This document shows, piece after piece, positions 1 through 64,000 of a stretch of 64,000 nt of DNA. This DNA comes from Takakia lepidozioides (taxonomy: Eukaryota; Plantae; Bryophyta): positions 47,001 through 111,000 of the forward strand of contig JAKLZA010000295.1 in the NCBI GenBank assembly GCA_030704615.1, given 5' to 3'. Made by a program: the position numbers and the translations under genes. Every line of letters begins with the position of its first letter. Positions within the stretch are counted from its first letter, which is position 1. The notes beneath the pieces were generated by a model, which saw only the letters and a list, made by a program, of their open reading frames with translations, had not been told where the DNA came from and did not search any database.

Positions 1-219
1 TATGGCTTTGAAAAGCGAACTAGTAGGTGGTGGTGTTTATTAGAGAGCCCAGCAGTTTAAGGAGGTCTAGCTGGTTATGACAAATGCCCATTCATTCTTA
101 ATATCCAGAACCCTAATGAGGGATCTGCCAAGCTAGGTGTTATGCCCTCTGTTCACCCAATTTAACAGAAATGTTTGGCAAAGCTATGGCAAGTCAAGAA
201 CCATTGGAGAGAATGTACC

Positions 220-1915
220 CATAAGACGTTGTTTGCTGTAGCTTGTGGCCACTGACACCGCGCCCAGTTTGAGCGGAACACAAAGGGACAGGACCTACCT
301 TTGTGGGGCTGACGCCGGTAGTAAGACTTACCTTGGAATAAACAACTGATCCGGGTTTTCAATATCCTCTAGAAATCCCTTCACACAAGCATCAATCTGG
401 ATGTGTGGTTTGTCCAATAGCTAGGCCCCAAAAGGGCCTGGGCTTTTGGCTCAGCCTCGAGACTTTCAAAGTTGGTAAACAGAGGTACAGGCACAATTCC
501 TTGATATTTTGAGGAGAGTGTCTCTCTGGTGAGAGAACCCGGGACAGTGAATCAGAAAATGAATATTGTCACACAGGGCAATTGCACTCTCCCTTTCCTC
601 TCTGCATCTGTTTGCTGTTCAAAGGTAAGCTTCCCGGCCTGAGTTTAAATTTCAGTCTAGTGCCGAGAGTGGGTAGACCCTTGAGGTCATCCATGATGTC
701 CTCCCCCATGTCACAGACTGGAAACAAGTTCAGGGAAGTTTTCTGCCTAACTTCATTTTCATCAGACAATTTCCTGGCAACAGACATGGCTTTGGAGACT
801 ACAGCCTCTAAGTCAGATTTATCCAGCAGGGTCAAGACTCGCGGATTGAGATTCAGATCCTTGAGCATCTCTTCTACTCTCTTCCGCCAGGACTTAGCCT
901 GTTTGACAGGGCGCTCCTGTTTCCAAGATATAGAGTCGATTAACTTAGGATATCTGATGTTGGACATATGTTGCAGCTGACCCTACCATCTGACCTTGAA
1001 TTCATCTCGTCGGGAGCTTAAAGAAATGCCAAACTCACCCCGAACAGCCACATTGGCATGCTCACATGCACTCCTTAAGCACCCCCACTTGAATGGATTC
1101 TAGAGACTTAGCCTGGTTGAGTTATCAACCCATATTGCAGATGTGTACTCCAAGGCAGGTCTAAAACGCGACAAGCATGGTTTTCTTGACCTCAGAGTTG
1201 ATCCCTCTGCAGTAGAAAAATTTAGTGAGACCCAGCGCTTTGCGCTTGCCAGTTTGAACAACCAATTACACTCGGAGGAAAACTCAACACCGAGGTATGT
1301 GTAGGAAGGGAGGACTGGAATCTCGTCTTTCCACTGCCCTTGAGATCACCTCCTCCCTCTCCTCGGTTGTTGAATCCACATTTACTGACATTAGCCTCTA
1401 GCCCCCAAGGGTCAAAGTATCTCTTCGCGCAATCAATCAACTCCTGGAGATTGGAAGGAGTCTCCCCTATGCCTGCAGTCATCCGCAAACATAAGGGCTG
1501 GTATGGCGGCATCACCCACCCTTAACCCAAATCCCTCACTTTCCACATCCTCGAGGAATTGATTGATGAAAACATTGAAGAGCAGAGGGGAGAGGGTACA
1601 TATTGAGCTACACCTTGGTCTATGTCAAAGAAGTTAGACTTATGTCCATTAACAGTGACACAGCTTTTGGTGTGAGCATACAAGTTATGGACAACTCTCC
1701 ATCTTTAGCATGATCCACATCATGACCAGTGTCGGAGCCATAGACCGTCTCTCCACACTGTGTCATAAGCCTTTTTGACATCCAAGAAAAAACAAAAGTG
1801 GGTTTCCCTTCTTTTTTCCTTCCCTGGATAATCTGGCTTAGAGTGAAGATATGATCCACACAGCCCCTGCTTCGCCGAAAGCCAGCTTGGCCTTCGTGGA
1901 ACACCTCTAGATTCC
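220..1915 (-). mobile_element. 5'-truncated LINE (non-LTR RT plus C-terminal CCHC-type zinc finger), copy 1, in an intron of the kinase gene
   Basis: Minus-strand pieces [54 protein letters not shown]...ECNCP; 3' end similar to the copies at 1951, 3173 and 14850. Clade not resolved. Confidence 0.85.
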
Positions 1916-1950
1916 AGATCAACCTTGAGACAGGTACTTGTAACTCCAGA

Positions 1951-3130
1951 TTAGAGAGAGAGAGAGAGAGATTGTACTCATAAGACGTTGTTTGCCGTAG
2001 CCTTGTGGCCATTGACCCCGCGCCCAGTTTGACCGGGAACAAAAGGGACAGAACCTACCTCTGTCAGGGCTGACGTTGGTAGTAAGACTCACCTTCATAT
2101 ATAGAATTAATCCGGGTTTTCCAGATATCCTCTAGAAATCCCTTCACACAAGCATCAATCTGCTGTGTGTGATTTGCCCAAAAACTAGGCCTCAGGAGGG
2201 CCTGGGCTTTTGGCTCAGCCTTGAGACTTTCAAAGTTGGTAAACAGGGGTACAGGCACAATTCCCTTGATAGATTTGAAGAGAGCGTCTCTTTGGTGAGA
2301 GAACCCCGGACAGTGTATCAGAAAATGAATACTGTCTTCAGATTGCCCACACAACGGGCAATTGCACTCTCCCTTTCCTCTCTGCTTCTGTTTGCTGTTC
2401 AAAGGTAGGCTTCCTGCCCTGAGTTTAAATTTCAGTCTAGTGCGAGAGTGGGTAGACCCTTGAGGTCATCCAAGATGTCCTCCCCATGTCACTGACTGGA
2501 AACAAGTTCAGGGAAGTTTTCTGCGTAACTTCATTTTCATCAGACAATCTCATGGCAACAGACATGGCTTTGGACGCTACAGCCTCTAAGTCAGATTTAT
2601 CCAGCAGGGTCAAGACTTGCGGCTCCAGGTCCAGGTCCTTGAGAATTTTGACAGGGCGGTCCTGTTTCCAAGATATAGAGTCGAACTTAGGATATCTGGT
2701 GTTGGGCATATGTTGCAGCTGACCCCACCATCTGACCTTGAATACATCTCGTCGGGAGCTTAAGGACGTAATGCCAAACTCACCCCGAACAGCCACATTG
2801 GCTGTTTTGGAGCATTGCTGACATAGCACTCCTTAGCACCCCCACTTGAATGGATTCTAGAGACTTAGCCTGGTTGAAGTTATCAACCCATATTGCAGAT
2901 CCGTACTCCAAGGCAGGTCTAATAACGCGACAAAGCATGGTTTTCTTAACCTCAGAGTTGACCCCTGCAGTGGAAAAATTTAGTGAGCCCCAGAGCTTTG
3001 CCCTTGCCAGGTTGAACAACTTTCCGGATATGTGCATCCCAATTACAATTGGAGGAAAACTCAACGCCCAGGTAAGTGTAGGAAGGGAGGACCGGGATCT
3101 CTTGGCTACCCCACTGCCACTTAAGATCAC
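1951..3130 (-). mobile_element. 5'-truncated LINE, copy 2, with (CT)n 3' tail
   Basis: VIRPALEYG and [18 protein letters not shown]; (GA)n on plus strand at ~1953-1971 directly after the conserved 3' end; highly similar to 220-1350. Confidence 0.85.
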
Positions 3131-3172
3131 TTCCTCCTCTCTCCTCTGTCGTTGAATGCTACCACTGCTACC

Positions 3173-3308
3173 ACAGAGAGAGAGAGATTGTACTCATAAG
3201 ATGTGTTTGCCGTAGCCTTGTGGCCATTGACCCCGCGCCAGTTTGAGCAGGAACAAAAGGGACAGAACCTACCTCTGTCAGGACAGAGAGAGAGAGAGAG
3301 AGAGAGAG
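3173..3308 (-). mobile_element. ~110 bp LINE 3' terminus flanked by (GA)n on both sides
   Basis: Same 3' module (ttgtactcataag...ccttgtggccattgaccccgcgcc...cagaacctacctctgtcagg) bounded by acagagagagagaga on both sides. Confidence 0.75.
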
Positions 3309-3484
3309 GAAGAAAGCAATTTGTTCCTTGGGAAAATGGGTGAGGTGGAAGATTTGATTTGACCCAAGCCTGTCTTTTATTCCTTCTCTCCCTCATCCCC
3401 TAAGCCAGCTGCATGCTATGGATGTACTAGGGTGCCTTATTTTGCACATGTTTTGCTGACAATTGTTGAAGAAATGGTCTGCAG

Positions 3485-4163
3485 GTTCCTGGAGGTGGAT
3501 ATTGATGAGGCAATGATGAGGGTGGAAAGGCGACACATTGAAATGGGCAAGTCTCGCCACTCCTTGTAGGCTCACATTGCTGAGGATAGAACTTCCTCTA
3601 CAATCGATTTTGCATTCATGCTCAGCATAACATGGTCACTCAGTCAATCTGTTTTTTATTGGTGATTGGTTGCTGGTCAGCCGTTTCCAGCACCTTGGAT
3701 GGTTTTTCTCTATTACACGAATTGGTTCGCTGTTAGTGTGAAATGATGGAGAGCTTTCAAATATTTTGAGTTCACAGCTGAGAGGCGTTATGAAAAAAGC
3801 GGTCTTACATGCATAGCCACCAAATTGGGAATGGATGCAGGAAAGACACCAGAAGTTGCTAAATGGAGGGTGAGGACCTTCACTTGCCATTCTAATCGCT
3901 CAACTGTATATGAGGTCTAGTGTTGAATTGTTGTCCATGAGACTTTGTGCATGTGGGTATGTGAATGGGGAGATCTCCGAACGGCTGAAGGTAGAGTCCT
4001 TTGAGGAGCAATTCCGTGATCTCTATCCAGCTGAAACTGAACCTGCCCACTGATTTGAGCATCTGCATTGACAGGTGAATACAATGATCGCCCAAATGCT
4101 GAGCTTATTGCTCTTTCAAAATGGAATGCAGATCTTGTAATACAGTCTGTCCCTGTCTCTTGA
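3485..4163 (+). CDS. P-loop kinase, uridine kinase/phosphoribulokinase-like (YggC-like plant family), last 3 exons: 3485-3546, 3841-3869, 4075-4163
   Basis: Spliced translation (W)FLEVDIDEAMMRVERRHIEM-GKTPEVAKWR-(V)EYNDRPNAELIALSKWNADLVIQSVPVS* matches the recalled C-terminus of this family; AG acceptors; first donor is GC (3547); 1 nt missing at the start of the last exon. 5' exons lie outside the window. Confidence 0.8.
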
Positions 4164-4900
4164 AAGTCGACTTCCATTACCGATGAAAGGGGATCGGGTG
4201 TTTTGGGTTTAGGGGAAAGCTCAAGGACACTCAGCTGTGAATACTTTTAGCTTGTTCTTTTTCTTTCTTTTCTCTGACGTTGAGGGTTAATTAGCTTAGG
4301 TGTCACCTCGACATGGCTGCAGCTCTTGGCCCATGTGGCTGGAGGAAGCACAATGTTGCCTTGCTTTTATATGGGACCTCGCCAGACACTCCCCATTTGT
4401 CTTTTATTACAGGTGGAAGCCTTACGAAGAAGGTTTTTGAAGCCAGAAATGAAGAAAGATAATAATAGGGAGAACACTCTGGGTCAAAGCCCGGGTAAAT
4501 AAGAGCTCCTTACCTTTGGGTGCTGACAGTTTCCCGGGGTGGTTGAAGTGGTGCTCACACTGGCAAATTGCATTAAAACAATAAGATCCCATGGGTACAT
4601 GCACAAAACCTCCACATGTGAGTGGAGTTGACTGCAAAAGCCGATTGCAAGATTTTCCAATGACTAACAATTTGAAAGATATTATTAACGAGGATTATAA
4701 ATGTGCAATGGTGATTTGAAGTCTGTGATCAAATTTTGAACATCGCAGGTAAGATCAAAAGGGTTTTCAAATAGTCTTTCTCCCACATTTCTCAATTTAC
4801 TCAGTAAACTGAATACTCATTTACACAAGTGCTCACAAATGGAGTTTTCATTTGAGAAGATTGAATGTTTTTCCAAACCCCTAAGGAACCTTATAGCTTT

Positions 4901-5135
4901 CTTTTTTTTTTTCTTTTTTTTAAGAGGAAACCTGGGAGAGACAGCCCACAATTCAGGTCCTCGAGGAGGGGAAAAATTAACCCCTTCATTTTGGGCCAGG
5001 AGACCTACAGGACGATCAACACCCAGACATTACCGTCACGAACAATCCCACACACGGGGCAGGGCAGCGGGTTTGAACCCGAACCACCAGGGCGACACAC
5101 TGTGCACTTACCAGCTGAGCTACCAGCCAATGTGC
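4901..5135 (-). mobile_element. tRNA-derived SINE with A-rich tail and TSD
   Basis: Minus strand has A-box TAGCTCAGCTGG and B-box GGTTCAAACCC; T-run 4901-4921 on plus is the A tail; direct repeat tatagcttt at 4892-4900 and 5136-5144. Confidence 0.8.
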
Positions 5136-5539
5136 TATAGCTTTTTGGTGATATAAAAAGATTTTGCAACCTTTGCAGAATTGGAAAAAAAAAATCATTG
5201 ATCTTATCGAAATTCTTGAATGGCTCAGCCAATTGAGTTCAAATTCCATAGTATTGCTACGTGTGTTGGCGATGTTGCATGAGTGTGAAATCTTCTATTA
5301 TGTCAGCCTATGAATTCGTGTCATCCTCAAGTTCTGACATGTGTTGTTTACACTATCTATATGTAATCCCACATCATTAACGCGTGGCATTGTGGAGACA
5401 ATTATTCTCATTCATACGTCCACAACCTACTACACAATGTAATATGCAATATGACATGACAAACAATATGCACACACACCAATAAAAACATCGTATCAAT
5501 ATATAATAACTAAGAATGAACGATAAACCTGCATAGCTT

Positions 5540-8500
5540 TATAAAAAGACCCAAGTGGGGTGACTGTACAAATGGGTGTAACTGTCCCCAAGAGGAAACA
5601 ACCAAAGCTCGTAGAGCTAGATATATATGACACAAAGAAAGAAATCAAATTATTCTAGTATCACCTACAACCTGAAGAAAGTCAGACAACAGGAAAGAGG
5701 GTGGATCAGAGAGTGCGGGGAGGCGAGATGAAGCCGCCCTAGCAACCTCTAAAATAGATTGAGCTTGAGCCTTTTGCAAAGCAACATAAACTCATTGTCT
5801 AAATAACTACAAGAACAAAGGCGTATGGGCTTCCAAGGCTTTTGTTTTCCGCTGCACGACGGGCACATGTGCGAAGGAACTCGTTGAATTGATGATGCAA
5901 ACAACCAAAGATCTCGACTGCCAAAGGAAGGAATGTGTCTGTGGAATGACGTGCCCGATAGTCATGCTCCATTCCCTGCGCAGCTACTGAAGCGGCAACT
6001 CCCTGTGATGAGGCTGTGCGGGCAGGAGATCCGACCTAGTAGGATCAGCGATGACAACGTCCGCCAATGTACGCAATCTGTTCTGTGAGAGAACAATGTC
6101 AACCCATCGTCGAGTGGAATGGTGATCGTGGGTCGATGGGAGTATGTGCACAGCTTTCGAATGACATGTATCCCAGCATCACGAGCACCCGCAGTTGCTG
6201 CATCCCGGACGACGTCATGGGTCGCAGTGCGTTCTCCACCGCAGGAGCAACGAAGAGATGTACGCGCCGAGTGAATCGAGAGGATGGCGACACACTGTTG
6301 TAGTCTTAACACAGAGGGATGCGGCAGACCTAGTCGAACTCGTAAGGAGGTGGTAAATACAGCAAAAGACATCGGAAGGGTGCAATGGTTGGTCGTACTG
6401 TGATCCACACGCCTGCTCCGGCCCTGGCGCACGAGAGAAGTCTCGCCCGATGTGAATCTGAAGGAGCGTCGGAAAGCATGCTGGAAAATGAGTGTTGGTG
6501 CACGCGTTCCATGACGGTATCCTGTAAATGCTCCAGACCTTGAGTGACCAACTGTTCAAAGGGTGGCAGACATGCCCGTGCTGTGTTGGGATGAGATCCC
6601 ACGCTGAACGAAGATGTTGCTAGAAGGACAAAGAGCCATCGTCGATGTGGGCAACCACCTCCATGAGAAAAGGGAGTTGCTGACACAGAAACCGAGATGC
6701 CAAGGTTGGAGCGACTAAGGCCCAACTACCTAGGAAGGCAGCAGGGGCAGTGACGACTGTGGATAGTAAACCCACTCCTCCAGAAGAGATTGGGAGGGTA
6801 GCCTGACGACATGCCAAGGGCCCCTGCTCACTATCAAATGCACCTGGGCCTATAGACGACCAAAAATCCCCCTAACAGTCGTATCAAAAGAAGGCAGAAG
6901 CTCCACAAACTGGGGAGTGAGAGGGAAACAACGCAAAAGATAAGAAGGTCGCTGTAAAAAACATTTAGTGAGAATGCCATATGCTACCTGCATATCCCGA
7001 AGAAGCTCTATATGGCTTGTATCTTGTAGCAAAACGTCTTGGAGGAATGATGTTGTGTAGGGGTAGTACCAAAGGGAACACCTAACATTCGAATACCCTC
7101 AGATGGTGCTAGCAAGTCGACAGGGGGCACGAAATCTGAAGGCAGACCAGAGGGTGACAAAACTGTGGATTTGCGAGGTTGAACAGTGAGCCCAAGAGAG
7201 TGAAGGGTAGCAAAGTGATGGAAAGCCAAAAGGATATCAGTGGGAGGGGGCCAGTGATGTGGGTATCATCAGCAATAGAAGGAAATATACAGGATTGGAA
7301 GGCTTGCGTAGATGAGCGAAGGGCTCGGAAGTGGGCAAAAGCAAAAAGAGGTCCCCCTAATGGATCGCCTGACGAGTTCCTACTTCGGACTGGATTATAG
7401 TAAGATCTCCGGTCGGGGTGTGATGACTGTAAACAAAGGGGTGGAGGAAGCATAATAAAACAATCTCACAAAGGAATGAGTTGATGGCATGCGCCGCCGG
7501 CTGATCGCAATTCCTGAAATATTGCTGATCTGGACACCGTGTTAGGCGTTGGTCACATCCACCTGAAGGACGACCCAGTCTGGATGAAGGTCAAGAGAAC
7601 CCGAATCCTATGCACCACCGCTTCACACCTCCCGGAGTAGCGACCCCAAACTGATGTGGAGAGAAGTGAGAAGAAAGACCTCCCAAAACTGGATGCAGAT
7701 AGAGCGGCTCACCAAGCGATACAGAACCTCCCCCACTGCAATATGACAAATCCCACCTGTGTTCTGGACATGGCCAAGAGCCGTGCTGCTCCAAGCAAAC
7801 GTGCTACTGAGATAGGTATATGTCCCATCGCAATAAAAGAACAAACTTGGAACAGCTGGGAAAAGCCACTAGCAGAGTCCTGTGGATTGAGACAGTCACG
7901 GAGGTGTTCATACACCAAACCAGACGGACCGGCTGCTGCAAGATGAGGGCTACGGGTGAATGCTTGTATGTAAGTATCGCGATCCAATTAAAGGTCCTCA
8001 GCAGGTTCAAAGTCCTCCACAAAAGAAGGAATGATGTCGTCCGCAATGGGGTGGAGATTCTCCAAAGCTGTGACATATCAGCCGAAGGCGGTGCTGGTAA
8101 GAGGAGCAAGAGCTCGAGTGCACGGGAATACTCTCCTACCCGGCCTAGCATAACTCTGACAAAAAACGCATGTGGATGGATGGAGTGGCTGGTGTGGGCT
8201 ATCATGAGCTATTCACGCCGCAAAGTGCTTGTGCACGTAGATAATGTTCGTCTGAAGGGTTTCCCAGTCCCCAGAGAGAAATCTACGAAGACAGCACGCG
8301 TCTCTCAATGTCGGATTCACCACCACTGGAGGCAAAAACTAGACACCATAGAGGAAAAAGCAGAAAAAGGTACCAAGCAGCAATGTTGTAAGGGTCCCGA
8401 GCAAGGCGGTCCAAGGGTAAGCGAAAAGCATGTTGTACCTCTCTACGAAGCGCCATTGGGATGCGTGTATAGAGCCGGGGACGGGGCAAACCTAAATGAA

Positions 8501-9380
8501 ATGCTCCCAAAACATCAAGGGTCGCAATCCAAAGCCATGTCTGGGCAGAAGGAGCCACTAACGGGGTAGGCAAATGTTGTCCGGAGAAGACTGATGAAGT
8601 GTAGAACACGTGTGTCGATGACGTGCAAGCCCCCTGATACAAGCAACATCCGACCACAACCTGGACAAGGCACTCGGTCTGGTGGAGAAGATGGTGGTGC
8701 TGGTGGTGGGAGATAATGGAGCAAAAGAACGGGCGGTCTGATCAGGTGAACCTGTCCGCTGTCTAGAAGGAGGTGGCGAGCCAGGTGGAGGAAAAAAAGC
8801 TCTGTGGGAGGCCGCCATGTACCTGAAAGGCAAATTGGGGAAGGCCCTGGCCCCTTGATTTGGAGTTGTTGTGCCTCACTTGGGGTTGTCGGGTATCATT
8901 CCTATAGAGCTGTGACCTTGGGTAGGGTGGAAGGGTTCACCATCAACAACGCTTCCTCTCCTCCGTGGATGAGGGTTGCTGTGACCGGAGTGGGAGGGTG
9001 TAGCACTATTCTTGGCCCAATTTCTATTGCTCTTATTGTCTTAAAAGGAGGGACAGTGTCCACCACCAATATTGCCCTTGGCTGTACCATGGCTATGGCG
9101 GATGTGCCTAGTGTAGGGGGGCTGACCACCTGACGTCTAGGGTTACCTTGTGTGGTAGAGAAGGGCCCACCATTATCACGCTGAAGGCTGGTGTGTGAGG
9201 AGTGGGCGGGCCCGGCACCAGCCTGCACAGCTGCTGTGTCCCGTTTAGACCCACGATTGGGCTGTCTACCGCCTCTAGCCGCCCGTTGTCCGCCATCGGC
9301 CTCTGCCCGCCATCGGCCTCTGCCGCTGTCGCCATCGCTTTCCACCATCTTCATCTCTACTCTTGCTGTCCTTGTTTAGG
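5540..9380 (-). mobile_element. CRE-clade-like non-LTR retrotransposon (N-terminal zinc finger, RT, C-terminal restriction-like endonuclease), frameshifted
   Basis: Pieces CPGCGR..GLARHRHTC, AAGPSGL, IAVGEVLYRL, HQFGVATPGG, GDPLGGPLFA, SIADDTHI, RQATLPISSGGVG, LRVRLGLP, RTATHDVVRD, FLPLAVEIFG. Boundaries approximate. Confidence 0.75.
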
Positions 9381-9466
9381 TTGAAGCAGAGGTAATGAAG
9401 GCCTGTTTAGGTACATTCCTGTTGTTTCATTACCAGCCGGGTCCACAGAAAGTTCCGCATCCTGTC

Positions 9467-9540
9467 TAGACGACCAAAAATCCCCTAACAATCGTATCAA
9501 AAGAAGACAGAAGCTCCACAAACTGGGGAGTGGGGGGGAA
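9467..9540 (-). repeat. Short fragment of a second CRE-like copy
   Basis: Near-identical to 6853-6928 (tagacgaccaaaaatcccc...ctccacaaactggggagt). Confidence 0.7.
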
Positions 9541-9681
9541 TAAAAAAAGAATGAACATTGAGAAGAATGCACAAATGAAACTCATTGTCGTATAAGAAAA
9601 TCATGAAAGAATGTGTAGGCCCTTTGCTTTGAGGGCAAGGGGTTGGGACCTCCTCGAGTGTTGTTGTAATAACGTAATAAC

Positions 9682-10487
9682 CAGTGTTGGGCGGTTCTTG
9701 CATTTGTGAAGGAACCTTTGGTTCCGGTTCCACAATTATTTCAAGAGACAGTTCCGGATCCGGTTCTGGATCCAACTTTTAAACATGGGGGCGGTTCCGG
9801 TTACCGGTTAGTTGCTGATAAAACCACGGTTCCCGGTTACGTTCCGGTTCTTTTTTTTTTAATTTTTTTTAATTTAATTATATTTAAATATTTTATCAGT
9901 CCGGGAGATTAAATAGCAATGTATTCACATATTTGAACTAAAATCCAACGATTTTATTAGTTTTCACTAACACAAAAAAAAAAACAAAAATACTCTAAAT
10001 AAATTGGTAGAAAAAAATGGATAACATTTTATGGGTTGAAATTACTATTCAGCTATCTGGCAAGTATTGGCATCTTCTAACATTTTCATTAATGAACTTA
10101 GCCAGGATATCATGGAGCTGGAGATTGAACCCAGATCTCATGGCGTTGAAGCTTCGAACATAGAATGTCATGGCCTTCAAGCATTGAACCCAGGATCTCA
10201 TGGAGCTTGAGAGCATTAAAGAAGTTTTGCCATGGGGCCACCAGCTAGCTCTCCAGGGTTAGGCCATGTTATGCCAAGGGCCCACCAAGGGTTCAAGAAC
10301 CTGGACCCTGTTTTTATCCCCATGCGCCCCTTCTCCAGTTCTCACACCCAGCGCGAAGGGTTCGGTTCTGTGCCAATCCCCATTGGCAGATTCCTGTTTC
10401 GGGTCAGGTTCTGCAGTAATGGGCCCGGTTCCGCTTAACCTGAACCGGCGGTTAACCTGGGTCCCGGCGGGTAACCGCCCAACACTG
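9682..10487. mobile_element. Non-autonomous hAT element (MITE)
   Basis: 15-bp TIRs CAGTGTTGGGCGGTT / AACCGCCCAACACTG; 8-bp TSD GTAATAAC at 9674-9681 and 10488-10495; subterminal GGTTCC repeats. Confidence 0.92.
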
Positions 10488-10495
10488 GTAATAAC

Positions 10496-11330
10496 CATCA
10501 TTTTGGTCATGACCTGGTCCTCCTCGGTTGGTTCTCGTGACGGCCGCATCTTCGGCTTAGGCCGAGTTCACGTGGGGTGGCTCGGTGTTCTTCTTCCCTC
10601 GCATGTTGAACCGACAGCCTTCCGTGGGGTGGTTGGTCATTTTGCAAGATTCTGCACTATCTCATCGGCATGGCGCACTCTGCAGCTGAGTACCCATAGT
10701 TCTTGCAGTTGTGTACTACACGTCTTTGCGCACTACGACTTTCGCTTTGGATTTCCCCTTTTTGTCTTTTTTCTCGTGTTTACGTTCCATTTCGGAGTCG
10801 GAGCTGGACTCGAAGGACAAGGATTCCATTTTCACTTGACGCTTTCCCATTCTTCTTTCTCCAGCTAGGTCTGGCTTCATATTCATAATCTTCTTATATG
10901 ATCGGATGATTTGAAAGCTTTTTCTAACGTGTCCTGGGGCATTCCGATATGTGTAATCTAAACACCCATTGAGCGCTATTCAGCTTCTGCAGTCTTTTGT
11001 AGTAATCTTCCACACTTCTTTTCCTTTTCTGCTTGATGTGGCGCACGGTCCAGTAGATAGCGCGCCCACTCGTCGAATTATCCCTTTCGTGGTGAACAAA
11101 TACACAATGTGAGCTTGTTCTGCTCGCTGGCATCCCCATTAGCCTCATACATCGCTTCTAGCAACTTGATGTGGGGTTCGGGGTCATCACCATCCTTGAA
11201 TTATGCAACCGTCATCTTGGCTGCAGCTATGTGGGCTCCTCCACTCATTGCAGCTCCTAGGCCACTCGACATTGTTGTCATCGCCTTTCTACAACTCGTT
11301 AATGCCGAACGCTCCTATGAGTCTTTACTG
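10496..11330 (-). pseudogene. Degenerate Gypsy gag fragment, interrupted by the hAT MITE
   Basis: Minus-strand FKDGDDPEPHIKLLEAMYEANG and SVEDYYKRLQKL resemble retrotransposon gag capsid; stops and frameshifts. Confidence 0.55.
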
Positions 11331-11907
11331 TTGAGTATTTCAATCAAAGAAGATTGACGACGTCTGTGTGCCCAAACGATTATATGCCTTTCGGTTCTCC
11401 CTAGAGACTTGACTTTGTTAGGATTTGCAGCCTCTGATTGGCTCTAGGGGCCCATAATCTGCCCCAAAACTCCTTAACGCTCAGGAATGGGCTCGCCGCT
11501 GGCGAATCTGCGGGTGGCGCCCGGCTCGCGAGGCAGCTTACCCGCTTGCCCATTCCCTAGTACGTAAGGATCCTACCTCGTTTGCTTCTACTAAAAGGAA
11601 AGTAACTCAGGATGCTTTCGTAGGAAGGCCACTGCCTTTGCGTTCGGTTCTTTTTTCCCTTGCACGCAAAGCTGTCGTCGTGATTCTCGTTTTCCGCTCT
11701 GAAAACTCTGATAACTACCGGGGCTTGGCTTCCCCGAGCACTCTCCGGATTATCTCGACTACTATGAACAAGCTTACATCATCTTCTCGAGTTCTCAACT
11801 CGCACTCCCTTCGTCAGCCATCTTCTCATTTTCTTGATTGTCCTATACCCCGGTGGTATGGTCGCCACTGTTTACTACTTTTTCCTTTTGTCTACTGCAC
11901 TTGAGCA

Positions 11908-11975
11908 GGTAGCCCAGTGGTTGGGTGTTTGTGCCTTGCCTCTGCATAACCTAATGATCCTGGGTTCAATCCTTC
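11908..11975 (+). other. tRNA-like Pol III promoter (SINE head or tRNA pseudogene)
   Basis: A-box TAGCCCAGTGG (11910-11920) and B-box GGTTCAATCC (11963-11972); no convincing cloverleaf. Confidence 0.45.
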
Positions 11976-13088
11976 AACGTGTGCCTTCAGACATTCATTG
12001 GGCCCTCTGTGTGTTGAGCAGTAGGCTCTGTAAATTCACTGGTTTTCTTTATCGACTATTCTACACTAGTAATTACTTGCAGGCCTGCGTAGCTTCCATT
12101 CTACTCTATCTCAGTGGTCTGTCCACCTACTCTACCAATTTCTTCCCCTCTAGTGTAAAACTGACCAGGACAAGCCCTTACAGAAAATTGTACATAACCT
12201 AAATGCAAAAAGAACTAAGCACAGCCGCTATGGCATAAGGCTTACAGGGGAACAATGACCAATTCAGGGAATTTTGGGTTAGCTCCTGTGAGAGTTGATC
12301 AAAAAGATAAAATCAAACCTGTGACCCTGTAGACCCACACTGCTCATGCTCATCATTTTCTTTACCAAGCTTTTTGCTGACATTGGTCATCACCAGAAAA
12401 CATATAGATTCCCACAAAACTAATGCTGCCAATGCCAGAAAGTTAAGTTTTTCTGGCAGCAGCACCCATCTGCGGTACAACTTTTTGCGCTGTTGGATGG
12501 AATGTTGTGATGAGTCGGGCAGGGCTGTCTGCAATCTGGTCAGGCAGGTAGTGACCACTGTTAATACTAGGGAGGAAGCCCACTGCGCAGCCTGCATAAT
12601 TGACCATTTGGCTCCCCATGAATCCTGCACTGCCCACCAGGCAGTTGCACACAATATAAATCACATGTTTGGAGCTCTTGAATTCAGAAAGTTTCGAATA
12701 AATGAAAGAGGGACTAATCAATACCACAATGACAGCATGGTATTGCCATTGCAGTAGATGGACCCCACCTGGAAGGTAGTCCAATTGGCATTGGGTTAGA
12801 AAGCAATTGCATTTCAATCTTGTCATGGGATTTGCTTACTAATTTCCCTCTGAAACGGGCCATGTCCTATCAATGTGTGTCGGCAATGTACAACTCAATC
12901 TTCAACCTACTTGCGTTCAGGATTTTTTTGAAGAAAAACCACTCTGGAGGTTCATGGAGCAGATTGTAGGAAAGCACCTCACACTGCCATGTCTCTCTAT
13001 CCTCCAAGACAGCCTGCATGAAAGGATCTCCTGGTTACTACATTGCCCTCTTTAGCCATCAGGTCCAGTCAAAGCATCTCCTACAATG

Positions 13089-16000
13089 CTAGTAATTGAC
13101 AGCCGCCTTAATAGCATCCAATATCTGCAAGAAACAAAACCAATAGAGAAACCTGATGAGAAGTGAAATGTGATTGCAATGCCATAAGAGAAATACAACG
13201 TTTTTAAGGACTATTGGAGTGGCTTGACATGCACAAGTATGCTCTATTGTGGCCAATGACCCTGAAAAAAGTAGAACCGACTCACTGGCATATGATGCAT
13301 CTTTGAGGTCGTAAGCCCAGATGCTACTAACGTTTCTGGAGTGGGCTGTTGACTTACTGGACAATGGATTTAGCCCCAAATTGCCAAGCGTGTGCAATGG
13401 TAATCAGGTTCCAGAGAACAGTTGATTATGTTTGACAATGTCATCACACTACAAAACATGATAATGATTCTGGTAGGGCCCCCACACACAGAGAGAGAAG
13501 GATACCTTATTCTTGTTTGGCATATAAAATGGCTCATACACCAAGGAAAGGGTGTGTCAAGGCCACAGACACGGGCAATTGGCGCTTCCAACTGCACAAA
13601 GTTCGCTGGTAAGAGAGAAATGGTCATCATACATATTAAAACGGCCTACTAAGTTCTTACATGGGAATCCATCAAGTTCACATTCCAGTCCCTACCTGCA
13701 GCTGGATCTATCTGTGCTGTTATCTATCTAAATTACAATTTCGGCACAAATTCTGTGTCTTTCAGCATCAAAAGATGAAACTATTATTCTACAATAAAAA
13801 CCATGCCTTCTCTGTGTTGTTCCAAACTGTCTACATTGGCTGCGTTGACGTTGTGGACAAAGCAGACAAAGCAAGGCATCCTTACTCGTAGGAAGCAGTG
13901 CTCAGCTATGGATGCTGCAATTTCTCCCCAAATCCTCCAGTGATGGGTGCCTCATGACTCACCTGTCACAATCCAAAATCACACTATGGGAAAACATCCG
14001 CACTGAGAGATGAAATTCCTCACAATGACAAACCCACCAATCACACCTTTTATCTGAATGCTGCAACAAGGTGACTTACCAAAAGCCGTCCTGTCTTGTT
14101 GACGGATGCTTCCACCAGTTCTCGATCCCAGGGAATAAGTGTGCGCAAATCAATTAGTTCACATGAAATGCCCTCCTGCACTTCACACAAGCCGTTTCTT
14201 GTCAGCTGAAGCATCAACTTGCTGTGTGTGAGGGCCAGGGCTTTAGGCTCAGCCTCAAGATTTTCAAAGTTGGTGAACAGAGGTGCGGGAACAATGATCT
14301 GGATGTTCCTGAAGAGGTTCACTCTCTGGTGAGAATTTCCTGGACGATCTATCAAAAAATGGATATTGTCTTCAGGCTGCCCGCACATCAGGCACCTTTT
14401 CCTCCCTGCATCTGTTTATTGTTCAAAAGGTAGGCTTCTTGCCCTGAGTTTCAGTTTAGTGCCGAGGGTAGGTACGCCCTTGAGATCATCCTTAAGGTCC
14501 TTGCCCAGACTGCAAACACGTTGAGGGAAGTTTTATGTCTAAGTTCATTTTCAAGTCCATGGGCATCTGACATGGCATTAGACACTGCAATTTCCAGGTC
14601 AGCTTCATCTAGCAGGGTCAATTCTTCTGGGCTAATATTCAGATACAAAAACTCCTCCTCTATCCTTTTCCGCCAGGATTTAGCCTGTTTAACAGGACAG
14701 CCAGGAAATAGAGTTGATTATCTTAGGGTATCTGGTATTAGACATGCTATTCGCCTGAGCCCACCAATCAGATTGTAGCTCAGATGATTTGTAGATCGAA
14801 CAGGTACTACCTTTGTGAGGGACTCACTCCGGTAGTGTGACTTACCTTGAGAGAGGGAGAGAATGTACTCATAAGCCTTGTGGCCATTGACCCCGCGCCC
14901 AGTTTGAGCGGAACACAAAGGGACAGAAACTACCTTTGTCAGGGGCTGATGCCGGTAGTATGACTTACCTTGAAACATGCAATTGATCCGAGTTTTCCAG
15001 ATATCCTCTAGAAATCCCTTCACCCAAACATCAATCTGCTGTGTGTGATTTGCCCAACTACTAGAATCCAGCCATGAGATTTTCAAAGTTGGTAAACAGA
15101 GGTACAGGAACAATTCCCTTGATGGAAATTGAAGAGGGTGTCTCCCTGGTGAGAGTACCCAGGACAATGAATCAGGAAGTGGATATTCTCCAGGTTGCCC
15201 ACACAATGGGCACTTACAATCCCCCTTATCTGTTTACAGAGTTTGAATTTCAGTCTAGTGCCGAGAGTGGGAGAGAGAGAGAGACAGAGAGAGCCAGGAT
15301 TTTTTTTTTTTTAGTGCATCCGCGGCACCAGAGAAAAGAAGAAAGACTTTTTACTGGATCCATGGGAGGGAAACCCCATAATTCCATGGAAAGTCCAGAG
15401 AGCTACTCAGAAGTTGTTTTCCAAGAGACATTGTGGATAGATTCTGAGTACCTTGCTTGCATCAGTGCAAGCCTGTTCCATAATGATAAGTTGTGCACCC
15501 CATCCCACCAGTGTGATGTCACTTCCCTGTCTCATGACCTGCAGTGTTATCCCATAAGCGAGAGACCGGTTATAAAAAAAAGAGAGAGTAAGGAAATAGG
15601 AACATGAAAGCAAGAAATTTAGAGACAGGGAGACAGAGAGAAAGTCCTGAAAGAAACAGTACATTCTGTACACATCCAGTGCATTCCAGAGGTTATGCTG
15701 TACACCAAGGGCATCACTCCAGGTCCATCTGGGTGACTAACTGCACATTGCTGTCAGAAGTGTCTTCGCAAAATGGGCCCTGACAAATCAGCTGTTATTT
15801 CCTGTTCTTAGTCCCTTATCCAAGATCCAATTGAAGATCCATATGAAAGACCTGACAATTGGATCAGGGCTTAGAAGTCTCATCTAGTAAGTCTGTTTAA
15901 TGAAGTGATCAGAGACTATTGGTCAGACCAGATAAAAGCAATGTTCGTCATACTGCAGCAAACAGTTGAACTATGTGTAAAACACCTCACCTCAGCCCTT

Positions 16001-19000
16001 GAAAGGGGTAGAGTGTAGTCATCGTCAGGCACCTCCTCCACTGCCAACCGATACAGCCACTGTCCTCTTACCATACAATTGCCATCACACACTGTTAATG
16101 ATGATAACATGAGTTGTTGATGTAGCCTGAACTGAATATCTGCAACTAGTAACTCACTGAAGCCCGGACTGAACGTCAAATGTCAAACAGGAGGGGTGGG
16201 GCCCGTACCTTTGGCTCAAAGAATATGACTGGGTTAGGGTCTCGAATCGAAGCAAGCAGGAGGCCTTTTGCTTGCAAGGGACTCCTTGGAATCACCACCT
16301 GCCTCCCCACAAAACCAGTCATCAAGTATCAGATTTCTGACAGGACAGCTTGCATTTCATGAGACTAAGTTTCATAGCTCAAAGTCATAACAAATGGGCA
16401 GCTCCTGGCCATAATCTGAACGACCAGAATTCCACCTGGAGAGTCAATGTTGAAGGAATACATCTATAATTCTCTGTCAGTGTATAGTGTAGGATGTACT
16501 AGATTATAGATTAAGGATGTGCAGTTACATCCAAGTCTTACATCTGAAGTGGTTAGGTGGTTGAAGTCACCAAGGAGTGTGGAACGGTACAGAGCTCAAC
16601 AGTTGAGTAGATGTAGAACCACCAGACTCAGCCGAGACACAAAGAGTGTAGATCTCTCTTGTGAACACTTTCTCTCTTGATGTAAGATCTATTTAATCTA
16701 GTTCTATGTTTTACACGATTATGTGTGTGATTGACTCTGGATAGAATAGATGTTTTCACATGGTATCAGAGCCATGGTTGTGGCTCAAGAGAGAGTGTCA
16801 CTAATGAGAACAAACTAATAATTTCGAGACACACAATGAAATTAAAAGGAGTCGATAGAGTTTGGAGGAAAGAACTCACAATTCCACGATGTATCAGCGT
16901 GGAAGAATTTTGTTTCTTATAGAAGAACACAAGTTCTAACATGGCCTGAATTCTGTGATGTTCATGCTTTCTTGGAAAGTGATAATTGATTGAGAGACTG
17001 GAATGGCTCAAAAAGTAGATGTGAGCAATATTCCTAAGTTTGACGGCACATACTTCCATGTGTGGAAGCATAGAGTAACACTACTGTTAAAAGCAGAAAA
17101 ACTATGGGCTCTAGTCGTAGGGACAGAGTTAAAACTAGTGGCTCCCACGGCAGCACAGATTGCTGCTGGGCAGCAAGCGCTTCCAGCCACAGGTGTTGGG
17201 AGTATAGTAAACTAGGAAGAGAGAGATGCCCTCTCACTCACCATAATTAATAACTGCTTGGACAATAGTGTAGTGTCACATGTACAGTCGTGTACATCAG
17301 CTTTTGAAGCATACCGACAGTTGACAAGGTTATATGAATCAAAGGATGCAGTAACCAAAATGTACCTTAGAGACAAAATTCAAACTTAAAAAATGAAAGA
17401 GAATGAAAATGTCACTAAGCATATACATGTCTTCAGATCTTTGCTAGAACAGCTTTCCGCTGCTGGTTCCCCTGTGTCAGACGAGGATGTTGTCTTATCC
17501 CTAATGAGGAGTATGCCGATGAGTTATCGAACATTTATAGGCTCTTTTAGGAGACAACCGAATATAAGTCTACAGTCTTTAATTACAGACTTAATACAGG
17601 AGAAACTTTAATGATGAGTCTAGGACCTGCTACAGATTCAAAAACTGCATTATATTCTGGACAGAAGTCTAGTACATATAATAGTTTTAATAGGAAGAAG
17701 CAAAATGAGGACAAAAGTAGTGTCAAGAAGGAGGATGGCGAAGGATCAAACTCAAATAAAGGAAAGAAGAATCAAATAAAGTGTTTTTTCTGTAAGAAGT
17801 TTGGACATATGATTAAGGACTGCAGGAAGAGGATTGCAGCTGAAGCAACAAATAAACAAGCAACACAAGGACATGTTGCAGTAGAAGGCAATCAGCTCTA
17901 TGTAGCAGCGATGATCATAAGTAAAGGGAAAGATTCAACTTGGTATGTGGACACAGGAGCCACACAGCACATGGCGTATGATATACACACTTTTGCGATA
18001 TACAAAGAGTGGAGACATGGACAGGTTGTCTATTTAGGGGATGACTCAACATATGAAATAACAGGCCAAGGGTCAGCCATTGTGTTGTTGTGCAATGGAC
18101 AGCGAAGGGAGGTACCTGACGTGCTCCATGTGCTAGGTCTCAAGAAGAATTTATTTTCTGTTAAGCAATTAGACCTAGCTGGGGGAGAGAACATAAAAGA
18201 ATGTTGCTGTAACCTGAAGAATTCCAAAGGAAATCTCATAGCAAAATGTGAGATAGAGAACGGACTCTATAAGCTAGGAACTGCATTACAGAACTCACAA
18301 GTCATGGCAATGCCAACTGTCTTAGAGACTAATAAGGCAGACCTATGGCACTGTAGATTAGGTCATATGAACCAAGCTAGAATGCATCAGATGCAAACTA
18401 ACTCAATGGTTAGAGGGCTGGATTCAGTAGATGTTAGGAAACTAACATTATGTAGAGATTGCATCTCAGGAAAACAACACCGAGAGAAATTCCCTGTAGA
18501 GGGGGCACGAGAGCTACTGAACTGTTAGGCCTCGTACATACTGACATTTGTGGACCGATGCAAACTCTCACACACAACGGGTTTAAGTATTTCATCACAT
18601 TTATAGATGATCTTTCAAGGTTTACTGTTGTTTATTTGTTAAAACAAAGTCAGAGGCATTTGAGAGGTTTAAACAGTATAAGTTACTGGTTGAAAATCAG
18701 CTAAGTAAGAAGATCAAGGTTCTAAGGGCTGATGGGGGTGGTGAATACATTTCTAATGAGTTTAATTTATTCTGTCAAGAGAGTGGCATAAAGAGGCAGT
18801 TTACTGTAGCAGGAACACCACAACAGAATGGGGTGTCTGAGAGGAAAAATAGGACCTTAGTGGAAGCAGTACTTTCCATGCTACACCATGCTAGCTTACC
18901 AAATGTCTATTGGGGTGAAGCTCTTATGACTGCCACATACCTACAAAATAGGTCACCAACCAAAGCTCTACAGAATAACAAAACACCCATAGAGTTATGG

Positions 19001-22000
19001 ACAGGTGTGAAACATGATGTATCACACTTTGAAAGTCTTTGGCTGTAGAGCCTTTGCACTAGTACAGAAGGATAATAGACGCAAACTCACACACTGTCGA
19101 GTGTACATTTTTGGGCTATAGTGAACAGACTAAGGGTTACAGTGTAAATGGCTGTTCAAAGTAAAACTTCGGGCAGATGGGAGTGTGGATCGCTATAAAG
19201 CAAGATTGGTAGCAAAAGGATACTCACAGATATCTGGACTAGATTATACATAGACCTTTTCACCAGTAGTCAAATTAGCATCTATACGAGTGATACTTGC
19301 GCTTGCGGCTCAGTTTGATTTGAAAGTTCAACAACTTGATGTTAAGACTACCTTCTTGAATGGTTTCATAGAAGAAGACATTTATATGGAGTTCCTAGAA
19401 GGAGTTATACAAGAGAGCAAATCTGGTTTAGCTTGTAAGCTGAACAAATCACTTTACGGGCTCAAGCAATCATCACGGGCATGGTACCAAAGATTTGACA
19501 CCTATTTGATGACAATAGGGTTTGATCGAAGCGTAGCTGATTCGAACGTCTACGTGCAGCGGAAGAGCACGAGTTACCTTATTCTGGCATTATATGTTGA
19601 TGATACTATATTGGCTAGCAATGATGTGAATTTCTTGCAAGAGATCAAGAAGCTCCTCGAATCTGAATTTGAAATGATGGATATGGGGGAGATCCACTAC
19701 TGCCTTGGGATGCAGATTTCAAGAAACAGGGGAGAAGGATGGATCAGAGAAAGGTATTTGCTTGGAGTGCTGCAAAGATTTGAAATGGAAAATTGTAAGC
19801 CATTAGCATCCCAATGGAGACCAGGGAGAAGCTAACAAAGTCAGATTGCCTAGAAACTGAATATGGAAAAGCTTTGATGCAAGAAGTGCCTTATTCACAA
19901 GCAGTCGGGGGTTGTTTGATGCATGTTGTTGTCAACACCCGACTTGATTGCTCATTTGCAGTGGGTAGTCTCGCTCAATTCCTATCGAACCCCGGAGAGC
20001 CTCATTGGCAGGCAACAAAGATGGGTGATGAGTGGTACATAAAAGGTACTCTTCACATTGGAATTCAGTATTGTAAATCGGACAAAGGAGCAACCCTAAT
20101 AGGTTTTTCAGACGCGGATTGGGCTGGAGACATAGACACTCGACGTTCAACATCGGGGTTTTTGCTTCAAGCTAGCAGGTGGGTGCAATAAGCTGATCAA
20201 GCAAAAGGCAGAGGTCCGTGGCTTTGTCAAGTACTGAATCCGAATACATGGCTTTATCAAAGGCTGCAGCAAAGGCAGTGTGGCTCAGGAGTCTGATGAT
20301 GGACTTGGGATTTGTTCAGAAGAAGGCTATTATAATTTATGCAGATAATCAAAGTGCAATAGCGCTATCTGCAAATCCTAAGTTTCATGCTCGTAGTAAG
20401 CATATTGACATCCCGTATCACTACATACGAGAAAGGTCCAGTCGAAGGAAGTGACATTGGAGTACCTTCCAACATCTGAAATGATTGCTGATTTCTTGAC
20501 GAAGAGCGTTCCGAAGGAGAAACACTTTATTTTGTGCGAGAGGGGCTGGATTGAAGTGGAACAAGAAGCCGGAGCAAGATTCAAATAAGATGGAAGACAC
20601 TACGTATATACTGCCAGAGTATTAGTGGGAGTGAAGGAATACATCTATAATTCTCTGTCAATGTATAGTGTAGGATGTACTAGATTATAGATTAAGGATG
20701 TGCAGTTACATCCAAGTCTTACATCTGAAGTGGTAGGTGGTTGAAGTCACCAAGGAGTGTGGAACGGTACAGAGCTCAACAGTTGAGTAGATGTAGAACC
20801 ACCAGACTCAGCCGAGACACAGAGAGTGTAGATCTCTCTTGTGAACACTTTCTCTCTGATGTAAGATCTATTTAATCTAGTTCTATGTTTTACACGATAT
20901 GTGTGTGATTGACTCTGGATAGAAGATGTTTTCACAAATGTTTGCTTGCCACATACCATAGTCAAATATAATGTGTTTCTACAATGACGTATTCCAGTCA
21001 TTAAGAGATAGTAGCAGTAATTTGAGCAAAAAAGTTGATAGTTATCGAAAATATGTAGTGTATCTCTCAGAGAGAAATAAAAAGCAGAGAGTGTGGGCTG
21101 TGGGAGTGCCACCCACCTTGATACCAGGGACATGACAGGAAAAAAGCTTCTGGAGACTGTGAGTGGTAGTGCCCTCCATGGCCCACTGCTCCATATGGTG
21201 CCCTTACTGTGAGTCCTGCATGTGCACAAGGTTCATGAAAATTATGCATTCATGTTCAATAATTGGATGTAAGAAAATATAGCTTGGGGAATTTTATGCT
21301 GAAAATCTCTCATAAGGAGTCAATGACTTCCAACGCTTAGTATTTGATGTGCCTCTCACCCACACAAGGTATGTGCCATGTCACTAATGTTTGTCTGTCT
21401 GCCTCCCTTTGTGATGATCTCAAGTATGGCTACAGAATCTATATGTCCACATCCAATCTGGGAAAGCTAGGTGTATGGTGCTATGACCTTTAGCCACTTG
21501 GGAATGCACAAGCACAGCGAGACAGAGAGGTGGCAGAGATGAGCAACAGACCTCCAGTATTGAACTGATTTCCACTTCTATAACGATACTTTGCAGCCTC
21601 ATTGACTATCTGCAATATCATAGTGGAGCTAGTCAGATTTCCATTTCAAAAATCCTTCACACATGTTGCTCACGAATTCAATGGCGCCGATGCACAAAGT
21701 TCAGTCTCTTGATAGTCTTCAATTAACTCCACATTACTCATGCAAGATTTGGCATACTACCACTCAGATTCACCTTCAATACTTTGACTGTCACCCAACC
21801 ACAGGGGGCAATAGAGTCACTGACCATAAAGCTCCAGCATAAGCTATTGGCAGATGATTGCAGTATAGCAGACAATGGACCAATATTAAGGAGGACCAAC
21901 AACAACCTGGTCAAATGCAGGGTAGATATAGTCGGCAAACTGGATTTCAGCTATGGCTCGATTGCCCTGGAACCATGCAACACTTGTACAGATAAAAATC

Positions 22001-22993
22001 AAGACATATACCTAGTCGCTATGTTGATACTCCTGGATAGCTGCCAATCTCCCAAAACACCCATGAAATAAAAAGTGAACAAGTCCATGGCAAAAAAACC
22101 AATAAATGTCACATAAGAGTGAAAAAAGAAGAGACATAAATTGGTGAAGGGAGAAGAGAGATATTCATTATGTCTATGACAGAGGGAGAGGCTGGGAAGG
22201 GAAGGGAAGTGGGGGTGGTTACCATGGAGGCTAAGCCGATGCCAAAGCCCACAATTCCCTGCCACACGTCATCAGGAGCGTACCCATGAGTGTACCGAAT
22301 TGCCTTTAGTTCGCCTCTGTACTGCAAAAGGACTGTGCGTGAGTGATATGTTACCTGTTCACAGAGAGGGGTGTTGAACACACGGTGCTGGCCAAACTTG
22401 TCGCGCAATCCAGTGGTGCATCGGAATACACCTCCAAAACTCACATCCTCACCGAATACATACGACCTGCCCAGATGCTCCGTAGTTTCAGCATTATTTA
22501 CAATCTAACCATACATCACCTTCTTGATTCTATCAAGTAGGCAAACTCCATGACAGTTGAATTGGTTGACCAGGACACACCACTATGTTTCAGTCTCATC
22601 CACAAAAATAAACAAACTTCTCTCCTCTTGCATAGGCAGTATACAGACATAATGTTGACGCAAATTCTCCATATGCTTTCGAACAAACCAAAATGAAATA
22701 AAGATACACTGTAATCAAAGCCTGTACAAGAAAGGGAAGCACCTGGGATCCGTGTCGAGTGCAGTGTAAAGGGCATGATTTATGGCCGAAAACAGGTTCA
22801 TTTTCTTCTTCCCATCCTGGCTGTCCACCAGCTTCTGTCCTTCTACTGGCGCCTCGACTGTGCTAGAAGATCTCCACCTCCCAGATGACAGAGCTGCGAC
22901 GAAGCAGTCGTCTGAATTCCAAACATTCTTATACCAGGCAGACGATCTAGAGCCCAGACGAGAGAGAGAAAGAGATCCCCCTTCCCACCTCAT
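13089..22993 (-). CDS. BCKDHB: Branched-chain 2-oxoacid dehydrogenase E1 beta subunit, mitochondrial. 13 exons: 22993-22743, 22466-22355, 22258-22223, 21966-21907, 21609-21552, 21215-21117, 16298-16209, 16059-15991, 15538-15452, 14175-14080, 13962-13886, 13591-13506, 13124-13089
   Basis: Spliced translation includes [123 protein letters not shown]; all introns GT-AG; three 1-nt indels (about 21138, 13926, 13544). Confidence 0.96.
14205..15270 (-). mobile_element. Several truncated LINE 3' fragments in BCKDHB intron 9 (same family as 220-3308)
   Basis: [45 protein letters not shown] 3' module, GA-rich junctions. Confidence 0.8.
16451..20936 (+). mobile_element. Ty1/Copia LTR retrotransposon in BCKDHB intron 6 (antisense to the host gene), with an internal deletion
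   Basis: LTRs 16451-16760 and 20632-20936 (TG...CA, near identical); TSD AATGT (16446-16450, 20937-20941); PBS TGGTATCAGAGCC at 16761; gag [14 protein letters not shown], protease WYVDTGAT, integrase HTDICGP and [18 protein letters not shown], RNase H DADWAGD. Confidence 0.97.
16761..16773 (+). promoter_or_regulatory. Primer binding site (tRNA-iMet) of the Copia element
   Basis: TGGTATCAGAGCC immediately after the 5' LTR. Confidence 0.9.
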
Positions 22994-23694
22994 GACGGAA
23001 TTGCAATGAGAATTACAGAATTCAAAGTCAACCCAACGAAAGAGAAATTCTTCACCATGCGAGAAATTCGCGAAGCACTGTTAAGGATGGAGAAGATGAC
23101 ACGGCAGGATCACGACACGAAGCGCCGGTTGTAAAGGACTGTGCATAGAGCAGTACGCTCTGTAATTCGGTGGACGTTAAACACACTTTAACTTCATTTG
23201 GTGCCTACTGCTTCAGACAATGTGGATACTTGATACCTTCACCCACCACTGCCCTCATTACTCCTTACCTACTCATTACACTTCAGACTTATGACCATCG
23301 CATCCGTGGATCCAATCATCAATTTCACAGGGAACGATGAGCTCCCACACATAGTTCTCAGTTACTGATAATTTGTTCGAGGGTTGTGGCAGGTCAAGCA
23401 TTTTCGATGCCAAGGCAGGCATCGCACTGACTTGATAAGTTTGTAAAGCTTGTTGCCTCGTATGACAACGTATAGGGTAAAGCACCTGGGAACCACCGAG
23501 CCCAGGTGCTTTACCCCACGCAAAGAATTTTTGGGTCCCCGTCTTTATCTTTATCATCTTTCCAGCACGGTGTCACCTCAAGTGGTCTTGACATTTCGAT
23601 CGTTTTTCAGTGTTGTTTTTGGCCGCTGTCGGTATGTGCTCGTTTTTGTGCATTCAATAGTAGTTTGTTGTCTGTTCTTTTCTGCATCCTCATC

Positions 23695-25400
23695 ATGGAA
23701 GGTAATGAAAATTGTAGTAAGAAGCTGCGAGTACATTACGAGAGACCTTCATTAGAAGTTTCTATTGCGCAGACAGTTTCTAGTGATCCTTTGCGGTCTG
23801 TCGACGATGTTTTCGGCGGTCGTGCTACAAAGTGTGTTGGTGCTACTTCAGTAGCATTTACGAGCGCAGTTTCATTGCCTCTACGGTCGCTTCCTCGTGT
23901 AATTACTAGTTGTGCAGTTGATACTCCAGATGCACCTGTCAGTTTTGCCTCATCCAGTTGTTACACATGTCGTGGATCCGCTTTCTGCAGTGGTTTTGAG
24001 TGAAACTAAGGGTTCAGTCCTTGATGTAGCTTCTGATATTGTTCTTGAGAGAATTACAGAAGAATCAATGGATGCTTCATCTATTCCTTCAGTTACTGAG
24101 TCAGAGTTGAAACCTTTGATACCTGCAGTTGAGCAAATTGAATTAATCCCTACATCTGACTTTTTGATGCTTTTGATCTTGGACTTGATAAGGACATCCC
24201 TGAATCATTTGTTTCTCCAGCACTTGTTCATGAGTTACCTCCAACGATAGATCCTCATGTCAATACCTCGTTTCCTGAGTTGATGCATGATGTTACTACA
24301 AATGATCGAGAGGATTTTCATTCTGCAATGTACATGTCTTCGAGTCGGTTCGAATCTATTGGAAGAATAGATGTCCCAGTATCTGATGTTCATGGCGATT
24401 TCAACCCTGGCGAAGAATTTGATGAAGATGGTAATCTGCTCAATTCTGAAGATTGCCCTCGAGATGCTACCAATCAAGAGATTTTTATACAACATGATCC
24501 AATTCGCATTTTCCACGATTCCAGGTTTAAGAAAGTAAGAGATGCCGGTAGTGAAGCCGCTACTAGGGCTCGAAAAGCTGGAATGGGCAGGAAAACTAAG
24601 AGAAGTGATGTTCTTAGCCCTGCTGAAGAATTGAAGATGCTATCACAGGATAAGTGTCAAGCAACTACTCCAAATGGAACTTCCGTTTTGGATGGTACTG
24701 CACAAAGTGTTTTTTTATTCGAGCATCATCAGAACTAAGGAGTATTACTACTGACGCAGATTTCAAATTACATGTTCTGCCAACAGGGACAAAAGTGCTA
24801 CGATTCACACAAGCAATGTACAAAAACTGGAGAGTTGATATTATAAGGTGTTCAGTTGAACAACAGAGGATGCCAGTGGACTGTCATGTGCCGATGTCAT
24901 TGCGACATACAAAATCCTTATGTCCCACCGTCCACGTTGGACTTCAGAAGAGCCAGGCCCTCATCCAATTTTTCTGACACCAAAAATATGTTTAGTGATT
25001 CTGTTGTATTTCGAGTATGACTTTGGATCTCTATGACCCGATAACTCCATCCCGTACTCGATCGGCACAAAGGCCTCTTCCATACGTGTAATTCCAGTTT
25101 GCGTCCTATCTTGTTTGTAATGATCTTAGCAGCCAGCTCAGGCATGTCAGAAGTCATATTTCTCGTTATATTTCTCAAGGTGTTCACACCGACTGGACTC
25201 TTCATGAACCAAACATTATCGGAAGCTGGTTTCCATTTAGAGATATGGGTGTCATTGCAAGTGAAGCGGTGAATGGAAAACCCTTAAAGTTTGAGGAAGC
25301 ACTGGTGGAAGACCGAGACGTACAAAAAATTCGTAGAATCTGAAGCTTCTGATTTCCTTCAGGTGGAAGGTGCTAACGATGTGGGCTCAATCAGTTCATC
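23695..25400 (+). mobile_element. Crypton-like tyrosine recombinase (DUF3504-type), disrupted; catalytic C-terminal segment inverted
   Basis: Plus: IFHDSRFKKVR..RKAGMGRKTKRSDVLS..FFIRASSELR..YKN..HPIFL. Minus 24979-25260: WFMKSPVGVNTL..TNKIGRKTGIT..SGHRDPKSYSKY. Together these give the R..(H/K)xxR..H..Y pattern. Element ends not found. Confidence 0.7.
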
Positions 25401-27304
25401 TTTCGACTGGACTTGAATCTGATAATTCAACAACTTTACTGGAACTGTTCCATGTGCTTCGCATGCAGTGGTTACTGTGCCTGTTAAAGAACCGTGCAGC
25501 ATTTCATCTGGATGATGCATTTTGGACATGCTGCAGGTAATTTGTCAATCGCTACAGAGAACGTATGAAAGGTCGCAGCAATTTTGGGGGTGCTTCTGCT
25601 ATCAATGTTACTCGTTCAGGCCACAAGTTTGAAAACACGTCAAACTGTCCTATCACGATAATCAATATCGTAGATCCTCATGCCGGTGCTAAATTGTTGA
25701 GAGAGCTTCAGATTCCAAACTCGATCAGAAAAGAGGACCAAGAGAATGTTCCCCCAACTACAAATTGAAACTTTTCACCTCCCTGATGTAGGTATAGATT
25801 CTTTCAAGTTCAATTTTCATTTCATGATGTACATCCTTGAGATCAAGATCTGAGATGTAGAGTTGAGATCTGAGATCTAGACTTGACAATTGAGATCTGA
25901 GACTCATTCTGTGATTCAATAAATGTTGAATGGGCATGTTACTGCAGACTTTCAATGAGAATTTACTTGACATTTAGATGACTTGATTTCAGAAAAGATG
26001 CCAGAAAGAAATCAGAAGGAAGGGGAAGAAGTCGAAAAGAAAGAAGGGAGGGGTAAGAGGAGTGCGTTCCAGGAGCCCACTCTGCCAGCCTGGCGAGTGC
26101 GTTCCACTCGTGAACGTCCCTGCACTTAACCCTAGAGTGGTGTTCACAAGTGTAAGGCCCCGCAAAATACAAAGGAATTTTTCCCAAAATTCTTTACGAT
26201 TTTGGCTTGCCCTATATTCTCTTTCTTTCCCAGCTTTAATTTTTGTCCAACTCAGAGATAATATTATTATTCTGAAAGCTATTATCAAAGAGATTTTCAA
26301 GTTGTCATTATCCACTGACTTGGGAGATTCAACATTTACAAATGGATGATGTATTTGCTGCTGAATTTCTTGCAGGGGAATGTTATCGTCTGTATTTTTT
26401 CTCAATTACTGTTTACTATAGAAAATTGTATATACTACATGATAAGTACTCGGCATCAGCAATGTAGCTCCGCTCCGCAATTCGTACTAGAGAACGGGCC
26501 GCGTTTGGCCGACTCTGCCCTATAAGCGGCCTTTGGGCGAGCGGTGTGGCGAATTCACGCCGCTACGTGGCGCAATATGATTGAGGTTCGATTATCCCAT
26601 ATCGATTGCCCAGATTCAGAGCCCTGGAGAGGATATAAACGGGGCGAGCGTCAGGGGGATGTGGTTTGATTGATGGCCGATAGACATGGGCCTTGGGTCT
26701 GCCGTCCTCTGTGCGCAATCGGCCATCCCTGCCGATTTTGCCCTGGGTGGCCGATTCGGCTTGAGAATCAGGCCGAAAAAGTGGCAGAATCCGCCACACT
26801 TGCTTTTAATGTGGTGAGTGGTTTCCCCAGGACTTCGAATTTTTTCAAGCCGGGGTTTGGGCGGGCGGGAGTGTCCCTATCTGTATGTGTGTTAGCTTCA
26901 TCATCCACGCCCCCATCTTCTTCGCAATCTCCCTGAAGGCAGGTTGGATTGATTGCTTGTGCATTCTCTGTACTGATTGACGTCGCAGATTTATGAGCCG
27001 TCTCTTTCCCCTCATTTGGGTGCCCCCATCTCTTGGATGAGACCCGTCTCTCTCCCAAATTCCAGCAGCTGTCTCCCCATCGCTGCAGCTATCATCCCAT
27101 TAGGTCGATGCTTCCTGTTAGGAGAATTGATCCTAGTGTGAGGATGATGGCCTCCCTTTATTGCTGTGCCCACGAGCATTAATATCTATGACAGCCAGTT
27201 TGGCTGCGCCTAGGTAGCCGTGCGCTTTGCCTCCCCTCTGCTCCTCGATTCGGCACAAGCCGTGCTAATTCCGGGGTTCTAGTGCTTAATGCTGGGAAGG
27301 CAAT

Positions 27305-29640
27305 CTCTTCACCCTTGTCACGGATCACCAACCACTCAAGTAGTTGATGGAGTCAGACAAGCTTACGGGGAAGCTTGCACGGTGGGCACTCATCCTTCAA
27401 GAGTATGACTTTCAGGTTGTGCATCGACCGGGTTTGGTCAATCGCAATGCAGATGGGTTGAGTCGCAATCCATGCACGAGCCAGCAGGATGACACTGGAG
27501 CTCGGTGGCATGGTGAGACGGATGAGGAGATGGTGCCCAGATGGCATGCATCTGCATTTCTGTGTATCTTGGCAGCGGAAGGCCAGGTTGGACTTGCAAC
27601 AGGGATGATTGTAGATCAAATGTCTGAGGACCCTGAGGTCAGCAATGAGCAAGGTGGCGTCAAAGATATACATGAGGATTCAGCTGTGTTGGACTATCTT
27701 CGCACTGGAGACACGGCAGCCACTGTGACTGCTAAGGAGAGGGATCGGATCCTACAACGAGCCAAAAGGTTCAAGTGGAGGGGACACACCTGCTCCGAGT
27801 GTGGGAAGATGGTTGAGTGAGGATTGTGCCTCACCCAACACACAGCGGGCACGGTTAGTGCGGCATGCCCATGAGGAGTTGGGGCATTTTGGGGTGCGAC
27901 GCACTCATAGTCTACTGCAGGGGCAGTATTGGTGGCGTGGTATGCACACAGAGGTGCAACAATTTGTGGCTAGGTGCATGGTGTGTGACAGGGTGCGTGC
28001 TTCATTCAACGCCCCTACTCCACAATTGCACCCTCTTCCGATCATGGGATTGGGCTACAGGTGGAGTCTTGACTTCGCAAGGCCGTTGCCACTGACCATG
28101 CGCGCCATAACAAGTACGTGTTGGTGATGGTGGAGCACTTCTCCAAGTGGATTGAGTTGGTTCCATTGCCTGATAAGGCTAGTGAGGGCTGCGTATGCAT
28201 TCTTGGATTGTGTGCTTAGCCGATTCGGTGCTCCAGCTGAGGTACTCACGGACCAAGGGAGAGAGTTCTTGGGGGTTTTCAGGCTTTGTGTGACAAGGCC
28301 TTGATAGACCACCGCACCACTTCTCGGGATCATCCTGAGGCCGATGGCTTGGCAGAGAAGAGTTGTTCAGACAGTAAAGAGGGGTTTGCGCAAGTATGGC
28401 TTGCAGAAGGGACACCTAGGAGATTGGGACCTTCAGTTATCCTGGTTAGCTATGGGCTACAGGTTCAGCAAGCAAGCATCACTTGCCTCCTTCTCACCAT
28501 ACTTTCTTCTCTTTGGCTGAGAGCCGGATTTGCCTACATCCATTCGCAGAGAAGCTGCTACAGTTCTTAATCTTGATGATCCGGACGTGTGGGCACGTGC
28601 ATGTGAGCAGCGTGCAGAGTTATTTAAGAAAGTCATGCCCATGGCTTTCGAGAACCTTGCCATTGTAATTGTAGGACGTGTTATTTTGAGGGTTCGAGAG
28701 GTCTTGCCCTCAGGCGTCTTGGTCTTGGAGGGTCGGGATGGCATAACTTGGAAGGACCATGTGCGTAATTGTGCGCCATGTCACCTTCCGAATGTTGATG
28801 GCATGATTGACCAAGCGTGGCAGTGGTATCTGCAAGTTTGAGGTGCATGTTGTGTGGGTCTGCTAGAGGGGCAGCCACCATGCTGGTGTGTGATCGATGC
28901 TCTAGAGGTTGGCATATGGGATGCTTGACTCCACCTCTTGAGATGGTTCCGGATGGGGATGGTTATGTCCACATTGCATTGGATAGTGGGAGTGGATACA
29001 ACCATGGAAGGCTAACAAGAAATGCAAGGCCAAGCTACTAGGAGACCTTGAACACACGAGATATTGGCTCAAGTTCACAGATTGCAAGACGGCAACTAAT
29101 GATGGGCTACTCTTGTACCGGCCTCTTGGTCTATAGAGTTTGAGTATAATAGGGACAGTGATAGAGGACTTAGTACGGCTGTGGTTATTACATCTTGTAG
29201 CTATCTGGAGGTAGAGGGACCTATCCACCAGCTAGGGGGGCGATTGTGGCAGACTACTTTATTGTGCATATATGTGTGGTGTGGTTTGGACAACGATGTA
29301 GTTGTGTAGCGATACATATGCGCACGACAGCTGTCAAGTTAAATAAGCACAGTGTGAAACTAACTAGAATAAAGCTAGTTATTTGTATTTAACACTTGGA
29401 TTTAGGTCAAGTGTTAAATCAGGTGTCAAGTTTAGTTTGACACCTGAACCGTCTTATCTTCACGAGAGCGTCAGTCGCGCAGCTCATCTCTCTCGAGTTG
29501 AGCCTGCACGACCGAGCTCCTTCACCGTTTAGAAGTTGAGTGTGCTTATGATGGGAGGATAGGTTGTTGTGGGGTGGAGTCCCCATAGCTTGGGGTGCCC
29601 CTGGCTCGACTTCTATTTTAAATAATGATGAGTGATGCTG
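27305..29640 (+). mobile_element. 3' part of a Ty3/Gypsy element: RNase H end, integrase, PHD finger, PPT, partial LTR
   Basis: TDHQPLK, KLARWALILQEYDF, HEELGHFG..CMVC, WSLDF, TDQGREF; PHD at 28845-28965; PPT AGGGGGGCGAT then TGTGGC at 29245. Right boundary approximate. Confidence 0.85.
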
Positions 29641-29649
29641 TTGGTTTTC

Positions 29650-32600
29650 ATGTTTCTTGTGTCAACAGTGTGTTATTAGCTTTCTTATCATTGTGGCATT
29701 TCCTTCCATAAGCACATATTTCGTGTACCTGAAAAAAGGAGATAAATCCCAACCCACAAAAGCGCTCAATGAGTAAGATGCAAGTAGAACAGAATGAAAA
29801 AAAACATAGATTGAAATGGCTCTGAGAACTGCTCCAAGGACCTTTCAGGACCACACGAATGCTGCAGATGTGAATGTCGTCAACGCCATTCAAAACATTC
29901 CATTCAATGATACTGTAAATACACCCTAATCCAGGTGAATGCAAACTATCGTTTTTGAATGACACAGACATATAAGTGAATGTCGTCAACGACATTCACC
30001 AATCAAGCCTAATTATTCCTTAAATGAAGCAAAATCACATGATGGAAATCATAAACTCGAGTAAGGAACCCTCCAGGAAAACTCAATGCACATTCATAAC
30101 GAACATATCACTGAGAACCTCACAACAACACTGTATGTGAATGGCGTCAACGCTATTCAAAAAAATACCAACAAGGAACCAATTACTTAGCTCCCAATCC
30201 ATGTAAATTCGAATTGTCGTTGGTGAATAATACAGACACAGAAGTGAATGTCGTCAACGACATTCACTTTGGATTTCTCATAACAGAGCTTATCAAGCCT
30301 CCAGATTCCTCGCAAGAGGCAAAAACAATGCAGAACAACTAAATGTCTGCATTGACATTCAGCAAAATGAAGTGAGGAACCCTCACTGTAACCTCTATGG
30401 ACATTACAAAAATTTACATAACTATGAGGACCTCTCAAAACTCCGGATGTGAATGTCGTCAACGCCATTCAAGGACATTATCAATTCTAATCAGGGACAC
30501 TAGAATTACACCCCTAGATCCTAACCAGGTGAATTCATATACTCGCTTAAGAATGACTCAGACAAAGAAGTGAATGTCGTCAACGACATTCAATCTGGAT
30601 CTATGAATGCAATCCTTATGAAGCCACATTTTTTCCCAAAAAAAACAGTAGAGTTTCAAGTATAACATTGCACCTGTACACAACTCGTATCATGGCCCAC
30701 TCTCCTCCAACCTGACTGTCAAAGTCGTTGGACCGTAAAATGTTACCATCTTTGAGAACTCCCGGAAAAAACAGTATCTCCAGGTGAGACCTCTCCACTT
30801 CCTTATGTATGCCTCCAATGACATTTGGGGAGGGGAAACAATCGAAATGTTCAGGTCCTTCAAAGTCTGATCCAGCACAATGACGGCGCGTTTTTCAAGC
30901 TGCAAATTGTATATTTGTCAGAATTGCAAATAAGATACTCATCACATACTTGAAGAAGAAAACGGCATGTTTGAATACACACCTGACTCCAAAATGTAGC
31001 CTTGTGGAGCAGTTATCAACACCAAATCACTGATTCCTTCCACCTTTGTGCCAGGCTGTATGGTGCTCTTTGGGAACTGATTCAAGTCCTTTACTGTTTG
31101 ATCTGAGTTCCATATCTCCAGCCACCTTATTTTTTGTTGTGGGTCGACCATCGATATGGCCAGCCGGTGCAATTTCTCCTGCTGCATCTCCGGATGCACA
31201 TGCTTGTCATAGTGTGTTTTGATCTGCTGAAGGAACTCAGACCAAGTCCAGGATCTACTATTCTAAGCTGCTTTCCGAAGGCGGACATCAATTTGATTCT
31301 TCGCATTTCAAACTCCTTCTTTATTGCAGCTTCCACACCCTTTGATGTCCTTAGTTCCTCTGGTGTAGTGCGGTAATATTCGGATTTGCCCTTCTTAGCT
31401 GCCTCTGCCAGTTCTTGCTGCATTGATTCAAGTAGTGATTAGCTCCGAAGGGACTACAAACATGTATTCGAAAAGTAAACAGAGTACAGACTCGGGCTTA
31501 CCGCATACATGTACTCCAGAAACGCCTCTCGTGTCAAAGAATACCAAGTGCCTGCAGCTCTTCCTGTTTCGCACTTCTTGATGATATTGGGTGGTAGTAC
31601 TGTCCGAAAATCATCCAGCTTCATCAGACCAATCCTCTGAATTCGGAATAGTGTGTGAACCAAGCTTGTTGTCACATGCGATTTCTCTGTCGATCTGCAA
31701 AAACATTGGAAACGTTGCATTCCTTAACACTGTTTTTGAGGATTTAATAGACACTACAGAAGGAATGAAATCTCCTGAATGACTTATTTGTTCACGTCGT
31801 GCATAGCTGTAAGAAGCCTAGCGATGTCGTTTCCAGGATCCAAAATCATTGTCTCCACAGCAACATGCTTGTCTTTGTCTTTCGCATGGTGTTTCTGAAT
31901 GTATCCCATCCATGCCAGCAATCGGTGGTTGCCGTCCCAGACGAGACATGTGGTTGCAGAATTGCTGGGGTGTTCTTTCCCATCATGAGGCCCAGCTCGA
32001 ACTCCTCATTGGCATCTTTCCAGCACTCATCCCAGTTATCACTGATCTCTGGAGACACTAATGTGCTTTTCCCATTTATATCCGTCAGTGACAAATAAAA
32101 AACTTGTGCACCAAGTCTATATCCATGCACAAAATCACTCTCCAATTTTGTTATGTCATGGGAAAGAGGAGGACGCACAACAAGCATTGATATCATCCGG
32201 CGCAGAGGGATGTCCAGACGCCCTCCAGATACGAGCATGTCCCTTATAACCTCCTGAGAGTTTACCTTCTGGAATGACATGTTTCTTTCACCTTGTCAAG
32301 GTAGTGCACTTCAGATTCATCTGCTTCATCTGTATTCTCTGAGCTTTTTGCGGACTCGTCCCCATCTCCAGATCCTTTCCCCTCTGATCCTGTAGGCTTC
32401 GACCTCACAGTTTTCTGCACTATGCCATTCAGTTCTGACGAAGTAATTTGCAAATAGTGAATGGCGGTAACGACCATCACTCTGTCTCAAAGAAACTCAC
32501 TATGAATGGTGTGAAACAATTCAGCACAATCTACACAAGCAAAGCTGATACTGCCGTATTCAAAACAAAAGCGAGAGCGATAGCGAACGGCGTTAACGAC

Positions 32601-33524
32601 AATCACAAAAGATAACGACCTGCCGGATTGGTGTTGTGTAATGACATCTATGTGCAAGTGATTGGCGGCAACGACATTCAGTATAGTTTAGGGCGGACAG
32701 TAAGTGCAGATTATTCAGATTGACTCCACAGTGATTACCGTCGCAAGCATGGAAAGAGGAAGGACTGCTTGAAAGGCAATCAGACAGACTATATGGTCTG
32801 AACAACGATGATTGACGGTATGCCGACCCTCACTCTCTCTTCAAACACATAGGTACATAAATCTCATGAGAGAATCGAATGGCGTTAACGACGCTCGCAA
32901 TTCAGTAGTTCCTGCTAAAGAAGGGAAGAGGAAGGACTCCTTGAAAGGCAATCAGACAGACTGTATGATTGGAACAACAGTGAATGACTGTGCCGATAGT
33001 CATCCACTCATTGTGCGGTAAACCCTTAGCAGAGGAGTAGAAAGCAAATCACCTTTGTGATGGTCGGTAGCGACAATCCCTGTCTGGGACATTCCACAAT
33101 TCTACGCATATCTTCAACAATGAAATGTAAGTTAGATAAAACTTATTGGCGCCTTCTTAGGTTTTGAAATTGGATCCCCTTCTGCAGCTTTCCTCTTCCC
33201 TCTCACATCTGCTGGAATTTCTGTCTGCTCTAGGGTTTCTGGACCTTCTCCCGGTTCGGCGTTCCGCGTGCTTCCACCTCCTTCAGTGTCTATGCGAATC
33301 ATCTCTGCCTCCACAGGCTGGCGCACTCTTATTGCCGACTGTGTCACAGCCGCTGTCTCAGTCTCCGTCTGCTCTTCTGAATCAGTCTCTGCGTTCACCT
33401 GCTGCCTTGGCCCTATGTTCTCCAACAAACGACGCCTCGTCATTTGCTCTCTTGCTCTACGTCTCTCTCTAAGGGAAGTAAAATAAAGAGACTTTCTTCT
33501 CTTTCGTATTGTAGAAGGAACCAT
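29650..33524 (-). CDS. Cargo gene of Mutator-like copy A: ParB-like domain protein, multi-exon, 3'-truncated before any MTase region
   Basis: RLDIPLRRMISMLVVRPPLSHDITKLESDFVHGY..FYLS..VWDGNHRLLAW (DGNHR at 31922-31936), IRWLEIWNSDQTVKDLNQFPK, EWAMIRVVYR|YTKYVLMEG; colinear with the 55959-62323 gene, with shared intron positions. Confidence 0.75.
29871..30592. repeat. Six copies of the 22-bp near-palindrome TGAATGTCGTCAACGACATTCA in intron 29729-30673
   Basis: Copies start at 29871, 29977, 30138, 30245, 30450 and 30571; weaker variants at about 32457, 32585, 32659, 32877 and 33057. Confidence 0.9.
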
Positions 33525-34303
33525 CTCCAGCTTGACTACCACTCTCTCTCTAAGCGCGAAAAGTAGAAAAACGCAGTGACTCCCGATTTCTTGCGGGATT
33601 GCCTACGTTCTTGCGTGTCTCTAGAAGCATCGGATTCCCTCTCGCCTGACCGTTACACATAGTCGTTCCCTTATTAGTGCACATGCCAGCAATTGGTGTA
33701 CAGCTGTTCGTATTCAGTTATGGATGTCTGACGTGTGTCGCCCAAAAAATAAACGGCGTGTTCTTTATTAGAACGGTTTCAATATTTTAAAAATAACAGC
33801 GAATCCCAGAAATCTTGGCGCACAGTCTTACACAAATAAATGTAAATGAACGAGAGTTTGATGACAAATCTTGGAATATCATACACGTCATCCTTGTTAG
33901 CCAAACCCCCACATTCGTTTCACATTTGGAACTTTCCAGGTGCGCATGATCATTGGTAGTAATATAAAGATACATTTACTTAATCTGCAATCCCATCCTT
34001 AGATCTTGTGGCATGCTTCCGGGAAGTCAGCTTTGTTATTGGGTTTATTGATGAGGTTATGATTAACGGTTTTAACAGCTGCCGACACTGCTCCTAGGGA
34101 TACTCTGACCACTGGGCCCACAAGAAAAGTAATTAAAATGGACGGCTGCATATCTGGAAAGAATAACATAATATGCACAGTCGTTGTCTGAGCTTCCTCC
34201 GCCATATTCTCTGCTCATTCTTCAACTGTGTTCTGGAGACATCAGTAAACCGATTTACACTAGATCTGCGATAGCAAGGTACAAACGTACGCGAGGAAGG
34301 AAG

Positions 34304-37300
34304 ATGGCTTCCTCTGAAGCGGAGTTCTTCTCTGACGACAAACCAGTGCCGTTCTCCCAGGAAGTCCTTGACAATGGATTTGCAATTGTTCTGGAACATG
34401 TCTTGGCTACCCGTTTTCAGCTGCAGAATGGCTCCATCTTTTTGGAGAAAGAGGTGTACGATCTTAAAGGGAAGTTGTTGAAATACTCTTTCCAAAACCG
34501 TGATGAGACGGCTCATATCAGCCAGTGGAGAGTGCGTCCTGGTCGATACAGAGTACTTGGAGAGCCTCGGCGAAAGTCCCTTGGGTCATATGTGACGCCC
34601 GGGACTGCTGCTTCGGTCGTTGAAGACAAGAGGGAGGTGGTGGTGAAAAAAGAACAGACGTCCTCCACTCCAATCGTTGAGCTTTCGGATTCTTCCGATG
34701 ATGACATAAGTGAAATTCCAAATCCAGTCCTTCCTACTGTGGTTGGAGAAGCTGATGAAGAAGAGATTTGTAGTGTCATTCCAAAATTGCGGGCGATGGG
34801 AGGAATGGCTGGATTCAAAAGTGAGTTGCGGGGAATTGATTGGGAATCTTTGAAGCAGGTGCCTGTGAAGTTCTTGCCGAGACTTTTGATGGCGATATCC
34901 TATTCGAGCTGCCTCCTCCTCCGCGAGTTGGAGGTGTAACAATCATGATGCATGGAATGGACAAGAAACACGACGGGCACCCGTGGTGCAGAACAAAAAC
35001 ATCCAATATTCAGAAATGATGACAAGCTTGTTTTCAGGAGGACAGTTTGCAATGGACACCTTAGGGTGTGATAATTTGAATTGCAGACACTTTCTTCAGT
35101 CTGGGTTCATAATCCTCCACCGGCAAACACTTTCGTCTGCAAATTCTGCAAACTTGTGCCATCCTGCTTGGCGCTCTGCGGAGCAAGAATGTACTATGTT
35201 GTCCACCGTTTGAAAACAATGACAAGAGCTTGTGTGCATTTCGGATTCCATAACCATCCTGTCTCGAAGGGGGATTACAGGGAGAGTGTTGAGACAGTAT
35301 CGAGGTTGATTAAACAGGAGTTCGGGAGAAACCCATCCGCAACAACATCTGCAATTGCTCTTGGCGCAAGCAAGTCCTTCTTGGAAAGCCATATTTTGAG
35401 TGAAGGGGATTCTGTGGGGACTAAACTTGACGGTGCAGCATTGGACCTGGTCATGATCATTTCTCCACTTTAAGTTCACCTAACATTCGGCATCAGATCA
35501 ATGCATTGAGAATGGGCTCTGGGATCAGAGGCTACATAGACAATATTTTGGAATTGAAACGAGTGAGCAAGTACGATTACATCCAGGACAATGTATTCCC
35601 AGGTCAAGGTGCCATCAAAGTTTTTCTTTTCAAAATGTCGACTGTTGGGGAGGGCAGTGGGGTTAGCCTCGTGAAGCGGATGCAGAAAGACTGGGGACTT
35701 GCAGAACTGTTTTCTTATGTTTGATCATGTGAAACGAGTGAAGGATTGGACGACAATGGCTTGTCATGTCTACGATCCAGTGTACCAACGAGTTATGACA
35801 ATTGCAGTTTGTGACATGCAATCCGAGGATACGGAATCCCAGAAGCTCATGTGGAATTCCCTGATACGTGTCATGGGCTGCCATGGGCTGCATCTCCAAA
35901 TTTCGCAGGTTTCATGGCGGATAGTGCTCAAGCAAATTTCAATGCTGTTCGTATTGTCTTCGGATCGGGCGACCCAAAAGTGCCATGCCAGGAAGAGAGC
36001 GTACATGTCTATTCCATTGGACACAATCTCTGGAAAAACATACAAAGTCGGACATCAAACCAGAGATGCAGACTCAGCACCGTAAATTGTGCAAAGAGTA
36101 CAAAGATGCTAGAACAATGAAGGAGGCGGACACTTTGTTCCAGACAATTCGTGCCTGGTGGTTCTCTTCTGGAGCTGCATCACTTGAGAGTATGAGAGCA
36201 TTGGAAGATTGGCTGGCGTTTTGGCACTTCCGGTATAGACAGTGGGGAGCAGCCATGCCAATGGTACGAGGCTTATATTTCTTGCTTTATTCATACATTT
36301 GCTTTCCATTTTTTGTGTCCTCGCTTTCTTTATGTTGTTTTCTGTTCACTGTTTTGAAGTGTGGTTCTCCACTTTGCAGAACATGTCCATTGAGGAAATG
36401 GCGGACATGCCATCTTGCAATTTGGCAGAAACTGTGCACAACGCATGGTTGCAGCAGTCTGGGAAACGAGGTCGGGATTTGTATGTGGCAACAACAGATG
36501 ATTTGATACGTGCCTTGCAACAACAAACCCGATACCGTGATTTCTTACGAGGTGGGGTTGGTGGCAAGGGTCCGGACAAATGGGAGTTGATGTTGCGTGC
36601 TGCAAACAGATCTGGGGATCCAATCAAGATAGCACGGGCGGTGAGCATGTATGCCCAGGGAACGCCACTTGTTTCTAGAGTTCCACATCTTGAAGGGGAG
36701 GAGAGATTCGGCTCCTGTAAGAGGAAATTGAACACTCCACCTGGTTCGGATTCAGATTCCACAGGGCACCGTGATAACTTCTCGAAGCCTCGTGTTCCCC
36801 TGCATGACAGCTCCATGTCCGGAACCTCCATTGTGGAGGAACCTCCAACACGACGGCAAGCTCCAGCATCAAACAGTGCCTGAAATGGTGCAGGAGAGAA
36901 ACAACCCCCTTGATGTGCTTGAGTCCGCATGCCCCGACCACGTTTGGCACATAGAACGCACAAGTGTAGGGTCTCGTGTGAAATGTACAGCGATCAGGGC
37001 AACTAATTTCGAGAAGTGCACTTCATCTATATCCAGAGGTGGTGCCCGAACTCCTGCTCCGACTTTCACGGGCTTGATGCGTCCATACGGTCAACCAGAA
37101 AGCCAAGAACCACAAGTTCTGGTTCTGCGCAGATGATTGTGCCAGATGTGTGCATGGAACTGTGCGTCCTTCCGTAGTGATGAAGCCATCTCCTCCAACC
37201 GTTTGGCCCGTGAAGGTGGGAACACATCTCAGCTTTCAGGAGATTGAAATGCTGGAGGAGGCAGGTTTTTCCCTTGCGAGACAACCCCAACTCCATGCAT

Positions 37301-37837
37301 GTGCTACTACTTCTGCGTCCTCCCGGGTCCCCCGGCAAATCCTGACTTGTGGCCAACCAAACGAGATGGAAAGCTCGTTCGGCGTTCCCTCCAACCGCTG
37401 AACACTTTGGCAAAGTGGAGTCCGCAAGAATGCTCCAAGCTCGTGTTGGAAGCACCACGGAAGTACCCCATCCAGGATATGGTCGGGTATTCACAATCAT
37501 CACTTCCACATCTGCTGTTCATGACAGGACCTACGACATCACGGTTTCCAATTTCCCCAATTGCACATGTCCTGATTTTGTGAATATGCTATCAACCAGT
37601 TTGGGCAAGAGAGGTAAATTCATACCCTGCAAACATTTGTATTTCATATTTTTGAAGAGGATGGTTTGCGATCCCAAACGTGACAACTTCATTCACCAGG
37701 CCACTATGAGTTTCAACGAGGTCGATACTCTTTGCAGCGGGATACAACACATGGGTAGCATGAACTATGCAATGTGGTATGTGGACGACCATGATTTGAA
37801 ATGTGTAATTCACATCAATTCGTCGGCGGTGCAATGA
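34304..37837 (+). CDS. Mutator/MULE-like DDE transposase with N-terminal zinc-binding domain and C-terminal SWIM finger (copy A), frameshifted; intron 36264-36379
   Basis: FDHVKRV (D, 35723), FMADSAQAN (D, 35920), CLFH (36006), NLAETVH (E, 36428); SWIM CTCPDF...PCKH. Confidence 0.8.
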
Positions 37838-38493
37838 TATGGCCTCCAACTATACGGAGTGAGCTCTGAGTGACAACTTTTAGCACATTTGTCATTGCAC
37901 CGTTCGAAGTCTACATGTCTTGCTGTCGCTATGCACTACAATCATCTTTTGAAGATGATCCTAACTCTCATTGTTATTTGAGGAGGGAGGAAGTCTTCCC
38001 GTGGCAGCCTTTATGGCGCACACTTTGTGAGGATATTTTCGTCCTCGTAATTGTAAAAGTGAAACAAGCATTTGTAATTGCACAATGTTGGATGCTGCAA
38101 TTGTAGGCCTCAACGTCGTCTTGATTCTATTTAGGCAAGATTCCCTGCATTAATTCCACGGTCATAGGACCATCCTCGGTTATAGCGGATGGCAGTGATG
38201 TGCCTGAAGATGATGAGGCTTGGAGAGATGAGAAGGAACTGCACAAGGAAGTGGCAGATACCATAAGGGAAATGCAGAAGAGTACTGATATTCCTATGGC
38301 AGATTCCTCTGATTCTGAAAGAGAAGAGGAAGTGAGTGAGGATGAAGGGAAGAAAGAAGCTGCAGAAATGCAGAGTAATGAAGGGACTTTGGCTGAAGTA
38401 ATATGCCAAAGCGGAGATTACCATTGGACAGCTATTGGCTGTGGCACCTTATTGTAGACACAGGCTGTATCAAGCAATCAATCAATTGCCCAT

Positions 38494-41400
38494 GTGACAG
38501 GGAACACAGACCTGAACAGCAAGGTGACCAGTTATAATGTGAAGCCGGAAGGGCGAGAAACAGTCATGGACTTTGATGATTCTATGCCAGTAATCCAATT
38601 GAGAATTGGAAGCACAGAACTAACTGATGTACTGATAGATGGAGGCTCTGGAGTGAATATCATGACAGACCAATTAAGGCAGAAGCTTGGTCTAAGTAAC
38701 ATGAAACCAGCCCCATTTACAGTAACAATGGCAGATCAAAGAAGTGTACAGCCATTGGGATTGATAAGAGGAGTTAAGATACAGATTCAAAAGATGATCT
38801 TTATGATCACAGTAACTGTGTTGAAAATGGATGAAGTCATGGAAGCTTACTCCTTATTGTTGGGACGACCGTGGCTGAAACAGGCCAGGGTATTCCATGA
38901 CTGGAATTCCCAGTTACTAACTGTGCATGATGGGATGCACAAGATACAAATCACCACTAAGAAATCTAGTAGATTACCTGCTACGAGAAGACCTCGAGGG
39001 GTCAGGGAGTATGACTGGAGGGGAGGACTTGATGAGGAGCAGGAAGCTACCCTGTTCGCTGCACACCCAGAGTGGGAGCAGGTTGCAGAGATGCAGCTGG
39101 AAGGCCTAAGTTGTTTAAAAGGTATCTGCTGTGGTGTAGTGACAGCAACACCAATTGAAGGTGAAACAAGCAGTTACCCACCACATTTCTATGAAGAAAG
39201 AGAGGGAGAAATGGAAATCCTAGAGGAACCAGCCACTGTGAGTTTACAGGATGAAGTGGTGACTGGTTGGACAATCACAGCTGATGAGCAGGTGAGAGAA
39301 GTGAATGTGGGAACTGAAGAGGAACCGAGGATGGTGAAGGTAGGGGCTGATTTGGAGCCAGAATTCTTTGAGGAAGCTAAGAGTTTGTTCATCAAATACA
39401 GAGATGTATTTGCTTGGAGCTACGAGGATCTAAAAGGGATACCACCTGAGATCTGTCAGCATAAGATTGAACTGGAACCAGGGTCAGTACCAATCAAACA
39501 GGCAAGGTACAGAATGAATCCCAACTATGCACAGAAGGTTGGAGAAGAGATCAAGAAGTTGGCTGAGGCTAAGTTTATATACCCGATAGAGTATACAACT
39601 TGGTTGTCACCCATTGTGATAGTTCCCAAGAAGAATGGTAAACTGAGAGTTTGTGTGAACTATAAGAAGTTGAATGCTTGCACGAAGAAAGATCCTTTCC
39701 CTTTGCCATTCACAGAAGCGGTATTGGACACTGTGGCAGGCCATGAGATGTACTCATTCATGGATGGCTTCAGTGGTTATAATCAAGTGCAAGTGGCAGA
39801 AGAAGACCAGGGAAAGACAGCTTTCATCACAGACTGGGGTGCTTATGCATACAAAGTCATGCCTTTTGGACTTTGTAATGCACCAGCAACCTTTCAGAGA
39901 GTGATAAGTGAATCTTTTCATGAGTATCTGGATGATTTCATGCAGGTGTTCTTGGATGATTTCAGTGTGTACAGCTCTAAGAATGAGCACTTGCATAAAT
40001 TGGAGTTATGTTTGGCCAGATGCAGGATGAGAGGTCTGGGCCTGAATCCAGAGAAGTGTACTTTCTGTGTGAACTCAGGGGTGCTTTTGGGACACATTGT
40101 GTGTAAGAGGGGACTTCTTGTGGATCCCAGAAAGACAGAGGCCATTAAAGCCTCTCCACCACCAGTAAATGTTAAGAGTCTAAGGAGATTCCTTGGACAA
40201 ACCAGTTATTACAGAAGATTTGTCAGACGGTATGCACAGATAGCAGCACCATTGAGCAAGCTTCTGAAGAAAGATGCAGTGTTTGCATGGACAGCTGAAT
40301 GTCAACAGGCTTTTGAGGAACTTACATTGTCAGTAACAACTACACCTGTGCTGATTAACCCTCACTGGCATGTAGTATTTCATGTTCACTGTGATGCCTC
40401 AGGAGAAGCGTTGGGAGCAGTGTTAGCCCAAAATGTTACAGGAAATATAGATTCACCTGTGTACTATGCTAGCAGGTTGATGAACAGTGCTGAAAGGAAC
40501 TATAGCACAACTGAAAGAGAAGGCAATGATTTATGCAGTCAAGAAATTCAGGCATTACCTATTGGGAAGAAAGTTTATGTTTTATGTGGATCACCAGGCT
40601 CTGATATATCTGGTGAACAAACCTTTGATAAGTGGAAGGATAGCAAGGTGGTTAATAATCTTGCACGAGTTTGAGTTCGAAGTTGTTTACAAGCCTGGCC
40701 GTTTGCATCTTGTGGCAGATCACTTGTCACGCCTATCAACAGGAGAGCCCGCCACAGGAGTAGACGACCAATTACCTGATGCGAGTTTATTTGCAATGGA
40801 GGTGCAGGGAAGTGCAGATGACTGGTTAGATTGGCAGTGGCCAATCAGATACTACCTTACTCATGGTCAGTGCCCACCTAGTTATGGAAAGGAGCAGAGG
40901 AAGAGAATCGCTATCAAGGCTTTACCTTATACTATGGTAGGGGGCAGAATGTATAAGCTAGGACCTGATGGAGTACTTAAACGATGCTTGTACCACCATG
41001 AAGTAAATAAAGTTTTGGAGGAAGTTCATAAAGGAGTGGCTGGAGGTCATTTGGAGAAGAGACTACCAGTAGAAAGATACTACTTGCAGGTTACTGGTGG
41101 CCTACTTTGTTCAAGGATGTACACAAGTATTGTCAGAGTTGTGATGAGTGTCAGAGGCTAGGACCATTGCAGAGATCTGGGAAGATGGCTTTGCATCCTA
41201 CGATGCCTACTGAACCATTTCAGAAATGGGGACTAGACTTTGTTGGACCAATTACCCCACCAGCCAAGAATACACAGAACAAGTATATAATCACAGCCAC
41301 TGATTATACTACAAGTGGGTGGAAGCTAAAGCTCTGAGGGACAACACAGCTAAGTCCACAGCAAGGTTCCTGTATGAGAACATACTTACACGATTTGGCT

Positions 41401-42060
41401 GTCCCCTGGAATTTATCAGTGACCAGGGAAGTCACTTCATTAATGAGACCATTGAACTATTGACTAAAGAGTTCATGATTGTGCATAGGAAGAGTACAAC
41501 ATATTACCCACAGGGTAATGGGCAGGCAGAGGCTACCAACAAAATACTATGTACTATCTTGGCTAAGATAGTCAATGCAAACAGAACAGATTGGGATACA
41601 AAGCTGCTGACAGCTTTGTGGTCATACAGGACTTCATATAAAGTCACCACTAAGTATACACCATTCCAATTAGTTTATGGTATGGAAGCTTTACTTCCAG
41701 TGGAATTCTTGTTACCTACCATGAGAACTGAATGGGGAAGGAGAATGGAATTAAGGTCAGGAAACATGAATTATACCATGTGGAAGAAGTACGTGCTGAT
41801 GCAGCTGATAACATGACCAGAATTCAGATGAAGAGGAAGGATCAGTTTGATGAAGGTAAATTAAAGACTTTTAAGACGGGAGATTTGGTTCTGTGGTTGC
41901 AGAAGAAGGGGAAGATTAAAGCTTCTAAGCTTAAATCACCATGGAAAGGACCTTATGTCATACAGAAGATGTATGATAATAACACCGCCATGTTACAAAA
42001 CCATTAACAAAGAAATGCTGGGAAGAGTCAATGCCAATAAGTTGAAGGGGTACAGTGGTA
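38494..42060 (+). CDS. pol: Gypsy pol (PR-RT-RH-IN), frameshifted
   Basis: ORFs 38494-40674, 40487-41161, 41107-41337, 41319-41816 and 41732-42007 chain into a canonical pol. Confidence 0.9.
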
Positions 42061-43035
42061 TCCATGACAAACCATTGCAGCACGATTTGCATGTTGAAAC
42101 GCAAAAACAGTCACGGGCTGCGCCAGTGATACCAACGGAGTATGGAGCACTTGTCGCTAAGCCGAGCGTGTATGACCAGGGCGGGAAGTACAGGTGTTCG
42201 CATAGCTATCACAGCCCATCACAGCGTGACACAGCCTATCACAGCCCACCACACAACAGCCTGTCACAGCCCAACACAGCCCATTTACACAGTCCATAGG
42301 GTCAGTGACAGGTGGACGTTAACGTCAGAAAAGTGGCCATCAAGTGAAGAAGAAGTTTGGAAGTCAAACTTGGAGAATATGCCACGCGAGAGGGAAGTCG
42401 GGGGCATGTCTAGAAAGGACACGTGGCCACTAAGGCGAAGCACACCGCACTGCATATTGCAAAGTGGGTCTCATCATGCAAGAGGACAAATCGGGCCGTC
42501 AAAGTACCTACCCGGTACATAAACTATTTGTGGGCCCATTAATGCATTCAGGTAAGGGTAACGGAACCCTTTCCGAGTACAGAAACCTATGCCACATGTG
42601 CTGTCCTACTGGACATTCCAGGTGGGAATGTCCACGGAGGGGGTGGAATTAAGAAGTTACCTAAGCAGGCAACAGCCAATCAGGAGTGCGAATTACATGC
42701 AGGTGGTTCCCTCCAAGAAACAAGAACAAGAAATAGGAAGTGTTATGAGCGGAAGAGTCGGGGTGGCTCCGAATAGCCAGTGTCTCGACGGAGGGGCAAT
42801 CAAAGCACTAGCTTTGTAGCTATGGCGGATGTAACGATTACACACTCGCTTTACTTCTCACGCAGTGGCGCAAGGACGGACGAATTGAGAGTACATTTTC
42901 TCTCACTCGATACTTGCAAGCCCCACAGGCTTACACGCACTTACCTGTTCCATTCTGTGCCAACCATACCTTCATGCTCTGTGCCCTGCAAGCTTTCCTT
43001 CAGCTGTTTCAAACAAAGCCTTTTGTTTGTCTAGA

Positions 43036-46000
43036 ATGAAGAGAGTGAGGGGAATGGAGGATATCAGGGTGAAGAGCACCACGATTCTGCAGAAGCAAAC
43101 AATTGCAGCACCGCAGGCAGTGCAGCTGCTAAGGGAGTTGCGATTGGAGGGCTGCTACGCAAGGACTGGTCCTTGCATCATCGGCAGTATATGATTCAAT
43201 TTCTTCAGAACTTTGAGCCTCGGACGGGAGTTACCCAGGTGAGGGGAGTAGATATAGAAATTACTCCCCAGTACCTGCAGCAATTGTTTGATTTGCCATC
43301 AGGTCATGTGGATGTGGATGAGCACAGGGCAAGATTGCAGATAGGGAATTTGTTCCAAGAAGGGAGTTTCTTTAAGACTCAAGGTTACGCTTGTACCAAA
43401 GCCGAGTACCCAGGGCTCAGAGAAGTTGGCCAAATATTGAACGTTCTGTTGCCATGAAACAGAACCAACAGTATTTGAGCAGGTCATTCACAGAGGAGAT
43501 CCTGAAAGCTTTGAGGGGAGAGGATGTAGCTTGGGCGGAGTTAATGTACAATGGTCTGGTGGACGAGATGAAGAGGTTACAGGGCACTGCTGCTAAGTCT
43601 CCGATCATTGTGTCTGGTCCAGTCATTGCCCAAATTCATTCTTGATACTCGGGAACGTAAGGAGATGGGAGTGTTTGAGGCAGAACCACTGCAATTGAAG
43701 AGCAGGGCTCTTCACATAGTGAGGGTGGACTGGCAGGGCAACACCAGTCTAAGAGACAGAAGCGGGGTATGACTGTAGTGGCGGATCCACTGGCTTCACG
43801 GAAACCGCAAGATGATGTTTCCCAAGCTCTTGTGCAGGATGGGGCACAGCAGCACAGAGGCTGTTATTATTGGAAGCACGGCCTTCGGAGAGGGAAGAGA
43901 AGTCAATTTTACCACAGCCACCACACCAGTTGACTCAGTTGTTTAGAGGTCCACAGTTAGACATGCTGTGACACACCCCCAATTGCTCTGGAAGGAGAAA
44001 GGTTGGACATTCCCACTACAGAGCAGGTCGTGGCCGAAATTGAGAAGGGTGACCTTCTCTATGAAAACTCTGGCTTGGTAAGGGAATCAGTGGTTCCAGA
44101 GGTGCAGCGTTGTCCAGGGAAAAAACCCTGCTTGCATGTAATACCCACACCTGTGACGGAGGTACCAGGGGTAGAATATAAGGACACTGCAGCACCTGTG
44201 GAGGATGAGGTGGTTCAGGAAGAGAATCTGGTGGGGCAATGGCCTGAATGGTTGGTGAGGCATCACACTGTGGAGGATCAGGGAGAACAGCAGCAAGTTC
44301 ACCATGATGACCCTCAGCAGGCCATGCTTATGAGTTCCATAAGCAGACACTTAATTTGTTGGGCACTTATGTGAAATCCCATGTTCCATCTACCCAATTG
44401 GCAGCTTTGAGGGAGGAACTCAGGAAGGAGTTTGAGGCTCGAAGATGAGGAGGTCAATCTCAAGTTACAGCAAGAGTTGGAGGACACAAAGGCTGCTTTG
44501 CAGTTGGCCAAGGGACATTTGATTGAAGCAGGCCTCGAGCAGGACCAGTTGCATGAAGCACATAAGCAACAGTTATACCAATTGCAGGTGAAGCATGAGG
44601 GCAAGTTGCAAGAAGTGAATGTACTACATACAGAGTTGGAGGCAGTACATGAGAGATGACCATACAATGTGCTACACTCACAACTACTCTTGAGCAAACT
44701 GCATTAGAAGTTAACAGACAAGGGGAGAGATGTATGAGGGCAGAAGCTGAGATAATAGAGCAAGCAAAACTCATTGTTGATATGAAGAATACAATCTGTC
44801 GCAATGAGAATACTTTCAAACAATACAGACAGGTTGAGGCTGACCAGAGAGGTACATCCTGGAGTTGCAACAAAGTCATGGTCAATAGAAATGAACTCTC
44901 TGTGGCTAACAAGGCTTGGAAGGAAGCCAATAATCTGGCTGCTGCCTATGCGGGTTGGTTGAACCTCATGCGAAGCGCATGGAGGCTTTACAGCAGCAGT
45001 TAGATGTGTACAGACTCACGGAGGAGCAGACTCTCAGGGGTGCCACACACGACTTGGTGGATAACCACCTTATGCAGGTCTGGTTAGCACAAGGGCCGGT
45101 AGAAGGCAAAGCACCACGGAAGCTCACCCAGGGCGAGATGAATGAGCTCAGATTGCAGGTGCAGAACATTGCCACAACTACTATAGACAATGTCTATAGT
45201 AGGATAGCGGAGCTACAGGAGGATGTGGAAGGCCTGCAGACTCAAGTGGATGACCTGAGTTCAAATATTGACAAGAGAGTCTTTGTTCCTGAGGAGCAGC
45301 TGATGGCTACTTATTTACATGCCAGGACTCTAATTTTTCAGTCTTCTTCGCAGGGGGTGCAGGAGATGCCAGTGGTAGAAGGGCCAGTGGTACCAATACC
45401 ACAGCAGGTGGCTGTGCAGGTAGCTGACCCTGTTGTTACTACAGCCACACCCTGAGGTATGGGGGGATGCTGCTTTTAACCCACCTAAGACTCCTGCTGC
45501 ACGGAGTACAGTCGGGCTATGATTATGCCCTTCAACCAAATTCCCATTGTGTTGGATTTGGCTTGGAAGGAATTTAGTCCTCCGCAGTCGTTGGCACATT
45601 ACTACCAGATCATGCGCATTTGGTTGCCAGTGGCAACTCGGACTAAGGTTCTTCCGAACAATCGACCCATTGAGGATCATCACTTTGCGAGGTACTGGTC
45701 TGAGGCAGGTACCATGCTGAAGGAATTAATTGCCTTCCAGGTTGTACATGGGTACATTATACCAAGACCAAGGAGGTATCTAGTATTGTCATGGGCTGTG
45801 GATTATACTATGCTGCTTGTTTTCTGGCACGTTATCACATTGAGCAGCAGAAGATGCAATCACGATTTCTGAGTTATTCCAGTGGGGATCATTGGGTCTT
45901 ACCTTCAGTGCCACCTCATATGTACCTATATGATGCAAAAGTTATGATGCAGAAGGATTCCCAACTTCGTTCATGGTTTAATTCGGCTTGGAACAATTTG

Positions 46001-46496
46001 ACAACACAGAAATTCGGCCTGAGGATATTTTCTTTAAGGGACATGAAGCCTGGAAATACTTACACTGTTCCAAAGTCATTGGCACACCTCTCACCTATAC
46101 GATAAGGAGTTCAGGGGTTCACTAATTTTGCTTGCAAGCGCTTACAACAAGTTGTACAGTTTAAACTTCCAGACATGGTGGGACCACATTGTATGCCACA
46201 CAGGATTCCACTTAAAGTTCGGCCGTTAAAACACCTAAGGGGACGAGGATTCTGATACTACTGTTTCTTCGGACTCTTTTGACATGGCAGAGGACTATGC
46301 ACTTCAGATGGCAGAGAAGAAACGACGGGGATCTCCTATGCCTGAGAGGTTACCTCGTTATCAGCCAAAGGAGGGTCAGACATTTCCAGGTAGTGCTCAA
46401 TCATCTCCATCAGCCAGTGACAGGACTCGGGCTCGCACACGGAGTCCTTCACGAGACTCACCGTCAGAAGGGTGCTCGCTCACAAAGGTTTGCTAA
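43036..46496 (+). CDS. Accessory ORF downstream of pol (Athila/Tat-like extra ORF, with coiled-coil middle), frameshifted
   Basis: IQFLQNF..QVRGVDIEITPQYLQQLFDLP resembles plant retrotransposon extra-ORF domains; heptad-rich region 44432-45300; lies inside the element before the PPT. Confidence 0.55.
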
Positions 46497-47165
46497 TCCC
46501 AAACAGTAAACCGTGAGGACACGGCTTTTTGAGAGGGGAGGGGTAATGTTAGAGGGCTGCTTGGGACTTAGACGCTTTTACGGGTTCTGTGGGGTACCCT
46601 TAATTTTTGCGCAGACTGAGACCAACAGGAGCCTTAGGGGTGGCAGCAGCAGGCTTTAGGGGGGGGACACAGCACACAGCACAGCACACAGCCACAGCAC
46701 AGCCACACCTTACAGCCAGTCACAGCCCGACACAGCTTTACACAGCCTGTCACAGTACATGGGGAACAGTTATCATTGACAGGGAACGACTGTGAGGGAA
46801 CGACATCTGCAAGGGAACGTGTTACTTCAGGGGTGACGGTTAGTTAGTTAGGTGGTTAGAACAGCTTGCGGGATTAGGAGAGCGGCAACGGGAAGGGGAC
46901 ACTTCACGGGGAGCGCTTCTTGGTCATGCATGAGAGGAGATCAGGGGAGAGCAAGAACGAGAGCAGGATCACTTCTGGAGGAGGGCGACTTCTTTGAGAG
47001 AGGAGGAGAGACATAATGGAGAGGAAATAGTGTAGAGGAGATGATGACTTGAATGAGGCTTAGTTCATGCAAGCTGCAGAATTATACAGTAGGATATAAT
47101 AGAGACACCATGGAATAGGCATGATACATGATTAATCTTAATCCGATACTAAATCGATACAAACA

Positions 47166-49094
47166 TGGCCAGTGTGCATCAGGTGCGGTCTTGGATTGGA
47201 TCGGCGGTGCTATTGGATGTAGTAGCGGTGGGATCACGCGTGCATCGACCTCGATTGTGGTGGACCAATCTTGCACCATCAGAGCTGCTCAAGAGAGCAT
47301 ACGATTCCATTCAACGGCCATCCAATCTCACGGTTGAAGGCATTTTGGACTAAGGGAGGCAACCACAGAGAGTGCGACATGATGATCGTCCACCTCTAGC
47401 AGTGGTCAATCGAGTGGGGCAGCCACGTGCGGCCTTATCTACGCTCATGAGCTTTCCCTCGTCTCATGCTTTCCGAGACAATGGTCCTGGGTTGATTTGG
47501 GATAGTGTGCTACAACAATTGGTGGAGCACAATACGGATGAGCGAGAACGGGCAATGGGTTTTACCACGGGCACTACAGATGTGTCAGCTCTGTCAGAGT
47601 ATCACGCCGCCAAGTGTTGGGTCAAGCAATGGATTTAAATTGCTTGACATGGATAATTGGCTTGTGCATGGCTGAGCAACGGAGATTGCAAGCATTGGTG
47701 GCTACTTTTGTACTCCCATTGGATAGTGCATCCTCCCTGCCAACCGGGACGGTTGAGGCAGTGAGTAGGGGCGAGCACAGGATCATGGGTTGCAAACACC
47801 CATGGCAGATGTGGGATGAGATGCGCAAAGAGAGAGTCATTGGATCTCTCAAGCAGCAGTATGAGGAGTGGGGAGAGCCACGGACTAATGATCAGTTGGA
47901 GGCCAAGGTGGCCAAGGTTTTTGAAGAGGTTGAGAATATTTCTTGCTCAGAGGATATTCTCAAGGTGGCTATGGCGGAGCAAGTACAGACTACGCCACAG
48001 TCAGATTGGGCGGACAAGGCCTAAGAGGTTGCTATCTAGCAACCAAAGGATTCGTCTCCTACCTCCAAGTCTGGTGTACCCAAGGTTGCAGTCACTAGGG
48101 ACAATTGGGAACCAGATGTTGGACCTACAGTCACCGGAGGAGAGATGGAGGATCCAGCAATTTCAAAGGGCTTATATAAATTGTTTTGCCTTCAGTTTGA
48201 AGGATTTGGGGAATTTGAAGGGTCAGGAGATTTGTAATGATTTGGCAAGTGACACGCCAATCTTTCAAAGGCCCTACCGGTATAGTGACATGGAGAGGTC
48301 ATTGATCCAGTCACGGACTATGGGAGTTGTTCAAAGCTGGATTGGTGGAGTTGTCAGGCGGGGAGTATGCCTCTTCAACGGTGATGCCAGCTAAAAAGGA
48401 TATCTATGGCAATTGGACAGAAAGAAGGATGTGTGGGGACTATCGTCCTGTGAACCGTCAGACTAAGTCCGATAGATATGCCATGCCAACTCCAGAGGAG
48501 ATCTTTGATGCTATTGGACATACAAAGGTGTTTAGCACATTGGACTTGCGATCCGGTTACCACCAGTTGCCAATCAAAGAGGCTGACAAGCAAAAGATGG
48601 CATTCTGGGGGATTGACCAACATGGGAAGGATTGTTTGTACCAATGGCGGTTCTTACCGTTTGGGTTGAAGAATGCTCCTGCAGAGTTTCAGAGGGTCAT
48701 GGATAGGATTCTCGCGGGGCTAGACTTCGCCTGGTGCTACATTGATGACATCATTGTCTTTAGTGCTACGGTTGAGGAACATGAGAGACACCTTCATGTG
48801 GTATTTGGACGCTTGAGAGCGCACGGGTTGAAACTGCACCCCGGAAAGTGCAAGTTCTTCCACAATCAGATTGAGTATCTGGGCCACATGATATACCCTG
48901 GAGGATTGGGTGTTCAACAGACAAAGGTGGAGGCCATTGCATGCATTCCACGCCCCATGGATGTGAGCAGAGTTCGTGCTTTCATGGGATTGGCAAACTA
49001 CTATCGACGGTTTGTCAAGGGATTTAGCAGCATTGCAAAGGCTCTTACCAAGTTGACCAAGGTGGGTCAAGAGTGGCAATGGGAGGAGGAGCAG
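47166..49094 (+). mobile_element. Gypsy pol fragment with the C-terminal half of a C5 cytosine methyltransferase followed by RT
   Basis: LLDVVAVGSRVHRPRLWWTNL (motif VIII-like), ERERAMGF (IX), RQVLGQAMD (X); then RMCGDYRPVN, LDLRSGYHQ, PFGLKNAP, YIDD; cut at 49094 by the TIR element. Confidence 0.8.
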
Positions 49095-49639
49095 GGAGGT
49101 TTGCTATTTCATGAGCATGAGCGGCATGAGCGGCATGAGCGGCATGAGCGGAGTAGTAAGACAAATTTTTCATGAGCAGAAGTACAAATTTCGAAAATAA
49201 AAAACAATAAAAAACAATACTTTAATGCAAAATGTCAAGAAAAAAAATTATTATTCGGTCCCTGAAGGGAAACTTGCAGTTTTGACAGTTTGTGCTCATA
49301 TAATTTCGTTCCGCTCATGCCAATTCAGCGGACATGTGCAATATGGCGCCGAATTCGCGGAAATGGTCCGTAACCTGAAAAAACGGCAACGTATTCGCAG
49401 TAATAGGTCTCTCTGGCGAAAATTGGCCGAAATCCGGGCTATAGGTCCCCTCATGACAGGTAATTCGGCGCCATTTTTCCAGAAATGGCCCAACAACTGA
49501 TTCTGTTGGATCTCAATTTGAATGGAATATTTGCCTCATTCCAGGAGTTTTGGGGTGCATTTCATTACACTGCAAAAAAAAAATCTGATACAGCAAAATG
49601 CAATTGAAAATATCCATATGGAGGATTCCCTTTGCCCCA

Positions 49640-52600
49640 TCAATGATTTCTGGAATCCCAAAGGAGGAGTTTGTGCAGCTCGTTCACGCTCAACGCCGGT
49701 GCATGAATAAAGTCATCAATAGTCACGTTCATCCTCAACCTCTTCAGGTAAATGTAATACAGATGCTTGCACGGATAATACTTCGAACCCTTCTTTGCTT
49801 CCATCAACGACAAGTCCGTACAATTGCAAGTCGGCTCCACTCCAATCGTAATTGTGTATACATCGTCGCGTACAGCCGAGCCGGCCGTTGCCATCCGATT
49901 ACACACGCCCAAGGCCGGGTGGGGGTACGTCCACGGAAGATCTGAATAGTGCAAGCCATCCCAAGAGCATTGGCAATCCGAGTCTCATTCAACTTGTTGG
50001 GAGGGTGTCGTCTCTTCACTCTTCCGAATCGCATTGTGGGATGTGCAGAATTGTCCAATCCGTCTCTACTGGACCGAGCAGTCTGCAATGGCTGGGTCTG
50101 AGGAACCGGAAATGCGTGGCCCGGGATGTCTGTGCGTTGCACCATTCGAAATCCTGCTGCAGAAAGAGAGCATCCGCTCTCATTCTGAGAGAGGCTGCAA
50201 CCCGGTGCAACAGGCCAGATGCCCGGAGGCTCCGGCATTCCTGAATCCGTACTTGGGCTTGCCAAATACACAGGTCATTATGTCGTGCCTACAGAACCAA
50301 AATGTCTGCGTTGTGGCGTGAGCAAATGTGGGAGTCAAAACTCTGCCGCTGAAACAAGGTGCAGGTACAACACTGTGTGGGTTCCTCCGAATCATCTCAC
50401 CACAACGTGCTCTCGTATCCACCCGGATGGCGCAGTACTTCCCTTGAAATGCCGGCAATGTCCTTGCAATTCTCCACTGTGACTCCAACACTCTTGTCTC
50501 CACAATGGGAATGTTGTACTGCTTTATTACAGATGGCTCGTTATGTTGCCGGGGCACGCGCCTGTGCTCGAAGGAGATGGCGATCTTGAACGTGCAGGAC
50601 TTGCGGTGCTCGACGAGACCTCCTCGGGCAACATCACCGGACCACGAGGGAGCGTGCAAATTCTTGTCAGCTCGCCATGAATCCTCTTCTCCGCCAGGTG
50701 CCTCGTCAAGTCTTTGTCTCACTGGACGGGTATGAACATCTCCTTCCAAATGTTGGCCTCTTCGCAGCAATGGCGTGTCCCGAAGGCCCTCTCGCAAGGC
50801 CGCCGCCCCACTTCCGAGGATTCTTCGATCTAGAGGCAGTCCGCATCAGCATTTCCTGCCTGTCCGGCCCCCAAGCCCACTGTTTCCCTTTCAAGAACTC
50901 GTTGTATCTGCATTGCTGGCATAATTGACCTCACAATGTCATCCGTTGTGGCAGTGAGGATGTCCACCAGATGTGCCGCAGAGGAGGCACGCCAGGAAGA
51001 GTGCACTGATTCGGCCATGTTTGTCGTGGGCATGTCGGTGTCGGAGGTCAAGACACATTTCCTGCACAAGCACATGTTGAGGTTACAAGCAAGTTACAAA
51101 TATGGCCAAGATAATATTCAACGGGACGCGAATTCGTGCAATTCACCTCCCGCATATAGTCGCCGAACTGGAGGAAACGATAATGCGCCATGCTAGCCAA
51201 CTGACCATTGCTCCCTCGTCTGATTTCCTTACAGCACCTGACGATGTCCACCAAGCCCGTATGCATGCAAACTGTGTCTCTGCATCATCCAGGTGGGAGC
51301 GCGCTTCCACGCAAGGCACATGGAACGGTTGCTCCTCTCTGAAATCTGGCGCCACGAGCCTGGTTGTGTACTGCGAAAGGCTCTGCAGAAAATGGAACCC
51401 ACAAGATCTCTCCTTGCCTTCTATGGGAACATTGGGGTCTTGCCCGTACACCCTTCGGATGGCAGCCCAATTTGCTTGTGCGTTGTCCGCATGAAACCAC
51501 GGAAATTGGGAGGGGCAATCCCGCCTTGGCCATCTGTTCGTTTGATTCCCTGCCAAAGAAGCATCTCCAATTGTGTGTCCTCTCCTTTCATCTCACAAAT
51601 AGCAATTGTCATTAGCATCCTGCAGTGGGTGTCGTAGACATGTGCACCCATTGTCACCACTGGTGATTTATAATTCGCTTGATATGGTCGAACATGACCC
51701 AACTGTTTGACAAGTTCCCACTCGTCATCCTGTCGACCAGTTCGACGCCGCTGCCAGGTACACGTGGACATTTTGAATACGAAACAACGATCTGCCTCAG
51801 TCCCTTGTCCTGGAAACCTACTTCCATGAATATAGTCATATCCACATCGTCGCTTCACCTCCAGAATGGAGTGCATATCCGAGCCACGCCCAATTTTCTG
51901 TTTGCATGAGACAATGTGGTTTCGGACATTCGGTGATGACATACGTGGGACACAGCACCTCCATTCTTCTCGTCGAGGAGGAACTCTATCGGAAGCCGTC
52001 TTCCGAGCATAATTCTGGCCAATGCCATCTTATGGGCGGCTTGGAGCTGTATCTGTTTGGGTTTGGCACCCGGTCTCAACTTAACCTCCTCCTGAACGAG
52101 CTGCTCTGCTTCGTGGGCAGCCTCCCGCGAGTTCCCCCTCGCCAATTTGTGACAATGGGAACCAACGTGTATGCAAGCTCGGGTGAGGTCAGGGAAACGG
52201 TGCAACACATAGAACTGCTTGGCATTACAAACAGACATGCAGTGTGGTGGTTCTTTGCAATGCGCACACTTAAATGTGGAGTTCGGAACCTTCTCCTGAG
52301 CTCGAAATGGTTGGTGAGCTGTGCCTGTCCAATCGGTCTCGTTCCTGTGACCTCTGGATTTAAAGTGGAAGCAAGTTGGGGAGAAACACCGCAACGCGCC
52401 CGCACAAACAACGTAGCGCACCCGCACACCATCAAGCATCTTCATGCTGGTGGTTTTGGTAACGCACCAAGGATGACCGTCATGTTTTCTATCCATATCT
52501 GTCAACATTCCGGACGCCCTCGAGTAGTCCGCCCGAGGAGGGAACTCAAAGAAGATATTACCGTCGACGTCGGCGGGAAGGCATGTAACCGATTTAATTG

Positions 52601-53221
52601 CGAACTTGCTGTAGTCCAGCCCGGCCAGCTCCGACCGGTGTCCCTCCAGGTGAAGCCCTCGCAGAATTTCTAGAATAGATCGAACTGCGGTGCTCGTGCT
52701 GGGAATATGACTCCCTCCTCCACTGACGTCCATTGAGGACTTGCCTGATCTCCAGGACGACCTCGGAACTTCCATGACCTCGTCTGAGTCGGACAGGTTG
52801 TGAACAACCCGTTCTCGGTCGTCTTCATGGATGGGTTCGGCTCTGGATTTACTTCGTTGCGGACTTCTCTCTTTGAGGTACCCACTCTCTGATTCGCGGA
52901 TTGTTTCGTGGAAGGCGCCAGGATAGACGGTGCATTTGGCGGGCAAATGAAGTCCCCAACAGCCCTGTATATGACGCTGTCCGATGGTGGAACTCGCCAT
53001 TCCCTGCCATCGCCGAAATCATCGTGGAGCACAACAATACTCTCGACAACAAGGCCGTTTGAGTCCTTCCTTTCCTCCTCCAAAAAAACCGACCCCGGTT
53101 TCAGGTGGTATCGAACGCACAGATATTTCTCCATCACCCGGCAGGTGTCCCCTCTGCACGGAAATGAAGCTCTATGCTCGTGAGGAGGGCAGTACACTGT
53201 AGCGCTCGGGTTTTCCGCCAT
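49640..53221 (-). CDS. Mutator/MULE-like DDE transposase with SWIM finger (copy B), frameshifted; intron 51062-51146
   Basis: MDRKHDGHPW, RACIHVGSHCH, MFDHIKRI, ADNAQAN, CGFH, TTNMAESVH, CNCTD..YPCKH; colinear with copy A, same intron position. Confidence 0.8.
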
Positions 53222-53520
53222 GGGAGATGTGCACACAAGACTGCCAGGATGGCGTGCGGGGAAGCTCCCTGGTAGAAGGGGGTGCAGCGATGGGAATGAA
53301 TGCGATGCCGATTTGTCCGAGCGACGAAGCCTGATCCAAATCCAGGGAGCCAACTATCTCAAAAATCCACAGTCAGAGTGTTAATGAACCTTGTCTCCGG
53401 AATGCGGCCCCTCGTCTTTGCGCAATAACTGCCAACGGTATGCAGTCAGAAAGTGGGGGGCCGTCCGGATGATGACGGCTGAAGGGGATAAGCCGGCACC
53501 GTGCCGTCACATTACTACCC

Positions 53521-55720
53521 CCGAATGGAAATTCGGCACCAACATCCAACAGAGGAAGCCCGGATGAAGTCGCCTCGGGCGCAGAGGCCGGAGTGTGTGC
53601 GACAGATAACATCCTGGATGGAGATTCGGCGCCGAATTTCCATCCGGTCCCCCAAAGGGAGTCGTGTCGGGGGGTCAGGCCGAAAACTGGACGGCATAAA
53701 AACATCCCCAGATGGAAAAACGGCGCCGAATTTCCATCCGGGGCGATTCGGATGCAGTCGGGGAGGGGGGAGTGGCCTGCAGTTGGCTGTCACATTTCAA
53801 CCCCCGGACGGAAATTCGGCAACGAATATCGAACAGGGGACGCCCGGATGAAGTCGCCTGGGGCACAGAGGCCGGCCAGTGTGCGACAGAGAACATCCCC
53901 TGGACGGCCATTCGGCGCCGAATTTCCATCCGGGCCCCCCCAAAGGAAGTGTTGTCGGGTGTCAGAGCGAAAACTGGCCGACATAAAAACCTCCACAGAT
54001 GAGAAAACGGCGCCGAATTTCAATTCGGGGCCGTTCCAATGAAGTCGGGGAGGGGGAGAGGTCGGAACCTGGCAGTCATATTTTCAACCCCCGGGACGGA
54101 AATTCGGCACCGAATATCCAAATCTCCGACAGAGACCATCCCCCGGATGGAGATTCGGCGCCGAATTTCCATCCAGCAGGTAAGTGGAATCTCGGATGGA
54201 TGGAGATAGAAACAGCAGGTAAGTCCGGGGCCCACAGCCCCAGCAGGTAAAATCGGCGCCGAATTTCCATACGGCGAATTTCCATCCAGCAGGTAAGAAT
54301 ATGGATATTCGGCGCCGAATTTCCATCCTGCAGCCGTGAAAATCGAAAAGGGCTGCACAGGCCCCGAATTTCGCCAATATTAATTGCCCCGGTTAGCAGG
54401 TAAGTCGGATCGGTGCCGGCGCCGAATTTCGCCGGGATGAATGGAAATTCGGCGCCGAATTTCCATTAAAATCGGCGCCGAATTTCCAACCCGGCGCCGA
54501 ATTTCCATTAAAACGGCGCCGAATTTCCATCCTGCAGGTAATTCGAATCCGGCGCCGAATTTCCATCCAGCAGGTAAGTCGGATCGATATGGATATTCGG
54601 CGCCGAATTTCCATCCTGCAGCGAATCGTGGATGAATGGAAATTCGGCGCCGAATTTCCATCCAGCAGGTAAGTCGGATCATATGGATATTTTCCATCCT
54701 GCCCCGTTTCCATCCAGCCGAACTTCGTGCAGCCAACCTGTGCCAGTCCCCCTGGAGCCCAGGAATTACCTTCGTGCAGGTAATATACCCTTTGTGCAGG
54801 TAATTTCCAGATGACAATTACCTTCCTGCAGGTAATTCCAATCGATGTTTATTCCTCGTCCAGAATTACCTGCACAAAGGTAATTCTCATCTGGAAATTA
54901 CCTGCATGAAGGTAATTCTTGTATGTGAATTACCTGCACGAAGGTAATTCTTATATGGGAATTACCTGCACGGAGGTAATTCCTCGCTCAGAAATAAATG
55001 GCGAATCGAAATTCGGCGCCGAATATCCATATGGCACCGATCCGACTTACCTGCAGGATGGAAATTCGGCGGCCGAAAATGGAAAAAATTTACCTGCCTA
55101 ATGGAAATTCGGCGCCGGATTTCCAATCCGGATGGAAATTCGGCGCCGGATTTCCATATCCGGCCTGCGATGAAGCGCGGATGGAAATTCGGCGCCCAAT
55201 TTACCATCAATTTTACCTGCTTGAAGGAAATTTGGCGCAAATGGAAATTTCCATTCCGGCGCGGATGGAAATTCGGCGCCGGATTTCCATCCGCGCGCAT
55301 CCGAATTACCTGCTTGAAGGAAATTTGGCGCACCGCCCTAATGGAAATTCGGCGCCGGATTTCCATATTTTGGAAATTCTTTCCATCCGCGCGGAATTAC
55401 CTGCTTGAAGGAAATTTGGCGCACCGCGCGCGATGGAAATTCGGCGCCGGATCCCTTTGTTGCGCTGCGGATGGAAATTCGGCGCCGGATTCCATCCATC
55501 CGGCGCAAAGCTTTTTACCTGCGCCGATTTCCATTCCGGCGCGGATGGAAATTCGGCGCCGGATTTCCCGCGCGCATCCGAATTACCTGCTTGAAGGAAA
55601 TTTTTTTTTGCGCGGATGGAAATTCGGCGCCGGATTTCCATCCGCGCGCGAATTACCTGCTTGAAGGAAATTTTACCTGCGCGGATGGAAATTCGGCGCC
55701 GGATTTCCATCCGCGCGCTT
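53521..55720. repeat. Intergenic array of about 30 GGAAATTCGGCGCCGAATTTCC palindromes/variants plus AATTACCT-N6-AGGTAATT motifs
   Basis: Seen directly; ~96-bp spacing within ~290-bp units at 53520-54100; motif orientation flips at ~54850. Confidence 0.92.
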
Positions 55721-55958
55721 CCGAATTACCTCGTGAGGGAAATTCCGGGACTGTTTTCGTCTATTTTCTTCCGACATGGAGGGCTTCATCCGACATTTAA
55801 TTGCGCAGTTGGGCAATAAATGTCGACGGCCGTCGTTATTATTCGGGCTGGCGACGCATGGCTTCCTGGACACGTACCCTAAATCTCATGCTATACTTGG
55901 CTTAACATGGTATTCCAGGCATGTACCCCAAAAAAGGAGATCTTTTTGGCTGGGACTT

Positions 55959-58900
55959 ATGCCGCCTGAAGGGCGTGGCTCTCCTGAGAGAGACCTCAGA
56001 TCCAGACCGCGGCGGGTTGAAAGCTCTGTACTACGGACGACGGCCAATCTCTCGCATGGCCAAACTGAAGCTCCAGCAGGAGATTCCAGTGTCTTGCTCA
56101 CAACCTGCGCCAACTGAAGCCGAGTACTCTCAGGCAAGCCACTTCTGCTTTCGGTTTGTTCGATTTCTTTTTTTGCTTTCGCTTCGTTACCTCGCTTTGT
56201 TTTGCATCTTCATCCTGGCTTTGCTTTATGAGTGAACTTTAGATAGTTGACTGAACCTTAGATTGTTTGCAATGCGTGTGCAAATCCGGCAGCTCTGGAG
56301 AAGGCTGCTTGTGCATGTCATTCTTAGGCAATGGTTGCATTTGTTTTCATTGTTGTTGCATGGCTCTCCATACTTCCTAAACTTGTTATGTTTTCATTTT
56401 TGCTACATGATTGCTGCTATGGTGGTTGCGCTGCTGCTTTTTGCACCATGTTGGTTTCACGATTTTTGTCAATCACAGAGTGACGACGAGCCCGGCACGC
56501 TGGTGGTATCATCGACAGCTCCAACTCATCGCATGTTTGAATCGCCCAACTTGGGGCGAGAGGGCAAACTTAAATCTTTTGTTGGTGGACGGGAGGACTT
56601 GCAACGAGATTACGATAGAGTAGGCATTGGGGAGGTTGGTGCAGGCGGCATGGCAGGTGAAGGGCGTGAGGACATGAGGACAGCAGATCCGGCAATGGAG
56701 GTTGTTCATGCACATGCAGTAGGGCCCGCCCACGCAAAGAAAAAGAAGAAAGCTAAGCACATGCAATCCCCGGCGAGAGAGCAGTCACGGGCTGCGGAGG
56801 GGGGAGTGAGCAGTGCGCGCGAGGGTGTCAGTTCGCCTCAATCAAAGGTGGTCGTCCTGGAGGGCTCCCCTGTTGCTAGCCCTAGTAAGAAAGAAAAAGC
56901 CCGTGAGAGGGCAAAAGAGAGGGCAAAAGAACAGACGAGACAGAATGCTAGCAAGGAGGAAAGACAAAAGGCAGCTGAAGAGGCCAGGGGTGCCCAAATG
57001 ACAGATGCCAATGTAAGCGAGGGACACACAGAGACGGTGGATCCCTACAAGACACCACAGAGAGGCAGTAGCACACCGGTTAGACCATCGCGGGCAAGTG
57101 CAGCCCCCGCAATTACCCATACGGTGGAGAGTGGAGGAGAGGAAAGAACACCTGAAAGAGCACGATTGTGCAAGTTCGAGGTGAAGCCAGGGAGAGGGCA
57201 GTAGAGACGACGAGAGTGCTGGAGGTGGTTTCGCAGGTGGCTGACCCTGTTGAGGAGGACGACATGGAGTTTCTGACCAGGATGACATTCTCCCGGACAT
57301 CCCCAGGCCCCAAACCCGGAGCATACAGGCTGGATTTGGCGGTCTTGGTGGGCTGCCGGAAAACCCCTCTGCAGCAGACGTCATGTCTGAGGCGGATATG
57401 AAGTTGGCCGCTGCCAAGATGTTGGAGGCAACCCACAGCAACATTGGCAGGGTGCTGGGGGGCATGGTGTACCCGGCCAAGCTTCGAATTCCCCTTTGCC
57501 GCTTGGTGTCATTGCAGGTGGTGAGACCTGCCCTCCCAGGCGATATCGACAAGCTGAAATTCTCTTTCCGGGATGGATATCGAATGGGGTCTGCCGCCTT
57601 TTACGTTTCCATTGAGAACGACCACGGAGCTTCCCGTGCCCACACTTCCGATGAGGTGGACAAATGGGGTCCCCATTGGCAAACGCGAAATGAGGAGTTC
57701 GAGAGATCGATTGCTAGTGATCCTCTTTTCCAGCACATGTCCGGTAAGATGTTCTACGTGTGGGACGGCAATCATCGCCTCCTGGCATGGATGGAGCACA
57801 TTGCCCAAGCCCACCCCAACGATCTCGATTGGCATTTCGCCGTCGATTGTGTTGTGCTGAAGGTTGCGGGGCCCAAAGATCGCAGTCTTCTCAAAGCTGC
57901 AATGGCCGACATCAACTCGTAAGCTACAACCCCTCTCGCTTTTGGACTTTGAATTTGGAAGTCATTTCATTGCGAATCCTCATATATGATGAAAATTCCC
58001 ATTTCAGTATTGTTTGATGGAAATGTGGCACTGCAGGGTGACTGAGAATGCCTTCATTGCCACCAACTTGTCCCATATGCTCTTCCGAGTGAAGGATGTC
58101 GGGAAGCAGGGGGTGCAAAGAGTTTGCCAATTCCCTCAGTGCCGACCTCCTGCGCAAGTCGGAGGCAAAGGCAGACAGAACCTGGTATAGGCTGAGCGTC
58201 GACGCCATGGTGGACTACATATTTCGGGTAAAGCTCCTGCAGTTTTGTTGAGCTAATTTGTCTCTCCTCCCCCAATAGAAGAAATTGTGTTGAGCAGGAT
58301 CTCTAATCTTATGTGCGCTTTTCGACAGACGAAAATACAGCAGGATTTGGCACATGCGCGGAGGTTCTACATGGAGTCAGAGGAGAAGAATCCAACCCTC
58401 CCGGAACTCGAATCGTATGTCAAAGCTGCGGAGGTGAGGGCCCGCATAAAGTACAAGTCGCGGATGGTAAAGTACGTGGCCATAGCTGATCCCGCCCTTG
58501 GTGCCGACTTTCTGGTGGAGGTGGGAAGCACTACTCTCGCGCTCTGAAGCCCACGATGACATTGGAGAAGCTCCATCGTCTAGCCACATCCTGTGTGGAT
58601 GCAACAGAAAAGGTGATACATTCTTAACCAAATTGTGGTGGCAACAACTCCTTTTTGTGGTGTTTGGCGCTTACGAATATGCTGGGTGGTTGGACAGACC
58701 CGGTGGCTCCAAATCTGGAATGGTTCCCAAAGTACCAGGGACATGTGGAGCTTCCCCAAACCGGACAAACTCTCTGACCCCACATTCGACATGTGGATGA
58801 ACCGCATGACATGGTGGGTTTCAGGTACTTCCCCACGCTTCGTTTGGGGCTTCTACTCTAGTAGGGGGTGGATTCATTGTATTTTTTGAGGAAAGCGATC

Positions 58901-61900
58901 TGATGGACAATCTCCACAGGTGACGACGAATGCGCAAGAGCAGCTGGACACACAAGCACATCAGTTCAAGATGGAGATATCTCCTGCAGCAGAGAGCCTA
59001 CGTGACTATGTGACGAGGTACTTTCTGCTCTACAAAACCAACCTATTCTTTCGGGAGATAGCAGATGCTCGCCGGAGCCACGAGTTCACCGACCAGCCGA
59101 ACGCGGACAAAGCAGCAATGCGCCTTCTGTACAGGTACATACGCGCTGCCTTTCTTTTCAAGTCCTGGCATTTCAGGATGTTAGAGGCCTAAGTGGTGTT
59201 AGGGAAAATGGCGCCGAATTTCCAGTCAGGGCTCCGAAAATGGCAAAGTCCCTAGACTGGCTGGCCCGGAACTGGAAATTCGGCGCCATTTTCCAGTTCC
59301 AGGCCCTATTGCCGTTCAGGGACTTAGCCATTTTCGGGCTAAGTCCCTAGTGTGGCTGGCCCGGAACTGGAAATTCGGCGCCGTTTTTCCAGTTCTAGGC
59401 CCTATTGCCGTCCAGGGACTTAGCCATTTTCGGGCTAAGTCCCTAGACTGGCTGGCCCTGAAGTGGAAATTCGGCGCCATTTCCAGTTCCAGGCCCTATT
59501 GCCGTCCAGGGACTTAGCCATTTTCTAAGTCCCTAGGGTGGCTGGCCAACTGGAAATTCGGCGCCCCAGTTCTAGGCCCTATTGCCGTCCAGGGACTTAG
59601 CCATAAGTCCCTAGACTGGCTGGCCCTGAAGTGGAAATTCGGCGCCATTTCCAGTTCCAGGCCTATTGCCGTCCAGGGACTTAGCCATTTTCGGCTAAGT
59701 CCCTAGGGTGGCTGGCCCGGAACTGGAAATTCGGCGCCGTTTCCAGTTCTAGGCCCTATTGCCGTCAGGGACTTAGCCATTAAGTCCCTAGGGTGGCTGT
59801 GGAAATTCGGCGCCGTTTTCCAGTTCCAGGCCTATTGCCGTCCAGGGACTTAGCCATTTTCGGGCTAAGTCCCTAACTGGGTGGCCCTGAAGTGGAAATT
59901 CGGCGCCATATTCCAGTTGTAGGCCCTATTGCCGTTCAGGTTAGCCATTTCGGACCTCATTGGGTTTTTCATGAATGCAGGTACTGTAAGTTCTCCTTTT
60001 GGAGAAAGGTCATCTGTCTTTCGAGCCACCATTCTTCCTGGCATGGAGGAACCCTGGGGCTGACTCCATGTACACTGACGATATTGTGAAGGAGTGGCAT
60101 CTGGAACATTTGCGTGATTGCCCTTGGTATGTGGACCTTCCGCCCGGCTCGCTCGACCCCGAGTTTCAATTGAAGCTGGATGCTGAATTCCGACGAAACC
60201 GGGCTCCGCTGCCTCCGTTGGGTGCAAAAGAGGCAAAAGCGCTTGCGAACTCCAGGAAAGCGGCAGAGCTTGCTCAGGCAGGAATTCAGAGAAATTGCAT
60301 GAGAAGAGTAAAGGTCAAAGGAAAAGGACAAGGAAACAGGTGACTGCAGTAACACCCAAAAAGAAGAAAACCATCGGGGCATCGGAGGAGGCGCAGGAGG
60401 GGACCCAAGAGAGTGACTCCGACGCCGATTTTGTTCAAGGTCCTGCGACTGCTGTTGCTCCTACCCAGTCACCGGTCGTCCGGGTTCCCAAGTCAGTTCG
60501 GAGTGGGACTGGCTCTGCCAAGAAGTTGGCATTTGAGGGCGAGCCTACACGGCGGTATTCGGCGGTGACGTTTACGCACAGGCCAAAGCTAGAACCTCCA
60601 ACCATCATCCAATGCGTCAATGAGAGCTTCCTTGACGCTCTCGCTGCCAGGGCGAAGAAGGTGGCACACAACAAGTCTCTGGCGGAGCAGAAGGGAAAAG
60701 CCAAGAAGAGGGCTGCCGGTACAGAGCCTAAAGACACCCCTGGTTTTGAAGCCATGATGGAATTCTTCACGGCTGTGAGCACGAATTGCAAGAGCACTCG
60801 GGGGGGGTTGAGGTGGAGAGAGCTTGCGACATGATTCTCCTCGACATTCCAGATGGGGAGCTGCTGGAGGGCCTGGATGGTGTGCCACCTGGAACAGGTT
60901 TACTGAGGACTACTGGAAAGCCGGGTTTGGGCTGGCGGGGATGCTTCTGGATGACGGTGGATGTGTGGTTGTCCTTGCCACGAGAGGGAAGACCACAGAG
61001 AATGCGGTGGCAAGGTGGACACCGAAAAGTGTCACCCCGGTCCTCCTCAGAAAATGGTTCTGCATCAGTACGCAGGGGTTGCGAACAGAGGGCCAAAGTG
61101 TAAGTTATCAATCTATTGCATTCACTTCATATTGTGGTGTATGTTAAGTAGACCCTGGAATTGATCCATTCTTTGTTGGATGTGCAGACATTGGTGTTTG
61201 AGGCATATTGCTTTGTGAAGAGAGGGTCTACGTTCAAATTCCGCAACGACGGTCGTCTTGTTGATGCGCTGTGGACCCTGTAACCTACGATGTCCTCTAC
61301 AACTATGTGCCCCACTCTAGTATGCCGAAGGACACAAAGACAGGCAAACCGTGGCGGTACAGCCGGACCCGAAGCCCTGCTTTCATCCAAACCCTCATGG
61401 AGACGTGCTCGGATGTCCAAGGGCGGATTCTGGACCTCACATGCGGCACGGGTAAGCCTTCACGTGCTCAGTTTGTCCCCTGGCCCCATTGCAATTGCAT
61501 GCCGCAAGCTATTAACCGCCCGCTTTGTTCCTCAGGTGCTTCAATGTGGGCAGGGACGTTGTCCGACAGGCATGTGTTCGCCTTCGAGCCAGATACTGCC
61601 CTCCACAACTCGGAACTTGCAGCGGCTGAACGTCTGCCGAAAGAGGAAGAGGCATCCTCGGAGGATGAGGAAAAATCCGAGAAGGAGCAGGGGGAGGAAG
61701 TTGGGATCGAGGCCGAGGAGCCCCCGGTTTACGAGTGAGTGGTGGCATTGTAAGTTGCCTCCAGATTTTGTGAGGCACCTCCCTCCGCTCTCTTATTTCA
61801 TTGAAAACCCTTTCTGGTTGTGCTGGTATTGACATTCTTCAAGTGGATTTGTTCTTACTGTAGGATGCCAAGTACTGCCGGAGGGACGTCTACACCGGAG

Positions 61901-62323
61901 TTCATGGGCAGGAGGAACGTGCCTTTTTTTGCCAGGGGAGATTTCATGCCTAGTCCAGAAAGGGAGTACATCCTGCCTACTTATGCTGCCCGGCTTGCTT
62001 CGGTGTCCATTAGGAGGTGTTCCGAACGTAGTCGTGTACAGCAGATTTTAGACGAGGCAAGCCTCAAGAAAATGAAGATGAGGGAGGAGGCAGCAGCTAT
62101 TAGAGCCCGTCGGGCTCGTAGATTTGTGTTGGATTCTGCTGAGGAAAGTGGGGGAGAAGACGCAGAAGATTCCCAGGAGGTGAGGTGGACAGTCCCCCAA
62201 GGAGAGGACGGGATTTTTGAGAGGCATAGTGGAACTGATGCATCACAGAGCTCGGAGGATGAGGGGGATGAGGGGGATGAGGAAGAAGGTGGGGCAAGTT
62301 CCTCGGAGGGTGTAGGAGAGTAG
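55959..62323 (+). CDS. Cargo gene of copy B: low-complexity N-terminus, ParB/Srx-like domain, uncharacterised middle region, beta-class N4C/N6A DNA-methyltransferase-like domain, acidic tail. Approximate exons: 55959-56133, 56479-57918, 58037-58227, 58329-58824, 58920-59134, 59981-61099, 61189-61451, 61536-61734, 61864-62323
   Basis: LRIPLCRL..VVRP..IDKLKFSFRDGY..FYVWDGNHRLLAW; CDMILLDIPDG (60843); LLDDGGCVVV; RSPAFIQTLMETCSDVQGRILDLTCGT|GASMWAGTLSDRHVFAFEPD. Start codon and terminal exons uncertain. Confidence 0.72.
59203..59950. repeat. About eight tandem ~90-bp hairpin units centred on GGAAATTCGGCGCC, in intron 59135-59980
   Basis: Unit aagtccctag..ggaactggaaattcggcgccatttccagttcc..agggacttag; cores at about 59275, 59369, 59465, 59552, 59634, 59726, 59801 and 59895. 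Confidence 0.92.
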
Positions 62324-62679
62324 TGCCCATTCCGGCTATGACAGTTAGAACACACTTGTATAGACGTGGCTTGCCACAAAATTTGCAATAAAATGTTGCA
62401 TTTTAAGTCCACTGGTGCCACATTCCAACTTCACATGACCCTATTTCCGTGCCTCCTAACCCTATTTCCGTGGACTCACAATGGTCTGCTCATGCTTTTT
62501 TTTTTTTCCGCTCATGCTCATGCCGCTCATGCTCATGCCGCTCATGAAATAGCAGCCCCCCATTCACCCATTCGGGCCTTTTGGTGACATGTTCCACAAA
62601 ACCAAAACAGTAGACCAGTTAGCTATAGAATAAAATCCACATGGAAATGAAAAACATTCAAAGCAGAGTTTTGTGTGGG

Positions 62680-63289
62680 CACCTTAGTGAGGAAAGAAAC
62701 CAGGACGTCCCAAGTTTTTGATTTCTCTCCTTTGAATGTGGATTTTCTGGACTCCATCATTGCCAAGAAGCTCTCATTAACCACCTCACTTTGATATTGA
62801 CCCAAAACCCGAGAAGGGTGTTATTAGGCCTCGTAAGGCTGTTCTCTACTTTTCGGAGTTCTCTTGTCCTTCCGATTCGGAGAAGGCTGATGCTCTGTGG
62901 TGTCCTCCACAGCCTGTTCTTGCCCTGCCACACTCTTCCCCTTCCCCTTCCCATCCCCAGCACCCTTCCTTTTCCGCTTGGGAGTGCTACTTTTCTCCGG
63001 CTCCTTTGCGGTGAGGGATTGAATTGTTCTCTCCTGAATGTCTTTGTCACTGAGTGGTGCCAGTGCTGCTACGTTGTCATTAAAGTTCCTCATGACCACC
63101 TCCTCGAATGGTGTGTCTTGTTTTGGTAAGTCAAGGTACCATCCGCAGTCTCTGAAGTGCACCCTGCTCCAGTCCTTCGCAATCCCAGCCGTGTACATTG
63201 TCTTGTCCTTAGAGGGGTCCGCCCAAATGTAAATGAAATCCGGGTCATCGCTGAGATATTTCCCCGGAATGAGGACATGGTAGATGTAC
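62680..63289 (-). CDS. Internal exon of a third, divergent cargo-gene homolog (copy C), truncated
   Basis: YIYHVLIPGKYL..MYTAGIAKDWSRVHFRDCGWYLDLP..LAPL..VNESFLA aligns with copy B MYTDDIVKEWHLEHLRDCPWYVDLP..LPPL..VNESFLD. Confidence 0.75.
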
Positions 63290-63376
63290 CTGGAAAACAC
63301 ACCCAAAATAACAATTTCATGAAGGTTACAGTTCAGCAGACACACAGCAGGTACACAGTAGTTTTGATGCCTCAAC

Positions 63377-64000
63377 CAACCTTGTGTTGACGCAAGGTTG
63401 ATTGAGCCATCAAAACTTGCAGCCCAAACTAGCAATGAATACAAAGAATTGGTCTATTCTGAGCAAGAATCAACCTTGCGTCAACGCAAGGTTGAACAGT
63501 GCGTACAAGCATAACTTCCCTATAGAGATGAAATCAAACGTAAATCAACCTTGCGTTAACACAAGGTTGATATGAGTCCGGAAAAAGATCATTCAAAAAC
63601 AAATTTTAAAACCAAGAAACGATATCTTGTGTGCATGAAACAACCTTGCGTTGACGCAAGGTTGAAAATCCCTTACAAGAAGATCTGAAGGAAACAAATG
63701 AAAGCAAACGGAAATTGACCTTGAGATGATGCAAGGTTGATTTGGGTCTGGAAAAGTACGCACGTATTGCAGAATTCGAAGCCTACGCAAAATGTACTCC
63801 GGTTTTCAATCAACCTTGAGTCAACGCAAGGTTGATTACTGATTACAGAAAAAACTCAAAAATACAGTTGCATACAACCGGCACTCAACCTTGCGTCAAC
63901 GCAAGGTTGGGACATGCCTGCAAAAGAAGCATACCACACAAAGAAAAAAGGAAATAAAATACACAATGCTGAGCCTGAATCAACCTTGCGTTGACGCAAG
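63377..64000. repeat. Array of the 24-bp near-palindrome CAACCTTGCGTTGACGCAAGGTTG in the copy C intron
   Basis: Copies at 63377, 63471, 63546, 63641, ~63716 (degenerate), 63811, 63886 and 63981; runs off the window edge. Confidence 0.92.

Follow-up and report, generated by a model that had tools for sequence, protein, structure and literature searches.

Why does a moss DNA transposon carry a gene in which a ParB-like and a DNA-methyltransferase-like domain are combined, together with arrays of a palindrome of its own? The question is raised by a 64,000-nucleotide stretch of the Takakia lepidozioides genome (contig JAKLZA010000295.1; hereafter the window). An earlier note had described such an element, here called element B, with two divergent relatives, A and C. 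It proposed that the accessory or cargo protein recognises the palindromes, spreads from them and marks or protects the element.

Structure of element B

Element B is a TIR-bounded cut-and-paste transposon of 13.5 kb at positions 49095-62561 of the window (Table 1). The ends of B form a 53-nt inverted repeat (49088-49140 and 62516-62568, 77% complementary), and both terminal repeats contain the identical 14-nt core GCTATTTCATGAGC. The left boundary is fixed independently, because the homology to Ty3/Gypsy reverse transcriptase on the left of B stops at 49091. The bounded element of the earlier note is thereby confirmed. A target-site duplication was looked for at the ends of B, and none was found. 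The observed/expected ratio of CpG is 0.83 in B and 1.28 in its array 1, compared with 0.31-0.49 in the retroelements next to it. The excess lends indirect support to the self-marking reading preferred below, but may also stem from age or from constraint that acts on the palindromes.

The transposase remnants, on the minus strand at 49643-53353, are of a degraded DDE/CxxH/SWIM type and match those of relative A (plus strand, 34388-37732) piece by piece. The SWIM piece of A gives a Pfam SWIM match with an E value of 0.0018, and the HADNAQAN and CGFH motifs are also present in P0178 and P0184. The N-terminal Cys/His-rich region is a probable DNA-binding zinc finger. Profile searches gave no significant support for the assignment "Mutator-like". 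Element B is a degraded member of a divergent family of DNA transposons, which is probably Mutator-like. This copy is probably non-functional now. Its methyltransferase region is damaged by two frameshifts (in a G8 run at 60800-60807 and then near 60885-60890), and its transposase has probably lost one catalytic Asp.

Table 1 Features of element B and its relatives in the window.
Feature	Coordinates	Strand	Remarks
Relative A palindrome region	29862-32900		6-7 copies at 29862-30593; ~4 degenerate copies at 32457-32900
Relative A ParB-like exon, two pieces	31787-32295	-	Homology to B cargo
Relative A transposase remnants	34388-37834	+	Head-to-head with A cargo
Left TIR of B	49095-49140		Inverted-repeat pair; tandem CATGAGCGG 9-mers inside
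Left subterminal palindromes of B	49337-49480		Two degenerate copies
Transposase C-terminal SWIM-type zinc finger (CxC...CxH)	49643-49984	-	Pfam SWIM E 0.024; matches A 37466-37732
Transposase piece, TTNMAESVH, putative catalytic Glu	50833-51093	-	Motif read by eye; match to A
Transposase piece, HADNAQAN (second Asp) and CGFH (CxxH)	51146-51592	-	Match to A
Transposase piece, first-Asp strand region	51424-52029	-	QLGHVR in B, MFDHVKR in relatives
Transposase N-terminal Cys/His-rich region (C..C ... IHVGSHCH)	51858-53018	-	Match to A
Palindrome array 1	53484-55744		Between transposase and cargo; 28 of 37 copies of the 22-bp palindrome
Second type of inverted repeat, GAATTACCTGCAnnAAGGTAATTC	54783-54982		32-bp tandem units within array 1
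Cargo exon, ParB/Srx-fold domain	57254-57919	+	IPLCRL ... VWDGNHRLLAW ... AMADIN
Cargo middle-region exon	58257-58544	+	Conserved block K.A.I.DP.LG..FL
Cargo middle-region exon	58890-59189	+	RLLYRY block
Palindrome array 2	59242-59940		~96-bp tandem units x7.8, within cargo intron
Cargo middle-region exon	59990-60340	+	FFLAWRNPG..SMY...CPWYVD; homologous to element C 63040-63276
Methyltransferase N-terminal half	60720-61144	+	Motif IV DIPDG (in LLDIPDG) at 60843-60857
Methyltransferase C-terminal half	61265-61735	+	Motif I DLTCGTG/ASMWAG..RHVFAFEPD
Right TIR of B	62516-62561		Inverted-repeat pair
Relative C cargo middle-region exon	62827-63453	-	Element C cut by window end
Relative C palindrome region	63368-64000		~170-bp units

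Domains of the cargo protein

The cargo is a spliced plus-strand gene in head-to-head orientation to the transposase, and both this layout and the DGNHRxxA motif are found as the earlier note had given them. A search of representative sequences returned 489 homologs of the ParB-like exon, and the residues G-N-H-R are almost invariant among 52 homologs. The AF2 model of the exon has a pLDDT of 86, and its top 37 Foldseek matches in the PDB are all sulfiredoxin, PadC, Noc, ParB, KorB, and other ParB/Srx-fold proteins, as had been predicted. No sequence match to the exon is detectable among 50,697 phage records. DGNHR is the motif type of ATP-binding Srx- and SerK-type proteins and differs from GERRxRA, the motif of the CTPases. 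Neither a helix-turn-helix nor any other DNA-binding domain could be recognised in the cargo, and its helical middle region of about 600-650 aa is modelled with low confidence (pLDDT 52). Given the motif, the missing helix-turn-helix, and the low-confidence fold, the CTP-dependent clamping and spreading suggested earlier is not supported.

The C-terminus carries motifs of the beta-class N6/N4 DNA methyltransferases in the order IV to I, and motif I of B is interrupted by a GT..AG intron (61452-61535). The relationship to this class, also proposed earlier, is upheld by several matches. Pfam PF01555 is matched by the Riccia homologs (E 9e-6 to 5e-5) and, in precomputed annotation, by P0166, and the C-terminus matches the phage family phrog_3008 'DNA methyltransferase' (E 8.7e-7). 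An NCBIfam DNA methyltransferase is matched with an E value of 0.013, and the best sequence matches in the PDB are CcrM (E 0.013) and DpnA (E 0.07). The DpnA alignment is collinear across 150 aa, which is most of the domain.

Motif IV has the form D-[LIMVF]-P-x-G instead of DPPY. The aromatic residue is absent from Riccia (DLPTG, DMPSG), B (DIPDG), and one Adiantum protein (DFPIG), and is found at that position in one fern protein only (DVPFG). In the (D/S)PP(Y/F) motif, this aromatic stacks on the flipped base. Methyltransferase activity is therefore uncertain and amino-methylation of DNA is not assured; judged from sequence, motif IV appears to depart from the (D/S)PP(Y/F) pattern in the members examined, and the competence for DNA marking assumed in the earlier note is not established. 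Liverworts and ferns share motif I and the variant motif IV, which retains D, P, and G; this conservation points to selection on SAM binding and on a loop that resembles an active site.

Palindrome arrays and relatives in the window

The 22-bp palindrome of B, GGAAATTCGGCGCCGAATTTCC, occurs in 22 copies at up to three mismatches (0 in 100 shuffles) and in 37 copies at up to six (0.1 expected). With 41 copies of the half-site, the earlier figure of about 40 is fair. All copies lie at 49337-59894, and none is found elsewhere in the window. Each unit of array 2 also carries a hairpin, AGGGACTTAGCC...GGCTAAGTCCCT.

Relative A has a palindrome of its own, GTGAATGTCGTCAACGACATTCAC (9 copies, 29870-32658), as has relative C, TCAACCTTGCGTCAACGCAAGGTTGA (7 copies, 63376-63885). 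No palindrome of A, B, or C occurs in the window outside the element that owns it, in agreement with the different palindromes claimed before. Relative A also repeats the head-to-head layout, with the cargo on the minus and the transposase on the plus strand. The claim that both relatives repeat the cargo holds in part: the ParB-like exon is present in A and a middle-region exon in C, but nothing beyond that exon is detectable for the cargo of A, and only the one exon of C falls within the window.

Recurrence in other genomes

The homologs that carry a name come from liverworts and ferns. The layout of transposase and cargo is found again in Riccia, a liverwort, and in an unrelated ENA contig, and the head-to-head arrangement is seen in A, B, L001, and the Riccia loci L002, L006, and L007. 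Besides L006 and L007, Riccia has three more adjacent transposase-cargo pairs of locus tags. Among 22 non-redundant metagenome loci of at least 6 kb, a transposase is detectable in nine, and in all nine it lies upstream of the cargo on the opposite strand. The linkage expected by the earlier note is thus seen across genomes.

In Riccia, L002 has 9-13 copies of its own palindrome, L003 has 23, L006 has 16, and L007 has 30. Smaller arrays are found in L067, L023, L053, and L037, and in many of the relatives from metagenomes no array is clearly visible. The Riccia palindromes are related between close elements and unrelated between distant ones. The Riccia arrays lie between the genes and also near both element ends, and the subterminal arrays count against binding by the cargo. 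The arrays persist in L003, a non-autonomous element with the cargo only, but such an element would need transposase sites too.

In the conserved design, the genes of the transposase and of the accessory protein are divergently transcribed. The accessory protein begins with a ParB/sulfiredoxin-fold nucleotide-binding domain, continues with a helical middle, and ends in a DNA-methyltransferase-like domain of the beta-class N6/N4 type. Arrays of element-specific 17-26-bp palindromes lie between the genes, in an intron or 3' of the cargo, and sometimes in subterminal positions.

Comparison with known systems

In the giant DNA transposon Sola1-1_Ec32 of Ectocarpus, an accessory gene with ParB-like and DNA-methyltransferase domains lies on the strand opposite the transposase, and its protein was hypothesised to bind the element that encodes it and to modify that element epigenetically (PMC12477816). 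Compared by description, B has the same combination of domains and strands. The carrier is a Sola1 element of a brown alga, whereas B is SWIM-bearing and probably Mutator-like with named relatives in land plants, and palindrome arrays like those of B are unmentioned in the Ectocarpus paper (PMC12477816). In red algae, PAG2 and PAG3 are carried by Plavaka elements and also occur in Chondrus Mutator and Zisupton elements (bioRxiv 10.1101/2025.02.11.637652; Curr Biol 2025). The accessory protein there has a ParB-like N-terminal domain, its gene is adjoined by tandem inverted-repeat arrays, the accessory genes include an N6-adenine methylase, and both the hypothesis of self-binding and self-modification and the comparison with VANDAL were already made (bioRxiv 10.1101/2025.02.11.637652). 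The main carrier is CACTA/Plavaka, and PAG3 joins the ParB-like domain to a 2OG-dependent oxygenase and PAG2 a methylase to SET, whereas B has ParB-like and methyltransferase domains in one protein.

The VANDAL Mutator elements of Arabidopsis encode VANC, which recognises family-specific short motifs arrayed in their own non-coding DNA (PMC5735166, PMC10398659). They resemble B as Mutator-type elements with an extra gene and with motifs diverged between related families, but the likeness is one of function alone: VANC lacks ParB and methyltransferase domains and recognises short, non-palindromic sites. The activity of VANC has been demonstrated experimentally, whereas the cargo of B is known from sequence alone.

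The two-domain combination itself occurs in phage and prophage fusions of a ParB-CTPase fold with an N6_N4 methyltransferase (PNAS 2025, PMC12704722) and in chlorophyte 'ParB-HTH + Dam' proteins (PMC4738411). Phage DNA-methyltransferase families match the C-terminus of the cargo methyltransferase, and fusions of this kind are a likely ultimate source of the cargo through horizontal transfer. The cargo of B differs from them by its long helical middle, plant-type introns, variant motif IV, and residence in a eukaryotic transposon. The sperm 4mC methyltransferases MpDN4MT1a/b of Marchantia (bioRxiv 10.1101/2021.02.12.428880) are likewise prokaryotic-type beta-class amino-methyltransferases in a liverwort, a likeness of class; unlike the cargo of B, they are host genes with a canonical TSPPY and no reported ParB-like domain.

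Transposons of red, brown, and green algae have thus already been described with ParB-like/DNA-modifying accessory genes and adjoining inverted-repeat arrays, and the idea of self-binding has been put forward for them. Therefore, element B is a new lineage and not a new system, and the novelty suggested in the earlier note is superseded by the Ectocarpus (PMC12477816) and red-algal (bioRxiv 10.1101/2025.02.11.637652) reports.

Function of the cargo and the palindromes

Our preferred reading, which we hold tentatively, is that the cargo is a palindrome-binding self-marking or anti-silencing module of a divergent, probably Mutator-like transposon family. The palindromes could instead be sites of the transposase or a transposase-derived regulator, used in transpososome assembly or autoregulation of the bidirectional promoter, with the ParB-like/methyltransferase protein acting independently, for example as a methylase of RNA or of short sites throughout the genome; this is possible but rather unlikely. 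Subterminal regions are the usual place of transposase-binding repeats, and B has two left subterminal copies, in line with the arrays near both ends in Riccia. The N-terminal Cys/His-rich region of the transposase is typical of sequence-specific DNA-binding domains, the arrays retained in non-autonomous L003 are expected if they are needed for mobilisation in trans, and a MULE transposase of Arabidopsis switches on cognate copies in a sequence-specific manner (bioRxiv 10.64898/2026.08.24.746577). However, the TIRs of B bear another motif, CATGAGCGG, which is a more obvious transposase site, and the largest arrays of B are central and intronic, none being terminal. In addition, the red-algal arrays stay with the ParB-like gene even where the transposases belong to unrelated superfamilies, indicating that arrays are tied to this gene and not to one transposase (bioRxiv 10.1101/2025.02.11.637652).

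A methyltransferase-like domain that is catalytically dead or retargeted would leave an NTP-gated DNA-binding scaffold that excludes or recruits host chromatin factors with no DNA mark. The loss of the motif IV aromatic in Riccia, B, and one Adiantum protein fits such a scaffold, as do Pfam, PHROG, and PDB matches that come mainly from the SAM-binding motif I region, but the retention of motif I and the variant motif IV between liverworts and ferns and the collinear DpnA alignment make it improbable. We consider very improbable a restriction-modification-like or addiction role of the cargo, in which a ParB-like nuclease would attack unmodified palindromes and the methyltransferase would shield the element's own copies. 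ParB-fold nucleases are known in restriction-modification contexts (PMC4738411), fusions with N6_N4 methyltransferases are typical of phages and prophages (PMC12704722), and the cores resemble type II sites (GGCGCC in B, GTCAAC in A and C, GANTC in Riccia); but the palindromes all lie inside the element, so that nothing else is left to restrict, and such a module would be costly in a eukaryotic nucleus. Least credible is a reading of the arrays as incidental tandem repeats, akin to the satellites that build up inside large DNA transposons and bound by no protein dedicated to them. Tandem units of ~96 bp, 69 bp, and 32 bp and the many decayed relatives with no clear array would fit, yet palindromic repeats of unrelated sequence have independently come to occupy equivalent sites, between the divergent genes and in an intron of the cargo or 3' of it, in A, B, and C as well as in L002, L003, L006, and L007 of liverworts, and the same association is seen in algae (bioRxiv 10.1101/2025.02.11.637652).

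If the cargo is a palindrome-binding module, the accessory protein would dimerise on the palindromes of its own element, with the ParB-like domain as an NTP-dependent switch. Binding, and perhaps 4mC or 6mA on the CG-rich palindrome cores, would change the chromatin or 5mC state in cis, and the changed state would keep the shared promoter region active. The module would then be a functional analogue of VANC in the VANDAL elements.

Element B and its setting

The window is densely packed with transposons (see the table). The second Gypsy element retains its likeness to the intact Gypsy copy up to position 49091, and a 53-nt inverted repeat starts where this homology ends, with its partner at 62516-62568. 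The two repeats show 77% complementarity and contain an identical 14-nt core, in agreement with the earlier note, which had described a 13.5-kb element bounded by terminal inverted repeats. The G+C content of the 13.5 kb between the repeats is 52-55%, compared with 41-50% in the surroundings. The repeats (49110-49150 and 62500-62548) are built mostly of tandem CATGAGCGG / CATGAGCATGAGCGG units, and these units, which are unlike the internal palindrome, are the more likely transposase-binding site. A short cluster of four repeats resembling CTATCACAGCCCATCACA lies at 42206-42278, downstream of the Gypsy integrase region.

Target-site duplications of the Mutator superfamily are 8-11 bp long. For B, none of the plausible pairs of ends is flanked by a direct repeat of at least 3 bp. 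Beyond the right end, the rest of the interrupted Gypsy element was sought and was not found; the right flank runs into C, a divergent relative of B that begins within ~300 bp (62562-62830). Because this flank leads into C and is not the Gypsy continuation, other sequence has probably replaced the original right flank, and the sequence searched for a duplication may not be the original target. All three elements, B, C, and the other divergent relative, A, fall within a 35-kb stretch, and Gypsy fragments adjoin each of them.

Features of the window with their positions
Feature	Position in window	Strand	Remarks
Ty1/Copia pol	~17.6-19.8 kb		
Gypsy RNase H piece	27299-27466		left of A
Ty3/Gypsy pol	38494-41816		726-aa open frame
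Second Gypsy reverse transcriptase	47.6-49.09 kb		
Transposase pieces of B	49643-53353	minus	several frames
ParB-like exon	57254-57919		cargo gene of B
Canonical GT..AG intron	61452-61535		cargo gene of B

Each element carries its own palindrome array

The 22-bp palindrome of B is present in 22 copies at up to 3 mismatches, while shuffled sequences contain none. At up to 6 mismatches, 37 copies are counted against 0.1 expected, close to the figure of about 40 that had been proposed for the non-coding DNA of B. These copies are distributed over the intergenic region between the divergent genes (28), an array in an intron of the cargo gene (7), and the vicinity of the left end (2), and none is found in the window outside B. 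The arrays are tandem, with unit lengths of ~96, 69, and 32 bp, and additionally hold two other inverted repeats. In the intergenic array (54783-55700), a second inverted repeat, GAATTACCTGCAnnAAGGTAATTC, which differs from the main palindrome, forms 32-bp tandem units and scattered copies. In the intron array (59289-59900), each ~96-bp unit has a hairpin, AGGGACTTAGCC-(ATTTTCG)-GGCTAAGTCCCT, beside the main palindrome.

The relatives carry different palindromes, as had been suggested. Relative A has a 24-mer, of which 6 copies sit at the place corresponding to the cargo intron of B and 3 lie between the genes, and relative C has a 26-mer with 7 copies; each is absent from the remainder of the window.

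The cores of the palindromes resemble sites of type II restriction-modification systems: GGCGCC in B (53620-55708) and GTCAAC/GTTGAC in A (29870-30593) and C (63376-63885). In the liverwort Riccia, the palindrome core GAGTC/GACTC (for example, at locus L003, 8699-15109) corresponds to GANTC, which is the CcrM/HinfI site. Such cores may hint at the target of a methyltransferase or may be a coincidence.

The cargo protein has a predicted ParB/Srx-fold domain

A search with the ParB-like exon returned 489 proteins at E <=1e-3 among 1.84 billion representatives. The majority are exon-sized metagenome fragments. The named matches belong to Riccia sorocarpa, a liverwort for which full-length models of 1100-1250 aa are among the matches, and to ferns of the genus Adiantum; they do not favour a red-algal origin of the window, an idea that had come from the literature. 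In an alignment of 52 members, IPLCRL, VR, W..W, F.VWDGNHRL.AW, and AMH..N are nearly invariant, and residues G172, N173, H174, and R175, which form the GxxR phosphate motif, are invariant or close to it.

The AlphaFold (AF2) model of the domain has a pLDDT of 86. When it is compared with the PDB by Foldseek, the best 37 matches all have the ParB/Srx (sulfiredoxin) fold, including sulfiredoxin, PadC, Noc, ParB, KorB, an archaeal ParB-N domain, and SbnI. The Foldseek probability is 0.66-1.0 over these 37 matches and 0.97-1.0 in the first 23, with E values of ~1e-2 at best and up to 0.58 and target-normalised TM scores of at most 0.63. A sequence profile of the domain gave no relevant match to PDB sequences or Pfam, and tblastn of the exon against phages gave no match. 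The confident model, in combination with the uniform fold of the best matches, supports the assignment of the N-terminal domain to the ParB/Srx fold, the structural match that the earlier note had predicted.

Canonical ParB CTPase clamps (ParB, Noc, and KorB) have a GERRxRA motif, a central helix-turn-helix for the recognition of parS, and a dimerisation domain at the C-terminus. The phosphate motif of the cargo protein is DGNHR rather than GERRxRA, and Pfam found no helix-turn-helix in the protein. Membership in the CTPase clamp family, the analogy from which the earlier note had argued, is therefore unsupported.

The C-terminal domain resembles DNA amino-methyltransferases with a variant motif IV

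The C-terminal domain can be aligned among B, Riccia, Adiantum, and the ENA contig L001. The catalytic motif IV precedes the SAM-binding motif I, which is the order of the beta class, and motif I, with the GR.fiG.E segment that follows it in the family, is near canonical (DLTCGTG then ASMWAG..RHVFAFEPD in B; VVDLTASTGASL..GRHFIGVERD in L001). The Pfam family N6_N4_Mtase (PF01555) matches at E values of 9.4e-6 to 5e-5, the best score being 26.2 bits against a cut-off of 26.7, and a PF01555 match was already precomputed for the homologous protein P0166. Matches are also obtained to DNA-methyltransferase PHROGs of phages (E 8.7e-7), an NCBIfam DNA methyltransferase (E 0.013), and a DNA methylase of a Lactobacillus phage (tblastn, E 4e-3); the best PDB sequence matches are CcrM (E 0.013) and DpnA (E 0.07, collinear over 150 residues). 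These independent scans all point to a relationship with DNA amino-methyltransferases.

All members have D-[LIMVF]-P-x-G as motif IV, as compared with the canonical (D/S/N)PP(Y/F/W): DIPDG in B, DLPTG and DMPSG in Riccia, and DVPFG and DFPIG in Adiantum. Its retention from liverworts to ferns indicates a variant rather than decay. Because the aromatic residue is absent, the target of the putative enzyme, and even its activity, is uncertain. Thus, the beta-class assignment of the earlier note holds for the motif order, motif I, and the N6_N4_Mtase match, but not for the catalytic motif.

In UniRef, four Riccia homologs (P0158, P0160, P0161, and P0165) are named 'Trimethylguanosine synthase'. 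This name is likely an automatic misannotation, since the order of the motifs, like the Pfam and PHROG matches, favours an N6/N4 DNA methyltransferase. Identity with the MpDN4MT1 enzymes of Marchantia appears unlikely, given the canonical TSPPY motif of those enzymes.

Between the two domains, a middle region of ~600 residues contains two conserved blocks and is modelled poorly (AF2 pLDDT 52.5, all-helical). The palindrome array within the gene is housed in an intron of ~800 bp. The reading frame of B shifts at a G8 run (60800-60807) and near 60885-60890, reflecting either true decay or assembly indels. A word-indexed protein search with the motif-I exon of B gave no match, and an HMM built from Riccia only, a narrow model, did not detect the other cargo exons of B.

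The transposase appears to have a Mutator-like architecture

Each piece of the B transposase pairs collinearly with a piece on the plus strand of A (34388-37732) at 26-43% identity. The parts of the protein were read by eye, guided by two intact relatives, P0178 and P0184: a Cys/His-rich N-terminus (C..C ... IH.G.H.H), an RNase H-like core (MFDHVKR, HVYD, FMADNAQA, a C/DxxH motif, and TTNMAES), and a C-terminus with the CxC..CxH pattern of a SWIM finger. The same reading shows D, D, C/DxxH, and E motifs in B, A, P0178, and P0184. The Pfam SWIM matches of A (E 0.0018, 18.2 bits; cut-off 19.6) and B (E 0.024) are both below the cut-off. Among 17 transposase sequences scanned, the best match of RNase H type is ZSWIM1-3_RNaseH-like (E 0.18), and none matches Pfam MULE (PF10551). 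Profile searches against NCBIfam and the PDB gave no match, and a Pfam scan of the single ORFs of B returned the weak SWIM match only. The architecture appears Mutator-like, with thin statistical support, and the terminal inverted repeats of B are a trait shared with the Mutator superfamily.

The position of the first catalytic Asp is occupied by Gly in B (QLGHVR), and the gene is split over several frames, indicating that this copy is probably dead. In the transposase of the Riccia locus L002 (4149-6053, minus strand), the putative catalytic Glu is replaced by Lys (NAAKSVH, compared with TTNMAESVH in B); this copy may be inactive although the cargo gene model of the locus is intact.

The head-to-head layout recurs in other genomes

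The transposase and cargo genes are arranged head to head in L001, a contig of 39% G+C, and the same divergent layout is found at the Riccia loci L002, L006, and L007 and in three more pairs of neighbouring Riccia locus tags. Related loci were searched for with an alignment of 11 closely related sequences. Of 22 non-redundant loci from metagenomes, each at least 6 kb long, 9 contain a transposase homolog, and in all nine it lies upstream of the cargo gene on the opposite strand. The linkage of transposase and cargo therefore extends beyond the window, a check that the earlier note had called for.

The Riccia elements, too, have palindromes of their own, which are arrayed in the region separating the two genes, downstream of the cargo gene, and near the element ends. 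The palindromes of L002 are TTCCGGCGA-N3-TCGCCGGAA and CCAGCGGA-N-TCCGCTGG, and the palindrome CCGGCGGA-N-TCCGCCGG occurs in 23 copies at L003, 16 at L006, and 30 at L007. Many metagenome loci are decayed, and small arrays are present in some only; palindrome arrays are common but perhaps not universal.

Locus L003 consists of a cargo gene and arrays, and its flanks, 10 kb on each side, contain no transposase homolog. The inverted ends of this cargo-only element are rich in CTGATATCAG (6585-6638 and 16181-16243). It is bracketed by direct repeats of ~500 bp (5987-6487 and 19230-19658), 91-97% identical and 13.2 kb apart, which may represent a segmental duplication or nesting within another element.

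Possible functions of the cargo protein and the palindromes

In the model that we tentatively put forward, and to which we assign somewhat less than an even chance, the cargo protein would bind the palindromes of its own element and thereby alter the epigenetic state of that element. Several observations favour this model: arrays recur beside the cargo gene in elements with unrelated palindromes, related Riccia elements carry related palindromes, and arrays in red algae track a ParB-like gene across transposase superfamilies (bioRxiv 10.1101/2025.02.11.637652). The CpG observed/expected ratio also favours it. The values are 0.83 for B (49095-62561), 1.28 for the intergenic array of B, 0.57-0.68 for A, and 0.64 for C, as compared with 0.31-0.49 in the neighbouring Copia and Gypsy elements (17000-22000, 38494-43000, and 47600-49090), despite the 726-aa open frame of the Gypsy element. 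The high ratio could reflect less germline CG methylation, but age, or constraint acting on the palindromes, could also account for it alone. Against the model, no DNA-binding domain was identified in the cargo protein, and neither the ParB motif nor motif IV is canonical.

It also speaks against the model that some arrays are subterminal, a position that fits binding by the transposase as well as binding by the cargo protein, and that MULE transposases can act as sequence-specific regulators (bioRxiv 10.64898/2026.08.24.746577). That the palindromes are transposase-binding sites is the main rival reading, which we rate somewhat below the model above. That the cargo protein serves as a non-catalytic scaffold on the palindromes seems to us quite improbable. 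We give equally little credence to the most specific form of self-marking, in which the family that includes the liverwort and fern members would mark its element-specific palindromes with 4mC or 6mA by means of an NTP switch of the ParB fold fused to the variant beta-class methyltransferase, and so escape silencing by 5mC.

Relation to known systems and implications

The earlier note had presented the architecture as possibly undescribed, but comparable algal genes and inverted-repeat arrays are already published. The Sola1 element of Ectocarpus encodes a 1104-aa protein with ParB-like and DNA-methyltransferase domains opposite its transposase (PMC12477816). Plavaka elements of red algae and Mutator elements of Chondrus encode a ParB-like accessory protein adjoining tandem inverted repeats, with an explicit comparison to VANDAL elements (bioRxiv 10.1101/2025.02.11.637652). 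In both papers, the function of the accessory protein is given as a proposal. ParB-type domains fused to Dam-like methylases occur in chlorophytes (PMC4738411), and fusions of the ParB fold with N6_N4 methyltransferases are a hallmark of phages (PMC12704722). Compared by description, the cargo protein has in common with the Plavaka accessory protein PAG3 and the Sola1-1_Ec32 protein an N-terminal ParB-like domain fused to a DNA-modifying domain and a large DNA transposon as carrier. The palindrome arrays of B, its relatives, and the Riccia elements likewise have a counterpart in the algal inverted-repeat arrays. The described domain content of the VANDAL anti-silencing protein VANC is without this combination, and the likeness is functional only.

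Full-text literature searches found no description of land-plant elements of this type. Four features appear new: a lineage in land plants, a divergent family of SWIM-bearing transposases in a fixed head-to-head arrangement with the cargo gene, the variant form of motif IV, and the presence of three distinct cognate palindromes adjacent to one another.

The land-plant members, some with intact Riccia gene models of 1100-1250 aa, broaden the choice of experimental systems, and A, B, C, and the Riccia subfamilies, with their related yet distinct palindromes, constitute a natural panel for comparing cognate and non-cognate specificity. The family is also relevant to the disputed 4mC and 6mA in plant DNA. 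If it does write such marks on its palindromes, it would represent a programmable module of address plus writer, with three cognate protein-palindrome pairs within 35 kb, and the elements could also supply domesticated amino-methyltransferases to bryophytes. If the cargo protein reads its own palindromes and shifts the epigenetic state of the element, the family would be the second anti-silencing system of plant transposons after VANC, mechanistically different from it and assembled from prokaryotic parts.

Follow-up and report, generated by a model that had tools for sequence, protein, structure and literature searches.

Two described systems come closest to the locus analyzed here, namely the VANC/VANDAL elements and, in red algae, ParB-like accessory genes accompanied by arrays of inverted repeats. 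VANC21 motifs occur as tandem repeats in the introns of VANC21 and VANB21 and upstream of VANA21 (PMC5735166), and a co-evolution of motif and protein has been proposed for this system. In red algae, arrays of inverted repeats lie adjacent to the ParB-like PAG3 genes in non-MULE transposons; according to the authors' proposal, the element is bound and modified by the protein it encodes (bioRxiv 10.1101/2025.02.11.637652). Here, we describe palindrome arrays in and around the cargo gene of three element copies, A, B and C. All coordinates refer to the window, that is, the whole stretch of 64,000 nt that was analyzed.

Results

Judged from their sequences, A, B and C are probably decayed copies of a plant Mutator-like transposon, with SWIM matches below the cut-off (E 0.002 for copy A and E 0.018 for copy B). 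The atlas neighbours of the transposase are MULE/SWIM clusters at 0.85–0.92, and a Pfam search found no match to the MULE domain, even on intact ORFs of 1189–1229 aa. Copy B has the following parts, for which no target-site duplication was found.

49102–49180, no strand: left terminal inverted repeat, TGCTATTTCATGA(GCATGAGCG)n, without the palindrome motif
49640–53353, minus strand: transposase gene remnants with a SWIM-like C-terminus, 35–50% protein-level homology to copy A
53527–55708, no strand: upstream arrays in the region separating the cargo gene from the divergently oriented transposase gene, GGAAATTCGGCGCC(GAATTTCC) and GAATTACCTGC..GAAGGTAATTC
57383–57922, plus strand: cargo exon with predicted ParB/Srx fold (AF2 model, alignment) and the VWDGNHRLLAW motif
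58920–59134, plus strand: exon directly 5' of the Y-R/Y intron (ORF; X11 joint)
59135–59980, plus strand: Y-R/Y intron, ...CTG TAC AG/GTACAT...TGCAG/G TAC TGT AAG TTC, LLYR/YCKF (slashes mark the borders)
59210–59950, no strand: intron array, about 8 units of ~96 bp, each with TGGAAATTCGGCGCC and GGGACTTAGCC-N7-GGCTAAGTCCC
59981–61099, plus strand: long exon 3' of the intron, encoding the conserved CPWYVDL block and a K/E-rich linker as well as the beginning of the methyltransferase-like domain (DIPD)
61188–61450, 61535–61749 and 61864–62323, plus strand: 3' exons separated by introns with confirmed GT..AG joints, encoding SAM motif I (ILDLTCGTG)
62485–62554, no strand: right terminal inverted repeat

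The corresponding parts of copies A and C are as follows.

29729–30673, minus strand: Y-R/Y intron of copy A, GTT GTG TAC AG/GTGCAA...TTTCAG/G TAC ACG AAA TAT, VVYR/YTKY
29871–30592, no strand: intron array of copy A, TGAATGTCGTCAACGACATTCA in 6 copies that are grouped into three higher-order units of ~270 bp
31849–32295, minus strand: ParB-like exon of copy A, 42% identity to B over 80 aa
32458–33081, no strand: second array of copy A, core GGCGKYAACGAC, more degenerate, located before the ParB exon, in the 5' region or else in the first intron
34184–37837, plus strand: transposase gene remnants of copy A, divergent from the cargo gene
62824–63289, minus strand: exon of copy C 3' of the intron, /YIYHVLIPGKYL...CGWYLDLP, 34% identity to B over 115 aa
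63290–64000, minus strand: Y-R/Y intron of copy C, acceptor ...CAG/G TAC ATC TAC CAT at 63290, donor past the window end

The borders read from the sequence show that the cargo genes of all three copies share a phase-2 GT..AG intron at the identical codon of Y-R/Y. A homologous intron in all three copies, with a different palindrome in each, was the starting point of the preliminary description; the GT..AG borders, the codon and the phase bear out the homology, and A, B and C each have their own motif of 22–24 bp. All three copies are damaged. Relative to every sequencing run compared, the long exon of copy B contains several 1-bp frameshifts (at about 59996, 60288 and 60884), the exon of copy A 3' of the intron reaches a stop after 21 codons, and copy C is cut short. 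Because of this damage, a present-day function of these particular arrays is doubtful.

The Y-R/Y intron is real and spliced. A contig of X8, which represents a sister copy with 98% identity, joins 59134 to 59981, and thus lacks exactly the B intron; it also differs by TGT>TGC, which is synonymous, and by one additional C, through which the frame is restored. A second X8 contig has 3 more GT..AG joints, and the X11 joint resolves to 58824/58920 in copy B. None of the listed runs is recorded as RNA, and the RNA nature of X8 and X11 is a guess resting on the GT..AG joints. The splicing that the preliminary description had left to be confirmed was thus found for the B-type copy only.

All three palindromes are far more frequent than in shuffled sequence. 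For GGAAATTCGGCGCC, there are 53 matches at up to 1 mismatch versus 0.01 expected, 9 of them in the B intron (59210–59907), 1 near 49459 and the remainder at 53527–55708. The intron motif of B is a shortened, imperfect palindrome (CTGGAAATTCGGCGCC-ATTTCCAG), and its ~96-bp tandem unit also contains another palindrome, GGGACTTAGCC-N7-GGCTAAGTCCC. The palindromes of A and C have 12 matches each, with at most 0.01 expected. In A, there are 6 sites at 29871–30592 and 1 weak site at 32659, and matches in the second array are located at 32.46–32.89 kb (expected 0.04). In C, 6 sites with up to 3 mismatches span 63377–63909, degenerate or cut copies were found at 63717 and 63979, and the intron altogether contains at least 8 copies of CAACCTTGCGTYRACGCAAGGTTG with a spacing alternating between 94 and 75 bp.

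In copy A, the identity between repeat units is 97% in the palindrome columns versus 59% in the spacers (Fisher 4e-21), and in copy C it is 85% versus 48% (Fisher 6e-28). In a neutral minisatellite, all unit positions would diverge alike, which is not the case in A and C, whereas the B array is compatible with such divergence: no differential conservation of palindrome and spacer was found in the B intron array, and its unit number varies among the DNA contigs of other runs. The B intron array is a recent, homogeneous ~96-bp tandem repeat, like an ordinary young minisatellite. Hence, the earlier contention that the arrays are not neutral minisatellites holds for A and C, with palindromes more conserved than spacers, but not for the uniform young array of B. 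From their sequences, the palindromes of A and C look like selected, copy-specific candidate protein-binding sites.

The motifs are also private to their elements. A and B each use one motif in two arrays that lie 2–4 kb apart, so that both motifs extend outside the Y-R/Y intron, and neither occurs elsewhere in the 64-kb window. The related elements L017 and L022 likewise have one motif in two arrays of a single element (the downstream array of L022 is located at 12478–12733, in a copy full of stops), and homologous arrays of other elements carry other motifs. Across related elements, a CG-N4-CG frame is kept, and changes in the outer arms are mirrored on both sides.

L005/6: GTGTCT-CGGATCCG-AGACAC
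L008: ACCCTCT-CGGATCCG-AGAGGGT
L017: ACCCTCT-CGGAGCCG-AGAGGGT
L019: AAGGTCT-CGGTTCCG-AGACCTA
L027: GAGGCCT-CGGATCCG-AGGCCTC

In a tree of the ParB exon, L008, L017, L019 and L027 form one supported clade (98/98). Copy B pairs with L007 at weak support (46/86), with the TTCGGCGC core common to both, and copy A has a very long branch; copy C is not included, as none of its ParB exon lies inside the window. In the liverwort Riccia sorocarpa, 21-bp palindromes either immediately precede the cargo gene or closely follow its first mapped exon, in the latter case presumably within the first intron. Taken together, privacy, constraint and mirrored arms are the pattern that would be expected of sites for a dimeric, element-specific protein. 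The co-evolving protein-site pairs put forward in the preliminary description are supported in part.

The location of the arrays is less conserved in relatives than in A, B and C. A phase-2 intron at the homologous site is also present in L003 (Ceratodon, 94 nt), L007 (104 nt) and L016 (101 nt). In these three relatives and probably in L055, this ~94–104 nt version is free of arrays, and the intron is missing altogether in L001, L002, L004, L005 and L006. Relatives with a short or no Y-R/Y intron have their arrays upstream of the cargo gene or in another intron. Donor sites were obtained by a pattern scan only for L007, L016, L055 and, less surely, L022, and that of L003 was resolved by eye; in diverged loci, the poorly conserved donor exon was mostly not recovered by tblastn. 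The "conserved location" of the preliminary description is therefore a property of the A/B/C lineage, but not of its relatives, in most of which the intron is either short and array-free or absent. The same description had named a lack of arrays in most members as evidence against it, and arrays are indeed detectable in only 6–8 of 32 distinct longer relatives.

The sequence CAGGTAC is common to both intron borders, which had prompted the idea of a recent "introner" insertion. This idea was rejected, because the phase-2 intron is also found in Ceratodon and in several metagenome lineages.

The N-terminal domain of the cargo protein has a ParB/Srx fold according to its AF2 model (copy B exon, pLDDT 87.7), which matches the N-domain of Caulobacter ParB (7bm8_A) with Z 9.0 and an rmsd of 2.5 over 97 aa. 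The top 28 structural matches are all ParB, Noc, KorB, PadC, Srx or SbnI, that is, members of the ParB/Srx clan. VWDGNHRLLAW, a motif of the DGxHR type, is nearly invariant in the cargo alignment, and the language-model neighbours of the domain carry ParB_N, DUF6551 or DndB. A Pfam search of single exons and long Riccia proteins gave no match to ParB_N, and a sequence-profile search of the PDB for a solved ParB gave only a chance ribosomal-protein match. As to a DNA-binding helix-turn-helix following the N-domain, the model of the Riccia protein P0143 could be aligned with the ParB N-domain plus DNA-binding domain over about 180 aa, but at an rmsd of 6.5–7 and with no gain in Z.

The C-terminus contains SAM motif I (VLDLTAGTG or ILDLTCGTG), preceded by motif IV, and matches PF01555 just below the cut-off (E 1e-5 to 4e-5, 24–26 bits versus 26.7); one Riccia paralogue is recorded with PF01555. 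Instead of the catalytic motif IV, (D/N/S)PP(Y/F/W), the cargo proteins have D[IVM]P[DETF] (DIPD in B, DVPE in L005, DMPT in P0222 and DVPF in P0122), and therefore an amino-methyltransferase activity of the cargo protein appears doubtful.

Discussion

The palindromes may well be cis-acting sites to which an element-encoded, sequence-specific protein binds as a dimer, most likely the cargo protein, a reading to which we give about an even chance. We infer the binding, the identity of the binder and the consequences of binding. The candidate binder would have a ParB/Srx fold at its N-terminus, followed by a helical middle part and by a C-terminus resembling beta-class amino-methyltransferases. 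Its sites would multiply only where coding stays unbroken, that is, between the divergent genes and in the introns of the cargo gene, and in the A/B/C lineage an old ~100-nt intron would have turned into an array host and expanded to more than 800 nt. Arrays would grow and shrink by tandem duplication, with the palindrome kept while the spacers drift, and specificity would shift by mirrored outer-arm changes around the fixed CG-N4-CG frame. Dense private sites could then allow the protein to locate copies of its own lineage and to act on them, possibly by marking, by protection from silencing or by regulation.

A more specific form of this reading is conceivable, if on the improbable side, namely a eukaryotic, transposon-borne counterpart of ParB-parS. 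A dimer of the spliced fusion of ParB fold and methyltransferase-like domain would load on lineage-private palindromes in the promoter region and introns and would then chemically mark or shield its own element, either through anti-silencing or through modification of the element's DNA at the CpG-framed core; mirrored arm substitutions would make sister lineages mutually "invisible".

Alternatively, the palindromes could be sites of the Mutator-like transposase, which, as a sequence-specific regulator, would act on its own element through a bidirectional promoter and an enhancer in the intron. The location of arrays between the divergent transposase and cargo genes agrees with this explanation, the AtMu1 transposase has been reported as a sequence-specific activator of cognate copies (bioRxiv 10.64898/2026.08.24.746577), and constraint and element privacy would suit a transposase equally well. 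However, the terminal inverted repeats of B, which are obligatory transposase sites, carry a motif unrelated to the palindromes, indicating that the palindromes are not the end sites of the transposase. Furthermore, the arrays adjoin the cargo gene or sit inside it in every case seen, and the red-algal arrays accompany a ParB-like accessory gene in another transposon superfamily; their presence beside PAG3 in non-MULE transposons ties such arrays to the ParB-like gene and not to the transposase. We thus consider binding by the transposase unlikely.

It is less probable still that the arrays are neutral minisatellites of non-coding transposon DNA, with palindromy and element specificity as by-products of local duplication. 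The homogeneous B array with its variable copy number between genomic copies, the absence of arrays in most relatives and the usual intron length of ~100 nt would all fit; if the arrays were only decaying repeats, the "conserved intron location" would amount to a lineage-specific expansion of an ordinary ~100-nt intron. Neutrality leaves unexplained, however, the excess conservation of palindromes over spacers in A and C, the use of one motif in two arrays kilobases apart, and the recurrence of palindromy and of the CG-N4-CG frame in many diverged lineages from two bryophyte classes.

An action of the arrays as RNA, with intron hairpins as small-RNA precursors or as regulators of cargo splicing or retention, seems quite improbable: the arrays are contained in a transcribed, spliced intron and each palindrome could form a stem of 9–11 bp, but such stems are short, identical motifs also fill the upstream intergenic regions, and the asymmetric centre of the C palindrome flips between neighbours (GTTGAC/GTCAAC), which better suits a symmetric DNA site. 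Least probable is a host factor as the binder, such as a silencing or boundary protein that depends on methyl-CpG, which would agree with the two fixed CpGs of the frame and with the concentration of decay in the C palindromes at CpGs (CG>TG/CA, as expected if methylated), but would have no need for a separate arm sequence in each element lineage.

Returning to the element-encoded dimer as the preferred binder, the cargo protein shares the ParB fold and the DGxHR-type motif with bacterial ParB-parS, KorB-OB and Noc-NBS, which also use palindromic, often clustered sites of 13–24 bp. In contrast to the bacterial proteins, it has no sequence-level match to any solved ParB, and its setting is a eukaryotic nuclear transposon. 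The order of motif IV before motif I and SAM motif I itself are as in beta-class N6A/N4C DNA methyltransferases (PF01555), including phage and plasmid ParB-methylase loci (PMC4738411), from which the cargo protein differs by its score just below the Pfam cut-off and by the replaced catalytic motif IV.

Judged by their description, the red-algal Plavaka/Mutator PAG3 elements are similar in that a ParB-like accessory gene on a DNA transposon, a giant one in that case, adjoins tandem inverted-repeat arrays. In PAG3, a 2OG oxygenase is joined to the ParB-like domain, and an N6-methylase is encoded by a separate gene (PAG2), whereas here the ParB-like and methylase-like domains are united in one spliced gene and the arrays are also found within introns. 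The two systems also differ in host lineage and, for the most part, in transposase superfamily. If the preferred reading is correct, land plants would be connected with the ParB-like accessory genes of red algae.

Like VANDAL21 with its VANC gene and VANDAL6 of Arabidopsis (PMC5735166, PMC10398659), the element described here is probably a Mutator-like element with an accessory gene. Motif arrays of the same type, judged against the description in PMC5735166, are present here: family-specific motifs are tandemly amplified in non-coding DNA, including introns of the accessory gene and the region upstream of the transposase gene, and repeat numbers change fast between copies. However, VANC motifs are 8–9 bp long and have one orientation, while the palindromes described here span about 20–24 bp. 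The hosts are bryophyte-like and not eudicots, and the accessory protein, likened to VANC by description, consists of a ParB/Srx-fold N-domain and a methyltransferase-like C-terminus, with no Pfam family at cut-off. Should the ParB-like protein of the element indeed bind the palindromes, introns of transposon genes would serve as storage space for cis-elements. A, B and C, the series L005/L008/L017/L019/L027 and the Riccia variants would be natural candidate protein-site pairs; they differ by a few mirrored bases and would offer a ready series for the analysis of shifts in DNA-binding specificity. The VANC strategy, by which a transposon recognizes its own copies, would then have evolved a second time and independently in bryophyte transposons, with palindromic sites and a ParB domain of bacterial type as its components.

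Elements in the window

The window is of eukaryotic origin, and nearly all of its 64 kb consists of transposable elements, including three damaged copies (A, B, and C) of a transposon that carries a transposase gene and a ParB-like cargo gene:

~29650–37840: copy A
38494–40674 and 48327–49100: Gypsy-type RT/RNase H ORFs
~49102–62554: copy B, bordered by TGCTATTTCATGA(GCATGAGCG)n inverted repeats
~62560 to the end of the window: copy C, of which only the edge is visible

In both A and B, the transposase and cargo genes diverge from a common central region, and the two copies share 35–50% identity at the protein level on both sides. The left end of B adjoins the Gypsy-type ORF at 48327–49100 and its right end adjoins copy C; because the ends abut in this way, the elements are nested. 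All three cargo genes are damaged: the reading frame of A meets a stop 21 codons past the intron described below, B, compared with every DNA and RNA-like contig from other sequencing runs, lacks single bases at ~57269, 59996, 60288, 60884, 61266, and further sites, and C is interrupted by the end of B and by the end of the window.

A spliced intron shared by the cargo genes

The preliminary description placed a phase-2 intron at a Y-R|Y position in all three cargo genes, and the borders read from the sequence agree with this. In each case, a GT..AG intron splits the Arg codon between bases 2 and 3:

59135–59980, + strand: copy B intron (LLYR|YCKF)
29729–30673, − strand: copy A intron (VVYR|YTKY)
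acceptor at 63290, donor beyond the window, − strand: copy C intron (|YIYH)

The residues following the junction can be aligned (YCKFS(L)LEKGHL in B, YTKYVLMEGNA in A, and YIYHVLIPGKYL in C). As a check on splicing, contigs from four public runs of the same organism were aligned to 56800–62400. In a contig of 1179 nt from run X8, which is 98% identical to the window, the upstream exon is continuous with the downstream exon, and the join is 59134|59981; the 11 "extra" letters reported by the aligner correspond to the initial 15 bases of the latter exon, with a synonymous TGT>TGC change and one extra C. With this C, the contig regains the reading frame lost from copy B of the window (YCKFSLLEKGHLSFEPPFFLAW). 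A second X8 contig displays three more exact GT..AG removals (61100–61187, 61451–61534, and ~61750–61863), and a contig of run X11 reveals a fifth intron (58825–58919). Both runs are presumed to be RNA, a guess by the analysis tool, but single contigs contain multiple canonical joints, as in spliced mRNA. Therefore, the intron is real, and an expressed, intact sister copy of B exists. The high depth of the element in low-coverage DNA runs indicates that it is multi-copy, and the contigs of these runs omit 520 or 616 nt inside the B intron array, so that the number of array units differs between copies. Copy B is itself decayed; its family is expressed and high-copy.

Palindrome arrays and constraint

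Each of the three introns is filled mostly by a repeat bearing its own palindrome, as originally described: nine matches of GGAAATTCGGCGCC in B, six copies of TGAATGTCGTCAACGACATTCA in A, and at least eight copies of CAACCTTGCGTYRACGCAAGGTTG in C, each against a chance expectation of ≤0.01. In the B intron, the motif is a shortened, imperfect palindrome within a ~96-bp unit that also carries a second palindrome. An architecture common to the different palindromes consists of a 6–8 nt arm, CG, four bases, CG, and the mirrored arm, with the cores CGTCAACG in A, CGTTGACG in C, and CGGCGCCG in B. Copy B harbors two more private palindromes, both lacking the CG-N4-CG frame: GGGACTTAGCC-N7-GGCTAAGTCCC solely in the intron array (59319–59873), and GAATTACCTGC..GAAGGTAATTC only in the upstream arrays (54534–55660).

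The motifs are not restricted to the intron. The B motif also fills the region between the divergent genes (53527–55708), and the A core GKCGKYAACGMC is present in five intronic copies and in four more at 32463–32892, upstream of the ParB exon, although nowhere else in the 64-kb window (chance expectation 0.04).

For A and C, higher-order repeat units were aligned (three of ~270 bp and four of ~170 bp, respectively). Between units, the palindrome columns are 97% identical in A, compared to 59% for the remainder (Fisher 4e-21), and 85% identical in C, compared to 48% (Fisher 6e-28); the spacers have drifted nearly to randomness, whereas the palindromes were retained. Given this differential conservation, the presence of one motif in two arrays per element, and the common architecture, the palindromes of A and C are more than repeat debris. 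The claim that the arrays are not neutral minisatellites thus applies to these two copies but does not extend to B, where differential conservation was sought in the intron array and none was found, its eight units being ~90% alike throughout. This array arose by recent tandem amplification and incidentally includes the half-site of the element.

The palindrome variants in C differ mainly at two CpGs (CG>TG/CA/AG; 63377, 63546, 63717, and 63811). This variation looks like deamination of methylated CpG and would fit methylated, decaying copies. The L022-type palindrome of a relative (TG-N4-CA) likewise resembles a fully decayed CG-N4-CG site.

Introns and arrays in relatives

The ParB-like exon has 39 relatives at 36–51% identity (90% clusters) and 1175 cluster representatives at E ≤1e-3 in a profile search; the named family members are from the moss Ceratodon purpureus and the liverwort Riccia sorocarpa (47 gene models). 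We examined 90 loci of relatives.

State of the phase-2 intron site in relatives' loci
Short intron without array: L003 (Ceratodon), 94 nt; L007, 104 nt; L016, 101 nt
Short intron without array, probable: L055, 95 nt
..AG|G TAY acceptor at the site: L022, L026, L059, L067, L086
Intron absent (continuous RLIYRYW / AVMRYFF): L001, L002, L004, L005, L006

These comparisons show that the intron is old but usually small. Because it is short (~94–104 nt) and array-free, or absent, in relatives, the array-filled intron of >800 nt seems special to the A/B/C lineage. Accommodation of the arrays in the same intron, correctly noted for A, B, and C, then amounts to the enlargement, in this lineage only, of an intron that is old and otherwise ordinary, and the arrays of relatives lie elsewhere.

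Private palindrome arrays recur among the relatives, at varied non-coding positions. L005 and L006 contain six to seven copies of GTGTCTCGGATCCGAGACAC in another intron, which also has an unrelated ~74-bp tandem repeat (L005:12588–13133, L006:12325–12870); L007 has at least nine copies of GGAGTTTCGGCGCAGAAACTCC upstream of the ParB exon; in L008 and L017, ACCCTCTCGG(AT/AG)CCGAGAGGGT flanks the exon on one or both sides; and the CAACTTTTGGC..CAAAAGTTG type is found on both sides of it in L022-25. The 21-bp palindromes of Riccia (TTCCGGCGAGCCTCGCCGGAA; TGCCGGCGG-N3-CCGCCGGCA) either immediately precede a cargo gene without introns or, where the cargo gene is spliced, closely follow its first mapped exon and presumably lie within intron 1. 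Nevertheless, an array was detectable in just 6–8 of 32 distinct loci (loci ≥5 kb; ≤4.5 kb from the ParB exon). Arrays are present in the copies that retain long intact ORFs (L005/6, L007, and L090), and many array-free loci are visibly decayed.

Within one protein clade (support 98/98), the sites form the series ACCCTCT-CGGATCCG-AGAGGGT, ACCCTCT-CGGAGCCG-AGAGGGT, AAGGTCT-CGGTTCCG-AGACCTA, and GAGGCCT-CGGATCCG-AGGCCTC; outside this clade, L005/L006 have GTGTCT-CGGATCCG-AGACAC, with the same core. Throughout, the inner core is retained and the outer arms vary on both sides jointly. A mirrored variant of the same kind exists in Riccia (TGCCAGCGG..CCGCTGGCA vs. TGCCGGCGG..CCGCCGGCA). The Riccia elements carry the two mirrored 21-bp variants in separate arrays (L088:3559–4266, 8834–9201, 17913–18386; L089:5348–5998, 10183–10846, 15917–17097), with TGCCAGCGG..CCGCTGGCA towards both outer parts and TGCCGGCGG..CCGCCGGCA adjacent to the beginning of the cargo gene or slightly within it. 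The existence of two classes of site might imply that there are two binders.

Encoded proteins

In the predicted structure, the exon at 57383–57922 folds as a ParB/Srx domain (pLDDT 87.7). This N-domain matches that of Caulobacter ParB (Z 9.0, rmsd 2.5, 97 residues), followed by Noc, KorB, PadC, and sulfiredoxin, and no other type of protein appears in the 28 best hits; sequence-level searches of Pfam and PDB with the N-domain yielded zero matches. Its motif VWDGNHRLLAW is almost invariant in the family alignment. For a Riccia paralogue of 570 residues, a confident fold is predicted over residues 100–410; against the ParB N-domain plus DNA-binding domain, ~180 residues align at rmsd 6.5–7, with Z not higher. 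A helix-turn-helix in the middle part is possible. The C-terminus matches PF01555 at SAM motif I only (E ~1e-5, slightly under the cut-off), and family-wide this motif is kept while D[IVM]P[DETF] replaces the catalytic (D/N/S)PP(Y/F/W) (DPPY-type) motif (examples: window 60786–60884; L005:13687–15150; family proteins P0222 and P0122). The C-terminus thus appears methyltransferase-like, with doubtful activity.

At its C-terminus, the transposase has a SWIM-like CxC..CxH finger, with Pfam matches below the threshold, and its nearest language-model neighbors are MULE/SWIM clusters; on these grounds, "Mutator-like" is a plausible, not a proven, designation. Intact transposase ORFs of 1189–1229 aa (L005:3945–7514, − strand; L006:3898–7587, − strand) had zero Pfam matches even at E 5, and the lineage is apparently very distant from MULE models.

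Candidate binder of the palindromes

The palindromes are best read as candidate sites bound by a dimer of a protein that the element encodes. Such sites would multiply in any non-coding space that the element offers and would evolve together with the element lineage. The transposase is a real rival for the role of binder, given that MULE transposases can be sequence-specific regulators of cognate copies (bioRxiv 10.64898/2026.08.24.746577). However, the terminal repeats of B, the obligatory binding place of the transposase, bear a motif unrelated to the palindromes, and the arrays are invariably beside or inside the cargo gene. Furthermore, red-algal tandem inverted repeats adjoin ParB-like accessory genes in transposons of another superfamily (bioRxiv 10.1101/2025.02.11.637652). 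For these reasons, the ParB-like cargo protein is favored as the putative binder. Its binding might serve self-marking, anti-silencing, or regulation. The notion of co-evolving protein-site pairs advanced in the preliminary description is therefore partly supported, by the constraint and the mirrored arms; the B array and the array-poor relatives speak against it.

Comparison with known systems

In a full-text literature search, this bryophyte family was nowhere described, which does not prove that no description exists. Its closest relative in kind is red-algal PAG3, in which a ParB-like domain is combined with a 2OG oxygenase and accompanied by inverted-repeat arrays (2025 preprint, bioRxiv 10.1101/2025.02.11.637652). 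The closest working analogue is the VANC/VANDAL system of Arabidopsis, where family-specific motifs are tandemly amplified in introns of VANC21 and VANB21 and also upstream of VANA21, repeats are rapidly gained and lost, and protein and motif co-evolve (PMC5735166). Among Mutator-like elements, protein-site co-evolution is therefore already well established. Compared with VANC/VANDAL, the bryophyte family is new in its accessory protein (ParB-fold/methyltransferase-like), in its sites (palindromic, 20–24 bp, with a CpG frame), and in its hosts, the bryophytes; the directly observed constraint on the sites is also new.
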